In this document: positions 1 through 64,000 of the stretch, piece after piece | Layout of the letters: the number at the start of each line of letters is the position of its first letter | Position numbering within the stretch: position 1 is the stretch's first letter | Assembly (NCBI GenBank): GCA_041742965.1 | Contig: JBGTNQ010000003.1 | Span: forward strand, 12,483 to 76,482 | Reading direction: 5' to 3' | DNA: 64,000 nt | Origin: Minisyncoccia bacterium | GTDB lineage: Bacteria > Patescibacteriota > Minisyncoccia > Phycocordibacterales > Zambryskibacteraceae | Program-made: the position numbers and the translations under genes | The notes under the pieces: model-generated | Databases searched by the model: none | What the model was told of the DNA's origin: nothing | The model's input: the letters and a program-made list of their open reading frames with translations, nothing else

Positions 1-96
1 CGGTGCTTTGAAAAGCCACCCCACCGTCTTGGGCTCTGGGGTTACAGTATGTCCGTAATATTATAAAGTGTAATAGTCAGATTTAATTAAAATAAT

Positions 97-594
97 ATGA
101 AAAGAAAAAATTTTAGTGAGGGTTTCACATTAATTGAGCTTTTGGTCGTTATTGCAATTATCGGCATTCTCTCTAGTGTTGTGTTGGCAAGCTTGAATAC
201 CGCTAGAGCAAAGGGCGCTGATGCATCTATAAAAGCAAATCTAGCAGGCATTCGCCCTCAAGCAGAAATATTTTATGATACCAATAATCATTATGGTTCT
301 GACGTAATAGATGGGAGTTGTACCACGGCCGATAGCATTTTTCTTGACCCCAACATAACAGCGCAAATTGCTGGGGCGGTAACCTCTTCTTCTGGAGGGG
401 CTACACCAGCCACCTGCTATGCCGATGATGGAGATGACTCTGGCGTTGGTACAGCCGCATCTTCTTGGGCGGTTTCCGTACCTATGAAGACTGACCCAAA
501 TGATTCTTGGTGTGTAGACAGCACGGGCGTCTCTGCTATGGGTGTCGCTACAATTGATTCTACAACTGACTTGGCATACTGTGACCAGAGTTAA
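97..594 (+). CDS. Type IV pilin / pseudopilin with N-terminal prepilin methylation motif
   Basis: The N-terminus MKRKNFSEGFTLIELLVVIAIIGIL is a class III signal with a G|FTLIE cleavage/methylation site followed by a hydrophobic helix. Confidence 0.8.
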   Translation: MKRKNFSEGFTLIELLVVIAIIGILSSVVLASLNTARAKGADASIKANLAGIRPQAEIFYDTNNHYGSDVIDGSCTTADSIFLDPNITAQIAGAVTSSSGGATPATCYADDGDDSGVGTAASSWAVSVPMKTDPNDSWCVDSTGVSAMGVATIDSTTDLAYCDQS

Positions 595-669
595 TTTCTC
601 TTAAACAAAACGACTTAGAGAGTACTCTCTAAGTCGTTTTGTTATGCCCATTAGCGTATAATATTTTAT

Positions 670-1506
670 ATGGACGATTTAGTCTCTATTTTTGTTTTTA
701 TGTTCGGTGCGATTATCGGCAGTTTTCTTAATGTTGTTATCTTAAGATACAATACGGGAAAATCTTTAGCCGGTAGGTCTGGATGTTTTTCTTGCGGAAA
801 AAAGCTTCGTTGGTTTGAACTTATTCCTATATTCAGTTTTCTCCTTCTTCGTGGTAGGTGTGGCAACTGTCAATCCAAAATCTCTTGGCAGTATCCCATC
901 GTAGAGCTTTTGAGCGGTCTCCTGTTTGTTTTCTTTTGGCACTGGTTTAGTGTGGAGATCGGAGGGCTGGAGTCTCTATCTAAATTTGTGCTGTCCGTCA
1001 CCCTCTGGTCATCTCTTTTGATTATATTTTTCTATGATTTTAGGCATAAAATCATTCCAGATCTTTTTTCCTTCCTTTTTTCCTTTTGTGCACTGGCTCT
1101 TCTGACAATTAGTGTGTATTTCTATGGGTGGGGCATATTACCTAGCCATCTATTGGGAGCAATTTTGCTTTCTGGATTCTTTTTCGCCCTATGGTTTTTT
1201 TCAAATGGTCGATGGATGGGGTTTGGTGATGTAAAACTCGCTCTAGGTATTGGTCTCTATTTGGGTCTTTCTCAGGGTCTTTCTGCTTTAGCTTTTGCCT
1301 TTTGGATTGGTGCTGGTTTTGCAATTTTAAGGATAGTCGGCTCGAAATTGATTGTTCGTATGGGCATAAAGCGATTGAGTTCGGTTGGCGGAGGGCTTAC
1401 AATGAAGAGTGAGGTTCCGTTTGCTCCTTTTCTGATTATCGGCACATTCATCGCCCTCGTACTTCAAAGTGATGTGTTTCAAATAACTCTTTTTTTCAAT
1501 GTTTAA
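670..1506 (+). CDS. pilD: Prepilin peptidase (A24 family, PilD-like)
   Basis: N-terminal zinc-ribbon tetracysteine motif (CFSCGKKL...RCGNCQ), a polytopic membrane region and a GFGDVKL catalytic-Asp motif. Confidence 0.8.
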   Translation: MDDLVSIFVFMFGAIIGSFLNVVILRYNTGKSLAGRSGCFSCGKKLRWFELIPIFSFLLLRGRCGNCQSKISWQYPIVELLSGLLFVFFWHWFSVEIGGLESLSKFVLSVTLWSSLLIIFFYDFRHKIIPDLFSFLFSFCALALLTISVYFYGWGILPSHLLGAILLSGFFFALWFFSNGRWMGFGDVKLALGIGLYLGLSQGLSALAFAFWIGAGFAILRIVGSKLIVRMGIKRLSSVGGGLTMKSEVPFAPFLIIGTFIALVLQSDVFQITLFFNV

Positions 1507-2146
1507 CTTGTTTTTTCAAAAGAAATCTTCTGGTCCAAAATCTCTAACGGGTTTTACCCTCATAGAACTTATGATTTCTGTGAGTATTATTGGGCTTATT
1601 ACCGCCATTGTAGTTTTTAACCAAGGAGATTTAAGTGACCAAATATCTCTGAATAATGTAGTCAATGAGATAGATCTTCAGGTTCGTGAAGCGCAGGTTT
1701 ATGGTATTAGTGTTAGAGAGAGAACACCCTCTTCCGGTGATTTTGATATATCTTATGGGGTAGATTTTAATATCTCAGGAATCAATAACCCGACCAATAC
1801 TGCTTTCTATACTTTCGCTGACAGGGGGGTGAAAAACGGATACTTTGATACATTTGGTACATGTTCTACTGCTGGAGAATGTATATTTAGACACCCTGTA
1901 TCTAGGGGCAACATTATCAGTCAGCTTTGTGTTATTACATCAACAGGGAGCGAAACTTGTGGTTTAGGAAGAGTTGCCATTACTTTTGTTAGACCGAGTC
2001 CATCTGCAAAGATAGTCTTTTTTAATAGCTCTGGGAGTCTAGTGACATATTCTGGCCACAGAGGTGTTCGTATCACCCTAACTTCTCCAAAAGGTAAGAC
2101 AAAGAGTATTGTTGTTTATACGACAGGCCAAGTATCAATTAATTAG
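1499..2146 (+). CDS. Pilin-like (pseudopilin) protein
   Basis: SLTGFTLIELMISVSIIGLITAIVV prepilin N-terminus. Confidence 0.7.
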   Translation: MFNLFFQKKSSGPKSLTGFTLIELMISVSIIGLITAIVVFNQGDLSDQISLNNVVNEIDLQVREAQVYGISVRERTPSSGDFDISYGVDFNISGINNPTNTAFYTFADRGVKNGYFDTFGTCSTAGECIFRHPVSRGNIISQLCVITSTGSETCGLGRVAITFVRPSPSAKIVFFNSSGSLVTYSGHRGVRITLTSPKGKTKSIVVYTTGQVSIN

Positions 2147-2151
2147 ATGAT

Positions 2152-2778
2152 ATGAAATTTTATTACTTTTTTAATCTCATAAATAGACGAACCAAAAGAG
2201 GGGACAAACTCGGACAATCAAAAGGTTTTTCTCTTGTGGAGCTTTTGGTGGCGATAGCTATATTTGTGGTGATTTTAACATTTAGTATGGGCTCACTTTT
2301 GAGTGTTTTGGATGCTGGTAGAAAAGCGAGGTCTCTAAAATCAGTGATGACAAATTTGAACTTTACTCTTGAAATTATGTCTAGAGAGATAAAGTTCGGT
2401 AAAAATTATCGTTGTGGTGTAGCTACCAGCTTTCCTCCGGCACCACTTAACTGTACTGGTCAATCGTCCCCGGGGACTGCAATTAGCTTCGTCTCCAGTG
2501 AAGGGCAAAATATAATTTATAAAATTAATTCAGCTGGTAATGGTATAGAGAAATCTATAAACGGTGGGACCTCGTACTTAGCTGTTACCGCTCCTGAGGT
2601 GACTATTCAGGATTTAAGGTTTTATGTTTTTAATTCATATCCTCAGTCTGGGTCATCTCCAGATGACGCTCAACCAAGGGTCGTCATACTTATTAGGGGG
2701 TATGCCGGAGAGAAACCTTCTTTGCAGTCCAATTTCACCTTGCAAACTACGGTTTCTCAGAGAAGTCTTGATATATAA
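2152..2778 (+). CDS. Pilin-like (pseudopilin) protein
   Basis: KGFSLVELLVAIAIFVVILTF prepilin N-terminus. Confidence 0.7.
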   Translation: MKFYYFFNLINRRTKRGDKLGQSKGFSLVELLVAIAIFVVILTFSMGSLLSVLDAGRKARSLKSVMTNLNFTLEIMSREIKFGKNYRCGVATSFPPAPLNCTGQSSPGTAISFVSSEGQNIIYKINSAGNGIEKSINGGTSYLAVTAPEVTIQDLRFYVFNSYPQSGSSPDDAQPRVVILIRGYAGEKPSLQSNFTLQTTVSQRSLDI

Positions 2779-2782
2779 AAAT

Positions 2783-3334
2783 ATGAAATTCTTTTTTACA
2801 AAAACAAAAAATAAAATCAGTTCTTCTCGAGGATTCACCCTTTTGGAGGTTCTTATTGCTATAACTATTTTTATCTTTGCTCTTGTGGCTACCATGACCG
2901 CCGCTAGGAGTGGTCTGGCAAGTGCATACGAGTCTAGAGATCAGGTCATTGCTTTTTATCTGGCCCAAGAAGCAGTGGAGTTTATAAGAAATAAGAGAGA
3001 TACAAACAGTATTTTGAATACAGTTACTCCAACCAACTGGCTTAGTGGCGTCTCTAATCTTTCTAGTGATCCATGTTACCCCGGTAAAGTGTGTCTCATT
3101 GATGTTGTGGCGAACCAGATTACTGCCTGCGCCTCGCCAACCACCTGTCCAAACCTAAGACAAGATGTAAATACAAAAATGTACGGCTACGATTCTTCTT
3201 GGTCTTTAAATCAGTTTAAGAGAGAGGTTAGGGTGCAAAATATTAATGCTGACGAGGTGTCTATGACCGTTCTTATTACTTGGCCAAAGGGAAGTTTTGA
3301 AGTCAAAGAGATAATTTTAAATTGGCAAACTTAA
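2783..3334 (+). CDS. Pilin-like (pseudopilin) protein
   Basis: An internal ATG at 2783 gives MKFFFTKTKNKISSSRGFTLLEVLIAITIFIF; the longer ORF start at 2624 overlaps the preceding gene and is unlikely. Confidence 0.65.
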   Translation: MKFFFTKTKNKISSSRGFTLLEVLIAITIFIFALVATMTAARSGLASAYESRDQVIAFYLAQEAVEFIRNKRDTNSILNTVTPTNWLSGVSNLSSDPCYPGKVCLIDVVANQITACASPTTCPNLRQDVNTKMYGYDSSWSLNQFKREVRVQNINADEVSMTVLITWPKGSFEVKEIILNWQT

Positions 3335-3840
3335 TGAAAAACAAAAGATTTAAAATTAAAGACAGTTCACGGGGTATTGCTTTATACATTGCTATTACTA
3401 TCACTGGAGCATTGGTCTTGGTAAGTTTTGCCGTTGTAAATTTAGCCATTAGACAGATAAACATATCCTCAGCGGGGAGAGACTCACAGACCGCTTTTTA
3501 TGCGGCTGATAGCGGTGCTGAATGCGCCCTATTTTGGGATGTGAAGAACCCTTCAGGGCAGACAGCTTTTTCAACCACTACACCACAGACAACACTTTCT
3601 TGTAATGCTGACGCATCAAATCCCCTAAATGCCACTATTTCTATAAACAGAACATCTAATGGACCATATGCTACTTCAACTTTTAATATCACCTTTCTTC
3701 CCAGAACTTATTGCGCCACGGTAACTGTTGCAAAGAACTACTCTAGTGGTGTTCGGACAACCATAGAATCAAAGGGGTATAATACCTGTGCGTCAGGCGC
3801 CCTAAGGCGCGTAGAGAGGGCCATAAGAGTAGATTACTAA
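3334..3840 (+). CDS. PilX-like minor pilin
   Basis: MKNKRFKIKDSSRGIALYIAITITGALVLV resembles the PilX-type N-terminus; the start sits in a TAATG overlap with the upstream gene. Confidence 0.5.
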   Translation: MKNKRFKIKDSSRGIALYIAITITGALVLVSFAVVNLAIRQINISSAGRDSQTAFYAADSGAECALFWDVKNPSGQTAFSTTTPQTTLSCNADASNPLNATISINRTSNGPYATSTFNITFLPRTYCATVTVAKNYSSGVRTTIESKGYNTCASGALRRVERAIRVDY

Positions 3841-5898
<2,058 letters not shown>

Positions 5899-5933
5899 AA
5901 GTCTAAAAAAGTGATAATATTAGTGCTAATTAT

Positions 5934-6227
5934 ATGATTACCCCAGAAGACATAGACAAGCTTTCTAATCTATCTAGAATCGAGGTTTCCGAAGAAGAGA
6001 AAATTTCTTTCTCGAAGGAAATTGATTCCATTTTAGAATATGTGGGTCAGATATCAGAGTTGGCGAGTGAGTCAGGTGAAACAGAGCAAACCTCCTCTGT
6101 CAGGAATGTTTTTCGTCAGGATGAAAATCCACACGAAAGCGGTTTGTACACGGAGACTCTATTGAAGGAAGCTCCTGATAGTCAGGATGGCTTTGTGAAG
6201 GTTAAAAAAATTTTGTCACATGATTGA
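5934..6227 (+). CDS. gatC: Asp/Glu-tRNA amidotransferase subunit C
   Basis: Approximately 97-aa GatC-like protein (ITPEDIDKLSNLSRIEVSEEE...) directly upstream of gatA. Confidence 0.8.
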   Translation: MITPEDIDKLSNLSRIEVSEEEKISFSKEIDSILEYVGQISELASESGETEQTSSVRNVFRQDENPHESGLYTETLLKEAPDSQDGFVKVKKILSHD

Positions 6228-7635
6228 TTTAAATAATCTTTCAATAAAAAGAGCAAAAGATTCTTTTGAAAAAGGTGAGTATAGTCCCTCTGAATTGGTG
6301 TCAGAGTATTTAAATGTAATAGAGGAAAAAAATCCACAGATAAATGCTTATTTAGAAGTTTTTAGAGACGATGCATTGTCACAGGCAAAAGAAGCTGAGA
6401 AAAAAATAAAAGACGGAACTAGTGGAAAACTTTCAGGCATTCCTTTGGCTGTTAAAGATAATATTTTGATAGAAGGCAAGATTGCTAGTGCTTCTTCAAA
6501 AATACTTTCTTCATTCACGGCTCCCTATAATGCTACAGCCATCGAGAGGTTGAAAAAAGAAGGAGCTATTTTTCTCGGTAGGACAAATATGGATGAATTT
6601 GCGATGGGTAGTTCTACAGAAAATTCTGCATATGGACCGACAAAAAATCCACTTGATGAATCGCGCGTCCCTGGTGGTTCTTCTGGCGGTTCTGCCGCTG
6701 CAGTAGCTATGAATGGGGCTCTTGCCGGTTTGGGCACTGATACTGGTGGTTCCGTGAGACAGCCGGCTAGTTTTTGTGGGAAGGTAGGATTTAAGCCAAC
6801 TTATGGAGCCATATCAAGGTATGGCCTTATAGCTATGGGTAGTTCATTAGACCAATTGGGGACAATCACAAATACAGTGGATGATGCAGAGAAACTTTTT
6901 TCTATTATGAAGGGAAAAGATCCGATGGACAGCACTTCGTATTATCCAGAAGAAAAGAAGGCCAAAGACGGTGCTTTAACCATAGGCATACCCAGAGAAC
7001 TGTTTGACGGACTGAGTAAGGATGTACTTGAAAATGTCGAGTCGGCCATAAATAAGTTTCGGGATTTGGGATATAAAATTCTAGATATTGAATTACCGAG
7101 TGCTAAAAACGCCCTAGCTGTCTATTATATTTTGATGCCGGCTGAAGTCTCATCCAATCTTGCAAGGTTTGACGGTGTAAAGTATGGGCTTCACAAGGAA
7201 GGAGAAGATCTTTTGGATGAATATCTAAAGACTAGGGGCGAAGGTTTTGGCAAAGAAGTTCGGAGGCGTATTATGCTTGGAACATATGTGCTTTCTGCTG
7301 GGTACAGCGATGCCTACTATAGGAAAGCACTTTCTGTACAGAAGTTGATACAAAAAGAGTATGAAAAATCTTTTGAAAAAGTAGATTTAGTATTGACTCC
7401 CACTACTCCTACACCGGCCTTCTCCATAGGAGAGAAGACTAGTGATCCTTTGCAAATGTATTTGGCAGATGTTTTCACTGTACCTGCAAATATTTCTGGG
7501 AATCCTTCAATATCACTTCCAAATGGAACAGTTCCTTGTGGAGAGAAGAGTCTTCCTTTGGGTGTACAATTAATATCGTCAAATTACGCTGAAGATACTC
7601 TTTTTAGAGCAGGAAAAGATTTCTTGGGAGAATAA
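6220..7635 (+). CDS. gatA: Asp/Glu-tRNA amidotransferase subunit A (amidase)
   Basis: Amidase signature GGSSGGSAAAVA; translationally coupled to gatC. Confidence 0.9.
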   Translation: MIDLNNLSIKRAKDSFEKGEYSPSELVSEYLNVIEEKNPQINAYLEVFRDDALSQAKEAEKKIKDGTSGKLSGIPLAVKDNILIEGKIASASSKILSSFTAPYNATAIERLKKEGAIFLGRTNMDEFAMGSSTENSAYGPTKNPLDESRVPGGSSGGSAAAVAMNGALAGLGTDTGGSVRQPASFCGKVGFKPTYGAISRYGLIAMGSSLDQLGTITNTVDDAEKLFSIMKGKDPMDSTSYYPEEKKAKDGALTIGIPRELFDGLSKDVLENVESAINKFRDLGYKILDIELPSAKNALAVYYILMPAEVSSNLARFDGVKYGLHKEGEDLLDEYLKTRGEGFGKEVRRRIMLGTYVLSAGYSDAYYRKALSVQKLIQKEYEKSFEKVDLVLTPTTPTPAFSIGEKTSDPLQMYLADVFTVPANISGNPSISLPNGTVPCGEKSLPLGVQLISSNYAEDTLFRAGKDFLGE

Positions 7636-7648
7636 TTTAATATATTTT

Positions 7649-8305
7649 ATGGCAGACCCCAAAAAGGACGCAAAACCACCAAAACCACAACCAGTTGAGA
7701 GTCTGATAGGTATAATCTTTGTCTTGATGTTACTCGGCGCCCTTGTCACTAGGATTTTTTCTTTTATTGACGAAGAGCCGGGGGTATCTGAGTTTTTCTC
7801 TCCATCTCGTTTTGGTGATTATTTCAGCCGTCAGTTCTTACCAACCCTACTCGTAATCTCTTATGTATTGTGCTCATTTTTTATATTTGGAATTGTTTGG
7901 TCAATAATGAAGTTAAGAGAAATAAATAAGGAGGTGAATGAGATTTATAAAGAACCGGTTATATTATCGGAAGGAAATTTGGATGATGAAAAAAGTCGCA
8001 GATGGGATAGGGTTGTGTCCCACTTAAATTCTCTAAGCGAAAATGATTGGAAATTTGCAATTATTGAAGCAGATATTATGCTCGGTGATTTGTTGGACAC
8101 CTTGGGATATAGGGGAGACACCATGGCGGACAAGTTAAAAGCAGTAGAGCCTAGTGATTTTATTACCATAGAGTCGGCTTGGGAGGCTCACAAAATTCGC
8201 AATGCCATTGCTCATGAAGGAGCAGATTTTGTTTTATCCGAAAGAGAAGCTAGAAGGATTATCGATCTCTATCGAGCTGTATTCAAAGAATTCGGAGTGA
8301 TTTAG
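7649..8305 (+). CDS. Hypothetical two-TM membrane protein with a C-terminal HEPN-like R-x4-H motif
   Basis: Two hydrophobic helices are followed by a cytoplasmic domain ending in AWEAHKIRNAIAHEG. Confidence 0.5.
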   Translation: MADPKKDAKPPKPQPVESLIGIIFVLMLLGALVTRIFSFIDEEPGVSEFFSPSRFGDYFSRQFLPTLLVISYVLCSFFIFGIVWSIMKLREINKEVNEIYKEPVILSEGNLDDEKSRRWDRVVSHLNSLSENDWKFAIIEADIMLGDLLDTLGYRGDTMADKLKAVEPSDFITIESAWEAHKIRNAIAHEGADFVLSEREARRIIDLYRAVFKEFGVI

Positions 8306-8371
8306 GTTGCACCGAGGCTCTATTTGGGTATAATGTGCCACACAGGCTGTGTTCGGCCAATCAGATGGCGG

Positions 8372-8640
8372 GTTGCCGTACGCACCTGATCATTACAAAA
8401 GTAGAGTATGGTCAATATAGCGGGTTGGAGGAGTAGTACCTCGCAAGGGGACAAAGACTCATAACCTGCACAGGTTAAGTTAATTAAGTGTATATTTAGA
8501 CATAGCGGGTTGCCGTACGTACCTGATCATTACAAAAGTAGAGTATGGTCAATATAGCGGGTTGGAGGAGTAGTACCTCGACAGGCTCATAACCTGTAGG
8601 CATCAGTGCAATTCTGATACCCGCAACAAGTATGAAAATA
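8372..8640. repeat. Tandem direct repeat (2 x ~135 bp) in the tRNA-Met leader region
   Basis: The unit gcgggttgccgtacgNacctgatcattacaaaagtagagtatggtcaatatagcgggttggaggagtagtacctcg...ctcataacctg occurs twice in tandem and is followed by a perfect 16-bp hairpin (8630-8672). Confidence 0.6.
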
Positions 8641-8697
8641 ATCCTGCCTTTGCAGGATTATTTTCATAAGGTATATTTGATGGGTTCGGTATTTCTT

Positions 8698-8770
8698 GAC
8701 GGGGTAGCTCAGTTGGTAGAGCACAGGACTCATAAGCCTGGGGTCGTGGGTTCAATCCCCACCTCCGTCA
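8698..8770 (+). tRNA. tRNA-Met/Ile2 (anticodon CAU)
   Basis: Cloverleaf: acceptor GACGGGG/CUCCGUC, D-arm GCUC-AGUUGGUA-GAGC, anticodon loop CUCAUAA, T-arm GUGGG-UUCAAUC-CCCAC. G1-C72 is paired, so this is not an initiator. Confidence 0.8.
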
Positions 8771-8866
8771 CCGGCAATAAATCTGCATCTATGCGGGTTG
8801 ATATAAGTAATTTGCATGGGTGTTTTATTGCCTCTAGGTGTTGAATCTGTTAGTTTATATCGTATT

Positions 8867-8941
8867 GCGGGCGTAGCTCAATTTGGTTAGAGCACTCCCC
8901 TGTCACGGGAGAGGTTGCCGGTTCAAGTCCGGTCGCCCGCG
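8867..8941 (+). tRNA. tRNA-Asp (anticodon GUC)
   Basis: Acceptor GCGGGCG/CGCCCGC, anticodon loop CUGUCAC, T-arm GCCGG-UUCAAGU-CCGGU. Confidence 0.9.
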
Positions 8942-9135
8942 CATAAAACAAACTGTCCCGGACGCGAAAGCGTTCGGGCAGTATTGTTTTACAGTGACGC
9001 CGGACTTGAAAGACGGAGGCCGCGAAGCCGTCCTGAGCTTTGCGAAGGGCGTGGCCGAGTCCGGGCAGGAGCCACTTATGACCCCGCTATGGCGGGGGAA
9101 TTAGTGAGCTGACGCCAAGTCCGGTCGCCCGCGCA
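8942..9135 (+). other. ~190-nt GC-rich structured element abutting the tRNA-Asp 3' end, ending in a 19-bp duplicate of that 3' end
   Basis: GNRA-capped hairpins (e.g. CCCGGACGC-GAAA-GCGUUCGGG and CCCCGC-UAUG-GCGGGG). The direct repeat aagtccggtcgcccgcgca occurs at 8925-8943 and 9117-9135. A near-identical copy lies at 10939-11129. Confidence 0.6.
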
Positions 9136-9214
9136 TCGAGAAAAACAGGGCTAAAAACATAGCTCTGTTTTTTATACTGACGGGATTTTGGAACCGGTGA
9201 TATACTTTTGGTGT

Positions 9215-9889
9215 ATGGAAATAAAACAATATGACTGTTTTGAAGGCGAGAGCGTAGATTTAACACAGGCAGAAGCTGTATTAAGGGAAAAACCTGATGT
9301 TATTATTCTCGAAGCACCTGCAGATAGTGAAAAGGACCCTTCTACAATCTTTAATAACTATGAAGTATATGAAAAACCAATTGAGATGGTCCTTGAATAT
9401 CAGAAGAATTTAAGAGAATCCTCAAGTAAATTTAAATGGGTTGAGTCAGATATATTCCTGTATGAAAACATTGTTAAGTTATGGAAGGAAGGGCATAACG
9501 TAGACATTTATAGAGTCGATGCGCCTGCAGAATTGTTGAAATTATCAACGGACTCCACCTGGCCGGGTTATAGAATGACTGAACCTCTTAGGAAGGGGGT
9601 GGAGTTTAAGTGGTGGGTTTACGTCTATATAAGGGAAACAATAATGACTAAAAATATCAGATTTATTTTAGAAGTTCCTCGCTATTCAGATAGAAAGATA
9701 TTGATTTTTTTGCAAAAATTTCACTGGGACAATGTTAGGTTTAGATTAGAAAATAACGAGGATGACATATTTAGCTATTATTTCTCAGATTTCAAGGATG
9801 TCAATAAAATTAATATAAACGATAAGGTGCAGGAATTAGAAAACGACATTCTCTACAAATATTGGAATAAGGTGAAAGGTCTAAGTTAA
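9215..9889 (+). CDS. Hypothetical protein (cassette 1), paralog of 49070..49738
   Basis: Approximately 45% identity over the full length to the ORF at 49070..49738 (KPDVIILEAP/KPDIIFFEAP, KLWKEGHNVDIY/TLWKNGHDIKLY, FLQKFHWDNVRF/FLQKFHWHNVKF). The start is placed at the ATG aligned with the paralog and with the conserved spacer promoter. Confidence 0.6.
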   Translation: MEIKQYDCFEGESVDLTQAEAVLREKPDVIILEAPADSEKDPSTIFNNYEVYEKPIEMVLEYQKNLRESSSKFKWVESDIFLYENIVKLWKEGHNVDIYRVDAPAELLKLSTDSTWPGYRMTEPLRKGVEFKWWVYVYIRETIMTKNIRFILEVPRYSDRKILIFLQKFHWDNVRFRLENNEDDIFSYYFSDFKDVNKININDKVQELENDILYKYWNKVKGLS

Positions 9890-10032
9890 TTTTAAGTTCT
9901 GGTAACTTTTATTGACATGTATAAAAAATGTAGTCTGAAGTTGTATTGCATTGGTAAAAACAGAGCTAAAAATATAGCCCCGTTTTTCATACTGTAGTGA
10001 TTTTTTGGTTCTAACGGGGTATACTTTTTTGT

Positions 10033-10482
10033 ATGACCATCCCCACTCACATTCTTCTCGGTGCCATTATTGGGAAAGTTACAGGGAATTATGCACTGGC
10101 AATTGGAGCGTCTGTTATTCCCGACATTGACCACTTTGGCTCATATATAAAAAGTGGGGTTATAAAAAAGCCGAAAGTTTTTTGGGACACAATCACTAGT
10201 GCAGACGACCCTCACGGAGACCAGAGAGGTATACTGCACAATTTATTTTTCTTTCTAATTATTTCTGCTCTGTTTTATATTTTTTTACCCAAAATCGCTC
10301 TTGTCTTGGTTTTGGGATGGTTTGGGCACATTATTTTAGATGCCCTAGATAAGTCAGATTACTGGCCGTTCTACCCTAACAAAAGTGTCAACATACGAGG
10401 GCTCATCAAATATGCTTCTGCTCAAGAGCTCATGTTCTTTCTGGCTCTATTAATTATATTTATAACCCTGTTCTTCTTATAG
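10033..10482 (+). CDS. Membrane protein, YdjM/DUF457-like putative metal-dependent hydrolase (cassette 2)
   Basis: TM helices with conserved His/Asp residues (PTHILLGAII...PDIDHFGSY...GHIILD). Confidence 0.45.
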   Translation: MTIPTHILLGAIIGKVTGNYALAIGASVIPDIDHFGSYIKSGVIKKPKVFWDTITSADDPHGDQRGILHNLFFFLIISALFYIFLPKIALVLVLGWFGHIILDALDKSDYWPFYPNKSVNIRGLIKYASAQELMFFLALLIIFITLFFL

Positions 10483-10515
10483 GAGGCATTTTAGAACCAG
10501 TGGTATACTTTTAAA

Positions 10516-10908
10516 ATGGACTCTACCAATGAATTTTCTTTTATATTAAAACCCTCAGAGCATGGGGTTGGAGTTTTTGCCACGCAGGATATTAAACAAG
10601 GAACACACCTGAGATTATTTGGGGATAATGAAGTGGTTAATTTGAAAGCATTAGAAAGAGAGAAAGAATCTGTTCCCGAGTTTTATCAAGAACATTGTTT
10701 AAATAGGGGAGACAAACTTATTTGTCCTCAAGATTTTGGACACATGCACATTGGTTGGTATTTAAATCACTCTAATAATTACAACGCTATTCCTGATGAA
10801 GTATATGAATGGTATGCATCAAGAGATATAAAATCTGGAGAGGAGATTCTTGTTGACTACAATACACTTGATGAACCAGACGAGTCTAAAGCTGATTACT
10901 ACAAATAA
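10516..10908 (+). CDS. SET-domain protein (putative protein-lysine methyltransferase) (cassette 3)
   Basis: GVGVFATQDIKQGTHL, NHSNNYN (NHSxxPN-like) and GEEILVDY motifs. Confidence 0.7.
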   Translation: MDSTNEFSFILKPSEHGVGVFATQDIKQGTHLRLFGDNEVVNLKALEREKESVPEFYQEHCLNRGDKLICPQDFGHMHIGWYLNHSNNYNAIPDEVYEWYASRDIKSGEEILVDYNTLDEPDESKADYYK

Positions 10909-10938
10909 TAGTTCTAACCTCCTCCACCAAGTTGCGCA

Positions 10939-11129
10939 TAAAACAAACTGTCCCGGACGCGAAAGCGTTCGGGCAGTATTGTTTTACAGTGACGCCGGAC
11001 TTGAAAGACGGAGGCCGCGAAGCCGTCCTGAGCTTTGCGAAGGGCGAGGCCGAGTCCGGGCAGGAGCCACTTATGACCCCGCTATGGCGGGGGAATTAGT
11101 GAGCTGACGCCAAGTCCGGTCGCCCGCGC
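10939..11129 (+). other. Second copy of the ~190-nt structured element, internal to the cassette array
   Basis: One mismatch relative to 8944-9135. It is preceded by the degenerate tRNA-Asp 3'-end-like motif CCACCAAGTTGCGCA and ends in GCCAAGTCCGGTCGCCCGCGC. Confidence 0.6.
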
Positions 11130-11200
11130 TGATGAGATTTTCACCATTAAATCCTTTAACCATAAGGATTTTTTGGTTCTAACCTGGTATTATTTTAGGT

Positions 11201-11728
11201 ATGAAATATATGAAGTTTATTAGAATTTTTCTCCTAGTTTTAATTGTTATTGGATTGGGACTGATTGCTACTCAAAAAATGTGGGTACCGAAGCTTGTAA
11301 CTCAAATATTGAACCGAGGGGACATGGTAGTTAACAAAGAGATTATTCCAGATGAGGCATCAGCCTTCGGAGATATATCTGGAGATAATAAGATTGTTGT
11401 TTCTGGAGTGTATAGTTACAATCAATTTATTGGCACTCTTCCATCACTAGATTTTTACGTTGATGAAGTCACCGCACATTTGATACCCCGAGGATTTGAT
11501 GATGATCGAATTCCGTGGTTTGGGATTTTAAATCAGGAGAAGGCTATGGCCTTATTGGGGATTAGTTCTAAAGAATTAGGAGGGAATATCTGTGAGATTA
11601 AAGGGAATGCAGAAATAGAGATATCAAAATACTTAATCTATCGAGGGGAGTCCGAGGGAAAAGATGGAGCGACTCTAACAAAATTGTTGAAGGTTAGCCC
11701 TCCCACCTATATCAATTGTACAAATTAG
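11201..11728 (+). CDS. Hypothetical membrane-anchored/secreted protein (cassette 4)
   Basis: N-terminal TM/signal MKYMKFIRIFLLVLIVIGLGLIA; no recognisable domain. Confidence 0.5.
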   Translation: MKYMKFIRIFLLVLIVIGLGLIATQKMWVPKLVTQILNRGDMVVNKEIIPDEASAFGDISGDNKIVVSGVYSYNQFIGTLPSLDFYVDEVTAHLIPRGFDDDRIPWFGILNQEKAMALLGISSKELGGNICEIKGNAEIEISKYLIYRGESEGKDGATLTKLLKVSPPTYINCTN

Positions 11729-11836
11729 GTTGGTTCTAACATCCTCCACCAAGTTGCGCATCGAGAAAAATAGAGCTAATAATATGGCTCTATTTTTTAT
11801 ACTGATGGGATTTCAGAACCGTGATAATATTTTGGT

Positions 11837-12733
11837 GTGATAAATCTAATTGGATTACAGAAAAATGTATCTCTAGCACCCCATACCACTTATAAAATTG
11901 GCGGAGTCGCAGATTATTTTATTGTCGCTAAATCAAAAGAAGACCTCATTAATGCAGTTTTGATAGCAAAGAAAAATGAGATTCCTTATTTTATTCTAGG
12001 GTCTGGAGCAAATATTCTTGTTGGTGATAAAGGATTCAGGGGTCTGGTTATAAAAAATGAATCAAAAAAAATCACTTTCGATAAAACATTTGTAACAGTA
12101 GATAGCGGGGTTATTTTATTAGATTTGATTAAAGAAACCTTGGTGCACAGCCTGTCTGGTTTAGAACATTTTGCTGGGATTCCTAGTACTATAGGAGGTG
12201 CTTTGTGGCAAAATCTTCACTTCCTTTCTCCAGATAGGCAAACAACATTATTTATTGAATCAGTTATTGATTCAGCTGAGATAATGGATGAAGATGGTGA
12301 CTTAAAGAAAGTGGATAAAAGCTTCTTTAATTTTAGTTATGACTACAGTATTTTGCACGACAGAAAATTATTGGTGACTGAAGCAACTTTTTCTCTTGAG
12401 CCAAAAGATAAAAATTTGATAAAGAATCAAATAGAAGAGAATTTAAGGTGGAGAAATAAAAAACAGCCGCAGCTAGATGAGTTCCCCTCCTGTGGTTCTG
12501 TATTTAAAAAGATAGATGGAGTCGGGGCAGGGAGGCTCATTGATGAAGTTGGACTAAAGGGACATCAAATTGGAGGAGCGCAAATATCAAACAAACATGC
12601 GAATTACATAGTGAATTTAGGAAACGCAAGCGCCCAAGACGTGTTAGATATCATAACTCTAGTTCAGAATAAGGTAAGGTCAGAATTAGGACATGCCCTA
12701 GAGACTGAAATAAGTTTTATTGGAGAATTTTAA
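11837..12733 (+). CDS. murB: UDP-N-acetylenolpyruvoylglucosamine reductase (cassette 5)
   Basis: FAD-binding N-terminus (APHTTYKIGGVADYF...ILGSGANIL) and a MurB C-terminal domain; GTG start. Confidence 0.85.
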   Translation: MINLIGLQKNVSLAPHTTYKIGGVADYFIVAKSKEDLINAVLIAKKNEIPYFILGSGANILVGDKGFRGLVIKNESKKITFDKTFVTVDSGVILLDLIKETLVHSLSGLEHFAGIPSTIGGALWQNLHFLSPDRQTTLFIESVIDSAEIMDEDGDLKKVDKSFFNFSYDYSILHDRKLLVTEATFSLEPKDKNLIKNQIEENLRWRNKKQPQLDEFPSCGSVFKKIDGVGAGRLIDEVGLKGHQIGGAQISNKHANYIVNLGNASAQDVLDIITLVQNKVRSELGHALETEISFIGEF

Positions 12734-12845
12734 TTGTATAGCAGTTCTAACTTCCTCCACTAAGTTGCGCATAGAAAAAAGTAGGGCTAATAATATGGCT
12801 CTATTTTTTATACTGATGGGATTTTAGAACTGATATACTTTTATT

Positions 12846-13571
12846 ATGAAAATCATATCTTTGAATACATGGGGAGGACGTATTCATGAACCACTCTTAA
12901 ATTTTTTCGAGAAGCACAAAGACGCTGATATTTTTTGTCTACAAGAGATTTACCACGAAGCTAGAGGAAAGGAGAATGATGACGAGTATCAAAATGACGC
13001 CCACAATCTTTTTATAGATATTCGAAACATATTAAATAATCATAAAGGATATTTTAGACCTGCGGTCGGTGATTACTACGGTTTAGCGATATTTGTTAAA
13101 AATGACATACACGTAGAGCAAGAAGGCGACATATCTATATACTCTGTCGAAGAATATAAAGGTGGTGGTAATCACTCAAGAAATCTCCAATACATTAAAC
13201 TTATAGACAAGGAGAGTAAACTCCTGGTAGCCAACGTGCATGGGATTTGGAATGGTAAAGGGAAAACAGATACCCCAGAGAGGCTAGAGCAATCTAAAAG
13301 GATAAAGGAGTTTCTTAATGAAATGAACAGCAAAACAGTATTGTGTGGAGATTTCAATCTTTTACCAGATACTAAAAGTGTGAAAATTTTAGAGGAGGAT
13401 ATGGAAAATTTGGTTAAAGAATATGGAGTAAGTACCACCAGGAGTAGTTATTACACTAAACCAGAGAAATTTGCCGATTATATTTTTGTTACATCAGGTA
13501 TTAAGGTCAAGGATTTTAAGGTCTTACAAGATGAGGTGTCTGACCACCTACCTTTGTTAGTCGAGTTCTAA
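12846..13571 (+). CDS. Endonuclease/exonuclease/phosphatase (EEP) family protein (cassette 6)
   Basis: ISLNTWGG...FCLQEI...NVHG...SDHLPLLVEF, the hallmark motifs of the EEP fold. Confidence 0.7.
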   Translation: MKIISLNTWGGRIHEPLLNFFEKHKDADIFCLQEIYHEARGKENDDEYQNDAHNLFIDIRNILNNHKGYFRPAVGDYYGLAIFVKNDIHVEQEGDISIYSVEEYKGGGNHSRNLQYIKLIDKESKLLVANVHGIWNGKGKTDTPERLEQSKRIKEFLNEMNSKTVLCGDFNLLPDTKSVKILEEDMENLVKEYGVSTTRSSYYTKPEKFADYIFVTSGIKVKDFKVLQDEVSDHLPLLVEF

Positions 13572-13737
13572 CGCCATGCATTCGCTTTGCTCAGCACCTT
13601 CGGTCCACTAGGTTGCGCAACAAACAAAAACATTAGATCTTGTGTCTAGTGTTTTTGTTTTGCAAAAAGCTTTGAAATTCTATAATATTTAAGCCGTTCT
13701 TTTGAATTGTGCGCCAGTGTATATGTTTTGTTAGTTT

Positions 13738-14000
13738 GCCAATGTAGCTCAGTTGGTAGAGCACCCCCATGGTGGATCGTAAGATTCTGCCCAGCCAAAA
13801 GGTAACTTTTGGATGAATCCCGAATAACGGTTAAAGTCCTACAAAGGGATAAGACCGTGGCCCTGAAATATCTGAAGGGCCCGAACGACTGACAAGGGTT
13901 CGCCCAAGGCGAAAAGATACAGTCTAGTCCTCTCATATAAATAAAAGAGAGGTGTAAACGAAGGGGGAGGTCATCGGTTCGATCCCGATCATTGGCTCCA
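13738..14000 (+). tRNA. tRNA-Thr (anticodon GGU) interrupted by a ~187-nt group-I-like intron between positions 36 and 37; CCA encoded
   Basis: Exon 1 (13738-13773) is GCCAAUG-UA-GCUC-AGUUGGUA-GAGC-A-CCCCC-AUGGU. Exon 2 (13961-14000) is AA-GGGGG-AGGUC-AUCGG-UUCGAUC-CCGAU-CAUUGGC-U-CCA. The intron spans 13774-13960, with a U at the exon-1 end, a terminal G and an AAGAUACAGUCUAGUCC P7/P9.0-like stretch. Confidence 0.7.
13774..13960 (+). ncRNA. Putative group I intron in the tRNA-Thr anticodon loop
   Basis: Insertion 3' of anticodon nucleotide 36, the position used by the tRNA-Ile and tRNA-Arg introns of proteobacteria. The exon ends in U and the intron ends in G. An HNH endonuclease gene lies immediately downstream. 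Confidence 0.55.
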
Positions 14001-14077
14001 AAACTAGACCTTTTAGTTATCAACTGTTGACCACTTTTTAATTTGAGTGTGGTCTTTGGCCGAGCTATGATTAATAA

Positions 14078-14530
14078 ATGGCTAACCCAAAAAAACCGCG
14101 CCCCAAGTGTCCGACATGTGGCAAAGAGCCTGCTCGGTCATTCTACAAATATTGTAGTAATAGATGTCAGCAGGAATATCAGCGTGCGCGTTATCTTAGG
14201 GAATGGAAGGCCGGGAAAAGAAGTGGCCTGCAAACTATAGGAATTGTCACGGTGACAATAAAACGTTACCTTAGAGAAAAATTCGGGGATAAATGTTGTA
14301 TTTGTGGTTGGTCGAAAGTTAACCCAAAAACCGGGAAGGTCCCATTGGTCGCTGACCACATTGATGGGAATTGGCGCAATAATGCAGAAGAAAACCTTCG
14401 TTTGATATGTCCAAATTGCGATGCATTATTGCCAACGTTTTCCGCGCTAAATAAAGGTAATGGCAGGGAAAATAGGGCGCCAAGAAAAAGAACTCAAGAA
14501 GCGACGGAGTTTTTAAAAAAGCCAAAGTAG
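14078..14530 (+). CDS. HNH homing-endonuclease-like protein
   Basis: CPTCG...CSNRC zinc ribbon followed by CCICGWS...VPLVADHIDGNWRNNAEENLRLICPNCD, an HNH motif with a flanking CxxC pair. Confidence 0.8.
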   Translation: MANPKKPRPKCPTCGKEPARSFYKYCSNRCQQEYQRARYLREWKAGKRSGLQTIGIVTVTIKRYLREKFGDKCCICGWSKVNPKTGKVPLVADHIDGNWRNNAEENLRLICPNCDALLPTFSALNKGNGRENRAPRKRTQEATEFLKKPK

Positions 14531-14591
14531 TTCAGTGGTAGAACACTGCTTTCGTAAAGCAGGAACGCGAGTCCGATTCTCGCCTTTGGCT
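14521..14591 (+). tRNA. tRNA-Thr (anticodon CGU)
   Basis: Acceptor GCCAAAG/CUUUGGC, D-arm GUUC-AGUGGUA-GAAC, anticodon loop UUCGUAA. Its 5' end overlaps the last three codons of the HNH ORF. Confidence 0.85.
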
Positions 14592-14874
14592 CTAGTTTTG
14601 TTTGTTTTAATGATAAAAATCTGTATTCTGTAGGAACGGGGGAGCAAGCCTTCTCCGTCAGAGAATTGGCCCGACTCAATCGGCAATAAGCACAGAGGGC
14701 TCTGTTCGTGGTCCATATTGAACGGTGGTCTGTGCACTGCTCGGCGGGATTAGACACCTCGCTAAAATCAATTGGATTGGCAGTACGTCCGCAAGGTCGA
14801 AACTGTCTCAAGACACGGACAGGGGGCGCCGATACACCACTCGGCGTCCCTTTTCATTTGCTATAATCACACTT

Positions 14875-15750
14875 GTGACCAAAGAAGAGATACAAAAAAA
14901 GATTGAGGAACTTGAAGCGACTATGAGCTCGCCAGATTTTTGGTCTGACAAAGACAAGGCCCAGAGAACTATAAAAGAAATTCAAGATCTAAAAGACGAC
15001 CTACTGGGTGTGGGAAAATATGACAAGGAAGACGCCATCATGACGATATTTTCTGGTGCAGGAGGAGATGATGCAGAAGATTTCTCTTCCATACTTCTAG
15101 ATATGTATTTGAAATATATTCAGAGTAAGGGGTGGAAGACAGCCCTTATACACGAAAACAAAAATGACCACGGCGGTTTTCGCAATGTAACTATAGAAAT
15201 TTCTGGCAAAAATGTTTATGGAACATTGAAAAATGAATCCGGAGTGCACCGGCTCGTGCGCGTTTCACCATTTAATGCAAAGCAGTTGAGACATACTTCT
15301 TTTTCAATGGTTGAGGTGATACCAAGATTTGAAAAAACAGGAGAACTAGAAATTCCAGAGTCTGATATCCGTGTGGAACTTTCGAAGTCAGGTGGCCCAG
15401 GTGGACAAAATGTAAACAAGCGAGAGACAGCGGTGAGGGTCATACATATACCGACGAACCTTTCTGTCCATGTGACGAGCGAGCGGTCGCAGGGTCAGAA
15501 CAAAGAAAAGGCCATCGCCATTCTTCACGGCAAACTTTATAAACATCTTGAGGAAGAGAGAATCGCAAAAGAAAAGGGTATGTATATTTCCAAAAGTACT
15601 CAAATAGAATGGGGTAATCAAATACGGTCCTATGTCTTTCATCCATACAAAATGGTCAAAGACCATAGAACTAATGTAGAAACTTCAGATGTTGAATCCG
15701 TTCTTGAAGGGGAGATAGATGAGTTTATAGAAGCGGAGAAAGAGCTGTAG
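14875..15750 (+). CDS. prfB: Peptide chain release factor 2 (no programmed frameshift apparent)
   Basis: SPF tripeptide (VRVSPFNAKQ), GGQ motif (SGGPGGQNVNK) and an RF2-like N-domain. The start is set at a GTG 8 nt after a TATAAT box; the upstream in-frame extension is GC-rich and Arg-rich and unlike RF2. Confidence 0.75.
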   Translation: MTKEEIQKKIEELEATMSSPDFWSDKDKAQRTIKEIQDLKDDLLGVGKYDKEDAIMTIFSGAGGDDAEDFSSILLDMYLKYIQSKGWKTALIHENKNDHGGFRNVTIEISGKNVYGTLKNESGVHRLVRVSPFNAKQLRHTSFSMVEVIPRFEKTGELEIPESDIRVELSKSGGPGGQNVNKRETAVRVIHIPTNLSVHVTSERSQGQNKEKAIAILHGKLYKHLEEERIAKEKGMYISKSTQIEWGNQIRSYVFHPYKMVKDHRTNVETSDVESVLEGEIDEFIEAEKEL

Positions 15751-15884
15751 GGGGGAATAGGGAAAAAAGAAAGGAGAGTAATGATGAATAATGATTAAGG
15801 CAGGCACAAAAACCCCTCGTTGTAATCAATTCTCACCTTTCTTTGTTGGTACTTGCCTATGTGATACAATACAGGGACGAATGA

Positions 15885-16031
15885 CCCTGCTTTAGTTTTG
15901 TTTGGCCGTTTTGAGCCGAACGCTTCCCGGGTTGAGGGCCGCACTATTCGTGCCCGCATTCGGAAAATTCTAAAAAATTCTGATATGATGTTGTGCGTAG
16001 TGACGGATTGTTCAGCAAAACTAAAGCGGGG
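15885..16031 (+). ncRNA. Candidate structured RNA / long structured 5' leader of ftsEX
   Basis: A 16-bp long-range closing stem (CCCUGCUUUAGUUUUG...CAAAACUAAAGCGGGG) encloses ~115 nt of GC-rich internally paired sequence. An extended -10 (TGtgaTACAAT) lies ~15 nt upstream. Confidence 0.3.
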
Positions 16032-16073
16032 TTAATTAATTTTCTAATCTCGCTTCACTCAATAACAAAATTA

Positions 16074-16754
16074 ATGATCTACTTTGATAAAGTTTCGAAA
16101 ATATATGCCGATGAGTCTATTGCTCTTCAGGATGTAACTTTTGTGGTTGAGCCACAAGAGTTTGTTTCTATAGTCGGCCATTCTGGAGCAGGAAAATCTA
16201 CACTTCTTAAACTTATTCTCGCCGAAGAGAGACCCTCCGATGGCAGGGTGTTTTTCGGTTCAACAGACATACATTCCTTAGATTCAAAAGTCGTTCCAGA
16301 GTTTCGTAGAAAGATAGGCGTGGTATTTCAAGATTTTCGTTTACTGCCAAATAAAAATGTCTATGAAAACATTGCTTTTAGTATGGAGGCGGCTGGTCGC
16401 ACAGATGAGGACATAGAGTCCGATGTTCCTCATGTATTAGAGCTTGTAGATTTGGGAAGAAAAATCTGGAGTTTCCCACATGAGCTTTCTGGTGGTGAAA
16501 AGCAAAGGGTAGCTATCGCTCGTGCTATTGTAAATCAGCCAGACATTATCATTGCTGATGAGCCAACAGGAAACTTAGATCCTGTAAATACATATGAGAT
16601 AGTACAGATTTTAAAAAAGATTAATGACCTTGGGACAACTGTTATCCTGACGACGCATAACAAAGGGGTTATAGATTCTCTTGGGCGTCGAGTCATCACT
16701 TTGGAAGATGGACAGGTGGTAAGAGATGATAAAGAGGGGAGATATGTCATTTGA
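16074..16754 (+). CDS. ftsE: Cell-division ABC transporter ATP-binding protein
   Basis: Walker A GHSGAGKST, ABC signature LSGGEKQR and Walker B IIIADEPTG. The start is at MIYFDKVSKIY; the ORF-track start at 15993 overlaps the structured leader. Confidence 0.85.
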   Translation: MIYFDKVSKIYADESIALQDVTFVVEPQEFVSIVGHSGAGKSTLLKLILAEERPSDGRVFFGSTDIHSLDSKVVPEFRRKIGVVFQDFRLLPNKNVYENIAFSMEAAGRTDEDIESDVPHVLELVDLGRKIWSFPHELSGGEKQRVAIARAIVNQPDIIIADEPTGNLDPVNTYEIVQILKKINDLGTTVILTTHNKGVIDSLGRRVITLEDGQVVRDDKEGRYVI

Positions 16755-16928
16755 AAATAATGAGCATGGGGAATATATTTTTAATGATCCCGCCTTCATT
16801 TGAAAGTTTGAAAAGATTAGCTGTTAGTAAGTTGATGAGGTAAAATATATAAACATATAAAATACAAAAATTAATGAAGGCGGGGCGATGATTTTCCAAA
16901 ACTCATTCCGTTTCGTTAAAAATCAATT

Positions 16929-17855
16929 ATGATTTGGGTAAATGTAAAAAGAATAATACGTAGCGGATTTTTTAACTTTTCTCGAAACACCTTTGTTTCG
17001 CTTTCTTCTGTTTTGGTGATGGTCATCACCCTCTCTACTATTGGCGGACTTATATTTCTATCCGCAATCCTCAATACCTCTTTGCAAGAAATAAGAAACA
17101 AGGTAGATGTAAATGTATATTTCGTCACCGCTGCCTCTGAGGACGATATTTTGGCAGTTCGCGCTGTTTTAGAGAAGTTACCAGAAATTGAGTCAATCTC
17201 ATATACTTCTCGTGAGCAGGCACTAGACGATTTTAGGAATCGGCACCAGAACGATGCCTTCACTCTCCAAGCGCTAGATGAGCTTGGTGAAAATCCCCTT
17301 GGAGCAAGCTTGAATATTAGGGCCAAAGACCCCTCACAGTACCAAGGGATTTCTGATTTTCTGGAATCAAATCCACCACTTGATACCGAAGGCTCGCCAA
17401 TTCTTGATAAGGTAAATTTTTATCAAAATAAAACCGCAATTGATAACCTTACGAAAATTATAAATGCGGCTGACAAGTTTGGTACCGCTTTCTCCCTTAT
17501 TCTGGTTGTTATTTCTATTTTGATAACCTTAAACACTATTCGCTTGGCAATTTATATTTCTCGTGAAGAGATTGCGGTTATGAGACTTGTCGGTGCTAGC
17601 TCTCGGTATATTCGTGGACCGTTCGTGGTCGTGGGTGTGATTTATGGCGCCGTAGCGGGCATTATCACACTCCTCACCTTTTATCCGATTACCTACTGGG
17701 TGGGGAATGCAACGGAAACCTTTTTCATCGGTCTAAATATTTTTACTTACTACACATCAAACTTCGGTCAAATATTCCTCATAATTATGCTTTCTGGTAT
17801 AGCTATCGGCGCTATTTCTAGTTATCTCGCAGTTAGAAAGTATTTGAAGATATAA
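16929..17855 (+). CDS. ftsX: Cell-division permease FtsX
   Basis: N-terminal TM helix, a periplasmic domain and three C-terminal TM helices, with ftsE immediately upstream. Confidence 0.85.
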   Translation: MIWVNVKRIIRSGFFNFSRNTFVSLSSVLVMVITLSTIGGLIFLSAILNTSLQEIRNKVDVNVYFVTAASEDDILAVRAVLEKLPEIESISYTSREQALDDFRNRHQNDAFTLQALDELGENPLGASLNIRAKDPSQYQGISDFLESNPPLDTEGSPILDKVNFYQNKTAIDNLTKIINAADKFGTAFSLILVVISILITLNTIRLAIYISREEIAVMRLVGASSRYIRGPFVVVGVIYGAVAGIITLLTFYPITYWVGNATETFFIGLNIFTYYTSNFGQIFLIIMLSGIAIGAISSYLAVRKYLKI

Positions 17856-17880
17856 GGCCCTTACTCGCGGAGATAGGGGA

Positions 17881-17912
17881 TTGACATATCAATCTAATTT
17901 GGTATAATTAAG
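17881..17912 (+). promoter_or_regulatory. Sigma70-like promoter (TTGACA-17-TATAAT) for the GC-rich ORF at 17956
   Basis: TTGACATATCAATCTAATTTGGTATAAT, followed by a GGAGGT Shine-Dalgarno sequence and a GTG start. Confidence 0.6.
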
Positions 17913-17955
17913 ATAGAAAACGAGTTCGGTCCAAACTTAACATCGGAGGTAACCC

Positions 17956-18300
17956 GTGGGGATTGAGGCATCAGCGTATTTCGGCACACATCAGGAGGAC
18001 GGGACAGTTTTCCCGTGCATAGTCTTGTCTGGCCGTCGCGGTAAGGTGCTTTTTGTTTCCAAGGATGGTGGTCACAAGGCGATTGGGTTGTTGTTGGGGT
18101 GCAGGCTTATCGACAAGTATGAGGCCGACCTGCTCACCCACGAGATTTCTTTATCCAGCATTCCTGATGATACCCACATCGAGGATGCTCTACTCGCCAT
18201 AGCTAATGTCGCTTTTGTGGCGACAGCTATGTCTCGGCCAGCCGTTGTTGAGTCTGTGAGGTCCCCGGTAACGCCGCCGAGCAAGGCCCACCTCAACTGA
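17956..18300 (+). CDS. Hypothetical protein in a GC-rich islet
   Basis: Strong promoter, SD and terminator; ~55% GC against a ~38% background; no recognisable domain. Confidence 0.5.
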   Translation: MGIEASAYFGTHQEDGTVFPCIVLSGRRGKVLFVSKDGGHKAIGLLLGCRLIDKYEADLLTHEISLSSIPDDTHIEDALLAIANVAFVATAMSRPAVVESVRSPVTPPSKAHLN

Positions 18301-18307
18301 TTTCCCG

Positions 18308-18350
18308 AAACCCCCGCCAGCGAGCTCGCTGGCGGGGGCGAAGTTTTTTA
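18308..18350 (+). terminator. Rho-independent terminator
   Basis: CCCCCGCCAGCGAGCUCGCUGGCGGGGG followed by a U-tract. Confidence 0.7.
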
Positions 18351-18377
18351 TTTGGTTTCAAAAAAATCAGGCGCGCA

Positions 18378-26399: not shown

Positions 26400-26864
26400 A
26401 TGAGCATCATTTCCACGAGCACGATTCTGTTCTACGAAGGTCCGCATTACTACCTTTCCAACTTCTCCTCATTCGCCATTATCATTGAGGGAGAGATTTG
26501 GATGACAGTGGAGCACGCGTATCAGGCCAGCAAGTTTCCTGCCGAACGGTCTGAAATCCGGACAAGGATTCAGCGGGCGCTTTCTGCTCACGATGCCAAG
26601 CAGATTGCCAAGGCGCACAAGGGTGAAGCTTGTCCAGATTGGGACAAGAGGAAGCTCTCTGTAATGGAGGCACTTCTTCGCACCAAGCTGGAACAGCATT
26701 CGTATGTTCGAAGGAAGTTGTTGGAAACCGGCAATGCCAAACTGGTGGAGGATTCCCCAAAAGATTCTTTCTGGGGAAGGGGACCAGACTGGGGCGGCCT
26801 GAACCACCTCGGGCGCCTGTGGGAAAGGATTCGCGCCGAAGTGATGTTGGCGCCACACCCTTGA
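26400..26864 (+). CDS. NADAR-domain protein (YbiA/DUF1768-like)
   Basis: ILFYEGPHYYLSNFS...WMTVEHAYQASKF...DSFWGRGPDWGGLNHLGRLW. The gene has ~55% GC and is followed by a strong terminator at 26886-26920. Confidence 0.7.
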   Translation: MSIISTSTILFYEGPHYYLSNFSSFAIIIEGEIWMTVEHAYQASKFPAERSEIRTRIQRALSAHDAKQIAKAHKGEACPDWDKRKLSVMEALLRTKLEQHSYVRRKLLETGNAKLVEDSPKDSFWGRGPDWGGLNHLGRLWERIRAEVMLAPHP

Positions 26865-26983
26865 TATGGCGCTCAGAAAAAATAACAGACCCGCCGATTA
26901 CTCGGCGGGTCTGTATAGTATTACAAGATTAGTGGGCGTATAATATAAATATAGATTTCAAATTATTAGTTAAATTTATTTTT

Positions 26984-27409
26984 ATGAAAAATTGGAATAC
27001 TTTAGTTTATGTGAAGCTTCGCATCGTCATGGGCCTCATTTTCTTGTGGGCCTTTTTTGATAAATTGTTAGGTCTTGGTTTTGCTACTAAAGCAGAAAAC
27101 GCTTGGATTAATGGTGGTTCGCCCACATATGGGTTCCTCACTCATGGCACAAAGGGGCCTTTTGCTGAGTTTTTTCAGAGTTTAGCCGGTGTCGCTGTAG
27201 TAGATTGGCTTTTCATGCTTGGACTTCTTGGTGTTGGAGTAGCTCTCGTTTTTAATAGATATGTTAAATGGGGTGCGATTGCAGGAAGCGTGATGATGTT
27301 TCTAATGTATATCGCCGCTTTTCCACCAGAAAACAATCCGCTACTTGATGATCATATAGTTTACATTCTCGTTCTGGCTATTTTGGCAATGAGGTCTAAA
27401 GACTCATAA
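26984..27409 (+). CDS. DoxX family membrane protein
   Basis: Four TM helices in the DoxX/DoxD pattern. Confidence 0.65.
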   Translation: MKNWNTLVYVKLRIVMGLIFLWAFFDKLLGLGFATKAENAWINGGSPTYGFLTHGTKGPFAEFFQSLAGVAVVDWLFMLGLLGVGVALVFNRYVKWGAIAGSVMMFLMYIAAFPPENNPLLDDHIVYILVLAILAMRSKDS

Positions 27410-27461
27410 ACTTTTGGTGTTTTGCGTATAAAAAAAGTATGCCATTTGGTATAATTAAATA

Positions 27462-30131
27462 ATGAAATGGTATTCTTTTTCTCCTGAAAAAGTACTTGAG
27501 AAATTAAATACGAGCAGAGAGGGCCTCACTGAACAAGAAGCAGAGAGGCGCTTTCTTGTTAATGGGCCAAATCAGTTGCCGAAAGCAAAACCAGATTCTC
27601 TTTTCATTATATTCTTAAAGCAATTTCAAAGTCCTCTGATTTATATACTGATGTTCGCGACTGCGATTGTCTATTTGATGGGGGACACGGCTGACGCTCT
27701 CATTATTTTGGCTGTTCTTTTTATAAACGCATTTATAGGAACCTTTCAAGAGGGAAGGGCCCAAAATACTCTTAGGGCGCTTCAGGATTTTGTCACCACA
27801 GAGGCCACCGTTGTTCGTGATAGAGATGAAAAGATTATTTCTGATGAACACCTGGTAGTTGGAGATGTGATTTTGCTTTCTGAAGGTGACCAAGTTCCAG
27901 CTGATGCGAGGATTCTTGAATCATCAAGTCTTAAGCTGGATGAATCTTCTTTGACTGGAGAGTCTGTGCCGGTTATGAAGTCTTCTGATACTCTGTCGCC
28001 GAAAGAAATTATACCTGGAGATCAAAAGAATATGGTTTTTAGGGGAACTTTTGTTGTAGGTGGTAGCGGATATGCGGTCGTCGTATTGACTGGCGTTGAT
28101 ACAGTCATAGGTCAGATTTCAAAAGAGCTTTCTCAGATTGATACGGACATACCTCTCAAGAAAGATATAAAGAGTCTTTCAAAGTTGATTATCATCGTGA
28201 CATCTGTGGCAATGTTTGTCATCTTTTTGCTTGGTATATACCAAAACATATCTGTTAGGGAAATGTTTAAAACAGTTGTAGCGATTGCAGTTTCCGTAAT
28301 TCCAGAAGGTTTGCCGGTGGTTGTAACCTTGATTCTTGCAGCAGGAGTTTCTCGTATGAGTAAGAGAAAGGTGTTGGTGAGAAGACTTCAAGCCGTTGAA
28401 GCTTTGGGTCAAGCCAATATTATCGCTGTTGATAAGACAGGGACACTCACACTAAACCAGATGATGGTAGAGCACCTCTTTTCTGGAGGAAAATTGTATA
28501 GCGTTTTAGGTAATGGCTATGAACCCAAGGGTGCTATAAGTGGAGAAGATGGAGCTATTGATTTGCTTTCTCATACACACATACTTTTGGCAGGCAAGAT
28601 TGCGGGGTTTAATTCATCTGCCAATGTTGCTTATTCAGAAGAAAAGAAAATGTGGCAAAAAGTTTATGGAGACCCCACAGAAGCGGCCCTTTTGGTTTTT
28701 TCTCAAAAAGTTGGATTTCATAAAGATGTATTGTTGAGGGAGAGTCCGCTTATCTTAGACCTACCATTTGATTCCAATTTTCGTTTTCGGGCTTCTATAA
28801 ATTCCGTTGAAGGAAAACCTTTTCTTTCTGTGGCTGGCGCACCAGAGGCATTGCTTCCACTTTGTAATAAAGTTCTTGGTCATGAGGGGGTTAAAGATAT
28901 GTCAGATGAAGAAAGGGGAGCTCTTCAATACAGAGTCACAAAACTTTCTAGTCAGGGTTTCAGAGTCTTAATGCTTGCCTATGATGAAAAATCACCAAAG
29001 ACAATAGACCAATCTAAAATGCCAAAACTGGTCTTTGCAGGCTTGGTGGCAATGAGTGATACGGTGAGAAGTGAAGCGAAAGACGCTATAGATCTCGCTC
29101 ATAGCGCGGGGGTTAGGGTGGTGATGATAACGGGGGATCATATGCTTACTGCCAAGGCTATTGGTGAAGGACTAAATATTTGGAAAGAAGGAGATGAGAT
29201 AATATCTGGTGAAGAACTAGCCAGTCTTTCCCCAGAAGATCTTTCAAAGAGACTTTCTAAAGTTAGTATATTTGCCAGAATCACACCGCAGGATAAACTT
29301 AAAATTATCGAGGCCTTTAGAGCGAGGGGTGACATCGTGGCGATGACTGGAGATGGTGTAAATGATGCACTCTCTCTAGCGGCAGCTGATCTTGGTGTTT
29401 CTATGGGTAACATTGGGACAGAGGTAGCCAAAGAAGCTTCTGATATCATCATCACCGATGACAATTTCGGCTCTATTGTTTCTGGTATTGAAGAAGGAAG
29501 GGGTATATATGCCACCATAAAAAAGGTGGTTCTTTATCTTTTGTCTACTAGTATCGGCGAACTGTTTACAATCGTGGCTGCCATATCGCTTCTCCTGCCA
29601 GTACCTTTGACTGCTAGTCAGATTATTTGGCTAAACTTTGTTACAGATGGTTTCCTTGTCGTCGCTCTAGCTATGGAACCGAGAATTTCCATGCTCAATA
29701 ATAGGATAAATAAGAAAAACAAAATCATTGATAGATTTATGGTTGAGAGGATGTTTGTTCAAGGTATAACTATGATGTTTGGTACGGTATGGCTTTTCTC
29801 GCTTTATTTGTCAGAAGGATTTGCAATGGCTTCAACTGTAGCTTTGACAGTTTTGGCCATATTTCAGTGGTTTAATGTCTGGAATTGTAGACACGGTAGT
29901 GAAAAAAATAATGAACGTTTACCAGCAAACTGGAGTCTCTATGTCGCCACTCTGGTGGTGGTGATCCTCCAATTAATGGCTGTTTATATGCCAGTCTTTC
30001 AGAGTATATTAAAAACCGTGCCTTTAGAAATTTTTGACTGGGTATTAATACTTATGGTTTCTTTGACCATATTTGTTACAGATGGAGTTTGGAGAAAGAT
30101 TAGATCTGGCGCTGTTTCTCTGGGTCACTAA
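27462..30131 (+). CDS. P-type cation-transporting ATPase (P2-type, Ca2+/Mg2+-like)
   Basis: TGES, DKTGTLT, TGDGVNDA and ten TM helices. Confidence 0.9.
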   Translation: MKWYSFSPEKVLEKLNTSREGLTEQEAERRFLVNGPNQLPKAKPDSLFIIFLKQFQSPLIYILMFATAIVYLMGDTADALIILAVLFINAFIGTFQEGRAQNTLRALQDFVTTEATVVRDRDEKIISDEHLVVGDVILLSEGDQVPADARILESSSLKLDESSLTGESVPVMKSSDTLSPKEIIPGDQKNMVFRGTFVVGGSGYAVVVLTGVDTVIGQISKELSQIDTDIPLKKDIKSLSKLIIIVTSVAMFVIFLLGIYQNISVREMFKTVVAIAVSVIPEGLPVVVTLILAAGVSRMSKRKVLVRRLQAVEALGQANIIAVDKTGTLTLNQMMVEHLFSGGKLYSVLGNGYEPKGAISGEDGAIDLLSHTHILLAGKIAGFNSSANVAYSEEKKMWQKVYGDPTEAALLVFSQKVGFHKDVLLRESPLILDLPFDSNFRFRASINSVEGKPFLSVAGAPEALLPLCNKVLGHEGVKDMSDEERGALQYRVTKLSSQGFRVLMLAYDEKSPKTIDQSKMPKLVFAGLVAMSDTVRSEAKDAIDLAHSAGVRVVMITGDHMLTAKAIGEGLNIWKEGDEIISGEELASLSPEDLSKRLSKVSIFARITPQDKLKIIEAFRARGDIVAMTGDGVNDALSLAAADLGVSMGNIGTEVAKEASDIIITDDNFGSIVSGIEEGRGIYATIKKVVLYLLSTSIGELFTIVAAISLLLPVPLTASQIIWLNFVTDGFLVVALAMEPRISMLNNRINKKNKIIDRFMVERMFVQGITMMFGTVWLFSLYLSEGFAMASTVALTVLAIFQWFNVWNCRHGSEKNNERLPANWSLYVATLVVVILQLMAVYMPVFQSILKTVPLEIFDWVLILMVSLTIFVTDGVWRKIRSGAVSLGH

Positions 30132-30306
30132 TAAGCAATTCAGGACGGCGCGCTTAAAGCGTGCCGTCCTGATGAGTCTTACTCCTGTCTTTCGCGAAGC
30201 TTCTTGACTCGCTCCACGATGATGCGGAGGGCGGAAAGGATGAGTTCTGTGCGATCCGCCTTGAAATGCGGGGGAGCTGATGGTATTAACTCTGCGTGTT
30301 CTCCAC

Positions 30307-30621
30307 TCATCCGGTCGTCACTCCCACTGTATGAGAGAAGCGTCCACGAAGCTCGGTCGCGAGTCGCTTCCTGTCCTTCTCGCTGATTTTGCCGTGGTTG
30401 CGTGCCTCGGTGAGCTCTTGCATTCCGTCTTCAAGGGAATTGAATTCTCGGCTCTCGCTGATTTCGAAGACGATTCGAAGCCCGTTATCTGCCACCTCAA
30501 TACTGGGCTCAAAGATATTCCACACATCTCCCTCCAGTTGGTTTAGGGTTCGTCGCTTGCGATGGATACAAGAAAAGGTACCTTCTCTCTCAATTAGACC
30601 ATAAATTAAATCTAAATACAA
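30307..30621 (-). CDS. Hypothetical protein in a GC-rich islet, followed by a 43-aa ORF in an ATGA overlap
   Basis: The N-terminus MYLDLIYGLIEREGTF is faintly reminiscent of a LAGLIDADG motif. A second ORF at 30312..30181 overlaps its stop. Confidence 0.3.
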   Translation of the reverse strand: MYLDLIYGLIEREGTFSCIHRKRRTLNQLEGDVWNIFEPSIEVADNGLRIVFEISESREFNSLEDGMQELTEARNHGKISEKDRKRLATELRGRFSHTVGVTTG

Positions 30622-30693
30622 ATTTATTCAAGGATTTTGGACAACTCAACTCGCGTGTTAATATAACGATGATTATTAAATATCCAATTCTCT

Positions 30694-31233
30694 ATGAAAT
30701 TAAATTCACTAATCTATATTATTATCGCTGTTCTAGTCGTCGGAGCTATATTTTTTGTTGGCAAAAAAGAAAATAGTGGATCACTCTCTCCTAGTCAGGA
30801 TTCAAATTCATCTGAAAAGTTAATTGAAAACACGGGGGCACTATCAATGCGCGATTTGGTGTCTAGAGATGAATCTGTTCGTTGTACCTTTGTTCATGAT
30901 ACAGAAATGAGCAAATCTTCCGGAGAAGTTTTCGTAGCTCAAGGTAAAATTAGAGGTAACTTTGATGTAGTGGCCGTTGGGGCTCAAGGTGAACAACCTT
31001 TTAATGCATATATGATATCCGATGGTGATATGTCATATATTTGGTCTTCCGTTCTTCCTCAAGGTGTAAAGATTCCTCTTTCTCAGCTAGAAGAGCAAAG
31101 TTCGGATCAGGCCTCAGAGGGTATAAGTTATAATACGAAACTTAACTACTCTTGCGAGCCATGGCAGGTTGATAACTCTGTCTTTGTTCCACCGACCTCC
31201 GTTTCTTTTGTAGGGGTACCGCAAACACAGTAG
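30694..31233 (+). CDS. Hypothetical membrane-anchored secreted protein
   Basis: N-terminal TM MKLNSLIYIIIAVLVVGAIFFV. Confidence 0.45.
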   Translation: MKLNSLIYIIIAVLVVGAIFFVGKKENSGSLSPSQDSNSSEKLIENTGALSMRDLVSRDESVRCTFVHDTEMSKSSGEVFVAQGKIRGNFDVVAVGAQGEQPFNAYMISDGDMSYIWSSVLPQGVKIPLSQLEEQSSDQASEGISYNTKLNYSCEPWQVDNSVFVPPTSVSFVGVPQTQ

Positions 31234-31255
31234 TAAAGTATTTTCTTGAAAACTT

Positions 31256-32392
31256 ATGAAGCGTCTCTTATTTATAACAATCCTACTCTCTTTTCCAGCT
31301 CTTGTATTTGGGGCCTCTTTCGGAGCGGCTAGAGAGTATCTTCTTCGCCAAGGGGAGGTTATAGAAGGGGATTTATACGCAGTTGGGACTACTGCCACTT
31401 TGGTAGGTAGTGCTTTGGGCGATGTGTTTTTGTTGGGCGGAAATGTTTTTGTTGGTAATTCCGTCTCTCAAAGTGCTTTCCTTATTGGTGGGACGGTCGA
31501 TATTATAGGATCCGTTGGCCAAAACCTTCGCATTATATCTGGTAAGACTCTTTTTCGTGGAGATACGGGTGAGGACTTTGTCGCAGTGAGTAGTGATATA
31601 CAAATTCTTCCGGAATCTGTAATAAATGGAAATCTCTCTGTTGCTTCAGGTAGGGCAGTGATTGATGGAGAAGTAATGGGCAGCCTTAAGGGCGTGGTAG
31701 GCGAACTTATCTTGAATGGAAAAATTGCTGGTGATGTAGATGTTACTGTTGATAGTGTGACTTTGGGTCCTAATGCTCTGATTGAAGGTTCTTTTTCTTA
31801 TTCCTCCCCAAAACAAGTGGTTATTTTGGGCGAGGGACAGATTTTGGGTGAGGTTTTCTACACGGAGTTTGATACTCGTTCTAAAGCAGAGCAGTTTCTT
31901 CCCACGCTTTGGGGTACTTGGATATTTGTCAAACTAATCATTCTTATGGTTTCTGCTTTAGTAATGCATGGAATATTTCGTTCAATTTCCAATTCTTTTG
32001 TAGAGAGAGCTGTTCGTGTGCCTGGATGGAGTGTCGTCAGGGGCTTTGTTTTTATGGTAGCTGTACCAGTAGCTCTATTTGTTACAGCTTTAACTCTAAT
32101 AGGCATTCCATTTCTAATTTTAGGATTATCGGTTTATGTCGGGTTTTTGGTTTTGGCCTACTTCTTTTCCCCGATTATTATAGGTTCTGTTGTCTTCAAA
32201 TATATATACAAGACACCAGAAATACCTGTTAATTGGAAGAGTATAGTAACCGGCGTATTTCTAGTGGTATCGTTAGGGTTTTTAGGTTGGATTGGAAACA
32301 TATTACATACCATCTTGTTCTTAATCACTTTAGGTGCCATATATCAAGGTCTCTTTGAGAGATTCGTTTCTGCTCGTGAGAAAAATGAATAG
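31256..32392 (+). CDS. Hypothetical beta-helix-repeat protein with signal peptide and C-terminal TM domain
   Basis: Signal peptide, repeated G-x-V/I hydrophobic repeats (bactofilin/DUF4097-like) and four C-terminal TM helices. Confidence 0.4.
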   Translation: MKRLLFITILLSFPALVFGASFGAAREYLLRQGEVIEGDLYAVGTTATLVGSALGDVFLLGGNVFVGNSVSQSAFLIGGTVDIIGSVGQNLRIISGKTLFRGDTGEDFVAVSSDIQILPESVINGNLSVASGRAVIDGEVMGSLKGVVGELILNGKIAGDVDVTVDSVTLGPNALIEGSFSYSSPKQVVILGEGQILGEVFYTEFDTRSKAEQFLPTLWGTWIFVKLIILMVSALVMHGIFRSISNSFVERAVRVPGWSVVRGFVFMVAVPVALFVTALTLIGIPFLILGLSVYVGFLVLAYFFSPIIIGSVVFKYIYKTPEIPVNWKSIVTGVFLVVSLGFLGWIGNILHTILFLITLGAIYQGLFERFVSAREKNE

Positions 32393-33005
32393 ATATAAAT
32401 ATATAATAGTCGCCCTTTTAGTGTGCTTTCCTATTTATTTTTTGTTTTTTAGTAAAGAAAATATTGCTAACTATCCTTCTAGTGGAGAAGGTATAGTCGC
32501 TTTTGGAGATAGTCTTGTAGAGGGTGTTGGAGCCAGCCCTTCTCTAGATTTTGTTTCTTTATTGAGTTTAAAGACAGGAAGACAGATAGTAAACTTCGGA
32601 CTTTCCGGTGATACTACTTCTTCCGCTAGAGATAGATTACCTGAAGTTTTTGCCAGAGTACCAAACCCGGAAGTAGCCATAATCCTCTTGGGTGGTAATG
32701 ATTTTTTGAGAAAAATACCCCAGGAGGAGACTTTTCGTAATTTAGAATTTATTATTAATGAGTTTCAAAAGAGAGGAAGTGTTGTGTTATTGTTGGGGGT
32801 AAGGGGAGGTATTTTAAATGATAGGTTTGATAAAGATTTTAAAAAATTATCTGACCGTTTAGAGACCGCCTTTGTTCCAAATGTGCTTAAGGGTATTATA
32901 GGGAATCCAAAGTTTATGTATGATTCCATCCATCCTAACGGCTTAGGGTATGAGCATATGGCAGAGCGTATTTTGCCCGTGTTAAGTAAGATTATAATAG
33001 ATTAA
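32385..33005 (+). CDS. SGNH/GDSL hydrolase
   Basis: AFGDSL (block I), LLGGNDFL (block III) and DSIHPN (block V); start at MNRYKY. Confidence 0.7.
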   Translation: MNRYKYIIVALLVCFPIYFLFFSKENIANYPSSGEGIVAFGDSLVEGVGASPSLDFVSLLSLKTGRQIVNFGLSGDTTSSARDRLPEVFARVPNPEVAIILLGGNDFLRKIPQEETFRNLEFIINEFQKRGSVVLLLGVRGGILNDRFDKDFKKLSDRLETAFVPNVLKGIIGNPKFMYDSIHPNGLGYEHMAERILPVLSKIIID

Positions 33006-33020
33006 GTTTATTTAAAAAAT

Positions 33021-33557
33021 ATGAGCAAAAAAATCATTACAATAATTGCCGTTCTGGTTATTATAGGACTCGCCTTTGTGATTTTTTCATCAAAAGAAGA
33101 GACTCTAAAAGTCGTGAATTCTTTTGATGAATGCGTATCTCTCGGCTTTCCGGTTTTGGAGTCTTATCCTGAACAATGTATAGCTAATGGAGAAACATTT
33201 GTCAGAGATATTGGCAATGAATTAGAGAAAACTGACCTAGTGGTCTTAAACACTCCTAGGGCAGGAGACAAGGTTTCTTTTCCAATCGAATTGTCTGGCC
33301 GTGCCAGAGGCCCGTGGTTTTTTGAGGCTAGTTTTCCTGCAGAAATTCTTGATGGAGATGGAACATCATTGGGCATGGGTATCATGACCGCACAGGGGGA
33401 GTGGATGACTACAGAGTTTGTGCCTTTTTCTGGAAGGGTAGAATTGACAGCAATGCCCAAATTTCCAAAAGGCACACTCTTGCTTCATAAGGATAATCCT
33501 TCAGGGGAACCGCAGTTTGATGATAAATTAATCGTTCCAATCTTTTTCGGTCAATAG
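33021..33557 (+). CDS. Hypothetical secreted protein (Gmad2 Ig-like-domain-like)
   Basis: N-terminal TM followed by a beta-rich domain. Confidence 0.4.
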   Translation: MSKKIITIIAVLVIIGLAFVIFSSKEETLKVVNSFDECVSLGFPVLESYPEQCIANGETFVRDIGNELEKTDLVVLNTPRAGDKVSFPIELSGRARGPWFFEASFPAEILDGDGTSLGMGIMTAQGEWMTTEFVPFSGRVELTAMPKFPKGTLLLHKDNPSGEPQFDDKLIVPIFFGQ

Positions 33558-33577
33558 TAAGGTGCTATAATAACTAT

Positions 33578-33844
33578 ATGTCTGAGATAGTGAAAGCTGA
33601 TGTTTTCTTTTTCGTTTCAACCTTGGCGGTTGTGGCCGTAACTATTCTTTTGATAGTAGCTATAATCTACGCCATTGCTATTTTGCGTGATGCTAGGAAG
33701 TTATCTTCTATGGTGAGAGAGGAGGGTGAAGAGATGGTTAGTGATTTCAGCGTTATTCGAAAGAGGATTATTGGGGGTTTGGGTAAGATTATAAATTCTT
33801 TTACAAAAAAAAATGACAGCAAAAAAAACAAAAAAAGTAGTTAA
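33578..33844 (+). CDS. Small membrane protein
   Basis: Single TM helix and a Lys-rich tail. Confidence 0.35.
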   Translation: MSEIVKADVFFFVSTLAVVAVTILLIVAIIYAIAILRDARKLSSMVREEGEEMVSDFSVIRKRIIGGLGKIINSFTKKNDSKKNKKSS

Positions 33845-34190
33845 AAAAGCAGATAAAAAGAGTGGGTCAGGTAATGCGGGAGCAGTAGTTTTGGGCACAA
33901 TGGCCATAGGCGCATTGGCGGGATATATTTTTTGGGGAAGTAAAAATGCTCCAAAGAATCGCAAAAATCTAAAGGGCTGGGTGCTTAAGGCAAAAGGAGA
34001 GGTTTTAGAGAGGGTAGAAAAAACCAAAGAAGCTTCTGAGGCCCAGTATCACAAGATAGTGGATGATGTACTTCGCAAGTATGAAGCAACAAAATCAATA
34101 GATACAAAGGAAGTTAAAGCACTAGGAAAAGATTTGAAAAAACACTGGCTCGCATTTTCAAAGGAGATCAAAAAGGTAAAAAAGGCATAG
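33813..34190 (+). CDS. Hypothetical protein (YtxH-like)
   Basis: Lys-rich N-terminus, a TM segment and a coiled-coil tail. Confidence 0.35.
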   Translation: MTAKKTKKVVKKADKKSGSGNAGAVVLGTMAIGALAGYIFWGSKNAPKNRKNLKGWVLKAKGEVLERVEKTKEASEAQYHKIVDDVLRKYEATKSIDTKEVKALGKDLKKHWLAFSKEIKKVKKA

Positions 34191-34196
34191 CTAGAC

Positions 34197-35375
34197 TTAT
34201 CGAGTATCTTTTATACGAAGGGCGAAAAAAGCTCCAAGTATCGTTATTGCCGAAAGGGCAATAAATACTGATTGCATACCAGATAGAGCTAATAGTATAG
34301 TTGCTATTATCGGCGCCACCACATACGAGAGTGGTCTGGACATACGAAAAAGACTTATAGTATCAGAGTCGCTACCTTTTGTGTGTTTGAAAAAATAAGA
34401 CTCGGTTGTTATTTCTGCGAAACTTGCTCCGACTCGAGATAAAAATAATATAAAAGCCCAGATCAAAAATATAGGATTTTGTTGAATAGCTATCAGTAGA
34501 GCAGATACAGAAGAGACAATAAAACCAAATATCATCAATTCTTTTTCCCCATACTTTTTGTCTGCCAACCAACCTACCGGTATCTCAAAAATAACAAAAG
34601 GCAAAAGCATTATAGTGAAGAGCGCCCCTATTTCTGGCCAACTGAATCCGATGGTATTTACAAGGTGGAGTGGTAAATAGACGACCATGGTTGCATAAAA
34701 AAACTGGAGTACATAGTGTGACAGCATACCAAAGCGAATATCTTTGTTTTCCCACGTCTCACTTATTGTCTCTTTTATACCTGTTCTTTTTGGCGGTTCT
34801 GGTTTTATAGACTTGAGCCAATGGGTACTTACGAACAAAAGAGGTAGCAGTAATAGTGCGGATACCGCATATATATAGTTGAATGTCATAGTCAAAAGCA
34901 TAATACCCACAACCATTGGAGAGAGGACCAGGGTGGTGTTTGCAAGGGTTAAATAAACCCCTCTTACAGATCCAGTATTGCTTTCGTCTTTAGATACGTG
35001 TTCAAGGAATATATCTAAACAATACAAAATCATCGGTATGGCTGCTTGGTGGAGTATAAATGCAACTATCGCAATTTTCGGTCCTTTGGCGAATATGAGT
35101 CCTAATATACCTACAAATTCTAATAATATAGTTAAGAGAAAGTATTTATATAAGCCTATTTTCCTGACAATGTTTGGGGCACTGTAAAAAAGAAATAGAC
35201 TAAAGATGGCCCCCAACACAAAGAGAGTGCCGACGATCTTCTCTGAAACAAAACCCTCCATATAGGAGGAATTTATGTAGATGATTAAGAAATAATGGAG
35301 AGAAAGTATTAAGTTCGCTCCATAAATAGCGAGAATAGAGCGGTGGTGCTTAATTCGCGAAAGTATTCCTTCCAT
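34197..35375 (-). CDS. MFS transporter
   Basis: Twelve TM helices. Confidence 0.75.
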   Translation of the reverse strand: MEGILSRIKHHRSILAIYGANLILSLHYFLIIYINSSYMEGFVSEKIVGTLFVLGAIFSLFLFYSAPNIVRKIGLYKYFLLTILLEFVGILGLIFAKGPKIAIVAFILHQAAIPMILYCLDIFLEHVSKDESNTGSVRGVYLTLANTTLVLSPMVVGIMLLTMTFNYIYAVSALLLLPLLFVSTHWLKSIKPEPPKRTGIKETISETWENKDIRFGMLSHYVLQFFYATMVVYLPLHLVNTIGFSWPEIGALFTIMLLPFVIFEIPVGWLADKKYGEKELMIFGFIVSSVSALLIAIQQNPIFLIWAFILFLSRVGASFAEITTESYFFKHTKGSDSDTISLFRMSRPLSYVVAPIIATILLALSGMQSVFIALSAITILGAFFALRIKDTR

Positions 35376-35487
35376 ATTATTTACCCCGTTAGAGATGCCT
35401 TGTGGATGTTTCCTTCTATACGAACACTGGACCTAATGCTTAGCACGAGTTCTCTGACTGGGTCTAACAATTATACCAAGAAGTTTA

Positions 35488-37344
35488 TTAAACTCCGAGG
35501 ATGACAGGGATGACGATTGGTCTTTTCGCTGTTTTTTGGAAAAGAAACCTTTCGACTCCTTCGCTAACATTTGATTTTACAAAATCAAAATCTATAGGAT
35601 TCATACCTATTGTTGTTTTTTCAATAGAGCGTCGGATTAAGGTTCTTGTCTGTTGAAGTAGGTCTTGGGACTCTCTCAAGTATACGAAGCCTCTAGAAAT
35701 AATGTCTGGTGACTTCCTTAGCTTACCAGTTTTGGTGTCCACGCTGGCGATGATGACCAAGAAACCGTCTTCAGCCAGCATTTTTCTGTCGCGCATCACA
35801 ACTTCTTGCATGTCTCCTATTGCAAAACCATCCACCATAACTGGATTTGATGGGGCCTTTTCTGCTAGAGCTCTTATTTTTTGTCCTTTTTCATATATTT
35901 CTATAACTGAACCATTGTCTGGTACTACCACATTTTCTTTGGGTACACCTAGAGTATAGGCAAGTTCCGCATGCTGTCTTAACATGTAGTGGTTTCCGTG
36001 AAGTGGCATAAAAAACTTGTAGTTTATTTGATTGTGTATCCAACGCAATTCATCACGGTTCCCGTGACCAGAGGCGTGAACATCAGAGTCTAGGTAGGTG
36101 ATGATTTTTGCCCCAGATCTGTAAAGGTTATCTTTTAGATTTACCACTGCCATATAGTTTGTCGGAATAATGGAAGAGGAGAGAAGCACCGTGTCAGTGG
36201 GACGTAATTGCACATACTTGTGAGATTTGTTGGCGATTCTCATTAGCGCCGCGAACTCTTCTCCTTGAGCGCCAGTAACGATCATGACGACCTTGTCTGG
36301 TGGGTGAGACTCTATTTCTTCAAGTGGAATTACAATTTTATCGGTGTCTACGAGTCCGAGCTTTTTTATAATTTCCAGATTGTTTTTCATACTCCTACCT
36401 TCAAAGACAACCTTTTTATTTAATCGACGACATATGTCTATGATGGCGATTAGGCGCTCAACTTGAGAGGCGAAAGTGGCGATAATTAGACGAGACTTTG
36501 TCATTTGAATTATTTTCTCGATATTTTCTATAACCACATTTTCAGACAAAGAAAACCCTGGTTTTTCAATGGAGGTTGAGTCCATAGTAAGGAGTAGGAC
36601 ATTCATATCTTTGAATCTTTCATATTGTTTAAACTCTTCTTGTGTCGGTACGCCATCAATGTTGTCTACTCTGACGTCCTCAATAAAGACAATATTTCCG
36701 TGGGGAGTCTCTATTATCAAGCCGATAGAGTCAGGGATGGTGTGAGAGATCGGAAAAGTTGTAACCCTTAGGTCTTTCGATATGGTTATACGCTCATTTG
36801 CTTCTAAAACTTTAATATCCAGTTTAGGCATTTGAGGAAACTCTTCTTGTCGTTTCATAATCATCATTGAACCGAATTGAGCAGTATATATTGGAGGATT
36901 TCCGATACGGTCCATGATGTAGGGAATAGCGCCTATATGATCTAGGTGTCCGTGAGTGATAAACATCGCTTTCACTTTTTCTTTTCTTTCTTCAAGGTAC
37001 TTTGTATTAGGAAGAATATAGTCAATTCCCGGGGTTCCCGCATCTCTGAATTGGAAACCGCAGTCAATGACAATAATGCTATCGCCAAACTCTATTGCGG
37101 TCATATTTTTTCCAACCTCCTCTACTCCACCGAGTGGAATTATGCGTATACTTTCCCCTATAGGAGGAATCACAACAGGTTTTTTTCTGTTGTCTTGCTG
37201 AGATCCATTACTTCTAAACCCAGTTGGCCTTGAATGTCTTCTCCCAAACGGAGTTTTTCTCACACCTCTTCTCGGGCGCATTGTTGGACGAGGAGACTCG
37301 GTTGGTACCAGTTTTTCTCCCGCTGTATTTGTATTTGTATCCAT
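35488..37344 (-). CDS. rnj: Ribonuclease J (beta-CASP metallo-beta-lactamase)
   Basis: ITHGHLDHIGAIPY (HxHxDH) and beta-CASP motifs, with an Arg/Gly-rich N-terminal extension. Confidence 0.85.
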   Translation of the reverse strand: MDTNTNTAGEKLVPTESPRPTMRPRRGVRKTPFGRRHSRPTGFRSNGSQQDNRKKPVVIPPIGESIRIIPLGGVEEVGKNMTAIEFGDSIIVIDCGFQFRDAGTPGIDYILPNTKYLEERKEKVKAMFITHGHLDHIGAIPYIMDRIGNPPIYTAQFGSMMIMKRQEEFPQMPKLDIKVLEANERITISKDLRVTTFPISHTIPDSIGLIIETPHGNIVFIEDVRVDNIDGVPTQEEFKQYERFKDMNVLLLTMDSTSIEKPGFSLSENVVIENIEKIIQMTKSRLIIATFASQVERLIAIIDICRRLNKKVVFEGRSMKNNLEIIKKLGLVDTDKIVIPLEEIESHPPDKVVMIVTGAQGEEFAALMRIANKSHKYVQLRPTDTVLLSSSIIPTNYMAVVNLKDNLYRSGAKIITYLDSDVHASGHGNRDELRWIHNQINYKFFMPLHGNHYMLRQHAELAYTLGVPKENVVVPDNGSVIEIYEKGQKIRALAEKAPSNPVMVDGFAIGDMQEVVMRDRKMLAEDGFLVIIASVDTKTGKLRKSPDIISRGFVYLRESQDLLQQTRTLIRRSIEKTTIGMNPIDFDFVKSNVSEGVERFLFQKTAKRPIVIPVILGV

Positions 37345-37361
37345 ATTTTGTAAGTTAATAA

Positions 37362-39110
37362 TTAGTTTGTTTTGTTAAATATTTTCCAAATCTTGTTCGT
37401 TTCTATATACCACTCGTGAATATTTGCAAATCTTTCTCCTGGAATTGATAGTTGCCCTAAGGCTATTCCTTTTATTTTTTTGGGTACGACATATATAAAC
37501 TGTGGTGAGTATATAAATACAGCAGGATTTTCTTTTTTTATTTCATTTTCAAATTCTGCCAGCTTTTCTTTTCTAATCTCTGTGTCAGAGGCCGTTCTTG
37601 CGCTTTCGACTAGGGAGTCTACTCTACTGTTTACATAAAGAGCAATATTAAGGCCAGGGTCATTTCTTTGAGAAGAGTGCCAAAATGGATAAAGGTCCAT
37701 ATCACGACCCACAATTTCTCCAAAAAACAGAGCATCATACCTTCTTGGCCGTATAATGTTTTGATTTAAGTTGCCGGTCTCAAAAACTTCTACATTAACT
37801 TGTGCCCCAAACTCCCTCCAATCATTAGCTATCATTTCTGTTGCAGATTTTATTTCTGGTGTGTCGCCGGTTGTAATTGAAAATGAGAGAATCAGGGTCT
37901 CATTTCTGCCTACATATTCCCACACTCCCGTCTCTTCATTTCTTTCCCAACCAGCCTCGATTAAAATATTTTGAGCTTTTTCCAGTCTCTCCTCATATGT
38001 TTCTGCGCTTTCATTTGTGTTCGAATCAGTAATTGGTAGTGGACTGTCTATAGGTGTTCCGTAACCATATAGAACTTCTCTAACGATCCTTTCTTTGTTA
38101 ACACTAAGACTTAAAGCTTCTCGCACTTCTGGGTTGGTGAAAATAGTAGCCTGATTTTGGTTGAAGAAAACCCCAAAGATTCTTGGAAGAACAGTCGTTT
38201 TGATTTCTTCGTTTGGTATTCCCAATTCGCTAACAATGCGAGGCGAAAATCCGCGAGCGCTTTCTATTGTCTTATCTTTGTATGCCCTCGAGAGGTCTTC
38301 CTCATTTTGATAAAAGCGAGTAGTTATCTTTTTTATAAAAGGTTTTCCTAGGGCGTAGTCAGAAAAACTCTCTAATACATAGCTTGTGGGTATGCCAGCA
38401 GAACTTCTTTTTACGGATCTCACTTTATAAGGGCCAGAGCCTATCGGTTCTACATTAAGTTGGCTAAATGAAAATTGTTCAGCGTCAGCACCTTCCCATG
38501 CATGCATTGGGATTATTCCTATGGTCGTGTTTTCTAAGAACGGAGCATATGGCTGTTGTAGGGTGAATGTTATTTCTCTGTCACTAACTTTTTCTACAAC
38601 CACCCCATCCCAACCACTTCGTTTTGGGCTTTTGAGCATAGGGTCTTGTGCTTTAGATATCGTAAAAGCCACATCATCCGCAGTGATTGGGGTTTTGTCA
38701 TGGAATTTTAGACCCTCTTTTAGAGTAAATGAATATATTAGTCCGTCAGGGGATATGGTGTAACTTTCTGCCAAATCAGGTAAAAGTGCTCCATCGGGTT
38801 GAGCCTTCATTAATCCAGAGTAAACCAAAGCAACGAGGTCTTTTTCAGCATCGCTTGTAGCAAGTATTGGGTTTATAAATCTTGGTGTACCCAATACTCC
38901 TTCAGTTATCTCACCACCGTGAGCCGGAACTTCAACTAGAAAGTTATTGTTCACTTTTATTAAAAGCACAAGGCTGGCAATAGCAAAGACCGCTGCAAAA
39001 AAGAAAAACAACACCCTTTCGGTAAAAGAAAAATTCTTCACCGCCTGATTTAAGGTTTCGGATTTTGGGATACTCCACTGTTTTGAAAACAAAGAAATGG
39101 GATTTTTCAC
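37362..39110 (-). CDS. ABC transporter substrate-binding protein, family 5 (peptide/nickel)
   Basis: N-terminal anchor and a ~550-aa SBP_bac_5-like protein. Confidence 0.7.
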   Translation of the reverse strand: MKNPISLFSKQWSIPKSETLNQAVKNFSFTERVLFFFFAAVFAIASLVLLIKVNNNFLVEVPAHGGEITEGVLGTPRFINPILATSDAEKDLVALVYSGLMKAQPDGALLPDLAESYTISPDGLIYSFTLKEGLKFHDKTPITADDVAFTISKAQDPMLKSPKRSGWDGVVVEKVSDREITFTLQQPYAPFLENTTIGIIPMHAWEGADAEQFSFSQLNVEPIGSGPYKVRSVKRSSAGIPTSYVLESFSDYALGKPFIKKITTRFYQNEEDLSRAYKDKTIESARGFSPRIVSELGIPNEEIKTTVLPRIFGVFFNQNQATIFTNPEVREALSLSVNKERIVREVLYGYGTPIDSPLPITDSNTNESAETYEERLEKAQNILIEAGWERNEETGVWEYVGRNETLILSFSITTGDTPEIKSATEMIANDWREFGAQVNVEVFETGNLNQNIIRPRRYDALFFGEIVGRDMDLYPFWHSSQRNDPGLNIALYVNSRVDSLVESARTASDTEIRKEKLAEFENEIKKENPAVFIYSPQFIYVVPKKIKGIALGQLSIPGERFANIHEWYIETNKIWKIFNKTN

Positions 39111-39194
39111 AATACTAAATAATAAATCGATAAAATTTCGACAAACAAAATTAAAATGTATCTTTGAGTTCTCTTAATAGTTTTAGAAAAACAC

Positions 39195-39428
39195 TTATAT
39201 AATGAGTGAGATAAAAGTAGAGACGGCGAAAAGTATTGCCAATGTGATAGTGATTCTGAAAAGAGTCCTCTCTGCTCCTCTTCGTACGAAAGTGTTTCCA
39301 CTGAAAGAGTCACCACCGAAAGCACCACCAAGACCTGCCTCTGATCTCTGCAAAAGAATGCCGCCTATTAGAAGGAGGGAAAGAACCATTTGAATGTAGG
39401 GAAGCATTCCAGAAATACTCATTAGCAA
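39195..39428 (-). CDS. secG: Preprotein translocase subunit SecG
   Basis: LLLIGGILLQRSEAGLGGAFGG. Confidence 0.7.
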   Translation of the reverse strand: MLMSISGMLPYIQMVLSLLLIGGILLQRSEAGLGGAFGGDSFSGNTFVRRGAERTLFRITITLAILFAVSTFISLII

Positions 39429-39711
39429 TAAGTTTACTCAAAATAAGAATAATGTCAAAAGTTTGGAAAGAATGAGGGGTAACGAATAATGGACGATGAA
39501 TAGCCCAATTACATAGGCTTAGCCTATGTAATTGGGCTATATAATTGCAAAAAGGCCTTATTTAAGCCATTTTCTGAAAACTTAGACGGCAAGATCCATC
39601 ACATAGTTGACAAAAACTGTATATATGCTATAATTAGAATAGAAGTGTGTAGTAATCGTGGCGCTAAGCGCCAATATAGGTTCTCGTGTTAACTCATACA
39701 AGGAGGGCTGT

Positions 39712-40005
39712 ATGACCGAGGCAAAGGTGTCTGAGGCGATGGATCGCCTTGATCGCGTGATTGCTCACGCGAAGAAGGAGGGAGTAAATCTCCCGAACCG
39801 TGTTCTGGATTGTCTGGAGGAGATCCAGATTCGTGAAGACCGCTTTTTCAGGGTCTCCAAGTCCACTTCGGCTCGTCGGTTTCTCGTCCGCCGGTTGGAG
39901 AACGATGTTCTCCGTCTGGCTGGGGATGTGGTTGACGAGGTTCGATATCTCGTCAAGAAGCACATCACCTTCCAGGCCAGCCGGAGTCGCCAGAAGGTGG
40001 CCTAG
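39712..40005 (+). CDS. Hypothetical protein in a GC-rich islet
   Basis: TTGACA-16-TATAAT promoter at 39608-39636, AAGGAGGG SD, ~58% GC, and a terminator at 40019-40055. Confidence 0.45.
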   Translation: MTEAKVSEAMDRLDRVIAHAKKEGVNLPNRVLDCLEEIQIREDRFFRVSKSTSARRFLVRRLENDVLRLAGDVVDEVRYLVKKHITFQASRSRQKVA

Positions 40006-40123
40006 CACAACACGGGATTCCCCGCGGACAAAGTATCGTCCGCGGGGTTTTCTTTTATACAAAGATATGTAAAATATTGGGCACAAATTATTAATAGAGT
40101 AATCGTGCTACACTTGAATACCT

Positions 40124-42116
<1,993 letters not shown>

Positions 42117-42598
42117 GTAGTGGTAAGTTGGAAGTAGTTAGTGGGTAAGTTGGGATTAGAAGAAAAGCATGAACCCCCGTCCTTCGAAAAATCTCAGGAC
42201 GGGGGTTTTGGCATTTCACCACATTACAGGAACTTGTTACCGGTTCTCTCTATTCGGATAGGTTGAGCTTCTGGAGGTTCTACGGTGTAGCTTAAAATAT
42301 AGGCCAGGGTCACAAGCAAGAGGATTAAAAGAGCGATGAGGCCGAGCATCGCCCTTCTTTTTTCCTTCTTCTTTCTGGCGGAGTTCCACATTCTCTCGGC
42401 CCTTCCTTGGGCGGTCACTTTTTTCTGCTCCCCCATCGCCTTATATTGTGGCATTTTGTTTCCTCAGTTCAGGTGTTTTAGTGTAAGACGAGAACAGTCC
42501 AGTCACCACTCTATAGCTAAGGCTGTATTTTGCAACCTTCCACAGTCTTTAAGTTCCGTGTTATAATAGTGGTCTATTAGTAATATTCTTTTATAAAA

Positions 42599-43159
42599 AT
42601 GAGTCTTTTTTACATTCTTTTAGGTTTAGTCATAGTGGTGGCAGTTTGGGTTGTATTTATGTACAACGGTTTTATTCGTCTTATCAATAGAGCGAAGGAA
42701 GCTTGGGCAGATATTGATGTTCAGCTAAAGCGCAGGTATGACCTTATCCCTAACTTAGTTAATACAGTAAAGGGCTATGCAACTCACGAAGCATCTGCTT
42801 TTGAAAACGTCACAAAGGCGAGAGCGATGGCTATGGGCGCGCAAGGTTTGGAAGAAAAGGGAAAAGCAGAAAATATGCTTTCTGGAGCACTGAAGTCCAT
42901 TTTTGCTATAGCTGAAGCGTACCCAGATCTTAAGGCAAATCAAAACTTCCTTGAGCTTCAGCGCGAACTCTCTGATACAGAAAACAAAATCCAAGCCGCT
43001 CGAAGGTTTTACAATACAAATGTTCGTGACTTAAATATCGGCATTGAGTCTTTCCCCGGGAATGTCGTGGCTAGTTTCTTCAAATTCTCAAAAATGGAAT
43101 TCTTTGAACTAGATGAAGCTGATAGTGCTGCTCGCAACCCAGTTGAAGTGAAGTTCTAA
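42599..43159 (+). CDS. lemA: LemA family protein
   Basis: N-terminal TM and a LemA domain. Confidence 0.8.
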   Translation: MSLFYILLGLVIVVAVWVVFMYNGFIRLINRAKEAWADIDVQLKRRYDLIPNLVNTVKGYATHEASAFENVTKARAMAMGAQGLEEKGKAENMLSGALKSIFAIAEAYPDLKANQNFLELQRELSDTENKIQAARRFYNTNVRDLNIGIESFPGNVVASFFKFSKMEFFELDEADSAARNPVEVKF

Positions 43160-43199
43160 TTTTAAAAGCTATAAGCTAAAAGCTAAAAGCTGTCAGCTT

Positions 43200-44105
43200 A
43201 TGAATCTCTACTCTCATCAAGACGCAAATATAAGGAAAACTTGGTTTTTTATGGCCATGTTTTTCGTAGTAGTTATTGCTTTGGGCTGGTTTTTCTCTTA
43301 TGTTTACAACGACGTTTCAATTCTCTATATAGCTGTTATCTTCTCAATCTTCATGAATGTTTTTGGTTATTGGTTTTCGGACAAGATTGTTTTGAAAATG
43401 CACAAAGCCAAACAAGTGACTAGGGAGGAATATTTTGACCTATGGAATATGACGGAAAACCTCTCTATTAGTGCGGGTCTACCGATGCCAAAGCTCTATG
43501 TCATAGATGAACCTTCTCCAAATGCTTTTGCTACTGGTAGGAACAAAGAGCACGCAGTTGTTGCAGTGACTACAGGTCTCCTTCAAATTTTGGATAAAAG
43601 TGAACTTGAGGGTGTTGTCGCTCACGAGCTAGCCCATATTGGTAATAGAGATATGCTTCTTTCTACTATGGTTGTGGTGCTGGTGGGCTTCGTGACTTTG
43701 ATTTCTGATTTCTTTTTAAGATCTATGTATTTTGGTGGTGGTAGAAGTGAGAAGGGTGGGCAGGTTCAGGGTATTTTGTTTTTAGTAGGAATTGTTTTGG
43801 CAATTCTCTCACCATTTATCGCCGTTATTATTCAGCTTGCTATTTCTCGAAAGAGAGAGTTTTTGGCAGATGCTTCTGGGGCACTTCTCACTAGGTATCC
43901 AGAGGGTCTCGCTGGCGCCTTGAGAAAAATAAGTTCAGCCGGTGTGCCAATGCGAACTGCCAATGATGCTACCGCACATTTGTTCATATCCAACCCTTTC
44001 GGGGGAAATAAAACTAAGTTTTTGCATAAATTGTTTATGACTCATCCACCTGTAGAGGAGAGAATAAAAGCCCTTTTAGGCAGTGGTCACAGTAGTGTAA
44101 ACTGA
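43200..44105 (+). CDS. htpX: HtpX-like M48 zinc metalloprotease
   Basis: VAHELAHIGNRD HExxH motif and four TM helices; paired with lemA. Confidence 0.8.
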   Translation: MNLYSHQDANIRKTWFFMAMFFVVVIALGWFFSYVYNDVSILYIAVIFSIFMNVFGYWFSDKIVLKMHKAKQVTREEYFDLWNMTENLSISAGLPMPKLYVIDEPSPNAFATGRNKEHAVVAVTTGLLQILDKSELEGVVAHELAHIGNRDMLLSTMVVVLVGFVTLISDFFLRSMYFGGGRSEKGGQVQGILFLVGIVLAILSPFIAVIIQLAISRKREFLADASGALLTRYPEGLAGALRKISSAGVPMRTANDATAHLFISNPFGGNKTKFLHKLFMTHPPVEERIKALLGSGHSSVN

Positions 44106-44145
44106 AATGAGCCTTGCCCCGTAGCGAGCTTTGCTCTACTACTGG

Positions 44146-44195
44146 GGTGACTCATCCACCAGTTGAAGAGCGCGTAAACGCGCTCTTAGGAATAA
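44146..44195 (+). pseudogene. Remnant duplicate of the htpX 3' end
   Basis: gtgactcatccaccagttgaagagcgcgtaaacgcgctcttagg encodes VTHPPVEERVNALLG, against MTHPPVEERIKALLG at the gene end. The nucleotide sequence is diverged. Confidence 0.4.
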
Positions 44196-44212
44196 CGAAT
44201 AAGGAATAAGGA

Positions 44213-44815
44213 ATGGAGAAACCAGAATTAACAAAAGAAGAGCTTCAGAAAAAAGTCGCTGAGTTGGAAGCGGAAATTTCTATTTTAGAAAAAGATTTGA
44301 TTCACGATCATCTAACCAATCTTAAGACAAGGGGATTTTTTGAAGAAGAAGCAAAGATGTATCTTGAGATGGTGGCGCATTCAGATGATACTCGGCGAAA
44401 ACAGTGGTTTGGTTTTCGCAACGCAAGTATTATTCTTTTTGATACGGACTATTTTAAAAAAGTAAACGACACCTTTGGGCATTTGGTGGGAGACGAAGTT
44501 TTGAAGAGTGTTTCAAAAACAATTGAAGATTCACTTCGTGAAGGCGACACCGCTTCTCGTTGGGGTGGGGAAGAAATCGCTGTGCTTTTACTTGGCGCAA
44601 ATGAAACTGACGCTGTTGCCAAAGCAGATGAAATACGGGAAGAAATTTCAAAATTAAAATTTTCTGCTTTAGATTTGTCAGTTACTATTTCAGCGGGTGT
44701 AGCTTCTTCAGAAAAAGGTGTACATCTTTCAGAGCTTGTTGATAGGGCAGACAAAGCTTTATATAAAGCCAAAGAAACTGGAAGAAACAAAGTGGTAGGG
44801 TATTCGGAAATATAA
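44213..44815 (+). CDS. GGDEF-domain diguanylate cyclase
   Basis: RWGGEEI (GGEEF) active site preceded by a coiled coil. Confidence 0.8.
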   Translation: MEKPELTKEELQKKVAELEAEISILEKDLIHDHLTNLKTRGFFEEEAKMYLEMVAHSDDTRRKQWFGFRNASIILFDTDYFKKVNDTFGHLVGDEVLKSVSKTIEDSLREGDTASRWGGEEIAVLLLGANETDAVAKADEIREEISKLKFSALDLSVTISAGVASSEKGVHLSELVDRADKALYKAKETGRNKVVGYSEI

Positions 44816-45015
44816 AAAAGTATAAGAGAAAACGGCAAGCGCATCGCGCTTGCCGTTCGGTACTGCGTTTCTTCTCACCTACGGTCTAGGGATCTTTGCT
44901 CACTAAACACTGAGGTGAAAAACACTGGGGTTTTCGTACTCCACACACACTATACAGATGTCCAAAGAATTTTTGGGGAATACTAGGGGAATACTAGTTG
45001 GATCGATTTATTTCT

Positions 45016-45420
45016 TTACTCTTTATTGTTAGCTTCATCATATTTCTTTTCAGCTAATCGCTCTTGTGCCGAGGCAAAAGAGTCTTCATATTTTTCTCGT
45101 CTAGAAGCAATGGTTCTGATTTCTTCATCTGAAGCATCAGGATCAAAGCCCTCAACTCGATCTTCCTGGTGATCAATATTAGAAGGATCTTTTTTATCTC
45201 CTCCCCGAATGTCCATATTCCCTAAAGAAGCAAGTTTTGCTTTAGTTCCAAGTCCGGTTCTACCTTTCTTTATGGGGGTCTCGCCAGATTCCACTTTGCG
45301 GTAACCAGCAGCAGCGTCACGTTCAAATTTTCCCGCATATGCCACCACCTCGGCCTTAGCTACATCGTCAATTTTTTCAGATTCATCCGCAGGTATCTGC
45401 GGGACTCCTTCTATTCCCAT
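45016..45420 (-). CDS. Hypothetical acidic low-complexity protein within the insertion
   Basis: ORF only. Confidence 0.35.
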   Translation of the reverse strand: MGIEGVPQIPADESEKIDDVAKAEVVAYAGKFERDAAAGYRKVESGETPIKKGRTGLGTKAKLASLGNMDIRGGDKKDPSNIDHQEDRVEGFDPDASDEEIRTIASRREKYEDSFASAQERLAEKKYDEANNKE

Positions 45421-45507
45421 GTTTTTATTGTTTAATTATAATAGCTCTAATTTTATACCCCGTGTGAGAAAAGCACAACTATAGGCAAATAGGTTATAAT
45501 ATCTTTA

Positions 45508-48267
45508 ATGTCAGAATATTTTAAATTTACTACCCCAGAACAGGAGCTTGAATACCTACGCTCCAAGGTTCTTGAAGTCGAAAAGAAGCTGGAGAGCAAT
45601 GAGATACAACCTGTGCGAGAATCTGTAATCAGAGAGTCTGTTGCAGAATTTAAGAAAGAAGCCGGCATTGGTGCTCCGGTCGCAAATGCTTTGGAGGTCG
45701 AAAAAGATGCAGAAGTTATTCTGGAAAAACATCAGGAAGCCCAGCTCCAGGAAATGGTAGTTTTAGCAGAATCAAAGGGTATTTCCCATGCGCTTGAGGT
45801 TGTTGCGAAGATTAAAAACTGGCAAGCAGAAGACGACTTTCATGCTTTCCTCGTCGAACAAGTGGCTCAAGGCTTGCCGCCCCCTGGAGTAAAAGAAAAA
45901 GGACCGATATATCAAGCCCTTCATATGAAGCTATTTGAGATTCTACTTCCGAAAGAGGTCGGTACAGAAAAATCTTTAGGGGATCTCATAGGAAGTATGG
46001 AGCAGTTTTACGCTGGGCTACTTTCTATAGCAGGCGACAAAAATGACAAGGTTAGCCATTTAGCTTTTGAGATTGCTAACCCTAACGGTGAAGAAGACAC
46101 TCGAGTTTTTGTTTCTGTACCCGAATTAAGGGTTGATCTTTTTAGCAAACAACTTTTAGCAATTTTTCCTAAAGCACGACTTATCGACAGGAAGAGCGAT
46201 TACAATATTTTCAATGAATTAGGTACAACTCTGGGTGTTTCCGCGACATTGTCTAGTTCCCCCGCCTATCCTTTAAAGACTTCTGAAGATTTTTCTTCAG
46301 ATCCGCTCAACGTAATTTTAAATGGGTTTTCCAAAATACCTAAGGTTGGCGCGGGAGCCACTTTGCAAATTATTTTTAAGCCGATTGGAGATACTTATGC
46401 AAAAAAATTCGAGTCTGCTTTAAAGAAAATTGAAAAAGGAGAGAACCCCAAAGAAGCCTTGCGAGACGATGGGGTCGCAATGGAATTGACACGCTCGATT
46501 GGAGAAGCTTTCTTTAGTAAAAAGAAAGAAAAGAAAGAAAAGGAAGATAAACCCATAGTTATAGATCAAGGGATTGTTGGAGCAATTAAAAAGAAGCTCC
46601 AAAGCCCAATAGTTGAGACTAATATCCGTTTTGCGACTTCAGCCCCTACCGAAGAAGAGGCTCGTCAGTTAATTCACAATTTCACTTCTACCTTCAATCA
46701 ATTCGAGAATCCCAGCAGGCAGAATATTACTTGGACTGAAGCGAAATCTTCTGGGTGGCTCGCACTTAAAGACAATGATTTCTACAAGTCATTTATTTTT
46801 CGACTGTTTAAAGATACCGAAAAGATACCGCTTAATCTTTCAGAACTTTCTACAATTCTTCATTTCCATACCGAAGCATTATCTTCCAGCTCGACTCTCA
46901 GTCGCACAAAATCAAAAAGCGCACCGCCACCTGTAGGTCTTCCAGAAGCCGGCACCCTCTTAGGCATCAATTCATTCCAGGGAGTTGAGAAAAGTATATA
47001 TATCGCTCCAGAGGACCGCCTAAGGCATTTCTACGCTATTGGTCAGACTGGTACAGGTAAGTCCACCTTGCTCAAAAACATGATTATTGAGGACATTAAA
47101 AATGGCGAAGGGGCTTGTTTCATTGATCCGCACGGTTCTGATGTGATGGAAATTCTTGCCAATGTACCCAAGGAAAGGTTGGAAGACGTGATCTACTTCG
47201 ATCCCGCTTCTACTGAGCGACCGATGGCCTTGAACATGCTCGAATACGATCCCCACTTTCCTGAACAGAAGACCTTTGTCGTTAATGAACTTTTCTCTAT
47301 TTTCCAGAAGCTCTATGGCGGTAGCCCAGAATCCATGGGGCCCATGTTCGAGCAGTACTTCCGTAACGCCACGATGTTGGTGATAGAAGACCCAGAGAGT
47401 GGTTCAACCCTACTTGACGTCTCTCGGGTAATGTCTAGCAAGGAGTACCGCGACTTGAAGCTTTCCAGATGCAGGAATCCGATAGTTGTCCAGTTCTGGA
47501 GAGAGATCGCTGGTAAGGCTGGAGGAGAGGCCGCACTCGTTAATATGGTTCCCTACATCACATCAAAATTTGACGTTTTCTTGGCCAATGACATTATGCG
47601 TCCGATCATCGCACAAGAGAAATCCTCATTTAATTTCCGAGAAATTATGGATGGAAAAAAGATTCTTCTGGTAAATCTTGCCAAGGGCCGTCTGGGAGAT
47701 ATCAATGCTAATCTTATCGGTCTCATTTTGGTTGGTAAAATCCTAATGGCCGCACTTTCTCGTGTAGATGCGCTTGGTCAAAATCTTCCTTCCTTCTATT
47801 TATACATAGATGAATTCCAGAATATTACTACCAACTCAATCGCCACGATTCTTTCCGAAGCTCGAAAGTATAAGCTTTCGCTTACAATTGCCCATCAATT
47901 TATTGCGCAACTTCAGGAAGATATTAAAAATGCTGTTTTCGGCAACGTGGGTACAATTTGTTCTTTCCGAGTTGGCCAAGATGATGCTGAATATCTACAG
48001 AAACAGTTTGCTCCAACTTTTGCAGCACAAGATATTGCCAGCATCGATAATTTTAATGCTTATATAAAAATGCTTATTCATGGCAAGCCAGTTGAGCCCT
48101 TTGATATCCGCCTGATGCCAAGACAAACCGGAGATCAGTCAAATATCGAAATTGCTAAGCAGGTATCCTCGGTAAAATACGGACGTGATAGAGCTGAGGT
48201 AGAAGCTGCGATTATGGCTAAGTACCAACCCTTGCAGGAAGTAGTTTCCAGCTCTCAGATTCTTTAA
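45508..48267 (+). CDS. FtsK/HerA-superfamily ATPase, type IV secretion-like (VirD4/TraG coupling-protein-like or VirB4-like)
   Basis: Walker A AIGQTGTGKSTLL and Walker B LYIDEFQN followed by ARKYKLSLTIAHQFIAQL...FGNVGTICSFRV; a ~470-aa N-terminal non-ATPase domain. Confidence 0.6.
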   Translation: MSEYFKFTTPEQELEYLRSKVLEVEKKLESNEIQPVRESVIRESVAEFKKEAGIGAPVANALEVEKDAEVILEKHQEAQLQEMVVLAESKGISHALEVVAKIKNWQAEDDFHAFLVEQVAQGLPPPGVKEKGPIYQALHMKLFEILLPKEVGTEKSLGDLIGSMEQFYAGLLSIAGDKNDKVSHLAFEIANPNGEEDTRVFVSVPELRVDLFSKQLLAIFPKARLIDRKSDYNIFNELGTTLGVSATLSSSPAYPLKTSEDFSSDPLNVILNGFSKIPKVGAGATLQIIFKPIGDTYAKKFESALKKIEKGENPKEALRDDGVAMELTRSIGEAFFSKKKEKKEKEDKPIVIDQGIVGAIKKKLQSPIVETNIRFATSAPTEEEARQLIHNFTSTFNQFENPSRQNITWTEAKSSGWLALKDNDFYKSFIFRLFKDTEKIPLNLSELSTILHFHTEALSSSSTLSRTKSKSAPPPVGLPEAGTLLGINSFQGVEKSIYIAPEDRLRHFYAIGQTGTGKSTLLKNMIIEDIKNGEGACFIDPHGSDVMEILANVPKERLEDVIYFDPASTERPMALNMLEYDPHFPEQKTFVVNELFSIFQKLYGGSPESMGPMFEQYFRNATMLVIEDPESGSTLLDVSRVMSSKEYRDLKLSRCRNPIVVQFWREIAGKAGGEAALVNMVPYITSKFDVFLANDIMRPIIAQEKSSFNFREIMDGKKILLVNLAKGRLGDINANLIGLILVGKILMAALSRVDALGQNLPSFYLYIDEFQNITTNSIATILSEARKYKLSLTIAHQFIAQLQEDIKNAVFGNVGTICSFRVGQDDAEYLQKQFAPTFAAQDIASIDNFNAYIKMLIHGKPVEPFDIRLMPRQTGDQSNIEIAKQVSSVKYGRDRAEVEAAIMAKYQPLQEVVSSSQIL

Positions 48268-48324
48268 TACCTCCCAGAGTTTGAATCCCAGACTCGTTCG
48301 ATCTATGTAAGCTCAAAAAAGCGT

Positions 48325-48376
48325 TATACAAAGCCAAAGAAACTGGAAGAAACAAAGTGGTTGGGTATTCGGAAAT
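48325..48376 (+). pseudogene. Duplicated 3'-terminal fragment of the GGDEF gene (right-end repeat)
   Basis: See the insertion at 44812-48324. Confidence 0.55.
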
Positions 48377-48445
48377 TTAGTCTCTAAAGAGAATAGGCGG
48401 CGACATCTCTGTCGCCGCCTATGTGTTACCCTTGACCTCGCCAGC

Positions 48446-48928
48446 CTAGCGACAGGTGGTCGCTGAGGATGAGGTTACGTAGAACCCAGTCTCATCCCAC
48501 CTCAAATTCAAGGTGAGGATGAGAACCTCCATGGTTCCACCACCACCCTTAGGGATAATGCGGAAGCTGTACGTGTACTGTGCCTCCCCAGATGTCGAGG
48601 TGGTTTCTTGCCACCCACCCCCAATGTTCTGGAAAACATACTCTCGATCTTGGGTGTCAAAGAGACGCCCTCCAGCGACGTTGAAACGCTCCCTATAGCT
48701 TGTGGATCCATCGGGGTTTACCACGAACTTGCGGGTGAAGTGGATGCGATAGGTTCCCTCGACAAACTGGGTTGGTCCACAGAGAGAGAACCAGTTGATA
48801 CTCCAATCTGCCCATTCGCTTGTTGCTGACTGGGCACTCATTTCGGCGCGGACAGGCTCTGTGGGCAGGGCGTTACCGCAAGCGGCGATGAACATCATCG
48901 CACAGAGTGCCAACATCTTCCGGAACAT
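48446..48928 (-). CDS. Putative lipoprotein (GC-rich)
   Basis: Lipobox FIAACG, ~55% GC and a terminator hairpin at 48395-48422. Confidence 0.5.
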   Translation of the reverse strand: MFRKMLALCAMMFIAACGNALPTEPVRAEMSAQSATSEWADWSINWFSLCGPTQFVEGTYRIHFTRKFVVNPDGSTSYRERFNVAGGRLFDTQDREYVFQNIGGGWQETTSTSGEAQYTYSFRIIPKGGGGTMEVLILTLNLRWDETGFYVTSSSATTCR

Positions 48929-49069
48929 AACTCCTCCTTGGTGAGTGGGGACCTCGTACTTCGGGAAAAAGAACTTCTACAACTGCCGACTACTTTATAA
49001 TATAAAAACTTTTTGTCAAGCTATCGTGACAATGTTTCCACCACGTTGTTTTTGTAATTAATTTGTTGG

Positions 49070-49738
49070 TTAATTAAAATCTGAGTATTTACGCCAATAT
49101 TTATAAAGTATTTTGTTCCCTTTTTTTATCCTCAGATTGATATTTTTTTCATTTAGATTATTAAAACTACCAAAGTAATAATTCCAAATTCGCTTCTTTG
49201 TTGGTTTAGACATCTGAAACTTTACATTGTGCCAATGAAATTTCTGTAAAAACATTAAGATTATAAGATTATTTTTGTTCCTGTATTGATACAAAACTTT
49301 TTGAATATTTTTTACCATAATCTTCTCTCTTAGATACATTTTTACCCACCATTCAAAATGGGTTCCTCTACGGTAGGGTTTATGATTCTGATAACCACTT
49401 TTTTCTAGGTCTATCTTTAATAGTTCTGACGGACCGTCAACTTTATATAATTTGATATCGTGCCCGTTTTTCCAAAGAGTGGCAATATTATCATAAACAT
49501 AAATATCAGATTTTACCCATGGAAATTTTTTTGCAACCTGAAGTAGATCTTTCTTTTGCTTCTTTAGCCTATTTAGAGGCTTTCTTGATGGAGGAAATTT
49601 GTTGTATATGGAATCAGGTGTTTGGCTATTGTTGGGCGCTTCAAAGAAAATAATGTCAGGTTTGTGTCGTGTTATGGCATTTGCCTGACGCATATCCACG
49701 CCTTTTCTTTCTATGCAACTAAATTGATATATTTTCAC
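49070..49738 (-). CDS. Hypothetical protein, paralog of 9215..9889, immediately downstream of tRNA-Ser
   Basis: See the paralog at 9215..9889; the orientation relative to the tRNA is the same in both cases. Confidence 0.6.
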   Translation of the reverse strand: MKIYQFSCIERKGVDMRQANAITRHKPDIIFFEAPNNSQTPDSIYNKFPPSRKPLNRLKKQKKDLLQVAKKFPWVKSDIYVYDNIATLWKNGHDIKLYKVDGPSELLKIDLEKSGYQNHKPYRRGTHFEWWVKMYLREKIMVKNIQKVLYQYRNKNNLIILMFLQKFHWHNVKFQMSKPTKKRIWNYYFGSFNNLNEKNINLRIKKGNKILYKYWRKYSDFN

Positions 49739-49849
49739 GTTTTTTATTCTTAAATTATTTTTTCTATAATCTCAATTTTGACGGAGCACTTCGCTAAAGG
49801 CTCAGCACCCTCGCAAAATCAAAGCCCTAATGTGTCGGGCTAGATTTTG

Positions 49850-49936
49850 CGGAGGGTAAGAGATTTGAACTCTTGAAGGACTTTCGCCCTTGCCACCTTT
49901 CCAAGGTGGTGCACTAGACCACTATGCGAACCCTCC
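49850..49936 (-). tRNA. tRNA-Ser (anticodon GGA)
   Basis: Minus-strand cloverleaf with a long variable arm: acceptor GGAGGGU/ACCCUCC, anticodon loop UUGGAAA, T-arm AAGAG-UUCAAAU-CUCUU. Confidence 0.85.
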
Positions 49937-50006
49937 GTGTTCAAAGAATACTACAATACTTTCTCATTTTTAAGAACGGTCTTCCAGTGAGTGGTATAAT
50001 GTATAT

Positions 50007-50396
50007 GTGAATGAATTTCTTAAAAAAGACTTAACACCAGAAGCGAAAAAAGTACTTTTTGAAAAAGGGACAGAGGTACCTTTTACTGGAAAGTATGTTC
50101 ATAGTAAAGATAAGGGAATGTATCACTGTGTAAATTGTGGTACAGAACTTTTTTCATCTGATGCCAAGTTTGATTCCGGAACGGGATGGCCTTCATTTGA
50201 TTCGGCAATAGAAGGGAAACTTATTCTTAAAGAAGATTCTTCTCTTGGTATAAAAAGAACAGAAGTTGTTTGTAAAAATTGCGGAGCTCATTTGGGCCAT
50301 GTCTTTGATGATGGGCCGACTGATACGGGGAAGAGGTATTGTATTAATTCAGTTTGCTTGGATTTAGAAAAAGAAAACAAAGATGAAAAACAATAA
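50007..50396 (+). CDS. msrB: Peptide methionine sulfoxide reductase B
   Basis: CVNCGTELF...GWPSF...[16 protein letters not shown]. Confidence 0.85.
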
Positions 50397-51000
50397 TAGA
50401 AATTTTTTGATCGCTTTTGTAATCATCATCGCTTTGGGTGGATTTTTGCTTATTTCCCGCGACAGCTCTAAAGAGGAAAAAATTGAGAAAGAAAATGTTC
50501 AAGAAGAAGTCACTGCTCTGACAAACAAAACATATACAAACAAAAAATACGGATTTTCTTTTGAACATCCGGCAGAGTACGGTGTGATTGAATATTCAGC
50601 ATCTCAAATATCAGTAGGGGAGCCGACTACTCAAGGTTTCAGGTCAGTTGCTAATTTTTCTGTTTTTGAAAGTGGCTCAGACTCAATTCAGTCATTTGAA
50701 GAGTTTGTTTTGGATCAAGCTAGATTTTCATGTTCTTCAGAGGATCTTATGTGTTTAGAGATTGTCGATTTGCGTCCATTTTTCACATCCTCTCAAATAG
50801 ATGGTCAGAAGTTTTCCCTAATCGCCTATAGCCAAGATGGGGCAGAAAAGATCACATTCGGACCTTACTATACATTTAATATGTCGGACAGAACCCCTGG
50901 AGAAATGAGCTTTCTTATGATATCTAGGCCCAATACTATGATTTCAGGAGGTACCGATACGAAGATAATAGATGCTATTGCTTTAAGCTTAAAAATTTAA
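50383..51000 (+). CDS. Hypothetical secreted protein
   Basis: N-terminal TM/signal. Confidence 0.4.
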
Positions 51001-51317
51001 GGTAAAGCTGGAATACAACTTGGAAACTCGGTTTCCAAGCGAGGCGGTGTTTTGTGGAGGGGAATTGCTTTGCTTGGCCCTGTAGTAGATTTTGGTCTCA
51101 CAGCAAGCTGAAGAGCCCTACCAAGCCCTCCCCTTGGTATTCTCAGACCACAGCTATAAGCTTGCCAAAGGGTTGACATAAAATCTGTATTTGCTATAAT
51201 TAAGGTATGTAGGTGTTCTCCCAGTTCTCCTTCAGGCGCCGTTTGGTTTCCGTGGAAGAAGCAAGAGAGTTCTCGCCGCCTTACATATTAGTAACTAGTA
51301 GGCGAGAGAAATTTAGA

Positions 51318-51605
51318 ATGGCAAAGAAGTTGTATGTTGGAGGTATTCCTTACTCAAGTACGGATGCCGATCTCCGCGATGCGTTTGCACAAGCTGGAGA
51401 TGTTACCTCAGCGACCATAATTATGGATCGTATGAGTGGCAGATCAAAAGGATTCGGATTTGTTGAAATGACAAATGACGATGACGCAGCAAAGGCAATC
51501 GATTTGTGGAACGGAAAAGATTTTCAAGGACGAAAACTTACCGTCAACGAAGCACGACCAATGGAACCCCGAGCACCACGCGAAGGAGGAAATAACAATT
51601 GGTAA
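51318..51605 (+). CDS. RRM-domain RNA-binding protein
   Basis: RNP-2 LYVGGI and RNP-1 KGFGFVEM; TTGACA-17-TATAAT promoter at 51173-51203; terminator at 51612-51645. Confidence 0.75.
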   Translation: MAKKLYVGGIPYSSTDADLRDAFAQAGDVTSATIIMDRMSGRSKGFGFVEMTNDDDAAKAIDLWNGKDFQGRKLTVNEARPMEPRAPREGGNNNW

Positions 51606-51648
51606 TGTAAAACAAAAACCCCTCTGCTAAAGCAGAGGGGTTTTTGTT

Positions 51649-52122
51649 ATGATTAAAGATATGAATCAAAAGAAATTATTTTTCATATTCTTTGCAATAG
51701 TTTTTCTATCTTTTGTATATCTTTTTTCTTTTAACAGAGAAGAAGTTTCTCTGGTAGCACCTCTAGAGTTTGAAAAAGTTGGAACCATTGGAGATATAGA
51801 GATATCTCTGACTCTTGCAGATTCTGTATCAAAACAAACACAAGGTTTATCACTGCAAAAGGAGCTTCCCGAAAATCATGGACTACTTTTCATCTTTGAA
51901 TCAGAGGGAAGGCATCCTATTTGGATGAAAGACATGCTCTTTTCTATAGATGTCTTATGGTTCAATGAAAAAAAAGAGTTAGTTTTTGTTTATGAGAACT
52001 TTTCTCCAGAGTCTTTTCCTCTAGCGGTCGACTCTCCAGTCCCTTCACTTTTTGTTTTAGAGGTGCCAGCAGGTTTTGTTAAGGAGAGGGGTGTCAAAAT
52101 TGGTGATACTCTTTCTTTTTGA
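51649..52122 (+). CDS. DUF192 family protein
   Basis: GLS...HGLLFIF...IWMKDMLFSIDVLW pattern. Confidence 0.55.
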   Translation: MIKDMNQKKLFFIFFAIVFLSFVYLFSFNREEVSLVAPLEFEKVGTIGDIEISLTLADSVSKQTQGLSLQKELPENHGLLFIFESEGRHPIWMKDMLFSIDVLWFNEKKELVFVYENFSPESFPLAVDSPVPSLFVLEVPAGFVKERGVKIGDTLSF

Positions 52123-52465
52123 TTTTATCACTCAACTTTCATATAAAAGCTTTAACCCAGACCTTGTTTTTATCTAGAAAAATTATTTTTTCATAAAAAA
52201 AGAGGCGCCTTAGATAGAACTCTAGCCGTCTTATGGTGACTATCTTTACACTTTCAAATTTATGTTTCGTGAGTGTCTATCTAATCTGTTATCCACATAA
52301 GATATCTTCAAAAATTTTCTAAAATATAGAAACGAATTTGTGGTTTTTGATTTTTTTCTTGTTGTTTTTTGCAAAAATTAGTGTTTTTTTGCAAAAAAAG
52401 ATGAAAATTATTCAAAATATTAAAAAATTGTCTTTCATTATTAATTTTTTTATTTTCTTCATCAT

Positions 52466-55147
52466 ATGAGTCTTCACATCACCAAGCGCGACGGGACAAA
52501 AGAGTTGTTCAATGCAGATAAGATAAATAAATCTATTGAACGAGCTTGTATCGGTTTAACAAATCCCATAGGCATGGTGACTCAGATAGCCACTGACACT
52601 CGTTTGACTCTATATGATGGAATCACCACTGCAGAGATGGATCAAGCGACCATTAATGCTTCTGTCCAAAACATAAAAGAAGATACTGATTATGACAGAG
52701 TAGCCGTGCGTCTGCTTCTCAAAACTATATATAAACAAGTTGTCGGTGATTATGATGCAGATGATGCAGATGACTTGAGCAAAAAACACAGAGAGAGTTT
52801 TATGAATTACGTTAAGGATGGAGTATCTGCAAACAGACTTCATCCAGACATGGTTAAGAAATATGATCTTGAAGAACTTGCAAATACTTTGCGTATTGAA
52901 AGAGATGAACTTTTTCAATACGCAGGCTTGGATGGATTGTTAAACAGATATGCAATAAAAGATTTAAATCAAAAACCCCTAGAGACTCCACAATACTTTT
53001 TTATGAGAGTTGCGATGGGACTTTCATACAACGAAGACAACCCAACTGAATGGGCAAAAAAGTTTTATCACAAAATGTCTAAGCTCGAGTACTTGGCAGG
53101 TGGTTCTACTAATCTCGGTGCCGGAACTGTACGCCCCGCGCTTTCAAATTGTTTTCTTATGGAAGTTCACGATGACATGGGACACATTGCAAAATCAGTT
53201 GCCGATGTCATGCTCCTGTCCAAAGGATCTGGGGGCTTAGGTGTAGCGATGACAAAACTTCGTTCCGCTGGCTCACCGCTCAAGTCAAATTTTGGCGGTG
53301 CATCTACCGGACCGACACCGTTTGCAAAGATTATGGATACAGCTATCCGAGCTATTCAGAGAGGAGGAAAGAAAAAGGGGGCACTTTGTTTCTATATGGA
53401 GAACTGGCACTTGGATTTTCCCGAGTTTATTGACTGGAAACACAATGCTGGTGACGACTATATGAGAATGAGAACAGCTAATACCGCTGGATTCTTGTCT
53501 GACGAATTTATGAAAAGGGTTCATTCGGCAGATTCTTGGTATATGTTTGACCCTGCAGAAACCCCAGATTTAAATGAGCTTTATGGAGAAGCTTTTTCAC
53601 AGAGGTATTGCGAGTATGTTGAGATGGCTGAAGCAGGCAAGCTTCGGGCATTTAGAAAGGTGCCGGCCCAAGAGCAGTTCCGTCATATCCTAGTTGCCCT
53701 TCAAGGGACTTCGCATCCTTGGATAGTGTGGAAGGACAGCATTAACCTTCGTGCGTTAAACAACAATACTGGCACCATTCATATGTCTAACTTGTGCACA
53801 GAGATTTGTCTTCCTCAAGATAGAGAAAATGTTGCTGTGTGTAATCTAGCGTCACTAAATTTAGCAGCTCATATTGCGAGCAAGGAAGTAAACTGGATGA
53901 AGCTCGAAGAGTCAGTTCGTCTTGCTGTTCGTCAGTTAGACAACCTTATTGATATTAATCAGCTTCCTATTCCTGAAGCAGTAAAGTCAGATAGGGAAAA
54001 TAGGGCGGTTGGTTTAGGGGTTATGGGATTCTCTGATGCGATTGAACAATTAGGACTTTCTTATGATTCTGAATCCGCATGGGATTTTGCTGACAGAATT
54101 TTTGAATTTATAAGTTATATGGCAATAGACGAATCAGCAAATCTCGCGAAGGTAAGGGGGAGCTACACACACTTCAAGGGATCTGAATGGTCAAAGGGTA
54201 AAGTTCCAGTAGACACCCTTTCTGTTTTGGAAGAAGGAAGAGGTCGTCCACTTACTGTTTCTAAAGAAAGTAGACACAAGGGTCTTGATTGGGATATCTT
54301 GAGAGAAAAAGTGAAAGGTGGAGTTAGGAATGCAACACTTATGGCAGTAGCTCCAAATGCAAACATTGGTCTTGTCGCCGGCACTACGCCCGGTATTGAC
54401 CCTAGATTTGCTCAAGTTTTTGCTAGAAATAAAATATCTGGAAAATATTTTGATATAAATCACAATCTTGTTAAGGATTTAAAAAATATGGGAATTTGGG
54501 ACAAGGTAAAAGGGGACATCGTTGAACAACAAGGAGATATTTCTAATATCGATTTGATTCCTCCGCATCTCAAAGAAATTTATAAAACATCCTTCACTAC
54601 ATCACCTTTTGCTTTTATTGAAGTTGCGGCTCGTGCACAGAAATGGGTTGACCAGGCTTTGTCTAGAAATATGTATCTTGAAACTAGGGATATTGATGAA
54701 ACTATGAGGATTTATCAGACGGCTTGGGACAAGGGACTCAAGAGTACTTATTATCTCCATATGAAGCCTAGACATACAGCAGAGCAGAGTACCGTAGTTG
54801 TAAACAAGGCTCAAAAGATAGGAAAACTGGGTTTCGGCGCCATAAAGAGAAGTACAGAATCATCTATTTCCCCACAACCTTTTTCAGCTCCATTACAAAA
54901 AGGACTTGAAATTCCTAAAGAATCACCAATCCTAGTTTCTGAGAAAGCTCCAGCACAAGAGGCTTTAAATGCTAGCAATGTTGTTTCTGTAGCCAAGAAA
55001 GAAACTTTAGAAAAACAAACTAAACCACGTGGTTTCGTATCTTTGGAATCCTTAAAAGAGTCGGTTCCTGTAGCAGTGGCCGATGATAAACCATTTGTGT
55101 GCCCAATAGATCCAGCGGAAAGAGAGCAGTGTGATTCGTGTCAGTAA
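52466..55147 (+). CDS. nrdA: Class I ribonucleotide reductase alpha subunit (ATP-cone)
   Basis: N-terminal ATP-cone, catalytic NLCTEI and a C-terminal CDSCQ redox tail; the beta subunit is downstream. Confidence 0.85.
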   Translation: MSLHITKRDGTKELFNADKINKSIERACIGLTNPIGMVTQIATDTRLTLYDGITTAEMDQATINASVQNIKEDTDYDRVAVRLLLKTIYKQVVGDYDADDADDLSKKHRESFMNYVKDGVSANRLHPDMVKKYDLEELANTLRIERDELFQYAGLDGLLNRYAIKDLNQKPLETPQYFFMRVAMGLSYNEDNPTEWAKKFYHKMSKLEYLAGGSTNLGAGTVRPALSNCFLMEVHDDMGHIAKSVADVMLLSKGSGGLGVAMTKLRSAGSPLKSNFGGASTGPTPFAKIMDTAIRAIQRGGKKKGALCFYMENWHLDFPEFIDWKHNAGDDYMRMRTANTAGFLSDEFMKRVHSADSWYMFDPAETPDLNELYGEAFSQRYCEYVEMAEAGKLRAFRKVPAQEQFRHILVALQGTSHPWIVWKDSINLRALNNNTGTIHMSNLCTEICLPQDRENVAVCNLASLNLAAHIASKEVNWMKLEESVRLAVRQLDNLIDINQLPIPEAVKSDRENRAVGLGVMGFSDAIEQLGLSYDSESAWDFADRIFEFISYMAIDESANLAKVRGSYTHFKGSEWSKGKVPVDTLSVLEEGRGRPLTVSKESRHKGLDWDILREKVKGGVRNATLMAVAPNANIGLVAGTTPGIDPRFAQVFARNKISGKYFDINHNLVKDLKNMGIWDKVKGDIVEQQGDISNIDLIPPHLKEIYKTSFTTSPFAFIEVAARAQKWVDQALSRNMYLETRDIDETMRIYQTAWDKGLKSTYYLHMKPRHTAEQSTVVVNKAQKIGKLGFGAIKRSTESSISPQPFSAPLQKGLEIPKESPILVSEKAPAQEALNASNVVSVAKKETLEKQTKPRGFVSLESLKESVPVAVADDKPFVCPIDPAEREQCDSCQ

Positions 55148-55178
55148 CAAACTTTAATAGGTAATCTAAATAAAATAT

Positions 55179-56192
55179 ATGGCGCTCATAGGAAAAGCTT
55201 CCCCAGAAGATATGAATCTACACCCCTTCCACTATCAGTGGGCGTATGATTTATATAATCAAGCTGTACGAAATACTTGGTTTCCTCACGAAATTGCTCT
55301 CAAGGAAGATTTGGATGACTGGCAAAAAATGACAGAGGAAGAAAGGCATGCGGTGAAATTTCTTATGGCTTTTTTTAATCCAGCTGAACTTATTGTCAAT
55401 CGTTCTATTGCGCTGGGCATCTATCCATATTTGAAATCTCCAGAGTGTCACCTCTATCTTGCTAAACAGATGTGGGAAGAAGCTAACCACTGTGTTGCAT
55501 TTGAGTATGTACTTGAGACCTTTCCCTTCGATAGAGAAAAAATATTTAACACCCATCTTGAGGTTCCTTCTATGGTTGCCAAGGAAGCGTATATAAACAA
55601 ATATATGAAGCGAATGACCGAAGATACTCTCGATATCACTTCAACCGAAGGAAAAAAAGATTTTATAAGAAACTTGGTGGCGACAAATATTGTGATGGAA
55701 GGAATTTGGTTTTATTCTGGGTTTATGGTGGCTTTATCATTTCGCCAGAGAAACCAACTCCGAAACTTTGGTTCAATGATAAACTGGGTTTTGAGAGACG
55801 AGTCTCTTCATCTTAAATTTGGCATTAACTTGGTTCACAATGTTTTAGAAGAAAACCCCGAGCTTTTGACTGAAGAGTTTGCAGATGAAATAAAAAGTAT
55901 TGTTGTTGAGGGTGTGGATCTTGAGACCGCATACAATAAAGATTTGTTTCCGAATGGAATTTTAGGGCTCAATGCTGACTATGTGAATCAGTATGTGCAA
56001 TATGTTGCCGATAGGAGATTAGAAGAGCTAGGCCTTCCAAAGGTATATAATGCTACAAACCCTGCAAAATGGATGAGTACGGCTACGGATGTGTTTGAGC
56101 TCGTGAACTTCTTTGAGGCTCAAAATACTAGCTATGAGGTGGATGCTCGGTCGCATACAGATAAGGTAGAGGATAAGCCGAAGGAAGAATAG
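55179..56192 (+). CDS. nrdB: Class I ribonucleotide reductase beta subunit
   Basis: Ferritin-like di-iron motifs (EEANHCVAFEY..., ESLHL). Confidence 0.8.
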   Translation: MALIGKASPEDMNLHPFHYQWAYDLYNQAVRNTWFPHEIALKEDLDDWQKMTEEERHAVKFLMAFFNPAELIVNRSIALGIYPYLKSPECHLYLAKQMWEEANHCVAFEYVLETFPFDREKIFNTHLEVPSMVAKEAYINKYMKRMTEDTLDITSTEGKKDFIRNLVATNIVMEGIWFYSGFMVALSFRQRNQLRNFGSMINWVLRDESLHLKFGINLVHNVLEENPELLTEEFADEIKSIVVEGVDLETAYNKDLFPNGILGLNADYVNQYVQYVADRRLEELGLPKVYNATNPAKWMSTATDVFELVNFFEAQNTSYEVDARSHTDKVEDKPKEE

Positions 56193-56267
56193 TTTTTTAG
56201 CAAAAGGCGGGCACAAACCCGCCCCTTTGCTATAATAAAAACATCTTATTATTTATTTAATTTTTTT

Positions 56268-57299
56268 ATGCAGAAAATCAGAGTCGCTATTAATGGAGCA
56301 GGTCGTATTGGTAGGGCCTTTATGAAAGTCGCCCACGACAGACCAGAGATTGATATTGTCGCAATAAATGACCTCGGCGACGCAGAAAATATTGCTTATT
56401 TAATCAAGTACGATTCTGTCTATGGCAAAGCCCCTTTTGAGGTTACGGTTAGTGATGATGGGAAGAAAATAATTTTAGGTCATGATGAGACAATTTTCCT
56501 TTCTGAAAAAGAGCCCGCCAATCTACCTTGGAAAGACCTGGATATTGATGTGGTGGTTGAATCTACGGGCTTTTTTACAAGTTTTGAAAAAGCAAAAGCT
56601 CATCTTGATGCTGGAGCAAAAAAAGTGGTGGTGACAGCACCAATGAAGGATGACCCTAGTCCAGAAGTTCCTGGGGCAACAATTCTTATGGGAGTAAACG
56701 ACGAAAAGCTTTCAACCTGTACTATAAGCTCAAACGCATCTTGCACTACAAACTCTGCTAGCCCTCTCATTGCAATTTTAGATGAAGCTCTCGGAATTGA
56801 AAAAGCTATTTTAAACACTGTACACGGATATACAGCTACGCAGTCTCTTGTAGATGGCCCAGCAAAAAAAGGTTTTAGAGAGGGAAGGGCCGCTGCGCAA
56901 AATATCGTTCCTTCTTCAACTGGAGCGGCAATTGCTGTGACAAAAGCATTCCCGAAGCTCGAAGGTCTTTTTGACGGAGTCTCAATGAGAGTTCCTGTCA
57001 TTGCTGGCTCAATAGTTGATGTGACTTTTATTTCAAAAAAAGAAACTACGAAAGAAGAGGTGAATGCAATTTTGAAAAAAGCTTCAAAGGAAGAGCGGTG
57101 GAAAGGAATTTTTACTGTGACCGAAGAAGATTTGGTATCAAGTGATATTTTAGGAAGTCCTTATGGCTCAATTGCTGATTTAGATTTAACTAGGGTCATT
57201 GGAGGAAATCTGGTCAAGGTTTGTGCTTGGTATGATAACGAAATGGGATATACACACACACTTGTTAATCATGTGATAAAGGCGGGGGGTTTAGTATAA
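56268..57299 (+). CDS. gap: Glyceraldehyde-3-phosphate dehydrogenase
   Basis: INGAGRIGR Rossmann motif and the ASCTTNS active site. Confidence 0.9.
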   Translation: MQKIRVAINGAGRIGRAFMKVAHDRPEIDIVAINDLGDAENIAYLIKYDSVYGKAPFEVTVSDDGKKIILGHDETIFLSEKEPANLPWKDLDIDVVVESTGFFTSFEKAKAHLDAGAKKVVVTAPMKDDPSPEVPGATILMGVNDEKLSTCTISSNASCTTNSASPLIAILDEALGIEKAILNTVHGYTATQSLVDGPAKKGFREGRAAAQNIVPSSTGAAIAVTKAFPKLEGLFDGVSMRVPVIAGSIVDVTFISKKETTKEEVNAILKKASKEERWKGIFTVTEEDLVSSDILGSPYGSIADLDLTRVIGGNLVKVCAWYDNEMGYTHTLVNHVIKAGGLV

Positions 57300-57307
57300 T
57301 CAGACTG

Positions 57308-57778
57308 ATGAAAATCTTTATAGGTAGTGACCACGCCGGCCTTGCTCAAAAAGAGAGAATTATAGAGTCCCTTGGTGTTATTGGGCATGAAGTTGTTGAT
57401 TGTGGCGCTTTTGAATATGACGAAAATGATGATTATCCGGACTTCGTTATTCCTGTGGCTCGTGAAGTTTCTAAGAATCCTGAAAATGTAAAAGGCATTG
57501 TTCTCGGTGGTTCTGGTCAAGGGGAGGCGATTGTGGCTAATCGTTTTCCCAATGTTCGCGCAGTGGTTTTTTACGGCAATAAAAGTTCTCTTGCTGGTCC
57601 AATTACCAATTTGGAATTGACTCGTCAACACAATAACGCCAATGTTTTGGCCCTAGGTTCGCGTTTTATTACCGATGAAGAAGCAGTGGAAGCGGTGGAG
57701 CTTTGGCTGGATACTCCATTTTCAAATGGGGAGAGACATAAGAGAAGGATAAATAAAATTGAGAAGTTCCCTGACTAA
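57308..57778 (+). CDS. rpiB: Ribose-5-phosphate isomerase B
   Basis: MKIFIGSDHAG... Confidence 0.85.
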   Translation: MKIFIGSDHAGLAQKERIIESLGVIGHEVVDCGAFEYDENDDYPDFVIPVAREVSKNPENVKGIVLGGSGQGEAIVANRFPNVRAVVFYGNKSSLAGPITNLELTRQHNNANVLALGSRFITDEEAVEAVELWLDTPFSNGERHKRRINKIEKFPD

Positions 57779-58487
57779 AATGACTGAAATAATTCCAGCA
57801 ATTATTCCACAGAGTTTTGATGATTTGAAAGATAAACTTTCTTTGGTTTCTGGATTAGTGCCGATTGTGCAGGTAGACATTTTAGACGGAAAACTTACGA
57901 GCGAAAAGTCGTGGCCATATCTACGAACTCCCGATTCTGATTTTTTGAGAATTATTCAAGAAGAAGAAGGTTTTCCATATTGGGAAGAAGTAGATTTTGA
58001 GGTAGATCTAATGGTTAGTGATCCAGATTCTTGTGTCCAAGAATGGGTTTCTGCTGGAGCGAAAAGAATTATTGTGCACTTTGAGTCTTTTACAGATGAA
58101 GGAACCGCACTTTCTTTTGTAAAATCGTTTAAGGAGAGATTTGGAGGCAATGGATCTTTTTTGGCGATAGAACTCGGTTTGGCTATAGATATAAATACAG
58201 ATTTAAGAGTTCTGGATTCAATCGTTGAATATATTGATTTTATACAATGTATGGGTATTTCCGTTATAGGAAGACAAGGTGAGCCCTTCGATGAGAGGGT
58301 GATTCAAAAAATAAAAAATATTCATGAAAAATACCCAGATATGATTGTAAGTGTTGACGGAGGGGTGAATTTAGATTCCGCTCCCAAACTTATAGAGGCT
58401 GGAGCAGATAGACTTGTGGCCGGTTCAGCTATATTTGGAAGCGATGATATACTTGGTACAATAGAGGAATTAGAGAATATAAAATGA
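57759..58487 (+). CDS. rpe: Ribulose-phosphate 3-epimerase-like protein
   Basis: C-terminal VDGGVN...GSAIF motif. The N-terminal region is atypical; the start may be the internal MTEIIP. Confidence 0.65.
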   Translation: MRSSLTKMTEIIPAIIPQSFDDLKDKLSLVSGLVPIVQVDILDGKLTSEKSWPYLRTPDSDFLRIIQEEEGFPYWEEVDFEVDLMVSDPDSCVQEWVSAGAKRIIVHFESFTDEGTALSFVKSFKERFGGNGSFLAIELGLAIDINTDLRVLDSIVEYIDFIQCMGISVIGRQGEPFDERVIQKIKNIHEKYPDMIVSVDGGVNLDSAPKLIEAGADRLVAGSAIFGSDDILGTIEELENIK

Positions 58488-59356
58488 CAGTCCTTACAGA
58501 AGAAAAGAAAAATGAATTGGCTGAAAAAGCTAATCTAATACGTCAGTCAATTATAGAAATGCTTCTTGAAGCAAAGAGTGGCCACACCGCCGGCCCCCTT
58601 GGTATGACGGATGTTTTTACACTTCTTTTTTTCCATCAACTTAATCACGATCCAAAGAACCCATCTTGGGAAAATCGCGACAGGGTCGTCCTTTCAAACG
58701 GACACATTTGCCCCGTGCTTTATGCCACCATGGCGCATGCCGGATATTTTTCTCTTGATGAACTGAAGACCCTCCGAAAATTCGGGAGCATTCTTCAGGG
58801 GCATCCACATAGAGAATTTTTACCATCACTTGAGACTTCTTCTGGTCCTTTGGCATCTGGCCTTTCGCAAGCTGTAGGTATGGCTTTGGCAGACAGGATT
58901 GATAATGGTGTTGAGTCTCAAAAAAGAATATTTTGTTTAATGTCGGATGGAGAGCAGGAGTCAGGTCAAATCTGGGAAGCGGGGATGCTTGCCGGAAAGG
59001 AGAAGCTCCGCAATTTAGTTGGAATAATTGATCGCAATAATATCCAGATAGATGGATATACAGAAGACATCATGCCGTTAGAACCCTTTGCCGATAAATG
59101 GAGAGCGTGGAATTGGCATGTTATTGAGGTGGATGGACATAATTTTGAAGAAATAAATGATGCCATACAACAAGCCAAGGCTGTTTTTGAAAAACCGACT
59201 ATGATAATCGCTCGCACAATCCCCGGAAAAGGTGTCAAAGAATTTGAGAGAAAGTATGAGTGGCATGGAAAGCCCCCCAATAAAGAAGAGGCTGAAATGG
59301 CTTTGAAAGAGCTTAGAAGTTTGGGTGGAAAAATCGCTGGATATCACAATGATTAA
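58484..59356 (+). CDS. Transketolase, N-terminal (TPP-binding) subunit
   Basis: SGHTAGPLG...GH and GDG motifs; split-transketolase arrangement. Confidence 0.85.
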   Translation: MTVLTEEKKNELAEKANLIRQSIIEMLLEAKSGHTAGPLGMTDVFTLLFFHQLNHDPKNPSWENRDRVVLSNGHICPVLYATMAHAGYFSLDELKTLRKFGSILQGHPHREFLPSLETSSGPLASGLSQAVGMALADRIDNGVESQKRIFCLMSDGEQESGQIWEAGMLAGKEKLRNLVGIIDRNNIQIDGYTEDIMPLEPFADKWRAWNWHVIEVDGHNFEEINDAIQQAKAVFEKPTMIIARTIPGKGVKEFERKYEWHGKPPNKEEAEMALKELRSLGGKIAGYHND

Positions 59357-60326
59357 TTTAAATCCAAAACTTTTTGATGAAGACGTAGAGCAAATGCCAA
59401 TTCGCAAGGGATTCGGCGAAGGGCTTTTAATTGCTGGAGAAAATGACGAGAATGTTGTAGGTCTTTGCGCAGACTTAACAGAGTCCACCCAAATGCATCT
59501 TTTTAGAAATAAGTTTCCAGAAAGATTTATTCAGGTGGGTGTGGCTGAGCAAAACTTGGCATCTGTGGCTTCTGGCATGTCAGCCATGGGTAAAATCCCT
59601 TTTATTACTTCATACGCAATGTTTTCTCCAGGAAGAAACTGGGAGCAGATTCGTACTACTATTTGCTATAACGACAGACCGGTAAAAATCGCAGGAAGCC
59701 ATGCTGGTATTTCTGTGGGTCCAGATGGTGGTACTCACCAAGCGGTTGAAGATATTGCCATCACTAGAGTTATTCCAAATATGGTGGTGATATCTCCATG
59801 TGATGCTATAGAAGCTAAGAAAGCGACCATAGCGTCTGCTAAGACAAATACACCAGTTTACATTCGTCTAGCTCGAGAAAAAACTCCAATTATTACTACG
59901 GAAGACACGCCATTTGAAATAGGAAAAGCTCAAATATTTTTTGAATCAGAAAATCCTCAAGTGACAATCGTAGCTACGGGAGCTCTGGTATTCAAGGCTC
60001 TTTCGGTTGCTAAAAAGTTAGAAGAAGAAGGTATTGGCTCAATTGTTATAAATCTTTCGACAATTAAACCGCTTGATAAAGAGACTATTCTCTCAGCTGT
60101 AAAGCGGGCGCCAAAGGTAGTGACGGTAGAAGAGCACCAAGTTGCTGGTGGCATGGGCTCTGCTGTATCAGAAATGCTCTCAGAAAATTTTCCTGTACCA
60201 CAAGAGTTTGTGGGGGTAAGGGACAAGTTTGGTCAATCCGGCACTCCGGAAGAACTAATAGAACACTATGGTATGGGGGAGACACATATTATGGAAGCAG
60301 TTAGGAAAGTCATTAGTAGACAGTAG
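59349..60326 (+). CDS. Transketolase, C-terminal subunit
   Basis: Pyr and C-terminal domains; ATGA overlap with the N-terminal subunit. Confidence 0.85.
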   Translation: MINLNPKLFDEDVEQMPIRKGFGEGLLIAGENDENVVGLCADLTESTQMHLFRNKFPERFIQVGVAEQNLASVASGMSAMGKIPFITSYAMFSPGRNWEQIRTTICYNDRPVKIAGSHAGISVGPDGGTHQAVEDIAITRVIPNMVVISPCDAIEAKKATIASAKTNTPVYIRLAREKTPIITTEDTPFEIGKAQIFFESENPQVTIVATGALVFKALSVAKKLEEEGIGSIVINLSTIKPLDKETILSAVKRAPKVVTVEEHQVAGGMGSAVSEMLSENFPVPQEFVGVRDKFGQSGTPEELIEHYGMGETHIMEAVRKVISRQ

Positions 60327-60379
60327 GCAGTAAAAACATTCCAATATTCTCAAGAATGTTGGAATGTTCTTAGATAAAA

Positions 60380-60604
60380 ATGGAAATACGAAAGGGGATT
60401 TATAAACATTCAAAATCTGGAAAAGAATACAGAGTTATTAATTTGGCTAAACACTCCGAAACTCTGGAGGATATGGTCGTCTACGAAACTCTTTATGAAA
60501 ATGAAGCTTCAAAAGTTTGGGTCAGGTCACTTAGTATGTTCGTTGAAGATGTTTTAATTGACGGAGTTAAAAAACCAAGATTTGTTTTTGTGAGGGATAA
60601 TTAG
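60380..60604 (+). CDS. DUF1653-like small protein
   Basis: GIYKHSKSGKEYRV pattern. Confidence 0.45.
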   Translation: MEIRKGIYKHSKSGKEYRVINLAKHSETLEDMVVYETLYENEASKVWVRSLSMFVEDVLIDGVKKPRFVFVRDN

Positions 60605-60606
60605 TA

Positions 60607-61605
60607 TTAATCCACAAGTTTTGGTCTGTATTCAGCGGGGGCATTTTGAAGTAACACTTCAAGTTTTTCTCGGGTGAGGAGCCCTCTTTGTGCTCCAATA
60701 TCCTGAACCACAGACATTGAGTTTATAGGTCCCCACGATAGTGCCTGAGGGATACTTAGTCCCAATACTAGAGCTACTGTGAATGTGGAAGCGAAGGCGT
60801 CTCCGGCACCAGTTCTCTCAAAAGGGGGCTTTGGATCTGGGTATGTTGGCATAAACCAGACCTCTATTCCATCATAAGCATATGCACCTCGAGGGCCATC
60901 GGTTATAACGGTGATCTTGGGGCCAAGCGCTGACATTTTCATACATAGCTCTTTTATGGATATGTTTTCTTTTATATCAAGGATTCTTTTTGCTTCTTCA
61001 ACATTGCAAAAGAAAACTTCCGTAAGTTTATATAATTCCGCCAATTTTTCCTTTCCAAGTTTCATTTGAAATGTTCCAGGTTGAAAAGCCAGTTTTACTG
61101 TCGGATGAAGTTTGAGATACCTCGCTATTTCTTCGTGAAAAGGAAGGGAGTTTTCAGCCAAAGAAGAGAGATATAGCCACTTCGGTGTTCCAATATCGGG
61201 TAGGGAATATTCAAATTCCTCGTGTTTTACCAAGATGGTTCTCTCATCTTCATACCACAACACATAATGATAGTTTGTATCCTTATCGTCGTGGGTTTTT
61301 ATGAATTCTGTTCCAACACCTTCTTTTTCTAGGACCTCTATGCATTCTGTGCCGTTTAAGTCTTTTCCTACATTGGAAACTAATGCTGAGCTTACTCCAA
61401 GTCTTGAAGCGGATACTGCGGCATTAGGGCTATTTCCGACAGCTCGAATGACATCTACTGATTGAAAGGGGACTTTATCCCCGAATGCTATACAGAGTTT
61501 GCAATCTTCTTTGTTTATATCACAGTTTACACTAGCGTCTTTTAGTCGGATAAATGCGTCAGTCACAATGTCTCCAATAGCGACAAAATCATAGTTTTTA
61601 TTCAT
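60607..61605 (-). CDS. PfkB-family carbohydrate kinase
   Basis: GAGDAFAS motif and a ribokinase-like fold. Confidence 0.8.
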   Translation of the reverse strand: MNKNYDFVAIGDIVTDAFIRLKDASVNCDINKEDCKLCIAFGDKVPFQSVDVIRAVGNSPNAAVSASRLGVSSALVSNVGKDLNGTECIEVLEKEGVGTEFIKTHDDKDTNYHYVLWYEDERTILVKHEEFEYSLPDIGTPKWLYLSSLAENSLPFHEEIARYLKLHPTVKLAFQPGTFQMKLGKEKLAELYKLTEVFFCNVEEAKRILDIKENISIKELCMKMSALGPKITVITDGPRGAYAYDGIEVWFMPTYPDPKPPFERTGAGDAFASTFTVALVLGLSIPQALSWGPINSMSVVQDIGAQRGLLTREKLEVLLQNAPAEYRPKLVD

Positions 61606-61777
61606 AAAATAATTATAGCATGTCCGTTTTTGCTCTGTGGTATAATTGCTTCAATGAATCCCGTTAGAAGTTATTCGGTTTGTTGAGTTACGGGATGTAT
61701 CAAAAAAGAGCAATTTTATATAGTCGTTATTTATTATATTAATTACAGAAATCTAAAGATTTCTTACTTCTAACGGG

Positions 61778-62647
61778 ATGAAAACTTTAAGAGAATACGT
61801 GAAAGACGCAGATTCACAACATGTCGCTGTTGGTCATTTTAATATTTCAAACATTGAAGGCGTGTGGGCTGTCGCCAGGGCCGGAAAATCTTTGGGACTT
61901 CCTGTGATTATTGGGGTTTCTGAAGGGGAGAGGGACTTTGTCGGTCCAGCTCAAGTGAGAGCTGTGGTTTCAAGTATTCGCGACGAACTTAATCATCCGA
62001 TATTTCTAAATGCTGACCATACATATTCTGTTGAGCGTGTTAAAGAGGCGATTGATTTAGGTTTTGATTCTGTAATTTTTGATGGCGCCAAACTTTCTTT
62101 GGAGGAAAATATAAAATCTACTAAAGAGTGTGTCGAATATGCTCGAAGCAAAGATAGGGACATTCTTGTAGAGGGAGAGTTGGGCTATATTGGGCAGTCA
62201 TCAAAGTTGCTGGACGAAATTCCAGAAGGGGTCAGTTTCGGAGCAGAGTCACTAACAAGCCCAGAAGAAGCAAGGGATTTTGTGGAAAAGACAGGTATTG
62301 ATCTTTTGGCGCCAGCCGTTGGTAATATGCACGGGATGATTAAGGGTGGAGGAGGTGGTTTACATCTTGATATAGAGAGAGTTAAAGCAATAAGAGATAC
62401 AGCTGGTGTGCCCCTAGTTCTTCATGGTGGTTCGGGAAACTCAAAAGAGGACTTTATAAACTCTATAAAAGCTGGCGTGTCGATAGTGCATATAAATACA
62501 GAACTCCGTTTGACTTTTCGTGATGCCTTAAAAAGAGAACTTCAGGAAAATCCCGAAGAAATAGCTCCTTATAAATTTATGAAACCATCCCTCCTTGCAA
62601 TGCAGAAACTTGTAGAAGAAAAAATTTCACTTTTTAATCAAAAATAA
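61778..62647 (+). CDS. fba: Class II fructose-bisphosphate aldolase
   Basis: Class II aldolase fold with H-x-D...LHGGSG motifs. Confidence 0.85.
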   Translation: MKTLREYVKDADSQHVAVGHFNISNIEGVWAVARAGKSLGLPVIIGVSEGERDFVGPAQVRAVVSSIRDELNHPIFLNADHTYSVERVKEAIDLGFDSVIFDGAKLSLEENIKSTKECVEYARSKDRDILVEGELGYIGQSSKLLDEIPEGVSFGAESLTSPEEARDFVEKTGIDLLAPAVGNMHGMIKGGGGGLHLDIERVKAIRDTAGVPLVLHGGSGNSKEDFINSIKAGVSIVHINTELRLTFRDALKRELQENPEEIAPYKFMKPSLLAMQKLVEEKISLFNQK

Positions 62648-62649
62648 TA

Positions 62650-64000
62650 ATGTTCGAGGATTTAAAGAAACTAATCAGTGGAGACCTGCAGACCGACGAA
62701 GACACATTGACTAAATATAGTCATGACGCTTCTTTGTTTGAGGTTCGTCCTAAAGCAGTTATACATCCAAAGGGGAGTGAGGATGTTAAAGCAGTAGTGA
62801 GCTTTGTCTCTCAAAATAAAAAGGACAATCCAGAGCTTTCTATTACAGCTCGTTCTGCTGGTACATGTATGTCTGGGGGCTCGATTAATGAATCTTTGAT
62901 TTTTGACTTTACCACGCATATGAATGGTATTATAGGTTTTTCTGGTGAATCTGTGACGGTTCTTCCTGGGACTTTCTATAGGGATTTTGAGAAGGAAACC
63001 CTGTCTCGAGGGCTTATTTTGCCATGCTTTACAGCCTCAAAAAATATCTGCGCTTTGGGTGGAATGATAGGAAACAACTGTGCCGGAGAAAAGACGCTTC
63101 GTTATGGAAAAATGGAAAGGTATATTGAGTCACTCAAAGTTGTATTTTCTGATGGCAATGAGTACGAAGTCAGGCCTCTCTCGAAAGTTGAACTTGATAA
63201 AAAAATTGTCCAAAATGATTTTGAGGGTGATTTGTATAAGAAAACCTACAACCTAATACAAAACAACCAACAAATCATAAAGGATGCCAAACCGAATGTT
63301 TCAAAGAATTCTGCCGGTTATTATCTTTGGAATGTCTGGGATGGAAAAACTTTTGATCTCACAAAACTTATTGTTGGTTCCCAAGGTACACTAGGCATTG
63401 TTACAGAAGCTAAACTCAAGCTTGTACCAGTGAAGGAAAAAACAAAACTTTTTGTTATATTCTTGCGGGATCTCACCCATTTAAGCGAACTTGTTAATGA
63501 AATTTTGCCATTAGATCCAGAAAGCGTTGAGTCTTATGATGATCAAACTTTGGGACTTGCGGTTAGGTTTTTTCCAGAGATGTTTAAAACAATGAAATCA
63601 GGCTTTTTGAAGCTTATATGGAGCTTTTTACCCGAGGCGGGAATGATGCTTACTGGTGGAATACCAAAGCTAATTGTTCTTGTTGAGTTTACTGAGAAAT
63701 CAGAAGAAGAAATAGATAGCAAAATCTCGCAACTCGAATCTAAGATCAAACATTTTGGTTTTAAAACACACACAGCCCACTCTGTTGAAGAGGCAGAGAA
63801 ATATTGGACTATTAGAAGAGAGAGTTTCAATCTTTTAAGAAAACATGTTCGTGGAAAGAGAACAGCTCCTTTTATAGATGATGTTATTGTAAGGCCCGAA
63901 TATCTTCCAGAATTTATTCCAAAAATGAGAAAAATCTTGAATGATTACAAACTTGTCTATACAATCGCAGGGCACGCTGGAAATGGAAACTTCCACATTA
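62650..64000 (+). CDS. FAD-binding oxidase (GlcD/D-lactate dehydrogenase-like), 5' partial at the window edge
   Basis: The reading frame is open from ATG 62650 to the window end and has an FAD-binding PCMH-type N-terminal region. It is absent from the ORF track because no stop falls in the window. Confidence 0.55.
   Translation, partial: MFEDLKKLISGDLQTDEDTLTKYSHDASLFEVRPKAVIHPKGSEDVKAVVSFVSQNKKDNPELSITARSAGTCMSGGSINESLIFDFTTHMNGIIGFSGESVTVLPGTFYRDFEKETLSRGLILPCFTASKNICALGGMIGNNCAGEKTLRYGKMERYIESLKVVFSDGNEYEVRPLSKVELDKKIVQNDFEGDLYKKTYNLIQNNQQIIKDAKPNVSKNSAGYYLWNVWDGKTFDLTKLIVGSQGTLGIVTEAKLKLVPVKEKTKLFVIFLRDLTHLSELVNEILPLDPESVESYDDQTLGLAVRFFPEMFKTMKSGFLKLIWSFLPEAGMMLTGGIPKLIVLVEFTEKSEEEIDSKISQLESKIKHFGFKTHTAHSVEEAEKYWTIRRESFNLLRKHVRGKRTAPFIDDVIVRPEYLPEFIPKMRKILNDYKLVYTIAGHAGNGNFHI

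Follow-up and report, generated by a model that had tools for sequence, protein, structure and literature searches.

A folded, gene-less element at the 3' end of tRNA-Asp and its relatives at other tRNA genes of Paceibacteria-like bacteria: candidate insertion elements read through as RNA

In the stretch of DNA analysed here (64,000 nucleotides, hereafter the window), a tRNA-Asp gene runs directly into a GC-rich sequence that closes with a copy of the tRNA's own 3' end, which raises the question of what this sequence is and how it came to lie there. The earlier note, made from the sequence alone, had offered two readings, a miniature integrative element directed at tRNA genes or a structured RNA that is transcribed together with the tRNA. 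The reading favoured here, which we hold with about as much confidence as doubt, is that of a non-autonomous insertion element which is directed to the 3' ends of tRNAs, does not disrupt the tRNA and becomes part of an RNA by read-through.

The gene content of the window indicates a bacterial chromosome of the Patescibacteria (Paceibacteria-like). It encodes NAD-dependent DNA ligase (ligA), GatA (gatCA), MurB (murB), GroEL (groEL), RNase J, ribonucleotide reductase (RNR) and P-type ATPases, and a release factor ORF with PCRF and RF-1 domains is probably prfB, as judged by synteny and size. The named GatA homologues, 60-63% identical, are from Paceibacteria/Parcubacteria-group Patescibacteria, and the closest matches (up to 90%) carry no taxon name. 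A cluster of three tRNA genes, Met (8556-8627), Met (8698-8772) and Asp (8867-8942), lies 3' of gatA and a 218-aa ORF, and this order is kept in eight related genomes that were collected through GatA homologues. The tRNA-Asp(GTC) on the + strand is intact (ARAGORN, 8867-8941; Rfam tRNA, 69.2 bits) and lacks an encoded CCA, CA following instead; its 3' limit falls at 8941 or 8942 according to ARAGORN and Rfam. Both programs also placed a tRNA-Gln(CTG) at 18762-18832 on the + strand. Repeated promoters and the tRNA cluster had prompted the idea of a phage origin, which was rejected because the genes of the window are chromosomal; a phage database matched the tRNAs only. The ORFs 3' of tRNA-Asp were unrelated across five genomes, and no protein was common to the element neighbourhoods.

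The tRNA-Asp gene is followed by a 192-nt element with 60% GC and without any gene, which ends in an exact 20-nt repeat of the segment from the T-loop to the 3' end of the tRNA. The GC content is 0.60 at 8951-9159 and 0.61 around a second copy (10946-11146), compared with 0.406 for the whole window. The repeated segment, termed T, extends from C56 of the T-loop via the 3' strands of T-stem and acceptor stem to the discriminator plus CA. This 20-mer, CAAGTCCGGTCGCCCGCGCA, occurs within and just past the tRNA (8924-8943) and again as the downstream direct repeat (9116-9135), both on the + strand, and as a 19-mer at 11111-11129, so that the duplication of the tRNA 3' end claimed earlier was confirmed by direct repeat comparison. 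The native T is followed by H1 (8944-8991, + strand), a long GAAA-capped hairpin with a U-rich tail that appears terminator-like in the fold and was matched by a terminator scan at 8957-8978. GAAA-capped hairpins with other stems hold the same position after tRNA-Asp in three relatives (L012, L014 and L016). The many GNRA-capped helices that had been described for the element reduce to one true GNRA loop, the GAAA at 8966-8969, as the UAUG and CGCGAA loops are not GNRA.

An inverted copy of T, termed T', lies at 9000-9010 on the + strand. Its 11 nucleotides, CCGGACTTGAA, are the exact reverse complement of TTCAAGTCCGG, the T-loop and 3' T-stem strand of tRNA-Asp; an equally long antisense match occurred in 2 of 200 shuffles (p = 0.01), and T' is also seen in the folds. 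This internal inverted copy had been missed in the earlier note. T' is followed by the core (9011-9115, + strand), a GC-rich multi-branch body recognised from the folds and from alignment to family members, with the family motifs GAA-AGACGGAG ... CGAG ... GCTGACGC. Right after the downstream T, a terminator-like hairpin with a U-tract (9141-9173, + strand) can be read from the sequence.

A BLASTN comparison of 8942-9135 with the window returned, besides itself, only 10937-11129, with 192 of 193 bases identical (99.5%). The earlier note had placed this second copy at 10939-11129 with one base different. The near-identity stands, and direct comparison identified the sole internal difference as T at 9052 versus A at 11047, where the mismatch disrupts a G.U pair; the repeated unit, however, begins at 10934 (GCGCA). 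The preceding CAAGTT (10928-10933) resembles T minus about 10 nt, and sequence comparison thus points to a degenerate left T of copy 2 at 10928-10938 (CAAGT-T-GCGCA, + strand). The remainder of copy 2 (10939-11110, + strand, by BLASTN) comprises H1 (10939-10986), a spacer, T' (10995-11005) and the core (11006-11110), followed by its T on the same strand as a 19-nt repeat (11111-11129). No tRNA lies upstream of copy 2. The only public contig that carries the three intervening genes terminates inside both copies, as expected for a repeat. By eye, the downstream flank of copy 2 resembles that of an element remnant in the relative L006 over about 60 nt, a likeness that alignment A5, which did not align these flanks, leaves to inspection. 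Because of this resemblance, copy 2 (10934-11129) is probably the older site, and copy 1 would be a recent re-insertion or a conversion product. H1 was duplicated together with the element in the window, yet it is locus-specific in L012; it may either be borne by the element or represent the native terminator of the tRNA.

The 193-nt RNA was predicted to fold at -96.3 kcal/mol (z = -5.95), and none of 200 shuffles was as stable, in line with the structured nature ascribed to the sequence from the outset. When the element was folded alone, T' paired with the downstream T (stem P1) and closed a multi-branch domain. The transcript of tRNA plus element reached -155.7 kcal/mol (z = -8.4), and its most stable structure differs from the former: the native T pairs with T', H1 is enclosed, and the 5' half of the tRNA pairs with the downstream T. 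As the two copies of T are identical, both pairing arrangements are nearly equivalent. The + strand, which is the tRNA sense, was the more stable one in all seven elements tested, by 1.3 to 16.5 kcal/mol. The core helices covary (alignment A3); here, 90% of the cells were paired, compared with 34-53% when the partners were slid, and none of 500 shuffles matched the observed pairing or covariation score. Both sides were changed in six of seven pairs of hairpin B, i.e., the changes are compensatory, hairpin A was also swapped for unrelated stems between members, and helix P3 (GGTCGCG/TGTGACC) is conserved in sequence with one invariant G.U pair. Terminator-like hairpins with a U-tract after the downstream repeat were recognised by eye at copy 1, where the hairpin also forms in the whole-transcript fold, and at a related element behind tRNA-Gln, and weakly after copy 2; a terminator scan of 8300-11400 called none of the hairpins after the downstream T. 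T' usually begins right after the U-tract of H1, a position that may point to a snap-back or template-switching step, although the palindrome is interrupted.

These folding data bear on an alternative that we regard as a serious candidate although we doubt it, namely a cis-acting RNA of the tRNA trailer that is not mobile. Native T, T' and downstream T would act as a three-part switch: pairing of T' with the 3' half of the tRNA would block cloverleaf formation or maturation, whereas pairing of T' with the downstream T would release the tRNA, and a protein or ligand bound by the core would shift the equilibrium between the two states. Otherwise, the product might be a stable small RNA whose 3' end resembles that of a tRNA. 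The stable whole-transcript fold with its two near-equivalent conformers is consistent with such a role, and so are the covariation of the fold and its preference for the tRNA sense, the terminator-like hairpins seen by eye, though not by the scan, after the downstream T of copy 1 and of the tRNA-Gln element, and the presence of an element at tRNA-Asp in five of eight relatives. In addition, T' of L012 exactly fits an atypical T-loop, as though the pairing had been maintained. However, H1 is itself terminator-like and would halt most of the read-through, and copy 2, which has no upstream tRNA, is nevertheless 99.5% identical to copy 1. The claim of a structured RNA co-transcribed with the tRNA is hence supported by the strand bias, the invariant G.U pair, the compensatory hairpins and the terminator-like hairpins seen by eye, but covers one part of the evidence only.

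The other part comes from relatives of the element at further tRNA genes. Three copies had been assumed for the window; it holds two of the tRNA-Asp type, and what follows tRNA-Gln is a relative of different sequence (18834-19031, + strand), delimited by fold, repeat scan and alignment. It consists of hairpins, T' (CAGGGACTCGAA, 18922-18933), a core ending in GTGAC (18996-19000) and T with a 14-nt insert (19001-19031), after which CCA and a terminator-like hairpin recognised by eye (19039-19066) follow. The same architecture of hairpin, T', three-way-junction core and T was found after tRNA-Asp, tRNA-Thr and tRNA-Met in five related genomes, and it also lies on one unrelated contig, L045; the elements measure about 100-190 nt. 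One class of these elements, type 1, shares the invariant motifs GAA-RRNCGGAG, hairpin A, CGAG-N3-5-GGGTCGYG, hairpin B and AUYUGUGAC; it comprises the tRNA-Gln element of the window, L012 Met, L014 Met, L016 Asp and L045. A partial type-1 copy lies upstream of the tRNA-Thr(ggt) of L012, and the tRNA-Asp element of the window is a more elaborate relative. Altogether, about 12 members were identified in nine genomes, seven of the eight syntenic relatives carrying a full or decayed element in addition to the one unrelated contig.

To quantify the link to the tRNAs, the 250 nt downstream of each of 38 tRNAs, which comprise all those of the window and of seven related genomes (eight genomes in total), were scanned for matches to the tRNA's own 3' part. 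Antisense matches of at least 11 nt occurred behind eight of the 38 tRNAs and direct repeats of at least 11 nt behind six, while upstream controls never exceeded 8 nt and only 0-2 of 200 shuffles equalled these cases. The tRNA-linked T'/T pattern is well over chance level. Both repeats are retained in the window behind tRNA-Asp (T' of 11 nt, T repeat of 20 nt, 19 nt of it scored) and tRNA-Gln (12 and 15 nt), as well as behind tRNA-Thr(cgt) of L012 (13 and 21 nt; the smallest member, with insert and T repeat of about 110 nt) and of L015 (11 and 16 nt) and behind tRNA-Asp of L016, in which an extra hairpin splits T' into 11 nt and GCGAGCG and T measures 19 nt. The T repeat is decayed in L012 Met (T' of 12 nt), L012 Asp (14 nt), L014 Asp (18 nt) and L006 Asp (10 nt), and T' is decayed in L014 Met, which has a T repeat of 11 nt.

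Member by member, T' is the complement of the local tRNA. Besides the two T' sequences of the window, this applies to L014 Asp (CGGTCGATGGGACTTGAA, 18 nt), L012 Thr (GGCGAGAATCGAA) and also L012 Asp (TGATGGGTGCTGAC), where T' matches the unusual T-loop of that tRNA; the exception is L006, in which T' and T no longer fit the current tRNA. T' as the leftover 5' half of a second tRNA was considered and rejected on the L016 element, whose GCGAGCG differs from the tRNA 5' strand GCGGGCG and exactly complements the 3' strand, so that T' is an inverted copy of T and not the relic of a second tRNA.

The cores behave differently from T' and T. Between the Asp and Thr elements of L012, about 40 of 42 core bases are common (by eye, alignment A4), whereas T' and T are unrelated and each fits its own tRNA; near-identical cores with wholly different T'/T indicate that these segments were renewed from the target and did not arise by point mutation. 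Likewise, the 15-mer CGAGGCGGGGTCGCG and TGTGAC are common to the tRNA-Gln element of the window, L012 Met and L045. The latter is a contig with 50% GC, a value unlike this clade, which suggests a spread beyond it; the element occurs there in tandem copies, and the contig also has ORFs that are cysE-, galE- and cdd-like as read from their translations. The tRNA-Asp element of the window and the remnant in L006 (GatA 77% identical) are identical over 31 and 25 nt to either side of a hairpin, while their T segments differ at three positions; L006 has kept the 3' half of the window's Asp core, with the hairpin CCCCGC-UAUG-GCGGGG swapped for GCGAAGC. The two near-identical copies in the window and the tandem in L045 look like the outcome of recent or repeated copying, as far as sequence comparison can tell.

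Occupancy of the tRNA genes varies among relatives. The tRNA-Asp site is occupied in five of eight genomes, with differing core types in different relatives, and empty in L015, L018 and L019; tRNA-Gln is followed by a full element in the window and a reduced one in L015 and is empty in L012, and an element follows tRNA-Thr(cgt) in L012 and L015, whereas this site is empty in L018 and L019. A tRNA trailer RNA would not readily account for differing cores at tRNA-Asp among relatives and the same core at different tRNAs, nor for the absence of the element from many orthologous tRNAs or the mismatch of the L006 T' and T with their current tRNA. The sequence CCAATAC after the tRNA-Gln element of the window also follows the empty tRNA-Gln site of L012; it is a weak match and makes a thin case that the flank after the repeat may be the native tRNA flank. 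In L006, fossil T repeats are of the L016-type tRNA-Asp (CCCATCGCTCGCG), while the present tRNA-Asp is identical to that of the window at 76 of 76 positions and the tRNA-Met genes differ from those of the window at 2 and about 12 positions. This pattern fits a replacement of the resident 3' end by incoming DNA.

According to the favoured reading of a non-autonomous insertion element, an integrated copy would consist of an intact tRNA ending in T (T-loop to discriminator plus 1-2 nt), followed by H1, T' as an inverted copy of 9-18 nt of T, the core and T. The native tRNA flank would then follow the downstream T, and in the Asp and Gln copies of the window this flank opens with a terminator-like hairpin. 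As T is duplicated, the tRNA would remain whole, and since T' pairs with the downstream T in P1, the insert would fold as a closed domain on the read-through transcript. We infer that the element is or was mobile, that T' helps to select the target by base pairing with segment T of a tRNA gene or transcript, and that every insertion derives a new T' and T from its target, with the mobilising enzyme presumably acting in trans. Three routes would lead to the same product: a small circle with T on it may integrate; an element bringing its own copy of T may insert between U55 and C56, after the T-loop GTT; or insertion may occur at the tRNA end with a target duplication of 16-21 bp. As an alternative to mobility, the motifs conserved in the core could stem from an ancient RNA with a function.

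The direct repeat would equally be expected of remnants of integrase-mediated integration at tRNA genes, an explanation we consider unlikely. T would then represent the att core, and what is left after the loss of cargo and integrase would be an attP arm or an attL-attR mini-element that can be mobilised in cis. The repeat from the T-loop to the tRNA end resembles the usual identity block of islands; Williams is said to have described in 2002 that islands crossing over in the T-loop have an identity block from the T-loop to the tRNA end. Moreover, the region 3' of tRNA-Asp in the window and in L006 is a variable small-gene array with T or degenerate-T remnants between the genes, and the L016-type fossils next to a window-type tRNA-Asp in L006 fit incoming DNA displacing the 3' end. 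However, no tyrosine or serine recombinase was found among the 40 ORFs scanned, elements of about 100-190 nt carry the same conserved core at four tRNA species, and the inverted copy, the G.U pairs, the strand-specific stability and the compensatory hairpins point to a fold of RNA or single-stranded DNA rather than to arm sites bound by protein. For the same reasons, a classical integrase island with attL and attR is not supported, nor would att sites account for an inverted target copy. The first proposal of the earlier note thus holds as far as flanking repeats, empty sites, shared cores and two copies are concerned, but not as an integrase island with attL and attR. Compared with tRNA-end genomic islands of tyrosine integrases, the element shares the direct repeat from T-loop to end, the intact tRNA and tandem accretion beside the tRNA, and differs in its small size, the internal inverted copy of the core site, the RNA-type conserved fold, the use of four tRNA species by one core and the lack of an integrase in the ORFs scanned. 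By analogy, it probably works most like tRNA-targeting integrative elements, which likewise regenerate their target. Neither integrase remnants nor a trailer RNA fully exclude the favoured insertion element, because an inserted element may act on tRNA maturation too.

The position of the core end raises a further alternative. In all type-1 members, the terminal GTGAC directly precedes C56 and lies beside the invariant G.U pair, as would be expected for an intron-like or ribozyme insert in the T-loop between U55 and C56, in which the upstream T would be part of the insert, the downstream T the true 3' exon, and T' an internal guide across the ligated junction. T' indeed complements contiguous T-loop and T-stem sequence across the 55/56 junction, as the internal guide of a group I intron does, and at minimum free energy the whole transcript folds into a tRNA whose T-loop holds the element as a giant insertion. 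Group I introns are plentiful in tRNA genes of Patescibacteria (PMC13011429), where they occupy position 35/36 in the anticodon loop of tRNA-Asp and tRNA-Asn, match Rfam RF00028 and self-splice (PMC13011429). They resemble the present element in phylum, in the use of tRNA-Asp, in being GC-rich structured inserts and in a guide-like antisense to the exon (PMC13011429), but the present insert sits behind an unbroken tRNA, at its 3' end, and matched none of the intron models. A T-loop intron is nevertheless very improbable: group I cores are all far larger than this one, the upstream tRNA needs no splicing as it is complete by itself, T' is Watson-Crick paired throughout with no U.G at the putative splice site, and no truly interrupted tRNA was seen. 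The Rfam check suggested previously was carried out on 8800-11250 and 18740-19080 and returned tRNA only, both at gathering thresholds and at E-values up to 10; at the latter, no model of an intron or ribozyme matched, including the group I intron (RF00028) and the covariance models of hammerhead, HDV-like, twister, pistol and hatchet. A hammerhead had been considered for the three-way junction with GAA, GUC and CUGAC and was also discarded as the GUC lies inside helix P3 and stem III would remain unpaired. An archaeal bulge-helix-bulge intron or a split tRNA was rejected, the motif not being evident.

None of the 40 ORFs of the window, all neighbours of the elements included, contains a transposase, integrase, reverse transcriptase, TnpB or HUH enzyme as judged by Pfam, and no reverse transcriptase gene adjoins any copy in the gene tables. 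Scans with exact 34-mers and 20-mers returned nothing from viral contigs and only three chance matches from genome and metagenome collections. A degenerate core pattern gave 120 matches in viral contigs, mostly by chance, of which filtering left L045 as the one real member, and tighter core patterns added no further members. A single terminator or plain repeat would fit H1, but leaves some 140 nt more, with T', covarying helices and the T repeat, unaccounted for.

Several known systems share some of these features. Retrons came into consideration since inverted repeats, T' and T, close the fold as in their non-coding RNA, but no reverse transcriptase gene adjoins any copy. An origin of T from reverse transcription primed by a mature tRNA and a retroviral-type primer-binding site on the minus strand were both ruled out, as the repeat copies the genomic ...GCG-CA and not the mature ...GCG-CCA and the + strand folds better. 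With R2-type retroelements, the element may be compared in its co-transcription with a target RNA gene, its target-derived ends and its tandem or repeated insertion at one site; it differs in the lack of a reverse transcriptase among the ORFs scanned, its bacterial host and the tiny non-coding elements. Integron attC sites likewise have inverted core sequences around a variable structured centre and are located among small gene cassettes that follow a fixed site. However, no R''/R' boxes (RYYYAAC / GTTRRRY) were found and no IntI was seen in the 40 window ORFs, T' and T change with the tRNA, and the G.U pairs favour a top-strand RNA. Dada transposons carry a fragment of their target gene, and we know of no structured non-coding core or inverted target copy in them. 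These eukaryotic elements target tRNA and snRNA genes (PMC8869645) and are, like the present element, mobile DNA specific for small-RNA genes such as tRNA genes (PMC8869645). In contrast to it, Dada elements are eukaryotic, protein-coding and transposase-driven.

A guide function is also found in the IS200/IS605 group with the omega-RNA of TnpB, and its elements and their gene-less PATE derivatives are likewise small, hairpin-rich and strand-specific. In an omega-RNA, the scaffold is directly followed by the guide, and the TAM lies 5' of the matched segment. By analogy, the conserved core might correspond to a scaffold that is followed by 16-21 nt identical to the DNA past the right end, and the universal T-loop GTT 5' of the matched segment might occupy the TAM position. 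However, no TnpA (Y1 HUH) or TnpB was matched by Pfam in the window ORFs scanned and no omega-RNA family by Rfam, and an occupied site would here stay a perfect target. IS200/IS605 elements make no target duplication; the present structure may be read either as an insertion of that kind, after the T-loop GTT and with an element-borne T, or as a duplication of 16-21 bp. IS110 bridge RNA was rejected because its short guides lie on either side of a core dinucleotide, and because IS110 makes no duplication. More tentatively than the general reading, a nucleic-acid-guided, self-templating class of mobile elements may be envisaged, with a minimal T-loop intron or ribozyme as a sub-variant. A conserved RNA core of about 75-110 nt would be mobilised via the read-through tRNA transcript, would find tRNA genes by pairing of T' with T-loop and T-stem, and would copy the target twice per insertion, once inverted and once direct. 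In this way it would move among the tRNAs for Asp, Gln, Thr and Met and leave each of them intact. If true, this would account for the perfect fit of T' and T to the local tRNA alongside near-identical cores.

Full-text literature searches yielded no description of such elements, the work on group I introns in tRNA-Asp and tRNA-Asn of Patescibacteria (PMC13011429) coming closest, and folded gene-less inserts at tRNA 3' ends of Paceibacteria-like bacteria apparently form an undescribed family. The combination of a direct and an inverted target copy is accounted for by none of the element classes compared. For genome analysis, the elements matter in that they break assemblies, as illustrated by the sole public contig with these genes, which ends inside both copies, and in that leftover tRNA 3'-end fragments can mislead predictors of islands and att sites. 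The guide-like T' together with the conserved RNA fold suggests a target choice by base pairing that is retargetable between tRNAs, a matter of mechanistic interest that might also be exploited as a tool. Read-through into the element may also affect tRNA maturation. If the favoured reading is true, the reduced genomes of Patescibacteria would host tiny elements that colonise tRNA 3' ends without harm to the tRNA.

A related type-1 element, i.e., a small, gene-less structured insert at a tRNA 3' end with a conserved three-way-junction core ending in GTGAC, is located in the window directly 3' of tRNA-Gln (18834-19068). Its core ends at 18996-19000, and T', the inverted copy of the tRNA 3' segment (T) that pairs with the downstream repeat of T, lies at 18922-18933. 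The T repeat is interrupted by a 14-nt hairpin insert and is followed by CCA and then by a hairpin that, by eye, resembles a terminator. The CCA is encoded at the downstream repeat, but is absent from tRNA-Gln itself.

A tandem partial duplication lies 5' of the window's first tRNA-Met (8360-8555), in which a leader of about 55 nt, opening with a 9-nt copy of the tRNA 5' end (GCGGGTTGC...), is present twice; behind the first leader unit comes a truncated 5' half of tRNA-Met whose anticodon arm carries an insert (8419-8475). Two relatives, L016 (12345-12480) and L018, share a structured and conserved segment (AAGCACTCGTGGGTGAC...GTCACCC(C)ACGGGATGTG) 3' of a tRNA-Met with an unusual GTGCAAT T-loop, in L018 after the first tRNA-Met.

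Downstream of tRNA-Asp, small, unrelated genes form a variable array, encoding a 223-aa ORF, YdjM, a SET-domain protein and a 175-aa ORF. Each small gene is preceded by a TTTTGGTTCTAAC-N3-5-GGTATACTTTT module (9178-9215, 9993-10032, 10487-10515 and 11168-11200), which ends 4-8 nt upstream of the ATG and is also found in the related genome L006. The module looks like a repeated promoter that would give rise to near-leaderless mRNAs.

Further downstream, the 3' end of an ORF of 150 aa that carries an HNH endonuclease motif (14078-14530; Pfam HNH_3, E = 1.8e-4, short of the curated Pfam cut-off) overlaps the first bases of tRNA-Thr (14521), and the ORF has the appearance of a free-standing, homing-endonuclease-like gene directly adjoining the tRNA. 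In the relative L019, a LAGLIDADG-type ORF with weak Pfam marks (12666-13334) lies between tRNA-Met and tRNA-Asp and may be an insertion of an intron or homing endonuclease in that tRNA cluster. The interval between tRNA-Thr(cgt) and the gene starting at about 14875, likely a release factor (prfB-like), spans some 270 nt (14600-14870); it is GC-rich, appears to be non-coding and has no match in Rfam. Long GC-rich leaders occur at the equivalent place in L015 (about 9540-9720) and L012; in L018 and L019, the release-factor-like gene begins right after the tRNA, without such a leader. The window also encodes a 729-aa YcaO-nitroreductase fusion protein (20052-22241) and a 919-aa protein (45508-48267) that weakly matches coupling proteins of type IV secretion (TraG/VirD4-like).

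In L012, a dead copy of tRNA-Thr(ggt) lies upstream of the tRNA itself (10107-10256) and consists of nucleotides 1-20, a type-1-like element ending in GTGAC, and nucleotides 22-32; therefore, the D-loop is a further location that the core can occupy. ACTGAGC within this element is antisense to the D-arm. On the minus strand of L045 (2800-3319; IMG/VR UViG 3300033463_005745), type-1 elements occur in tandem and contain repeated CAAATCCCTCCC segments; they adjoin ORFs that, judging by their translations, appear cysE-, galE- and cdd-like. No tRNA gene was found within the stretch of L045 examined. As this contig has a GC content of 50% and is unrelated to the window's Paceibacteria clade, the element family is not confined to this clade but reaches beyond it.

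Follow-up and report, generated by a model that had tools for sequence, protein, structure and literature searches.

A tRNA-anchored array of mostly single-gene units, bracketed by tRNA-like tags, in a candidate-phyla-radiation bacterium

In integrons and CALINs, serial and mostly single-gene units are separated by a lineage-specific, imperfectly palindromic repeat, stop codons sometimes fall within this repeat, non-coding units occur, and content turns over rapidly between close relatives beside a fixed anchor site. Folded single-strand recombination sites are exemplified by the integron attC and by the CTX phage attP that XerCD uses, and tRNA-like RNA ends by the tRNA-like domain of tmRNA, viral tRNA-like structures and mascRNA-type processing. 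Tandem CIME/ICE accretion, on the other side, represents a further kind of tRNA-anchored accretion island. In Prochlorococcus, serial integration of tycheposons at tRNA sites leaves scattered partial tRNAs in islands (doi 10.1101/2020.12.28.424599).

Here we describe a locus with likenesses to each of these systems. In the window, by which we mean the whole 64-kb stretch of DNA analysed, an array of mostly single-gene units lies 3' of tRNA-Asp and is bracketed by tRNA-like tags (Table 1); the host genome is of the Paceibacteria type within the candidate phyla radiation (CPR). On our best reading, the array works like an integron or like accretion in a tRNA island, yet it is not an integron. 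It has all of the above traits of integrons and CALINs, but IntI was not found, a tRNA 3' end serves as anchor in place of attI, every unit has its own promoter, junctions fall at GCGCA, and the repeat is tRNA-derived, without the R- and L-box anatomy of attC. With tycheposons and CIME/ICE islands it has in common a hot spot beside tRNA genes, accessory-gene cargo, successive insertions that push older ones inward, scattered partial tRNA copies and a streamlined host genome. Unlike them, it is built of units that span 0.2-1.8 kb and carry one to three genes, neither an integrase nor a fragment of one was seen in it, and its tags form a diverged but conserved motif, not a product of random decay, with a matching inverted box in the units.

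The backbone of the hot spot, in the order tRNA-Met, tRNA-Met, tRNA-Asp, variable part, tRNA-Thr, tRNA-Thr, prfB, is kept in more than 20 related Paceibacteria genomes, across which the distance from tRNA-Asp to tRNA-Thr runs from ~60 bp to ~7 kb and the up218-to-prfB interval from 118 to 9281 bp. The anchor, equivalent to an attB or attI site, is the 3' end of tRNA-Asp, whose terminus reads ...CAAGTCCGGTCGCCCGCGCA and whose last 19 nt are found again at 9116 and 11111. At the other end, the interrupted tRNA-Thr(GGT) received no call from ARAGORN or Rfam; at the equivalent position in relatives this gene is uninterrupted. Between the two, as a preliminary description of this DNA had stated, six unrelated genes follow one another; all are on the plus strand (9215-13571).

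Table 1. Features of the array and its surroundings, in positions of the window
Feature	Position	Strand	Basis
tRNA-Asp(GTC)	8867..8943	+	ARAGORN and Rfam
E1	8944..9135	+	repeat comparison
Spacer A copy 1: TCGAGAAAAA, hairpin, T-tract, inverted T-arm-like box, extended -10 TGATATACT	9136..9214	+	
Payload of unit M2 (g1, internal spacer, g2, promoter box, g3)	9215..10908	+	
g1, protein without Pfam match	9215-9889	+	
Internal spacer of M2, hairpin and direct GGTTCTAAC box	9890-10032	+	
g2, YdjM	10033-10482	+	Pfam
Promoter box before g3	10486-10509	+	
g3, SET	10516-10908	+	Pfam
3' motif copy 1, AGTTCTAACCTCCTCCACCAAGTTGCGCA	10910..10938	+	
E2	10939..11129	+	repeat comparison
Spacer B: hairpin AAATCCTTTAACCATAAGGATTT, T-tract, direct GGTTCTAAC box, -10 TATTAT	11130..11200	+	
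g4, 175-aa protein, hydrophobic N-terminus, no Pfam family	11201-11728	+	
3' motif copy 2	11732-11760	+	
Spacer A copy 2	11761-11836	+	
murB, GTG start	11837-12733	+	Pfam
3' motif copy 3	12743-12771	+	
Spacer A copy 3	12772-12845	+	
EEP-family nuclease/phosphatase gene	12846-13571	+	Pfam
Long-form 3' motif: AGTTCTAAC, 31 nt, TCCACTAGGTTGCGCA	13564-13619	+	
Terminal terminator hairpin after long-form motif	13622-13660	+	
Distal anchor tRNA-Thr(GGT), anticodon loop split by ~187-nt insert	13738..14000	+	read from sequence
E3, third family element, behind tRNA-Gln (18762-18833)	18834..19032	+	

The units follow a four-part layout of terminator hairpin, inverted T-arm-like box, payload and direct tRNA-Asp-3'-like motif ending in GCGCA, the payload being an extended -10 promoter with one to three genes in gene units and a structured RNA core in the elements that we call E. 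The 3' motif had been noted behind four of the genes, and it is absent elsewhere in the 64 kb: exact matches to TCCACYARGTTGCGCA in the window lie only at 10923, 11745, 12756 and 13604. Three copies are 29-nt short forms, which are nearly identical and thus copies of one diverged sequence rather than independently decayed attR sites. The fourth, behind the EEP gene, takes a long form of 56 nt and shares homology (common CATTCGCTnnGCTCAGCACCTTCGG) with the motif that precedes murB in the relative L094; the EEP stop codon is embedded in the TTCTAAC of this long form. The resemblance of the motif to the tRNA-Asp 3' end, also claimed earlier, is strengthened by intermediates in two relatives (GTCCACTAGTCCGCGCA in L088 and TCCACTAAGTCGCGCA in L089, against TTCAAGTCCGGTCGACCGCGCA in the tRNA). 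The position that the motif takes at junctions is that of the true tRNA end, and GCGCA immediately precedes 7/7 unit junctions. What did not hold is the picture of an array simply bounded by decayed tRNA copies, as two perfect copies are also found inside it, carried by element E. When up to one mismatch is allowed, seven of the ten window matches of the 12-mer GTTCTRANNTCC fall in the 4.5-kb array, as do all five exact ones; within the array they are on the plus strand behind genes and on the minus strand ahead of genes. Promoter box and 3' motif are inverted and direct T-arm-like copies laid out as in E. The 3' motifs could also be conserved for regulation, as an operator beside the -10.

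A homologous ~80-bp unit had been reported before each gene, and this stands for four full copies of hairpin, T-tract and promoter (starts 9147, 9962, 11772 and 12783; zero expected by chance) but not for g3, which has only the promoter part, overlapping the end of g2, or for g4, where the hairpin of spacer B differs. All six genes have in common a box, RGAAC or TCTAAC, directly next to an extended -10 (in spacer A copy 1, the inverted T-arm-like box is at 9183-9194 on the minus strand), and 6/6 window occurrences of this promoter box are within the array. Within the 64 kb, neither spacers nor promoter boxes occur outside the array, and the spacers do not form a window-wide promoter family. 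The near-leaderless starts, by contrast, are present but not specific to the array, being a genome-wide habit here. Positions 11144-11196 of spacer B are 92% identical to L088 1280-1331, where the counterpart lies upstream of a gene unrelated to g4.

Element E, which the preliminary description did not mention, is a GC-rich repeat of 192 nt, with two array copies that are 99% identical and both terminate in the last 19-20 nt of tRNA-Asp. In E1, a terminator hairpin (8946-8990) precedes the tRNA T-arm/acceptor in inverted copy (~8996-9008); behind these come a three-way-junction core and, in direct orientation, the 3' end of tRNA-Asp again (9116-9135). The whole folds at -96.3 kcal/mol (z = -5.6). 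E1 is an insertion relative to L089, whose tRNA runs straight into spacer A. Likewise, E2 is inserted immediately 3' of the GCGCA of 3' motif copy 1, a junction reproduced in the independent Logan contig L003, and L088 has the same arrangement of motif and spacer B with no E between them. E3 fits the family consensus GAAAGCCGGAG...GAGGCGGGGTCG...GTGACC. The family occurs beside tRNAs of ~20 amino-acid types on at least 120 metagenome contigs, with tandem copies in L020, L112, L127 and L138. It is a three-way-junction RNA with covariation support and highly conserved junction nucleotides, and its terminal helix pairs an inverted with a direct copy of the adjacent tRNA end, whichever tRNA that is. 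A comparison with Rfam 15 gave no match to any family, and E is a previously uncatalogued structured RNA element. A hammerhead ribozyme was considered and rejected: the core, as read from sequence, has GG instead of UH, and CUGUGAC lacks A6.

Like MITE-type elements, E is short, non-coding, multi-copy and at times tandem, and inverted repeats bracket both E and the gene units; here, however, the repeats copy whichever tRNA adjoins, short target duplication is absent, and E is conserved at the level of RNA structure, its sense strand forming G.U pairs. In the manner of folded single-strand sites, two partial sites ~100 nt apart, one inverted and one direct, could fold into a duplex that mimics a chromosomal target, but RNA is favoured by the G.U-rich helices of E and by its orientation, which strictly follows that of tRNA transcription. 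As in tRNA-like RNA ends, the two termini of E form an acceptor-plus-T-stem-like helix, which stops at the tRNA discriminator or, where encoded, at CCA; yet this helix copies the neighbouring tRNA and has no fixed sequence, and a conserved three-way junction replaces the T-loop. Conservation at the RNA level suggests that E has a function other than, or besides, that of a DNA recombination site.

The array of small gene units is genuine and its content turns over fast. In line with the earlier cassette reading, under which relatives should differ in gene content, none of the six array genes is present at the hot spot of the more than 20 related genomes. The closest relatives (MurB 74-78% identical) have the same kind of motif-punctuated array with murB and different other genes, and the arrays of L094 and L097 have the same motifs as the window. 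L088 carries E and seven units, L089 three units; their MurB proteins are 90% identical, and murB is the sole gene that they have in common. Motifs are retained between the window and relatives at 70-78% MurB identity and, judged by such comparisons, outlast neutral sequence.

The nearest homologues of MurB are 78/78/73/73/71% identical, with RF2 in the same range, and murB is in the same interval in 5/6 relatives' genomes examined (L088, L089, L094, L095 and L097). We therefore rejected a recent capture of murB; the gene is ancestral to the interval, not foreign. That murB stays put across relatives is an observation that counts against accretion and turnover, as do the near-identity of the three short 3' motifs, the possible regulatory role of the motifs and the RNA-level conservation of E.

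No integrase had been visible in the preliminary description, and our searches agree: no recombinase or transposase was found among ORFs of at least 110 aa in the 64-kb window, in the 8 kb past its right end or in the ten largest island ORFs of relatives, none was enriched around 123 E copies, and circular forms, empty sites and within-population rearrangement were not observed, all of which weighs against accretion and turnover. The earlier suggestion of serial tRNA-site integration or an integron-like array is supported in part: the tRNA-like 3' motif and the differing relatives agree with it, no recombinase was found, and the array is not an integron, because its spacers depart from canonical attC and each cassette brings its own promoter.

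The best explanation, to which we would give about an even chance, is that E-like units accrete and turn over at tRNA-3'-like sites via a trans-acting enzyme. The anatomy of the repeats, the rule for junctions, the hot spot, turnover among relatives, the insertions of E and its RNA structure are shown; the recombination step and its catalyst are what we infer. Units are joined head to tail precisely after GCGCA, and would be added, lost and exchanged by recombination at tRNA-3'-like ends. An excised unit, circular or otherwise, would bear a tRNA-like end beside its terminator as an attP equivalent, and could recombine with the tRNA-Asp 3' end or any earlier copy as an attB or attI equivalent, the catalyst acting in trans. 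Recombination breakpoints would be expected at GCGCA or GTTCTAAC, and the array would have grown around murB as an old resident.

The main competitor, unlikely but of some weight, is an ordinary flexible island in which DNA is taken up and homologous recombination, anchored in the conserved tRNAs and short repeats, exchanges genes; units would be local regulatory modules (terminator, operator box, extended -10) without site-specific recombination, and the 3' motif a regulatory or termination signal. Such a reading sits well with a recombinase found nowhere examined, a box abutting the -10 in 6/6 promoters, leaderless promoters and hairpin terminators as the normal style of the genome, local intergenic repeat families also at other loci of relatives, a stable murB, the tight packing of the same genes in L095 without spacers, and type IV pilin and prepilin-peptidase genes in the window, for which we infer a role in DNA uptake. 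It gives no reason for the likeness of the 3' motif to the tRNA-Asp 3' end, for its ending at the same GCGCA where E elements insert, for the fact that junctions all follow GCGCA, or for the lack of any other common cassette in L088 and L089, so close in MurB; moreover, RecA-type recombination would have homology arms of 25-30 nt to work with, a marginal length. An assembly artefact of the metagenome-assembled genome, in turn, is barely credible. The window does come from a MAG contig and short-read Logan contigs break at repeats, but gene, motif and E junctions recur in independent Logan contigs, and the same architecture is found in independent assemblies of other samples (L088, L089/L090, L094).

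It is rather improbable that the E RNA itself specifies or assists mobility, by recombinase guidance through its inverted tRNA-complementary arm, by ribozyme activity or by retro-mobility, with gene units as E derivatives using the same RNA-dependent system. The covariation-supported RNA with its terminal helix of paired tRNA-end copies, the highly conserved junction nucleotides, the inverted-box/direct-motif layout common to gene units, and the presence of E2 at a non-tRNA site while still bearing a tRNA-Asp end all speak for it, but a partner protein (DEDD, TnpB, reverse transcriptase) was found near none of the E copies, E matches no known ribozyme family (neither by Rfam nor, by sequence, the hammerhead), and the inverted box of gene units lies upstream of the likely transcription start and would therefore be outside the mRNA. 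Very improbable is a true integron-type array, i.e. a CALIN whose spacers are folded attC sites (R''=TTCTAAC, R'=(G)TTAGAA) on which an IntI-type integrase with its gene elsewhere would act. The outer 8-9-bp inverted repeat GTTCTAA/TTAGAAC does resemble the integron core-site consensus RYYYAAC/GTTRRRY, single strands of the motif with spacer A copies 2 and 3 fold with this outer stem (two full spacers, four folds: z = -2.4 to -3.7 in 3/4, -1.4 in 1/4), some stop codons lie inside TTCTAAC, and homology of the murB unit among the window, L088 and L089 begins at about TAGAAC/AGAAC. Against this, besides the missing IntI and a promoter on every cassette, most array sites have T or A for the G of GTT, their inner part has a one-sided bulge of 14 nt and a terminator hairpin in place of an L box with extrahelical bases, the box is in direct orientation at two promoters, and E insertions and unit junctions fall at GCGCA in the middle of the supposed site, not at G|TT.

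In support of accretion, gene payloads closed off by a tRNA 3' copy occur at other loci too: behind tRNA-Gln, L080 carries a GIY-YIG gene, and L046 a Fic gene with an E-like end.

CPR/Patescibacteria have tiny genomes, their gene exchange is poorly understood and, to our knowledge, they have few recognised mobile elements. The locus analysed here offers a concrete, sequence-defined platform of gene exchange in this group, its components being the end of a tRNA, tags resembling tRNA and one-gene units that carry promoters of their own. Gene calls and Pfam searches agree with the preliminary description in finding six plus-strand genes downstream of tRNA-Asp (see the table). The host is a Paceibacteria/Parcubacteria-type CPR bacterium, with a best RF2 identity of 79% to a GTDB species representative.

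Features of the array and its surroundings in the window
Feature	Position	Strand	Remarks
79-nt duplication	8365-8443 and 8502-8580		97% identity
Pseudo-tRNA	~8419-8475		disrupted tRNA-Met 5' half
tRNA-Asp	8867-8943		
E1	8944-9135		192-nt structured element
g1	9215-9889	+	Pfam: none
g2	10033-10482	+	Pfam: YdjM
g3	10516-10908	+	Pfam: SET
E2	10939-11129		second copy of element
g4	11201-11728	+	Pfam: none; hydrophobic N-terminus
murB	11837-12733	+	Pfam: MurB
EEP	12846-13571	+	Pfam: Exo_endo_phos
Full spacer copies (starts)	9147, 9962, 11772, 12783		
3' motif, exact matches	10923, 11745, 12756, 13604		
3' motif, long form	13564-13619		after EEP
tRNA-Thr(GGT), split	13738-14000		exon 1 13738-13773, exon 2 13961-14000
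HNH-type endonuclease ORF	14078-14530		between two tRNA-Thr genes
tRNA-Gln	18762-18833		
E3	18834-19032		third E-family element
YcaO-nitroreductase fusion	20052-22241		just downstream of E3
NADAR, DoxX-like, P-type ATPase, GDSL lipase	26367-33005		outside the array
VirD4/TraG-like coupling-protein homologue	45508-48267		919 aa; weak Pfam hits

The order gatA, a gene for a 218-aa protein, two tRNA-Met genes, tRNA-Asp, a variable segment, two tRNA-Thr genes and prfB is conserved across more than 20 relatives; the interval from the 218-aa-protein gene to prfB measures 118-9281 bp and its part between tRNA-Asp and tRNA-Thr ~60 bp to ~7 kb. These genomes have none of the six array genes in their 10-kb prfB flanks, and relatives' intervals carry unrelated accessory genes (Nramp, M29 peptidase, DEAD helicase, glycosyltransferases, P-type ATPase, ABC transporter). 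The nearest MurB homologues are 78, 78, 73, 73 and 71% identical, and of six relatives' genomes examined for gene context, five have murB in this same interval. A foreign origin of murB was ruled out, since its divergence equals that of RF2 and its position is kept in the subclade; it does lie inside the array, as had been pointed out, but it is a native, old resident of the interval and not a captured gene.

The closest array-bearing loci illustrate how the rest of the content turns over. In L089 (MurB 78% identical to the window's), tRNA-Asp directly abuts spacer A, one of the two hairpin, T-tract and promoter units, with no E, the structured element described below; there follow a DoxX-like ORF, TCCACTAAGTCGCGCA abutting a spacer, murB, a stretch with AGTTCTAAC, and ORF179, whose stop codon falls inside TTCTAAC. 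L088 (MurB 78%) reads tRNA-Asp, an E element, ORF81, ORF196, GDSL lipase, ParD/ParE, Zn-peptidase, a small ORF and murB, in seven units, most of them with end motifs of the AGTTCTAACnTC(C/G)TCCACTAGnCCGCGCA type. The same boxes and motifs occur in L094 (74%), including a long form homologous to that of the window, and in L097 (70%) murB is preceded by a GCGCA end and by a AGTTCTAAC box in direct orientation. Spacer B, located 5' of g4 in the window, is 92% identical to the copy located 5' of the unrelated lipase in L088. Array content differs even between L088 and L089, whose MurB proteins are 90% identical and which have murB as their sole gene in common within the same motif-punctuated architecture. 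Comparison with relatives had been proposed as the refutation test of the array reading; given these differences in gene content and the absence of a shared set of six genes, it favours a variable cassette array.

Two further observations concern gene order. The block of tRNAs, array and murB runs in the same direction as ligA-gatC-gatA-218-aa gene in the window and L097, whereas it is reversed in L088 and L089, where murB (or ORF179) and the 218-aa gene converge. Additionally, some 13-20 kb from the array the window encodes NADAR, DoxX-like (63% identical to L089 ORF145), P-type ATPase and GDSL lipase proteins, families that are array cassettes in relatives, so the same kinds of gene stand in the array in one lineage and elsewhere in another.

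Gene units end in a diverged copy of the tRNA-Asp 3' end. This 3' motif, TCCACYARGTTGCGCA, has only four exact matches in the 64 kb; three copies have a short form of 29 nt, (A/G)GTTCTAACnTCCTCCACYAAGTTGCGCA, and the fourth, the long form, carries an internal insert. A search of JGI metagenomes for the exact motif gave no match. Its likeness to the tRNA end, already suggested from the window, is upheld by bridging forms in L088 (GTCCACTAGTCCGCGCA) and L089 (TCCACTAAGTCGCGCA), which are intermediate between the motif and tRNA-Asp (TTCAAGTCCGGTCGACCGCGCA). A proposed homology of the long form to the 3' end of E itself (shared CT[G/A]ACGCCA), or to a decayed copy in L010, is suggestive only, because the 10-mer pattern is expected about nine times by chance in the loci searched. 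Read from the sequence, all seven unit-unit junctions in the window fall directly 3' of GCGCA: tRNA-Asp to E1, E1 to spacer A, 3' motif to E2, E2 to spacer B (where GCGC is present and the A absent), 3' motif to spacer A (twice) and long motif to terminal terminator. The 12-mer GTTCTRANNTCC, similar to the T-arm sequence GGTTCAAnTCC, has ten matches in the window at up to one mismatch, seven of them in the array, together with all five exact ones. Since array matches lie on the plus strand 3' of genes and on the minus strand inside promoter boxes, a unit consists of a terminator, an inverted T-arm-like box, a payload and a direct tRNA-3'-like motif; the promoters of g2 and g4, with the box in direct orientation, are exceptions. 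Gene units would accordingly share the layout of E, a promoter and gene replacing the RNA core.

The full spacer of hairpin, T-tract and promoter was thought to precede each of the six genes; only four full copies exist (chance expectation 0), and it is the promoter box that is found at all six. There, an RGAAC or TCTAAC box abuts an extended -10 located 6-8 nt 5' of the start codon, a combination whose six occurrences in the 64-kb window are all within the array. The near-leaderless starts are likewise real but not specific to the array, as TGnTATAAT has the same spacing at at least ten other window genes. A genome-wide promoter family was ruled out, the motifs and box being restricted to the array within the window and leaderless starts alone being widespread. 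In L088 (592-668), the promoter of a spacer is repeated there in inverted form (CACAAAAATTCTACCACAG opposite CTGTGGTAGAATTTTTGT), an arrangement that would either fold into a long hairpin covering the -10 and start codon or act as a divergent promoter.

E, which the preliminary description had overlooked, is a GC-rich element of 192 nt, present in the array as two copies with 99% identity. A terminator hairpin opens each copy and the 3' 19-20 nt of tRNA-Asp, CAAGTCCGGTCGCCCGCGC(A), close it; an inverted copy of that end lies within the element, which folds at -96 kcal/mol (z = -5.6). E1 is bracketed by two identical 20-nt tRNA-Asp ends, and such repeats flank E likewise in L010, L020, L021, L039, L066 and L076; flanking by copies of the tRNA's own 3' end is also seen for tRNA-Thr and tRNA-Gln. 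Comparison yielded two empty states only: E1 is an insertion relative to L089, and E2 relative to the motif-spacer B junction of L088. As E2 sits at a non-tRNA site and yet carries the tRNA-Asp end, that end belongs to the element. E3, which follows tRNA-Gln and explains a local G+C peak (0.51), is a textbook match to the family consensus in which a 14-nt insert separates GTGACC from the tRNA-Gln 3' copy, with a second terminator thereafter. The YcaO-nitroreductase and VirD4/TraG-like proteins encoded further along have no evident link to the array.

In prfB-anchored loci, the tRNA's own 3' 18 nt recur elsewhere in the locus for 9/33 tRNA-Asp, 7/109 tRNA-Thr and 7/49 tRNA-Gln genes, nearly always 90-250 nt downstream. 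The elements between a tRNA and its copy mostly fold as a three-way junction closed by a helix of the inverted and direct copies of the adjacent tRNA's end. The inverted arm corresponds to the 5' strands of the acceptor and the T-stem, so that E resembles a minihelix of the neighbouring tRNA in which YGAAA-P2-GGGGUCG-P3-GUGAC takes the place of the T-loop. Of 25 elements, 24 had a stabler sense than antisense strand (mean -8.9 kcal/mol, p = 2e-7), and the sense strand had twice the G.U content of the antisense. A metagenome pattern scan found E in at least 120 contigs; among the 123 matches listed, 97 have a same-strand tRNA no more than 400 nt upstream, the neighbouring tRNAs represent ~20 amino-acid types, and in 62 the 14 nt after GTGAC copy the upstream tRNA's end. 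The search pattern imposed the conserved motifs of the alignment and not its helices; over 84 sequences, 87.4% of cells were paired, whereas shuffling gave 68.4% (0/500) and sliding 32-44%, and 22 of 29 pairs changed on both sides, one G.U pair being invariant. RNAalifold gave compensatory changes in 12 of 17 predicted pairs. For the inverted arm we used motif-anchored pairing and column counts, the duplex-energy scan being noisy in GC-rich elements. E is thus a conserved structured RNA whose helices are backed by compensatory changes.

An Rfam 15 cmscan (gathering threshold and E<=1) matched only tRNAs over the E copies, and no Rfam 15 family fits E, including hammerhead, twister-sister, hatchet, HEARO and T-box; a hammerhead core is excluded on reading, the P2/P3 junction being GG and not UH and CUGUGAC lacking A6. 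Besides type 1, there are two core variants: type 2 (L005, L010, L015, L028, L031, L046, L056), with a near-invariant GGGGTCGGGAGA..TCTCCCGTGGAGGAAGGATTGGGAAAACCGTGGGTTTCCCAG common to tRNA-Asp, tRNA-Thr and tRNA-Gln sites of different genomes, and type 3 (L015, L018), with GGGGTACTGACCCTGTAAGGGTCGA. Viral contigs with the type-2 hairpin were discarded as evidence, with 4 matches vs ~25 expected by chance on our own estimate; one, near a phage integrase/attP, is GC-rich and unrelated. Our literature search found nothing relevant on integrons or attC in CPR, or on E RNA. This abundant family has no Rfam 15 entry and, in environmental CPR genomes, accompanies tRNA genes for nearly every amino acid; of the features described here it is the likeliest to be new in kind, and candidate roles are a recombination site, a processed small RNA or a selfish element.

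We give about an even chance to an explanation in which E-like units join at tRNA-3'-like ends, leading to accretion and turnover of the array, through a recombination activity that would act in trans. The anatomy of the array, its junction rule, the hot spot, the turnover among relatives, the insertions of E and its RNA structure are shown by the data; both the recombination step and the enzyme performing it are what we infer. Consistent with the preliminary description, no integrase is visible: Pfam searches of all ORFs of at least 110 aa detected no Phage_integrase, other recombinase or transposase in the 64-kb window, none was found within 8 kb past its right end or in the ten largest ORFs from relatives' islands, the array holds no integrase or excisionase, and no recombinase or transposase is enriched near the 123 E copies among the matches listed. 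The only recurring genes beside tRNAs and E encode small GIY-YIG, HNH and LAGLIDADG endonucleases, which, though not recombinases, may supply breaks. A rather doubtful alternative is an island maintained by homologous recombination and furnished with regulatory repeats; in a related operator model, the GTTCTAAC boxes could be operator sites of a regulator, and their position beside the promoters may be set against the tRNA-like ends and shared junction rule of the units. Mobility dependent on E RNA, in line with the copying of adjacent tRNA ends, seems decidedly improbable. We attach almost no credence to an assembly artefact: Logan contigs of the same sample, assembled independently from short reads, break at the repeats and yet reproduce the unit junctions.

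The likeness to an integron that had been noted holds for the fixed anchor, the serial one-gene units and the lineage-specific repeat, but not for the machinery. The array has no IntI-type tyrosine recombinase in the 64 kb and 8 kb beyond the right end, and integron cassettes are promoterless and served by a common Pc, whereas each gene here has a box and extended -10. An attC site has the anatomy R''(RYYYAAC)-L''...L'-R'(GTTRRRY) and folds with extrahelical bases; read against it, the spacer has an outer R-like stem, GTTCTAA/TTAGAAC, with the G of GTT mostly missing, and an inner part formed by a 14-nt bulge plus the terminator hairpin. Because no IntI was found there, cassettes have promoters and the repeat does not appear attC-like, a true integron or CALIN is very unlikely. 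Serial integration at a tRNA attB, the other comparison made initially, fits the direct tRNA-3' repeats flanking E1 and the diverged copies ending gene units, but neither array nor E units encode an integrase (or excisionase). Tycheposons, in which one integration after another leaves partial tRNAs dispersed through the island (doi 10.1101/2020.12.28.424599), are alike in the logic of island accretion only, as the array lacks integration/replication genes (tyrosine recombinase, helicase/primase and others). Unlike the fixed terminal inverted repeats of IS/MITE elements, the inverted arms of E vary with the adjacent tRNA, and neither a short target-site duplication nor a transposase was found for E or the array. 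A bolder proposal, which we consider unlikely, is that a single undescribed mobility system of CPR bacteria takes two forms, E and gene units; in this system a tRNA-minihelix-capped three-way-junction RNA would copy the adjacent tRNA end and direct insertion at tRNA-3'-like ends by RNA-guided or RNA-assisted recombination, gene-loaded derivatives giving rise to integron-like arrays without an integron integrase.

The tRNA genes around the island have features of their own. A tRNA-Thr(GGT) called by neither ARAGORN nor Rfam is split by a ~187-nt insert after the anticodon. Group I introns are documented at position 35/36 of tRNA-Asn and tRNA-Asp in Patescibacteria (PMC13011429), and consistent with such intron-hidden tRNA-Asp genes, L015 has an Rfam group I intron (6773-7069, 56 bits) in its tRNA cluster and no ARAGORN tRNA-Asp. 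For the window's HNH-type ORF, homologues with 61-64% identity lie 5' of prfB in L047 and L030. The 79-nt duplication, 5' of the first tRNA-Met, spans a promoter and the disrupted tRNA-Met 5' half. ORFs for GIY-YIG nucleases of ~80 aa recur (L080 16444-16891, L089 1982-2236, L013, L015, L023, L028, L034, L045, L074, L079); they directly adjoin a tRNA gene in L080, L089, L013, L023, L028 and L034, the L015 ORF sits just 3' of prfB, and that of L080 lies between tRNA-Gln and a GTGAC-preceded copy of the tRNA-Gln 3' end. Finally, a 2-kb insert after tRNA-Gln in L046 (18250-20303), with an E-like end carrying a tRNA-Gln 3' copy, encodes a putative Fic-type protein (HPFxxGNGR motif) and a 64-aa ORF, and is thus a further gene payload that a tRNA end delimits.

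Follow-up and report, generated by a model that had tools for sequence, protein, structure and literature searches.

The group I introns of subgroup IC3 that interrupt bacterial tRNA genes, such as those of Azoarcus tRNA-Ile(CAU) and of Agrobacterium and cyanobacterial tRNA-Arg(CCU), are compact (~200 nt) and ORF-less. They have a very short P1 that uses anticodon bases, and they possess P2, P9.0, and an L2 tetraloop docking on P8. All of these features recur in the locus described here.

In Patescibacteria, 'divergent group I introns' located at position 36/37 of tRNA-Thr(GGU) were described by Nakagawa et al. 2026 (mSystems, PMC13011429; preprint 10.1101/2025.07.03.662931), an article which attributes the term to Castelle et al. 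2018. Its Table 1 lists these introns in three complete Patescibacteria genomes (class Paceibacteria). According to the article, introns of the Thr type have canonical length and predicted structure and are missed by the Rfam model RF00028, and ARAGORN often mis-calls them as tRNA-Arg(GCG) split at 34/35. They were detected with the gpI_bact_tRNA model of tFind (Williams 2020, bioRxiv 10.1101/2020.01.27.920355). In the article's tree the IA clade contains the Thr introns, as a long branch beside other Patescibacteria tRNA introns. The splicing assays that its text describes concern Asn and Asp introns only, for which in vitro self-splicing was shown.

The window (the whole 64-kb stretch of DNA that was analysed) contains a tRNA-Thr(GGU) gene interrupted by a 187-nt intron at 13738-14000 of the + strand. 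The locus is very probably a tRNA-Thr(GGU) gene with a compact, ORF-less group I intron at 36/37 that belongs to the divergent Patescibacteria Thr family. The intron is a further member of the published class and not a new one. The gene and its surroundings comprise the following features:

13659-13686, + strand: promoter-like site TTTGCA-16 nt-TATAAT, ~50 nt upstream of the tRNA (10/12 in a consensus scan, pattern match only)
13738-13773, + strand: exon 1 of tRNA-Thr(GGU), positions 1-36, with anticodon G34 G35 U36 at its end (ARAGORN with introns; intron-less orthologues at loci L183 and L147)
13774-13960, + strand: probable group I intron, 187 nt, ORF absent (match to the leave-out model R1, see below)
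13961-14000, + strand: exon 2 of tRNA-Thr(GGU), positions 37-76, with encoded CCA (ARAGORN; intron-less orthologues)

Exon 1 reads GCCAATGTAGCTCAGTTGGTAGAGCACCCCCATGGT and exon 2 reads AAGGGGGAGGTCATCGGTTCGATCCCGATCATTGGCTCCA. [quoted passage not shown] With introns allowed, ARAGORN reports tRNA-Thr(ggt) i(37,187) at exactly 13738-14000. After removal of 13774-13960 it draws a canonical 76-nt cloverleaf with the anticodon stem CCCCC/GGGGG, the variable loop AGGTC, discriminator U73, and encoded CCA. The original prediction that the exon halves reassemble into a cloverleaf is thereby borne out. It had also stated that exon 1 ends in U and the intron in G, and both bases are in place: U precedes the intron and G is its final base. 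Its core reading, a group I intron 3' of nucleotide 36 in tRNA-Thr(GGU), holds. The stretch that it picked out as part of the core, AAGAUACAGUCUAGUCC, was rightly chosen and corresponds to J8/7-P7-P9.0 (AAGATACAGTCTAGTCC is present in the intron at 13914-13930). A cloverleaf that needs no splicing had been named as a refuting observation; none was found above threshold by ARAGORN or Rfam. A 19.8-bit Rfam tRNA alignment that appeared in a local E-value search is spurious and requires a 35-nt insert.

The split gene is not called in the 64-kb window by default ARAGORN (introns off), and Rfam at gathering threshold finds six ordinary tRNAs in the window, the split gene not being among them. Besides the split gene, the only Thr gene that ARAGORN detects within the 64 kb is tRNA-Thr(CGU) at 14521-14592. 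A cluster of tRNA-Met, tRNA-Met, and tRNA-Asp is located at 8556-8942 of the window; in some related metagenome loci (L129, L191) a similar Met/Asp tRNA cluster precedes the Thr(GGU) gene.

A scan of one-genome-per-species contigs with the pattern GGTAGAGC-N7-TGGT-N(125-155)-AAGATANAGTC returned at least 120 loci. Chance matches were L099 (Membranihabitans), which has no tRNA and no match to R1, and L076, an intron-less Thr(GGU) gene in which the pattern was met through downstream sequence. The same intron was detected at the same site in at least 118 loci in independent genomes, and this recurrence of the same boundaries means that the split gene is not a product of chance. The matches listed are nearly all Patescibacteria MAGs, and the names among them include Paceibacteria/Parcubacteria, Wolfe-, Kaiser-, Yanofsky-, Komeili-, Uhr-, Magasanik-, Doudna-, Andersen-, and Azambacteria, as well as others. 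Both a tRNA-Thr host and a CPR host had been called unusual in the original prediction. These statements are outdated, since well over 100 species-level genomes carry the intron and almost every match listed comes from Patescibacteria.

Intron lengths among the matches listed range from 158 to 266 nt. Across more than 100 genomes from many Patescibacteria classes, ~60 core positions are invariant. Some members deviate from the common form: the intron of L025 (5921-6084) is without P9 and measures 158 nt, that of L096 (4371-4574) carries an extra ~70 nt (266 nt in total), and in L150 (1027-1292) J8/7 is AAAUAUA instead of AAGAUA. Such members indicate that the search pattern under-counts the family. 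A full family member (R1: 176.9 bits) is also found in Niastella populi, a cultured Bacteroidota isolate, on a 300-kb contig (NZ_LWBP01000002.1; L038, 5187-5446, - strand). Its exons resemble CPR ones (compare L183), and resolvase and HerA/TrwB-like (conjugation-type) genes lie 1-5 kb from it. The Niastella copy suggests horizontal acquisition on a mobile element.

Many of the homologues are labelled Arg(gcg), His(gtg), or Pro(ggg) by ARAGORN, and the same kind of mislabelling is reported in PMC13011429. If such labels were correct, the gene would be split at another position and have another identity, namely tRNA-Arg(GCG) split at 34/35, tRNA-His(GUG), or tRNA-Pro(GGG). This is very improbable. 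The mislabelling is due to the bases that precede the terminal G, which look like those of an anticodon, and for the window itself ARAGORN gives Thr(ggt). Only the 36/37 frame yields U at -1 together with G at the intron end: with exon 1 framed to end in TGGT, 110/116 introns listed have a final G followed by AA. In addition, GGU is paired with GCC in P1, the last two bases ahead of the terminal G are taken up by P9.0, the neighbouring tRNA-Thr(CGU) (14521-14592) has a matching acceptor stem and U73, and intron-less syntenic genes read ...CATGGTAAGG....

These intron-less tRNA-Thr(GGU) genes came to light in the metagenome scan for HNH homologues (see below); they share the neighbourhood of the split gene and are followed by the same HNH gene. 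The anticodon arm of one of them (L183), CACCCCCATGGTAAGGGGGAGGTCATCGG, is identical to that of the predicted spliced product of the window, and the exons of another (L147) are near-identical to those of a split gene (L122). The intron-less syntenic alleles therefore fix the junction at GGU/AA. The intron is polymorphic for presence and absence among relatives (L122 vs L147; L183, L129, L132, L138, L144, L168, L189, L191, and L193 belong to the same set of alleles). Alleles with and without the intron that share near-identical exons imply that it was recently gained or precisely lost within the lineage. Together with the Niastella copy they point to gain or loss that is ongoing too, against strict vertical descent.

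In Table S2 of PMC13011429, two of the three genomes with a Thr intron show two Thr genes by tRNAscan-SE vs three (or an extra 'Arg') by intron-aware tools. On these counts, related complete genomes apparently have no Thr(GGU) gene other than the split one, in which case ACC and ACU codons could not be read without splicing. That ordinary tRNA finders overlook the gene would also fit a dead tRNA pseudogene with an unrelated insertion or an archaeal-type intron cut by a protein endonuclease. Either explanation is extremely unlikely. The exact boundaries, the invariant core, the compensatory helix changes in more than 100 species, and the apparent lack of a second Thr(GGU) gene in those complete genomes argue against a pseudogene, and no bulge-helix-bulge motif of the archaeal type was seen at the junctions. 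The evidence that the insert is instead a group I intron comes from covariance models and from its fold.

Rfam Intron_gpI (RF00028) scores 15.2 bits on the window (E 0.19 in a permissive 451-nt search), with an alignment that deletes P4-P6. The window intron is thus below the gathering threshold of 50 bits. A non-significant Intron_gpI score and a missing P1-P9 fold had been proposed jointly as grounds for refutation. The first was observed, but the second was not, because a covariation-supported P1-P9 fold exists; as both would be needed, the group I reading stands. The low Rfam score reflects the limits of the model and not the fold, and a weak score is expected given that the Thr class is published as missed by RF00028.

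A covariance model (R1) was prepared from 106 relatives, with the window and its closest relative (L079) left out. R1 matches the window at 13770-13962 over model positions 1-199 of 199 (186.9 bits, E 3.8e-59) and has no second match anywhere in the 64-kb window. The scores of family members are 137-188 bits. R1 also produced weak full-length matches, with E from 2e-9 to 7e-5, to adjacent tRNA-Tyr(GUA) introns at four loci:

L021 4710-4941, L055 7207-7411, L064 953-1162, L077 3-211: tRNA-Tyr(GUA) genes with a canonical group I intron after U35

The Tyr introns of L021 and L064 pass Rfam Intron_gpI (61.9 and 54.6 bits); the Thr intron of L021 reached 23.1 bits in the same search. Since R1 matches Tyr introns that pass Rfam, the Thr family is tied to bona fide group I introns. 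In several CPR genomes tRNA-Tyr(GUA) lies directly upstream of the split tRNA-Thr(GGU), which places two intron-bearing tRNA genes side by side. These Tyr introns are of the 35/36 type of Nakagawa et al. 2026.

The fold was drawn by hand on the window and then tested on a structure-blind MAFFT alignment (A1) of 108 distinct sequences among the matches listed, with 9-nt exon flanks. Its elements are:

13771-13791, + strand: P1, anticodon GGU (13771-13773) with guide GCC (13789-13791), U13773·G13789 at the 5' splice site
13793-13814, + strand: P2 hairpin, GUAA (GNRA) tetraloop at 13802-13805, 8/8 pairs with double-sided changes
13819-13821, + strand: P3 5' strand CCC, pairs with 13896-13898, pseudoknot with P7
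13827-13832 with 13853-13858, + strand: P4, invariant, 100% paired in A1, also found by RNAalifold
13836-13850, + strand: P5, covaries in A1, also found by RNAalifold
13859-13881, + strand: P6 hairpin GGCCCU...AGGGCC, 5/6 pairs double-sided (e.g. GG/CC→CC/GG)
13887-13891, + strand: P7 5' strand GACUG, pairs with CAGUC at 13920-13924, invariant in 108/108, also found by RNAalifold
13896-13898, + strand: P3 3' strand GGG, pairs with 13819-13821 (A1)
13899-13913, + strand: P8 hairpin UUCGCC CAA GGCGAA, 6/6 pairs double-sided in A1
13914-13924, + strand: J8/7 AAGAUA, then the P7 3' strand CAGUC, without variation in the family (the search pattern fixed AAGATA and AGTC but left the middle C and the flanking positions free)
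13927-13928, + strand: P9.0 5' strand GU, pairs with AC at 13958-13959, the two bases before the terminal G
13929-13952, + strand: P9 hairpin CCUCUC...GAGAGG, 5/6 pairs double-sided in A1
13960, + strand: terminal guanosine (omega G), G in 110/116 members listed, uniformly framed

In A1, 89.9% of the cells hold standard pairs vs 73.4% in shuffles, and 0/500 shuffles reach 89.9%. When the partners are slid by 1-3 columns, the paired cells fall to 30-48%. Double-sided (compensatory) changes were found in 38/55 pairs (with the caveat that relatedness among the sequences of A1 inflates the cell counts relative to the number of independent events). The covarying helices are P2, P3, P5, P6, P8, P9, and P9.0; P4 and P7 are invariant and therefore give no covariation signal. 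RNAalifold on A1 independently recovers an anticodon stem spanning the intron, P1, P2, and P4-P9, and its P1 takes in two covarying intron pairs.

The P1 pairs are GC, GC, and UG in 108, 108, and 106 of the 108 sequences in A1, and the next two pairs covary (GU 43, AU 38, UA 13, GC 10). P1 is extended by a short hairpin with a GUAA-type loop (13774-13788), whose register is ambiguous in the window. A bulged U13788 is doubtful, as in the family the covarying partner of this position is the first base of the intron. P3 has a length of just 3 bp and shows compensatory CG→UA changes at each pair, with 98.8% of cells paired in A1. A manual P3 register, GAAUCC/GGGUUC, was dropped because CCC/GGG is the register that covaries. 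P4 encloses J4/5 (AAA), P5, and J5/4, the whole block covering 13827-13858. By analogy with known group I introns, G13887-C13924 is presumed to be the guanosine-binding pair. The P9.0 pairs are GC (68) or AU (34) and CG (54) or UA (42), and 98% of their cells are paired in A1. No support was found for a P10 pairing, and no P7.1 or P7.2 was seen in the intron between P7 and the 3' strand of P3. All helices of the P3-P8 and P4-P6 domains can be drawn in the window intron, which shows the group I traits of a U·G pair in P1, an omega G with P9.0, a P3/P7 pseudoknot, J4/5, and J8/7.

The type of the L2 tetraloop tracks the type of P8 in A1 (counts uncorrected for shared ancestry). GAAA loops co-occur with a long P8; a short P8, which the window also has, goes with GYAA and GYGA loops. 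The 11-nt-receptor-like motif CUAAG..UAUG is found in 18/44 GAAA members vs 1/64 others (Fisher p = 1e-7, uncorrected for ancestry). At the level of sequence, this co-occurrence matches the classical tertiary contact between L2 and P8 in small group I introns.

An Intron_gpI score far below threshold and a P3 of 3 bp are also what might be seen in a group I-derived intron with a diverged core that has lost self-splicing, so that it needs a host protein cofactor or is removed inefficiently; the word 'divergent' applied to the Thr type in PMC13011429 leans the same way. Such a loss is distinctly unlikely. The canonical elements are all there (U·G, omega G, P9.0, J8/7, J4/5 adenines, L2-P8 covariation), and the core has been under extreme purifying selection in more than 100 genomes. 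Furthermore, no maturase ORF is present in the intron, and the neighbouring HNH gene shows no link to it.

For an intron that self-splices, the fold rests on sequence and covariation, and the chemistry would be that established for group I introns. The pre-tRNA would be transcribed from the promoter-like site near 13659-13686 and its intron would fold into P1-P9. The anticodon G34 G35 U36 would pair with the guide GCC (13789-13791), forming the U·G wobble at the 5' splice site, and a free guanosine in the P7 pocket would attack after U13773. The terminal G13960, set by the 2-bp P9.0 (13927-13928 with 13958-13959), would then replace the free guanosine. Finally, the freed 3'-OH of U36 would attack after G13960, and the exons would be ligated to ...CAUGGU/AAGGGGG.... 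What keeps the exons together is probably the anticodon stem, whose pairs covary across the intron, and not a long P10.

The window has a GC content of 40.6%. The split gene is flanked by genes for murB, an Exo_endo_phos nuclease, prfA, and an ABC ATPase. Of these, prfA and the ABC ATPase are syntenic with neighbours of the split gene in Parcubacteria/Paceibacteria MAGs (67-81% protein identity), which makes a Patescibacteria (CPR) host likely. One further gene lies close to the split tRNA:

14078-14530, + strand: HNH endonuclease gene, 150 aa, 77 nt downstream of the split tRNA (PHROG 1271, E 1.6e-18)

Its 3' end falls inside tRNA-Thr(CGU) (14521-14592), and the protein has an N-terminal treble-clef zinc ribbon and the motif ADHIDGN...NLRLICPNCD. 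The HNH gene follows the split Thr gene in 11 other loci. In 80 metagenome loci its homologues are found after a split Thr(GGU) gene (~12), after an intron-less Thr(GGU) gene (at least 10), after tRNA-Gly(CCC) (at least 12), or, in the rest, after neither. As the homologues are not tied to the intron, a role of the gene as a free-standing homing endonuclease for the ORF-less intron was rejected as unsupported. Homologues follow tRNA genes on many CPR contigs, and the gene has the appearance of a free-standing HNH gene associated with tRNAs.

The split gene goes unnoticed in standard annotation with tRNAscan-SE, Rfam, or default ARAGORN; consequently tRNA-Thr(GGU) would be recorded as absent from the organism, and the estimate of its genome completeness would come out too low. 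The ~60 invariant positions and the seemingly sole gene for an essential tRNA prompt the idea that the Thr(GGU) intron family is more than a selfish passenger. This is unlikely, but if it were true, guanosine-dependent splicing could couple the supply of tRNA-Thr(GGU) to the nucleotide or energy state of the cell, a form of regulation at the RNA level in genomes that have few protein regulators. A regulatory role is speculated on for tRNA introns in general in PMC13011429. The locus is one more case of the published pattern in which genome-reduced Patescibacteria keep self-splicing-type introns in essential tRNA genes. The present analysis contributes a structure backed by covariation, including that of P9.0 and of L2 with P8, and a working covariance model that detects this class where Rfam's does not. 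It also shows the class to be much wider than the three published complete-genome cases and adds a family copy from a cultured Bacteroidota isolate. How group I introns are understood today is not altered by these findings.

Compared with other known systems, the window intron shares its anticodon-loop setting, and probably its phylum, with the Patescibacteria tRNA-Asn, tRNA-Asp, and tRNA-Tyr introns (subgroup IA). Those are inserted at 35/36, one nucleotide earlier than the Thr intron, and the Tyr introns of L021 and L064 pass RF00028 whereas the Thr intron does not. According to PMC13011429, some of the Asn, Asp, and Tyr introns hold HNH genes inside; the Thr intron holds none. The IC3 introns of tRNA-Ile(CAU) and tRNA-Arg(CCU) are inserted at 36/37, immediately 3' of the anticodon, like the window intron. 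Their cores, however, are of the ..GUGCAGAGACUA.. and AAGAGAGAGUCC type and differ from that of the Thr family, and they are found by RF00028 while the Thr family is not. IC3 introns belong to IC, whereas the Thr introns are placed in the IA clade of the tree in PMC13011429.

The closest match is the published Thr class, with which the window intron shares the host tRNA, the insertion site, and the size class. The complete Wolfebacteria genome CP011209.1 (L037) is presumably one of the three published cases (we take it to be identical with GCA_001029635.1), and its intron aligns with the window intron over the whole core. The window intron and the published class both fall below RF00028, and family members are mislabelled Arg(GCG) by ARAGORN. 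The window appears to come from a genome outside the published three; an exact match to its flanking protein turned up only on a 6-kb Logan contig of SRR28170462. A covariation-tested fold is presented here for the Thr type, and none was found in the text of PMC13011429. The three published complete-genome cases compare with at least 118 species-level genomes here.

Follow-up and report, generated by a model that had tools for sequence, protein, structure and literature searches.

The window, by which we mean the whole 64,000-nt stretch of DNA that was analyzed, contains a small cluster on its forward strand in which an HNH endonuclease gene lies between two tRNA-Thr genes. The HNH gene (14078..14530, +) is an ATG-initiated ORF in the ORF listing that encodes a protein of 150 aa (CCICGWS...HIDGNWRNNAEENLRLICPNCD), as an earlier note on this DNA had reported. 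Upstream is a tRNA-Thr(GGU) gene (13738–14000) in which 187 nt are inserted after nt 36: its 5' exon (13738..13773, +) comprises nt 1–36 with the anticodon GGU at the end, an ORF-less group I intron of 187 nt (13774..13960, +) lies between nt 36 and 37, and the 3' exon (13961..14000, +) has its CCA encoded in the sequence. This gene was found by ARAGORN with introns allowed (option -i), and was not detected by default ARAGORN or by Rfam. As the tRNA, including the encoded CCA, ends at 14000, there are 77 nt between it and the HNH start codon; the ATG is thus the 78th base, in agreement with the distance of 78 nt given in the earlier note. The second tRNA gene, tRNA-Thr(CGU), was placed at 14521..14592 (+) by ARAGORN and at 14521–14591 by the Rfam tRNA model (67.4 bits). 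Both programs start it at 14521, which bears out the previously claimed 10-nt overlap (14521–14530): the last three HNH codons plus TAG are nt 1–10 of the tRNA, and the HNH stop codon is its conserved U8-A9-G10. The HNH gene is free-standing, as its ORF is intergenic between the two tRNA genes and the intron (13774–13960) has no ORF.

Two promoter-like sites were found by consensus scan. The first (TTTGCA-16-TATAAT; 13659..13686, +; 10/12 matches) lies upstream of tRNA-Thr(GGU) and is possibly the start of a tRNA-HNH-tRNA transcript. The second (TTGAGT-17-TATGAT; 14043..14071, +) ends 6 nt before the HNH ATG, so that the HNH mRNA, with transcription starting where this site would predict, may be leaderless or nearly so. 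The arrangement TTGAC-N17-TATAAT-N6-7-ATG recurs across HNH loci. At its left, the cassette has an end (14017..14054, +) that is conserved in most of 78 upstream regions; it has the motif TTATCAAC at 14017–14024 and an inverted repeat, GACCAC (14029–14034) and GTGGTC (14049–14054), astride the −35 box. The core pairs of this repeat are conserved, with weak covariation by manual pair counting, and RNAalifold predicted no structure in the conserved region upstream of HNH. The full block of intron-split tRNA-Thr(GGU), HNH and tRNA-Thr(CGU) (13738..14599, +) is common to the window and a second locus, L255. The spacer that follows (14593–14877) was considered as part of the cassette and rejected: it is absent from L255 and the 80 HNH-anchored loci described below, and is kept in the HNH-less relative L252.

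The HNH Protein

The protein has an N-terminal CxxC...CxxxC zinc ribbon followed by a beta-beta-alpha-metal HNH domain with a CCCC zinc site. Residues C11, C14, C26, C30, C73, C76, C111, C114, D93, H94, N102, N106 and D115 are invariant in 80/80 homologues, and they include an HNH/His-Me finger motif of catalytic D93-H94, N102 and N106 framed by cysteine zinc ligands. PHROG HNH families matched the 150-aa protein with E values of 1.6e-18 to 5e-14; Pfam HNH_3 scored 21.5 bits, below its cut-off of 24.8, and some members of the Paceibacteria family carry PF13392 in a precomputed table. In an AlphaFold model (pLDDT 84), strands at 91–94 and 107–110 are followed by a helix at 112–117. The nuclease fold matches of this model in a Foldseek search of the PDB were all HNH enzymes, with weak scores (E >= 0.026), and a sequence search of the PDB gave no relevant match. 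From the sequence we infer that the protein has nuclease activity. Some homologues carry the JGI name YacG/DUF329 gyrase inhibitor, which was rejected (NF002362 at 24.9 bits against a cut-off of 79, residues 3–32 only), as the label stems from zinc-ribbon similarity only. More generally, the likeness behind the YacG and IscB labels on some homologues is confined to the zinc ribbon or the HNH core.

Distribution of the HNH Gene and Its Empty Site

The Paceibacteria HNH family is tight and occurs in at least 212 species, and homologues number roughly 2000; a literature search found no description of this Patescibacteria family. We compared 80 HNH-anchored loci that were picked by similarity to the query HNH, which narrows the range of identities and biases the sample to intact copies. 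HNH is directly upstream of tRNA-Thr(CGU) in 78 of these loci, which represent different GTDB species; the gap ranges from −44 to +58 nt, and 27 of the 78 have the exact 10-nt overlap. Because this gene order is repeated in 78/80 related loci, it is not due to chance. Synteny with prfB-ftsE-ftsX was seen in 66/80 loci, and some have tRNA-Gly(CCC) upstream in place of tRNA-Thr(GGU). The earlier description of HNH as wedged between two tRNA-Thr genes is therefore literally true of the window, but in relatives its constant partner is tRNA-Thr(CGU) and not the intron-containing tRNA.

Twelve closest relatives were picked by RF2 (81–95% identical), blind to HNH. Only one carries HNH, which is absent from the other 11 at an otherwise conserved site. 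Homologues are common without being ubiquitous; ubiquity would have spoken against the earlier note. The empty site has the form tRNA-Thr(GGU)-10..16 nt-tRNA-Thr(CGU). In L252, the nearest relative (RF2 95%), the two tRNA genes are 11 nt apart, with neither HNH nor intron, and this is an intronless tRNA-Thr locus of the kind that the earlier note had proposed to compare; the spacers in L257, L260, L262 and L263 are 10–16 nt. HNH was likewise found in 0/80 RF2-anchored metagenome loci (from an arbitrary sample, the first 600 pattern matches), Paceibacteria-like loci of the same synteny included. Degenerate HNH remnants were sought in more than 20 empty or long spacers (tblastn, 81 family members, E <= 1) and none was found. 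The gene is thus present or absent at one conserved locus with a recognizable empty site.

Inheritance of the HNH Gene

The divergence of HNH is discordant with that of the adjacent genes. Pairwise HNH identity was uncorrelated with that of RF2, FtsE and FtsX (rho 0.09, 0.01 and −0.01), while RF2 identity was correlated with FtsE (rho 0.70) and FtsX (rho 0.79). At third codon positions, several pairs of loci had HNH identities of 0.64–0.89 and flanks that were saturated or clearly lower (0.34–0.63): HNH 0.83 versus 0.39/0.41 for RF2/FtsE in L042/L056, 0.89 versus flanks of 0.63/0.61 in L036/L072, and 0.67 versus flanks of 0.39/0.37 in L050/L069. The pair L025/L048 is the opposite case, with HNH 65% identical in amino acids versus 88% for RF2. 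In L042/L056 the similarity is an island of 501 nt at 90% identity inside flanks of 67%, and this transfer tract has no tRNA-Thr(GGU) inside it.

The window and L255 share 91.7% nt identity over 866 nt of the block at 13738..14599, whose sharp ends lie at the outer tRNA boundaries; the 60 nt beyond each end are unrelated (23% and 40% identical). Outside the block, prfB is 80%, ftsE 75% and ftsX 66% identical. The tRNA-Thr(CGU) of the window is identical to that of L255 at 72/72 positions and very different from that of the nearest host relative, L252. HNH itself is 96% identical in a genome where RF2 is 85% identical, and genomes with RF2 of up to 95% identity are without HNH.

Some copies have fragments of an older tRNA beside them. 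In HNH-positive L038, a new tRNA-Thr(CGU) has after it 23 nt left over from the 3' end of a tRNA, of the type found in its HNH-negative relative L087, and similar 3' remnants were observed in L019, L042 and L068, the last of which has a tRNA-Thr(CGU) of foreign type. D-arm fragments outside annotated tRNAs numbered four in 434 kb, and all were 63–85 nt upstream of an HNH start codon. No base of tRNA-Thr(CGU) separated HNH-positive from HNH-negative loci, and tRNA-Thr(CGU) identity was correlated neither with HNH nor with RF2. Horizontal spread independent of the flanks, with co-conversion of adjacent markers, is the pattern that HNH displays.

A reading of HNH as a vertically inherited, conserved CPR housekeeping gene, based on the 78/80 synteny and identities of 62–81%, was rejected on the correlation, synonymous-site and nearest-relative tests. 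It is very improbable that HNH is instead a vertical, lineage-specific gene without mobility, its discordance being a product of short-protein noise and of assembly or binning artefacts. The scatter of HNH identities about 65% (sd 0.037–0.044) does resemble binomial sampling of 150 sites, and metagenome assemblies may form chimeras at tRNA genes. Noise and artefacts do not fit third-position identities of 0.83–0.89 against flanks of 0.39–0.63 on single contigs from independent studies, the 96% identity of HNH where RF2 is 85% identical and its absence where RF2 reaches 95%, or the precise empty site of 10–16 nt in five close relatives. Chimeric assembly at conserved tRNA sequences is conceivable for individual contigs; it would not account for a pattern that is repeated across independent studies. 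Based on these sequence comparisons, HNH inheritance is not simply vertical, and non-mobile vertical inheritance is strongly disfavoured.

The Group I Intron and the Possibility of Collaborative Homing

There are 28 homologous inserts at the same site of tRNA-Thr(GGU). All 28 have the U.G pair of P1 at the splice site and the terminal G, and P2–P9 and the P3 pseudoknot are present, with a change of the P3 C-G pair to U-A in three sequences. In the nine intron helices 96.1% of cells were paired, versus 78.1% in shuffles (0/500) and 31–48% when the helices were slid, and 24 pairs had compensatory changes. Rfam Intron_gpI (RF00028) gave 15.2 bits against a gathering score of 50 (E = 0.12, 281-nt search) and no match in searches of 2.5 kb or of the whole window. 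Judged by this conserved structure, the 187-nt insert is a true group I intron that contains no ORF and for which self-splicing is predicted. In being small (176–230 nt) and ORF-less, in its position in the anticodon loop, and in its P1 U.G pair, P3–P9 and terminal G, it resembles the known bacterial tRNA introns of cyanobacterial tRNA-Leu(UAA) and tRNA-fMet and of Azoarcus tRNA-Ile (reviewed in PMC3984707). It differs from them in its host gene, tRNA-Thr(GGU), in its site at nt 36/37 and in being too divergent for Rfam Intron_gpI.

The earlier note had suggested collaborative homing of HNH with this intron. By this reading, HNH would cut intronless tRNA-Thr(GGU) at or near the insertion site, and the intron would protect its carrier and be mobilized along with HNH. 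There are precedents in cyanophage S-PM2 (F-CphI and the psbA intron) and in T4 (mobE and the I-TevIII intron), in which a free-standing endonuclease gene adjoins a gene split by a group I intron whose ORF is missing or defunct (PMC6083498, PMC2790892). It is also in keeping with collaborative homing that the intron is genuine, without an ORF and polymorphic among close relatives (a lack of such polymorphism was to have counted against the earlier note), that the nearest relative, L252, has neither element, and that the intron is commoner beside HNH, being present in 28/52 loci with HNH versus 3/13 loci without it (Fisher p = 0.064), a positive but weak association. Moreover, the intron is 97.8% identical between the window and L255, inside the shared block, and was co-inherited with HNH there.

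What sets the Paceibacteria elements apart from the F-CphI and mobE systems is that HNH and the intron are found independently, and unchanged intronless alleles coexist with HNH. An intronless tRNA-Thr(GGU) lies directly upstream in 24/52 HNH-positive loci; their 17-nt anticodon stem-loops, e.g., ACTCCATGGTAAGGAGT and CATCCATGGTAAGGATG, are identical to the spliced exons of alleles that have the intron, so HNH evidently tolerates an intronless insertion site. Several HNH-positive loci have tRNA-Gly(CCC) upstream, the L042/L056 transfer tract has no tRNA-Thr(GGU), and the intron occurs without HNH in L088, L258 and L262. Intron identity follows that of RF2 (rho 0.41) more than that of HNH (rho 0.16), i.e., intron divergence follows the host. 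As HNH and intron occur independently, classical collaborative homing is unsupported, and we regard it as quite unlikely. In the lineage of the window, the presence of the intron inside the same block as HNH makes hitch-hiking by co-conversion possible; the 5' exon (13738..13773) is 100% identical to that of L255.

Relatives in Phages

The phage relatives of HNH are 37–56% identical to it and lie in tRNA clusters, preferentially beside tRNA-Thr and often with the same 10-nt overlap. Six of ten GenBank phage relatives abut tRNA-Thr. Among the matches listed from viral contigs there were 80 relatives; 60/80 are in tRNA clusters and 26/80 abut tRNA-Thr, though Thr accounts for only 65 of the 672 tRNAs there. 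The closest three among those listed (IMG/VR L171–L173) have an overlap of exactly 10 nt, and none among the matches listed exceeds 56% identity. The Paceibacteria family forms a separate tight cluster, with its representative at 231 bits and all others at or below 155 bits. Phage HNH genes beside tRNA-Thr include Streptomyces phage Jada gp14, Microbacterium phage Wolfstar gp25, Raoultella phage Ro1_00166, and genes of Synechococcus phage DSL-LC03, Enterococcus phage iF6 and E. coli phage WPEC5. These are near-full-length homologues with the zinc ribbon and HNH domain, 0–64 nt from tRNA-Thr, and the DSL-LC03 gene overlaps tRNA-Thr(UGU) by 9 nt. They differ from the Paceibacteria genes in that the isoacceptor varies (UGU, CGU, GGU) and either side of the tRNA may be occupied; they are in phage genomes, as biochemically uncharacterised genes annotated "HNH endonuclease".

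T4 SegB is a free-standing GIY-YIG homing endonuclease encoded in the T4 tRNA cluster that recognizes tRNA gene sequence (PMC2330249). As with the Paceibacteria HNH gene, segB is a free-standing gene between tRNA genes that close relatives lack in the corresponding tRNA region and that is inherited along with flanking tRNA genes, and its ORF abuts the downstream tRNA. Maturation of that tRNA severs the stop codon from the last codon, which was proposed to limit expression (PMC2330249). SegB differs in its GIY-YIG fold, its phage genome and its spread during co-infection; it recognizes a general T-psi-C motif of many tRNAs, whereas the HNH family is tied to tRNA-Thr, and its cleavage has been demonstrated, whereas that by the Paceibacteria HNH is predicted. 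In T5, according to 2004 work as cited in PMC2330249, HNH (heg) genes are scattered through the tRNA cluster. Three of the T5 ORFs, hegC, hegD and T5.069, extend 14–24 nt into the 5' end of the tRNA that follows. The heg genes differ in domain architecture and length, have tRNA-Gln, -Ser and -Asn as neighbours, and are in a phage and not a chromosome; only the ~40-aa HNH core of hegA can be aligned with the Paceibacteria HNH (52% identity, E 4e-10).

The high conservation of HNH invites a further explanation, namely that it is a host-beneficial or domesticated nuclease kept by purifying selection in some Paceibacteria, possibly for exclusion of foreign DNA with tRNA-Thr genes or for tRNA operon maintenance, and exchanged passively through flanking tRNA recombination arms and not by its own nuclease activity. 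Pairwise identity reaches a plateau near 65% with a minimum of 53% among the 80 loci, which is unusually high for a selfish element, and the catalytic residues are all retained. Copies are intact in 79/80 loci, with one pseudogene, and the more than 20 empty sites hold no decaying remnants; the dedicated promoter and inverted repeat upstream are conserved, and the locus between conserved tRNAs is fixed. A gene that is absent from 11/12 nearest relatives and all RF2-anchored metagenome loci is, however, rare and can be dispensed with. Its relatives are phage HNH genes of the usual free-standing kind, placed in tRNA clusters, and the insertion scars that split older tRNA genes suggest break-induced events. 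We therefore consider a host-beneficial nuclease unlikely.

Proposed Mode of Spread

We think it probable that HNH is a homing endonuclease cassette of the free-standing kind, with the tRNA-Thr locus as its target and T4 SegB and the T5 heg genes as its analogues. The sequence comparisons support the view that it bears the population signature of a homing element. The suggestion in the earlier note of a free-standing homing gene has held up, given the absence of HNH from 11/12 nearest relatives, its discordant divergence and the old tRNA fragments beside its copies. That the enzyme targets tRNA-Thr genes, also proposed there, is supported indirectly by the constancy of tRNA-Thr(CGU) as its neighbour and by the phage and viral relatives that abut tRNA-Thr.

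We envisage that a homing HNH gene, placed between closely spaced tandem tRNA-Thr(GGU) and tRNA-Thr(CGU) genes of a Paceibacteria (Parcubacteria/CPR) chromosome, would be transcribed from its own promoter just upstream of the ATG, and that its product would cut HNH-less genomes in or close to the tRNA-Thr pair. The target that requires the fewest assumptions would be the point where the two tRNA genes meet; the 0.5-kb insertion interrupts this junction, so that the carrier would be protected. The break would presumably be repaired from an HNH-carrying copy with the highly conserved tRNA sequences as homology, and this repair would copy HNH, often one or both donor tRNA-Thr genes, and the intron too if present. 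As the HNH ORF runs into the downstream tRNA, maturation of the tRNA 5' end would remove the HNH stop codon and may limit expression, as proposed for T4 segB.

A doubtful but possible alternative is that the element is a self-contained tRNA-Thr replacement cassette. HNH would then break resident tRNA-Thr genes and bring in one or more functional, cleavage-tolerant copies, would spread among divergent CPR by DNA uptake as a member of a phage-CPR clade of HNH enzymes specific for tRNA-Thr, and the intron would be enriched by riding the conversion tract or by shielding tRNA-Thr(GGU).

Implications

To our knowledge, nearly all work on free-standing homing endonucleases has concerned phages. In the present case, an HNH homing gene seems to move between chromosomes of many uncultured Paceibacteria (CPR) species, always at one tRNA-Thr locus, and a homing-like pattern known from phage tRNA clusters is thereby newly seen in bacterial chromosomes. 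For annotation, default tRNA and Rfam scans miss the overlap of the HNH ORF with the tRNA and the intron-split tRNA-Thr(GGU), and genomes can therefore appear to be without tRNA-Thr(GGU). If homing by HNH is correct, phages and CPR would have in common a clade of small (~150 aa) HNH enzymes, probably specific for tRNA-Thr genes, from which new site-specific nucleases might be drawn. The tRNA genes would be both targets and portable homology arms, and the spread of HNH would be direct genomic evidence that quite divergent lineages of CPR often exchange DNA and use it in homologous repair.

HNH Gene and the tRNA-Thr Locus

The HNH gene of the window is likely a free-standing homing endonuclease cassette whose target is the tandem tRNA-Thr locus of Paceibacteria and whose horizontal spread involves co-conversion of tRNA genes; its cleavage, target and vehicle are what we infer from the comparisons that follow. 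The earlier note had placed the gene between two tRNA-Thr genes with a 10-nt overlap of the second, and this layout was borne out by ORF, ARAGORN and Rfam coordinates. The ORF (14078–14530, + strand) starts with ATG and encodes 150 aa, including the HNH motif quoted in that note. tRNA-Thr(CGU) was found at 14521–14592 (+) by ARAGORN and Rfam, and its nt 1–10 are the final three codons of the ORF plus TAG, the stop being the conserved U8-A9-G10. The upstream tRNA-Thr(GGU) (13738–14000, +), which neither default ARAGORN nor Rfam found, was recovered by ARAGORN with introns allowed; it has a 187-nt insert after nt 36, and its encoded CCA is 77 nt from the HNH ATG.

The HNH protein matched ~1958 clusters (90% identity), the best 120 of which were all ~150 aa and 66–81% identical. 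At 50% identity clustering a single library representative (231 bits) stood for the family, after which the next matches (≤155 bits) belonged to a superfamily of ~3500 clusters. Scanning a single genome for each GTDB species revealed at least 212 carriers, all Patescibacteria/Paceibacteria-type MAGs, and 80 carrier loci were kept for comparison. tRNA-Thr(CGU) was on the same strand directly after the HNH gene in 78/80 of these, the gap ranging from −44 to +58 nt, and the exact 10-nt overlap was present in 27; a contig end cuts off one exception, and the order is reversed in the other. Downstream, prfB (the RF2 gene), ftsE and ftsX followed in 66/80 loci. Upstream, 24 loci had tRNA-Thr(GGU) without an intron and 27 had it with a 176–230-nt intron (ARAGORN wrongly calls many of these Arg or His), the remainder having tRNA-Gly(CCC) or something else. 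Carrier locus L063 (2557–3450) had the order intron-containing tRNA-Thr(GGU), tRNA-Thr(CGU), HNH, with prfB-ftsE upstream on the opposite strand and the usual TTATCAAC/inverted-repeat leader absent.

Other features of the region were also noted. The spacer between tRNA-Thr(CGU) and prfB (14593–14877) is GC-richer (0.49 vs. 0.41), had no Rfam match, and is homologous to 825–1109 of L252, the nearest relative by RF2 and HNH-less, with changes that appear compensatory. Its terminal hairpin (14824–14854; terminator-like 14821–14852) is 100% identical in the relative L253, whose prfB is only 76% identical. This spacer is outside the HNH cassette and is possibly a leader of prfB or else a small RNA. 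A GC-rich intergenic stretch (10934–11129), 91% identical to 1280–1467 of the relative L263, where it directly follows tRNA-Asp, matched no Rfam family at E ≤ 1 and is a candidate conserved non-coding RNA. In relatives, tRNA-Met, tRNA-Met, tRNA-Asp, tRNA-Thr(GGU) and tRNA-Thr(CGU) are contiguous (window 8556–13738 vs. L257 2697–3309). In the window tRNA-Asp and tRNA-Thr(GGU) are ~4.8 kb apart, with ORFs at 9188–13571 between them, including a murB-like gene (11837–12733) and an Exo_endo_phos gene (12846–13571).

HNH Protein

Pfam returned a sub-threshold HNH_3 match and an N-terminal treble-clef zinc-ribbon match, and PHROG HNH families covered nearly the full length of the protein (E down to 1.6e-18). 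YacG, IscB and ZorE (NCBIfam) were rejected as identities, with scores far under cut-offs and similarity to the zinc ribbon or HNH core alone. Two Cys4 sites (C11/C14/C26/C30 and C73/C76/C111/C114) and D93-H94, N102, N106 and D115 were invariant in an alignment of 79 homologues and kept in 80/80 genomic copies. The AlphaFold model was confident (pLDDT 84); its fold matches were weak, and every nuclease among them was HNH (Cas9 HNH, ScoMcrA, Cap5, PacI and T4 endonuclease VII). Sequence search found no related solved structure. Just one copy among the 80, L064 (3001–3459), has an in-frame stop at codon 66 (...KKYL*KKFG...) and is possibly a pseudogene or a sequencing error.

Presence, Absence and Discordant Divergence

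Among 80 metagenome loci anchored on RF2, and so selected blind to HNH, none had the gene, not even those that are Paceibacteria-like and have the same tRNA-Thr/prfB/ftsE/ftsX synteny. RF2 homologues 81–95% identical to that of the window were traced to contigs in 12 cases, and just one, L255 (RF2 86%), carried HNH (96% aa identity). In L252 (RF2 95%), an 11-nt spacer separates intronless tRNA-Thr(GGU) from tRNA-Thr(CGU), and these tRNA sequences are quite unlike those of the window. Empty-site spacers were 10–16 nt in the relatives L257, L260, L262 and L263, and no HNH remnants were found in the longer spacers of HNH-less loci.

The window and L255 have in common a block (13738–14599) of 91.7% nt identity, comprising tRNA-Thr(GGU) (exons 100% and 97.5%, intron 97.8%), HNH (88.7%, third positions 0.71) and tRNA-Thr(CGU) (100%). 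The 60 nt beyond each block end are unrelated, and prfB, ftsE and ftsX are 80% (third positions 0.56), 75% and 66% identical, respectively. Pairwise HNH identity levels off near 65% and shows no correlation with that of RF2, FtsE and FtsX (rho 0.09, 0.01 and −0.01), which are themselves intercorrelated (0.70, 0.79). Carriers L042 and L056 have 91% of HNH residues in common and 68% of RF2, with a 501-nt DNA island at 90% identity between flanks at 67%; L025/L048 are discordant in the opposite direction (HNH 65%, RF2 88%). Third-codon-position identities for HNH vs. RF2/FtsE were 0.83 vs. 0.39/0.41 (L042/L056), 0.89 vs. 0.63/0.61 (L036/L072), 0.71 vs. 0.41/0.34 (L042/L068) and 0.67 vs. 0.39/0.37 (L050/L069). 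Because selection on the protein is unable to hold synonymous sites alike, the HNH copies in these four pairs are of more recent origin than their surrounding genomes. Judged from these sequences, inheritance of the gene is not simply vertical. HNH conservation is strong and decaying copies were not found, which leaves room for a host-beneficial role.

Cassette Anatomy

The reading of the gene as a mobile cassette also draws on scars at its borders. The carrier L038 and the non-carrier L087 have flanks 78% identical and different tRNA-Thr(CGU) genes; in L038 a 23-nt 3′ remnant of the L087-type tRNA lies between this gene and downstream sequence common to both. Loci L019, L042 and L068 have an intact tRNA and then a similar 3′ remnant of the host-type tRNA. 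The tRNA-Thr(CGU) of L068 is of the window's type (94% identical), and its RF2 is only 46–50% identical to those of such hosts. Several loci have 5′ tRNA halves ~65 nt upstream of the HNH ATG, and the D-arm fragments outside annotated tRNAs, four in 434 kb, were all (4/4) at that position. These remnants and foreign-type tRNAs indicate that the cassette often brings along a tRNA-Thr(CGU) of its own, and in some cases the two tRNA-Thr genes together. It would often land in or beside the resident tRNA-Thr(CGU).

Upstream of the ATG, most carrier loci have, in this order, the TTATCAAC motif, an inverted repeat (GACCA-N14-TGGTC, with weak covariation and its 3′ arm after the −35 box) and a promoter pattern (TTGAC-N17-TATAAT) that stops 6–7 nt before the ATG. 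This arrangement suggests that the gene has its own promoter and a leaderless mRNA.

Two HNH-less loci, L082 (3185–3203 and 3322–3340) and L083 (1161–1181), have direct copies of the last 19–21 nt of tRNA-Thr 120–260 nt downstream of it, with an att-like or repair-scar look. These copies suggest that breakage or integration recurs at the tRNA-Thr locus even where HNH is absent. In the HNH-less L098 (2461–2560) and L112 (about 3410–3500), a tRNA 5′ fragment and then a common motif, GGCGGATAAACTCCA, were observed upstream of tRNA-Thr(CGU).

Neighbouring Intron

The 28 inserts aligned lie between nt 36 and 37 of tRNA-Thr(GGU), are ORF-less, have a terminal G, and fold as a group I core. In P1, exon GGU pairs with GCC, with the U.G pair in 28/28; P2, P4–P6, P8 and P9 covary, P7 is invariant, and the P3 pseudoknot has compensatory change in three sequences. 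Across the helices, 96.1% of cells were paired vs. 78.1% in shuffles (0/500) and 31–48% when slid; the Rfam group I model gave only 15.2 bits. Group I introns can occur in CPR tRNAs (PMC8172020). In loci L087 (266–568, −) and L026 (5592–5923, +), tRNA-Met(CAU)-like genes that share a 5′ sequence (AGCGGG...GGGAGGCTCAT) have anticodon-loop inserts of 231–260 nt, so intron-bearing tRNAs in these bacteria are not limited to tRNA-Thr(GGU).

The earlier note had proposed collaborative homing of HNH with this intron, which in its classical form we now consider quite unlikely, on evidence that points both ways. The intron is somewhat more common beside HNH (28/52 vs. 3/13 without it, p = 0.064) and is included in the block common to the window and L255. 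However, its divergence tracks RF2 (rho 0.41) above HNH (rho 0.16), it occurs without HNH in L088, L258 and L262, and intronless alleles beside HNH have anticodon stem-loops identical to those of spliced intron-containing alleles. Independent occurrence and unchanged intronless insertion sites weigh against obligate collaboration; from the sequences, hitch-hiking of the intron with HNH is possible.

Phage Relatives

For a free-standing homing endonuclease, precedents are found in phages. GenBank phage relatives are free-standing HNH genes (36–48% identity), and a tRNA-Thr gene adjoins 6/10 of those examined. HNH precedes tRNA-Thr(UGU) by 12 nt in Enterococcus iF6 and overlaps it by 9 nt in Synechococcus DSL-LC03; it follows tRNA-Thr(UGU) after 64 nt in E. 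coli WPEC5 and 0 nt in Raoultella Ro1, tRNA-Thr(GGU) after 30 nt in Streptomyces Jada, and tRNA-Thr(CGU) after 0 nt in Microbacterium Wolfstar. At least 80 IMG/VR contigs have HNH relatives (37–56% identity); in 60/80 a tRNA is within 150 nt, and in 26/80 tRNA-Thr adjoins, Thr accounting for just 65/672 tRNAs in those loci. The closest three viral relatives among the matches listed have the exact 10-nt overlap with tRNA-Thr(UGU).

Superfamily HNH ORFs on viral contigs L166 (1075–1635), L175, L176 and L204 run into non-Thr tRNAs. Non-Thr overlaps of viral HNH ORFs were 15 nt for Gly and exactly 10 nt for Arg and Lys, so a stop at tRNA U8-A9-G10 seems general in tRNA-cluster HNH genes.

The T5 heg genes, like the window HNH, are in a tRNA region and overlap downstream tRNAs, but their homology to it is limited to the HNH core. 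The best-studied analogue is T4 SegB, a free-standing endonuclease which is encoded in a tRNA cluster, is absent from relatives and recognises tRNA gene sequence; as the tRNA that follows is matured, the SegB transcript is cut so that its last codon and stop codon are separated (PMC2330249). The principle of free-standing homing endonucleases in tRNA clusters is already established in phages. Our literature search found no account of a widespread chromosomal HNH element in CPR bacteria, or of a tRNA-Thr bias of the wider HNH clade.

Follow-up and report, generated by a model that had tools for sequence, protein, structure and literature searches.

The question raised by this locus is how an ATPase gene came to lie between a GGDEF gene and its convergent neighbor, with the last codons of the GGDEF gene repeated on its far side. 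We addressed it in a window of 64,000 nt, i.e., the whole stretch of DNA that was analysed, with all coordinates counted from its start. The initial annotation had proposed that a ~3.5-kb insertion duplicated the end of the GGDEF gene and that it might be a decayed integrative or conjugative element. The argument draws on the following features.

44213..44815, plus strand: intact GGDEF (diguanylate cyclase domain) gene, 200 aa (PF00990, E = 1e-38), the target with the duplicated 3' end
44753..44815, plus strand: left repeat copy (B1), the working GGDEF gene's last 20 codons plus stop, from repeat search and alignment
44816..44880, plus strand: post-stop segment with a hairpin terminator at 44830-44858, homologous to the relatives' GGDEF-downstream region, the homology ending near 44880
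44881..48317, no strand: cargo of ~3.44 kb (ORFan, promoter-like site, and ATPase gene), without a counterpart at the same site in relatives
44975..44997, plus strand: local tandem GGGGAATACTA(G) x2, unique in the window
45016..45420, minus strand: acidic ORF of 134 aa, an ORFan without a homologue outside its own genome; putative gene
45414..45442, plus strand: promoter-like site TTCCCA-17-TATAAT, with the ATPase start codon 66 nt downstream; consensus match only
45508..48267, plus strand: soluble P-loop ATPase, 919 aa, with DUF8128 at the N terminus and a VirD4/TrwB/VirB4-like NTPase domain at the C terminus
48318..48380, plus strand: right repeat copy (B2), a GGDEF 3' end preserved as an untranslated fossil, with five synonymous third-position differences from B1
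48393..48422, minus strand: second terminator hairpin, its stem of different sequence and perfectly paired, serving the convergent ATPase and p160 genes
48446..48928, minus strand: p160, 160 aa, with a signal peptide and lipobox-like N-terminus, the native convergent neighbor of the GGDEF gene by synteny

Three relatives (L002, L004, and L006/L007) share the gene order RNase J, SBP, SecG, GroES/EL, LemA, HtpX, GGDEF, a convergent 168-174-aa gene, tRNA-Ser, and MsrB, and in all of them the GGDEF gene is followed directly by the convergent gene, with nothing between. The GGDEF orthologues in L002, L004, and L006 are 79-83% identical to ours in the same synteny, while p160 evolves fast (37-39% identity to the relatives' 168-174-aa genes); its lipobox-like N-terminus is a reading of MFRKMLALCAMMFIAAC by eye and would make it a putative lipoprotein. 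At the nucleotide level, coding DNA is 70-85% identical to that of the relatives, and intergenic DNA 25-55%. The three genomes with an empty site belong to a single tight clade, with RNase J 96-97% identical among them, and thus amount to about one independent observation; a more distant genome, L090, also has no ATPase gene at the GGDEF site. Relative to the three, all of which have a single-copy, empty site, the proposed ~3.5-kb insertion is borne out, and the compared gene orders show the ~3.44-kb segment with the ORFan and the ATPase gene as an insertion between convergent GGDEF and lipoprotein-like genes in the present Parcubacteria lineage. The G+C content of the cargo (0.38-0.49) is like that of the surrounding DNA.

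The two repeat copies carry most of the information about the event. The direct repeat (44753-44814 versus 48318-48379) is identical at 58 of 62 positions with a start-to-start spacing of 3565 nt; with the stop codon, the unit measures 63 nt (20 codons plus stop), and both B1 and B2 read KALYKAKETGRNKVVGYSEI*. The GGDEF 3' end is therefore duplicated and regenerated, as had been claimed, over a full repeat of 62-63 nt. The annotated range of the right copy, 48325-48376 with 2 changes, does contain 2 differences, but the full repeat has 5 (T/G, T/C, A/T, A/T, and A/G). All five fall on synonymous third-codon positions, TAA to TAG included, which has a P value of 4.8e-4 under random substitution; the synonymous divergence itself is estimated on only ~12 synonymous sites. 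Since the differences are all synonymous, each copy evolved as the functional end of a gene, and on this pattern B1 and B2 are shown to derive from two lineages. A search for further copies found the 32-nt core that is identical in B1 and B2 (44765-44796 = 48330-48361) only twice, its scope being the window, with 0 occurrences expected by chance. Copies of tRNA ends, besides a gene-end fossil of HtpX, also occur elsewhere in the window. The reading frame of B2 has no start codon after the TGA at 48282, and the similarity to GGDEF ends sharply at 48318, 50 nt past the ATPase stop codon. This sharp edge rules out a second GGDEF pseudogene as the source of the right copy. Two other origins of the repeat were rejected: a diversity-generating retroelement (there is no reverse transcriptase, and the differences are not adenine-specific) and a transposon-type target-site duplication (5 synonymous differences at P = 4.8e-4, with neither a transposase nor terminal inverted repeats).

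Outside the repeats, the two junctions differ. On the left, local alignments with L002, L004, and L006 (z = 11-17) cover ~60-64 nt past the stop codon and include the hairpin at 44830-44858, which scores as a terminator on the minus strand. On the right, homology to the relatives resumes ~31 nt past the B2 stop codon (z = 5-6). The terminator of the initial annotation is a real hairpin, joined by a different second one after the right copy; the post-stop regions of B1 and B2 are unlike each other (z = -0.5), and both hairpin stems pair perfectly. From the alignments, this junction pattern fits two diverged versions of one locus.

These observations bear on the possibility that the 62 or more nucleotides were copied in place during insertion, whether through fill-in of a staggered break or through template switching during replication, and diverged later. 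Direct repeats immediately flanking the insertion are what such copying would leave, the native-like G+C of the cargo is compatible with movement inside the genome, and in L090 the ATPase gene lies ~6 kb from the same LemA-HtpX-GGDEF block. However, random changes would be expected in the untranslated copy, where only synonymous third positions have changed (5/5, P ~5e-4), the adjoining terminators, which should have been part of the same duplication, cannot be aligned, and the search for a transposase or terminal inverted repeats turned up neither. We consider in-place copying quite improbable.

The age of the event bears on the direction of change. Computed from zero replacement-type changes, neutral decay of B2 since the event is below ~6%; by this estimate the fossil copy is shown to have hardly decayed, and the event is much more recent than the divergence from the relatives. 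The relocation or acquisition of a gene at the GGDEF site is real and recent. Had the ATPase gene always been here and been lost from the relatives by recombination between the repeats, the deletion would recreate the observed empty site exactly, and a single loss would suffice for one clade of three. Yet silent and intergenic sites are nearly saturated across the split from these relatives, far beyond the decay of B2, and the more distant L090 also lacks the gene at this site. In L091, moreover, the context of the ATPase gene is shared with distant lineages and points to another ancestral position, and an insertion would still be needed to make the repeat. We regard such an ancestral arrangement as hardly credible.

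Given that the source is a metagenome-assembled genome (MAG), the contig might also have mis-joined two co-occurring strains, or an empty-site chromosome and a 3.56-kb circle, via the shared 32-mer. Two k=31 Logan contigs from SRR28170462 indeed break inside the 32-mer, L001 at 48359 and L175 at 48332, so that the k=31 graph cannot resolve the connectivity. Against this, the identical stretch of 32 nt is below the read length and the usual assemblers' final k, and a chimeric join at a repeat gives one hybrid copy rather than two copies with their own unique flanks. Furthermore, L001 is 100% identical to our contig over 45198-48359, and this independent contig thereby reproduces the junction from the ATPase gene into the B2 variant. 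An assembly artefact is, in our judgment, very improbable.

Our preferred reading, to which we give roughly even chances, is that recombination with DNA of a related lineage joined the cargo to the GGDEF locus. The incoming DNA would have brought a GGDEF 3' end of its own, together with the terminator and ~20 nt beyond; recombination inside the shared stretch, plausibly within the 32-nt identical core, would then have joined it to the resident locus. Either a circular molecule may have entered by a Campbell-type single crossover, or transformed linear DNA by homology-anchored integration. The outcome would be an intact GGDEF gene and a terminator for each convergent gene pair, with the last 62 nt of the other allele left as a fossil beside the ATPase gene. 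In Campbell-type integration and in homology-facilitated illegitimate recombination during natural transformation, the insertion is bracketed by the donor and recipient versions of a segment, as it is here, and no element-encoded recombinase is needed; the 32-nt perfect core would be available for RecA-type exchange. In the present case, competence is putative and deduced from the pilin genes: both type IV pilin-like proteins and a prepilin peptidase are encoded in the window, which we infer to be compatible with DNA uptake. The donor arrangement, an ATPase gene adjoining a GGDEF 3' end, was found in no other genome among ~90 ATPase loci, and the first step, the joining of the cargo to a copy of the GGDEF end, is therefore unobserved. 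The GGDEF locus shows fine-scale mosaicism and the neighboring HtpX gene has a second gene-end fossil, both showing earlier interlineage recombination with imprecise joints at the same locus.

A remnant or satellite of a site-specific integrative element, with an attP mimicking the GGDEF 3' end, a tyrosine-type integrase lost or acting in trans, and the ATPase as its DNA transfer gene, is the explanation closest to the initial annotation. Imperfect direct repeats that rebuild a gene 3' end are the classic att footprint, and together with the empty sites in relatives they are present here as they are for integrative conjugative or mobilizable elements; other gene-end or tRNA-end fossils elsewhere in the window may point the same way. 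The insert resembles integrative islets and islands at the 3' ends of tRNA or protein genes (IMEs and ICEs) in being found in one lineage and lacking in relatives, in repeats that restore the target 3' end with allele-type substitutions between the copies, and in carrying a candidate promoter of its own. Unlike these elements, it has no integrase, excisionase, or relaxase among the ORFs scanned, its cargo is one conserved chromosomal gene plus an ORFan without recurrence in other genomes, and the duplicated homology runs past the gene end into the terminator. The scan covered ~60 of the 74 window ORFs of at least 110 aa (~45 by comparison with Pfam, ~14 placed by synteny with relatives), and neither these nor the two insert ORFs include a recombinase, a relaxase, or another T4SS or mating-pair gene, in agreement with the earlier claim that no integrase is present. 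The insert has no match in IMG/VR, and there is no second case of a cargo with the same ends nor of another cargo at the GGDEF site. The ATPase loci in ~90 other genomes have no gene-end repeats, no adjoining GGDEF fragment, and no homology to the flanks of the present insert.

The remaining cargo adds little to this picture. The acidic 134-aa minus-strand ORF is present as described; it matched only itself among 5.8 billion proteins and has no Pfam, NCBIfam, PADLOC, or PHROG match. The tandem GGGGAATACTAG motif exists, but at 44975-44997 rather than 44967-44990; its copies share one base, giving an 11-nt period. The motif has no further occurrence in the window, which does not bear out its description as iterons, and it is probably a trivial local duplication.

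The ATPase itself, also present as annotated, has a Walker A motif GQTGTGKS at residues 512-519, and its N-terminal half matches PF26449 (DUF8128). When coupling protein and VirB4 profiles were compared, the Pfam coupling protein families scored above their cutoffs (PF02534, T4SS-DNA_transf, 32.1 bits versus 20.1; PF12696, TraG-D_C, 25.2 versus 22), whereas Pfam CagE_TrbE_VirB4 gave no match at E <= 0.01. Curated NCBIfam coupling protein models (TraD, CD1115, MobC, and others) reached at best 49.7 bits versus a cutoff of 366, the rest likewise falling far below their cutoffs. By profile, the ATPase is closest to type IV coupling proteins (T4CPs; VirD4/TraD), while its modeled fold resembles TrwB and possibly VirB4. 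Foldseek matches of the model include TrwK/VirB4, TrwB, Cag-beta, and HerA; for the full-length model, TrwK/VirB4 chains rank first (E = 5e-15 over ~900 columns), with a TM score of only 0.28-0.33 and a model pTM of 0.50, and the C-terminal domain superposes on TrwB with a target-normalised TM score of 0.60-0.66. The P-loop NTPase domain with an inserted helical domain is common to the present ATPase, the T4CPs (VirD4/TraG/TraD/TrwB), and VirB4/TrwK. Unlike T4CPs, it has DUF8128 as its N-terminal half and no N-terminal transmembrane anchor: the first 500 residues contain no hydrophobic segment in 19-residue hydropathy windows, the highest window (residues 732-750) lying inside the NTPase domain. 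Unlike both T4CPs and VirB4, it has no adjoining T4SS or relaxase genes, and its context across Parcubacteria is one of housekeeping genes.

Relatives of the ATPase were found in 132 stretches of species-representative genomes, and ~30 loci show the order SecY, Adk, Map, [ATPase], Ndk, beta-CASP, ..., L20, IF3. Gene context follows sequence similarity; the L091 ATPase (80% identity), for example, shares an S20/RuvA/Fpg/c29 context with lineages at 52% identity. The ATPase gene is an apparently single-copy, Parcubacteria-wide chromosomal gene, often located between map and ndk beside secY/adk, and we infer that it is core-like and vertically inherited, having been relocated or reacquired here. 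Its lineage-wide occurrence in housekeeping neighborhoods agrees with an earlier survey (PMC12102498), in which T4CP homologues were ubiquitous on Patescibacteria chromosomes but seldom close to virB4 or relaxases: of 5,713 VirD4-like homologues counted across 2,918 genomes, only 148 had virB4 nearby, and relaxases were few.

The closest ATPase clade (76-81% identity) has a different gene context in nearly every genome, and a large serine recombinase lies 3-4 kb from the ATPase gene in L088/L089 and L091; more remote homologues are frequent on plasmids of Firmicutes, Streptomyces, and archaea as well as in Bacillus phages (phrog_5156, E = 3e-68). All of this would suit an integrative element. 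However, L088 and L093 have the ATPase gene at the same broad location with and without the recombinase, the L088 recombinase as a tblastn query has no match in the window, and, to our knowledge, serine recombinases do not make 60-nt repeats. Considering also the vertical inheritance of the family in housekeeping contexts, we find an integrative element unlikely, and the notion of a decayed integrative or conjugative element is not upheld, the ATPase gene being chromosomal lineage-wide and lacking both mobility genes in the ORFs scanned and repeats at its other loci. A more speculative idea, which we rate as highly improbable, is that in one Parcubacteria clade the gene forms the core of a minimal self-relocating module without its own recombinase, which would shift from one chromosomal site to another or pass between touching cells, carrying a copy of the target gene 3' end and terminator, the ATPase acting as a double-stranded-DNA translocase like Streptomyces TraB. 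If so, the varied contexts in close relatives would reflect real mobility. Under the preferred recombination with related-lineage DNA, the ATPase would be cargo and not the driver of movement, because its gene belongs to the ordinary chromosomal complement of Parcubacteria and is inherited vertically.

The locus offers a clean, datable case of gene-order change in the tiny genomes of uncultured Patescibacteria, in which a conserved chromosomal gene would have reached a new site via DNA of a related lineage, with the target gene preserved and an allele fossil left behind. VirD4/VirB4-like ATPases in Patescibacteria should accordingly not be taken as markers of conjugative elements. Should gene-end fossils turn out to be common in Patescibacteria genomes, they may be usable as tracers of interlineage recombination.

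In the initial annotation, an insertion was placed between a GGDEF gene and a duplicate of that gene's 3' end, with a terminator, a minus-strand open reading frame (ORF) of 134 amino acids and an ATPase gene lying between them. This anatomy is borne out by the window sequence, which contains the following features.

44213-44815: GGDEF ORF, 200 amino acids
44753-44815 (+): left repeat copy (B1), the working GGDEF 3' end
44830-44858: hairpin terminator after the GGDEF gene
45016-45420 (-): acidic ORF, 134 amino acids
45508-48267: ATPase ORF, 919 amino acids
48318-48380 (+): right repeat copy (B2), in which the final 20 GGDEF codons and the stop recur, 50 nucleotides beyond the ATPase ORF
48393-48422: second, different hairpin
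48446-48928 (-): convergent gene, 160 amino acids

The two repeat copies were 58/62 identical in a repeat search of the window, and their 32-nucleotide identical core occurs exactly twice there, versus zero occurrences expected by chance. B1 and B2 rebuild the GGDEF 3' end, in agreement with the earlier proposal of a regenerated target. The GGGGAATACTAG pair at 44975-44997 has no other occurrence in the window; iterons were rejected, given that this 11- to 12-nucleotide motif is present solely as one local tandem pair. No known RNA families were detected in 43900-49100. Protein searches found no homologue of the 134-amino-acid ORF anywhere, and as an ORFan it was ruled out as a conserved partner of the ATPase.

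B1 and B2 differ at five positions (GCT/GCG, TAT/TAC, GTA/GTT, ATA/ATT, and TAA/TAG), all of which are third positions and all of which are synonymous, a pattern with P = 4.8e-4 when 21.7% of the possible single substitutions in the repeat are synonymous. B2 is untranslatable, its frame being closed by a TGA at 48282 after which there is no start codon. That all differences are nevertheless synonymous must mean that, until a short time ago, each copy was evolving at the end of a functional gene, and from the zero replacement-type changes we calculated that neutral decay of B2 is bounded at about 6%. A second GGDEF pseudogene, which had been raised as another source of the similarity, is contradicted by the same closed upstream frame lacking a start codon and by the abrupt beginning of the similarity at 48318. 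A template/variable repeat pair of a DGR was also ruled out for B1 and B2.

Both the GGDEF protein and the ATPase have their relatives in Parcubacteria/Patescibacteria. The closest GGDEF relatives (79 to 83% identical) come from contigs on which the entire neighborhood is preserved, in the order MFS, RNase J, SBP, SecG, GroES/EL, LemA, HtpX, and GGDEF, followed directly by a convergent gene of 168 to 174 amino acids and then by tRNA-Ser(GGA), MsrB, an RRM protein, DUF192, and ribonucleotide reductase. Since these relatives keep the neighborhood without them, the window has two extra pieces, namely, the ORFan with the ATPase gene and a very A+T-rich 222-amino-acid ORF. The claim of an insertion is thus supported by an empty site in syntenic relatives. 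The three empty-site relatives cluster tightly in a single clade (RNase J 96 to 97% identical mutually and 72% identical to that of the window) and therefore amount to roughly one independent observation; in a more distant genome (L090), the ATPase is also absent from the GGDEF site. When metagenomes were scanned with the GGDEF protein, nearly all matches were distant GGDEF genes (≤64% identity), and no additional occupied or empty sites emerged.

The sequence after the stop codon on the left is homologous to the relatives' single site up to about +64 nucleotides (z = 11 to 17), and that on the right is homologous from about +31 nucleotides into the convergent gene (z = 5 to 6). The left and right post-stop sequences show no mutual similarity (z = -0.5), and the stems of the two hairpins are perfectly paired but different in sequence. 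Because both flanks match the relatives' single site, the window holds two diverged versions of one locus, which overlap by the GGDEF end and terminator, with a cargo of 3.44 kb between them. This two-allele structure of repeats and flanks rules out a target site duplication made in place. Comparison with the relatives to tell which repeat copy is the resident one favored neither, B1 differing from them at 10 to 13 positions and B2 at 11 to 14 by our own count. The split from these relatives is far older than the insertion, with intergenic DNA 25 to 55% identical. A phylogenetic discontinuity across the junction was unsupported, with divergence varying gene by gene on both sides. What the window shows is a recent insertion with a different allele of its target's 3' end on either side, one more case of an already known type of event.

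Such a structure would be left by a crossover between the resident locus and incoming DNA that bore its own copy of the GGDEF-end stretch. Integration would have taken place by recombination inside the shared stretch, plausibly the 32-nucleotide core, with either a circular molecule entering by a Campbell-type crossover or transformed DNA integrating at an anchor of homology; neither the arrangement in the donor nor the initial step that brought a copy of the GGDEF end next to the cargo was seen. As supporting context for recombination, the window codes for a prepilin peptidase and for proteins resembling type IV pilins, the locus is mosaic between lineages at a fine scale, and the neighboring HtpX gene has a fossil of its own 3' end (see below). 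A cluster at 97-3840 comprises four proteins whose N termini bear the type IV pilin methylation motif, together with a PilX_N-like protein and the prepilin peptidase, and an NAD-dependent DNA ligase gene comes after it. An assembly artifact is unlikely. A Logan contig (L001, from SRR28170462) is 100% identical across 45198-48359, showing that the ATPase-to-repeat junction was independently assembled. Two Logan contigs built at k=31 both end within the 32-mer and so do not resolve the connectivity there. An exact look-up of the GGDEF protein gave no match, and the sole match for the 160-amino-acid protein was a short Logan contig breaking in the repeat.

Further irregularities were observed around the GGDEF gene. 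The first 40 nucleotides of the gene (44214-44253) are 88% identical to L006 and only 50% identical to L004 (both empty-site relatives), while the 60 nucleotides just upstream (44154-44213) match L004 at 83% and L006 at 45%. The HtpX 3' end (44038-44080) is duplicated 110 nucleotides downstream, just before the GGDEF start (44148-44210), where the copy reads VTHPPVEERVNALLGITNKE and a stop; it differs from the working end at 10 nucleotides, 8 of them silent. This older fossil is present in L004 (86% over 73 nucleotides) and absent from L002 and L006. Given that its conservation between the window and L004 (0.83) is above that of the surrounding coding DNA, it may be functional, e.g., as a leader or translational-coupling element for GGDEF. 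The 222-amino-acid ORF (49070-49738, minus strand; G+C only 0.27 to 0.33), flanked on one side by the 160-amino-acid gene and on the other by the 3' end of tRNA-Ser(GGA) (49849-49936, minus strand), is missing from all syntenic relatives and is a second, independent insertion at the locus; we found neither a family match nor a flanking repeat for it.

Elsewhere in the window, the last ∼20 nucleotides of tRNA-Asp recur 190 nucleotides downstream, and the 196-nucleotide piece between these copies (8939-9134) is repeated at 10934-11129 with 99% identity. A SET-domain gene, a 175-amino-acid ORF, and MurB, which are consecutive, are each trailed by a 45- to 100-nucleotide repeat that is tRNA-3'-end-like and then forms a hairpin. 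These repeats (8867-9136, 10905-11129, 11727-11831, and 12738-12842) look like integration scars piled on one another, or like a small mobile sequence targeting '...GCGCA'. An 84-nucleotide direct repeat (8365-8448 and 8502-8585) is 95% identical; the second of the two copies shares sequence with the 5' half of tRNA-Met (8556-8627), so the first may be a broken tRNA-Met duplicate. A 729-amino-acid fusion of nitroreductase and YcaO cyclodehydratase domains (20052-22241), a kind of enzyme that serves azoline/azole peptide modification, is unusual for a reduced Parcubacteria genome. The GAPDH gene (56268-57299) is 91 to 95% identical to those of the relatives, matching the closeness among the relatives themselves (94%), with neighboring genes at 58 to 89%; this could reflect extreme conservation or recent exchange.

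The ATPase itself matched the Pfam models T4SS-DNA_transf and TraG-D_C just above their cutoffs and DUF8128 in its N-terminal half, scored far below the cutoffs of all curated NCBIfam coupling-protein models, and has no N-terminal membrane segment. The first structural matches of its full AlphaFold model (pLDDT 77.5, pTM 0.50) were TrwK/VirB4 chains (E = 5e-15, TM 0.28 to 0.33), and the C-terminal domain superposes on TrwB (TM 0.60 to 0.66), Cag-beta, HerA, and the VirB4 C-terminal domain. Among FtsK/HerA-type ATPases, the protein falls in the VirB4/VirD4 branch but is a canonical member of neither family. A defense role was rejected, the HerA/mad8 matches being weak, as was a phage origin, with no relatives in IMG/VR and annotated phage or plasmid homologues only 20 to 36% identical.

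A genome scan confirmed 132 relatives of the ATPase, of which the best 80 loci were kept. About 30 of these share the order SecY, Adk, (UMP-kinase-like), Map, [ATPase], Ndk, ..., beta-CASP, ..., L20, IF3, and other ATPase clades have conserved contexts of their own. In the closest clade (76 to 81% identity), the context differs at every locus, and two loci carry a large serine recombinase 3 to 4 kb from the ATPase; L088 and L093 have the same broad ATPase position with and without the recombinase, respectively. In L088 (GCA_964342515.1), the recombinase (14274-15800) lies 3.4 kb from the ATPase, its ORF runs into tRNA-like sequence, a 111-nucleotide inverted copy of the ORF end lies 1.2 kb upstream (12937-13047), and an IS200-type Y1 transposase follows the region; in L091, the distance between the ATPase and a related recombinase is about 4 kb. 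None of these ATPase loci has flanks in common with the window, gene-end repeats or a GGDEF fragment. We consider a site-specific recombinase acting in trans a less probable cause of the insertion. Gene-end repeats around the ATPase were also rejected as a general rule, the repeats at L064, L082, L080, L075, L045, and L039 being intergenic promoter- or terminator-like sequences.

The absence of an integrase noted initially holds among the window ORFs scanned, which contain no recombinase, relaxase, or type IV secretion system component. Together with the vertical contexts of this chromosomal ATPase family, this argues against the decayed conjugative element that had been suggested, and the ATPase does not serve to mark an ICE. 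The L091 ATPase, 80% identical to that of the window, has an S20/RuvA/Fpg/c29 context in common with lineages only 52% identical. Such contexts indicate that the ATPase gene is inherited vertically and occasionally relocated. The same view was reached by a 2025 survey, in which only 148 of 5,713 VirD4-like homologues in 2,918 Patescibacteria genomes lay near virB4 and relaxases were rare (PMC12102498).
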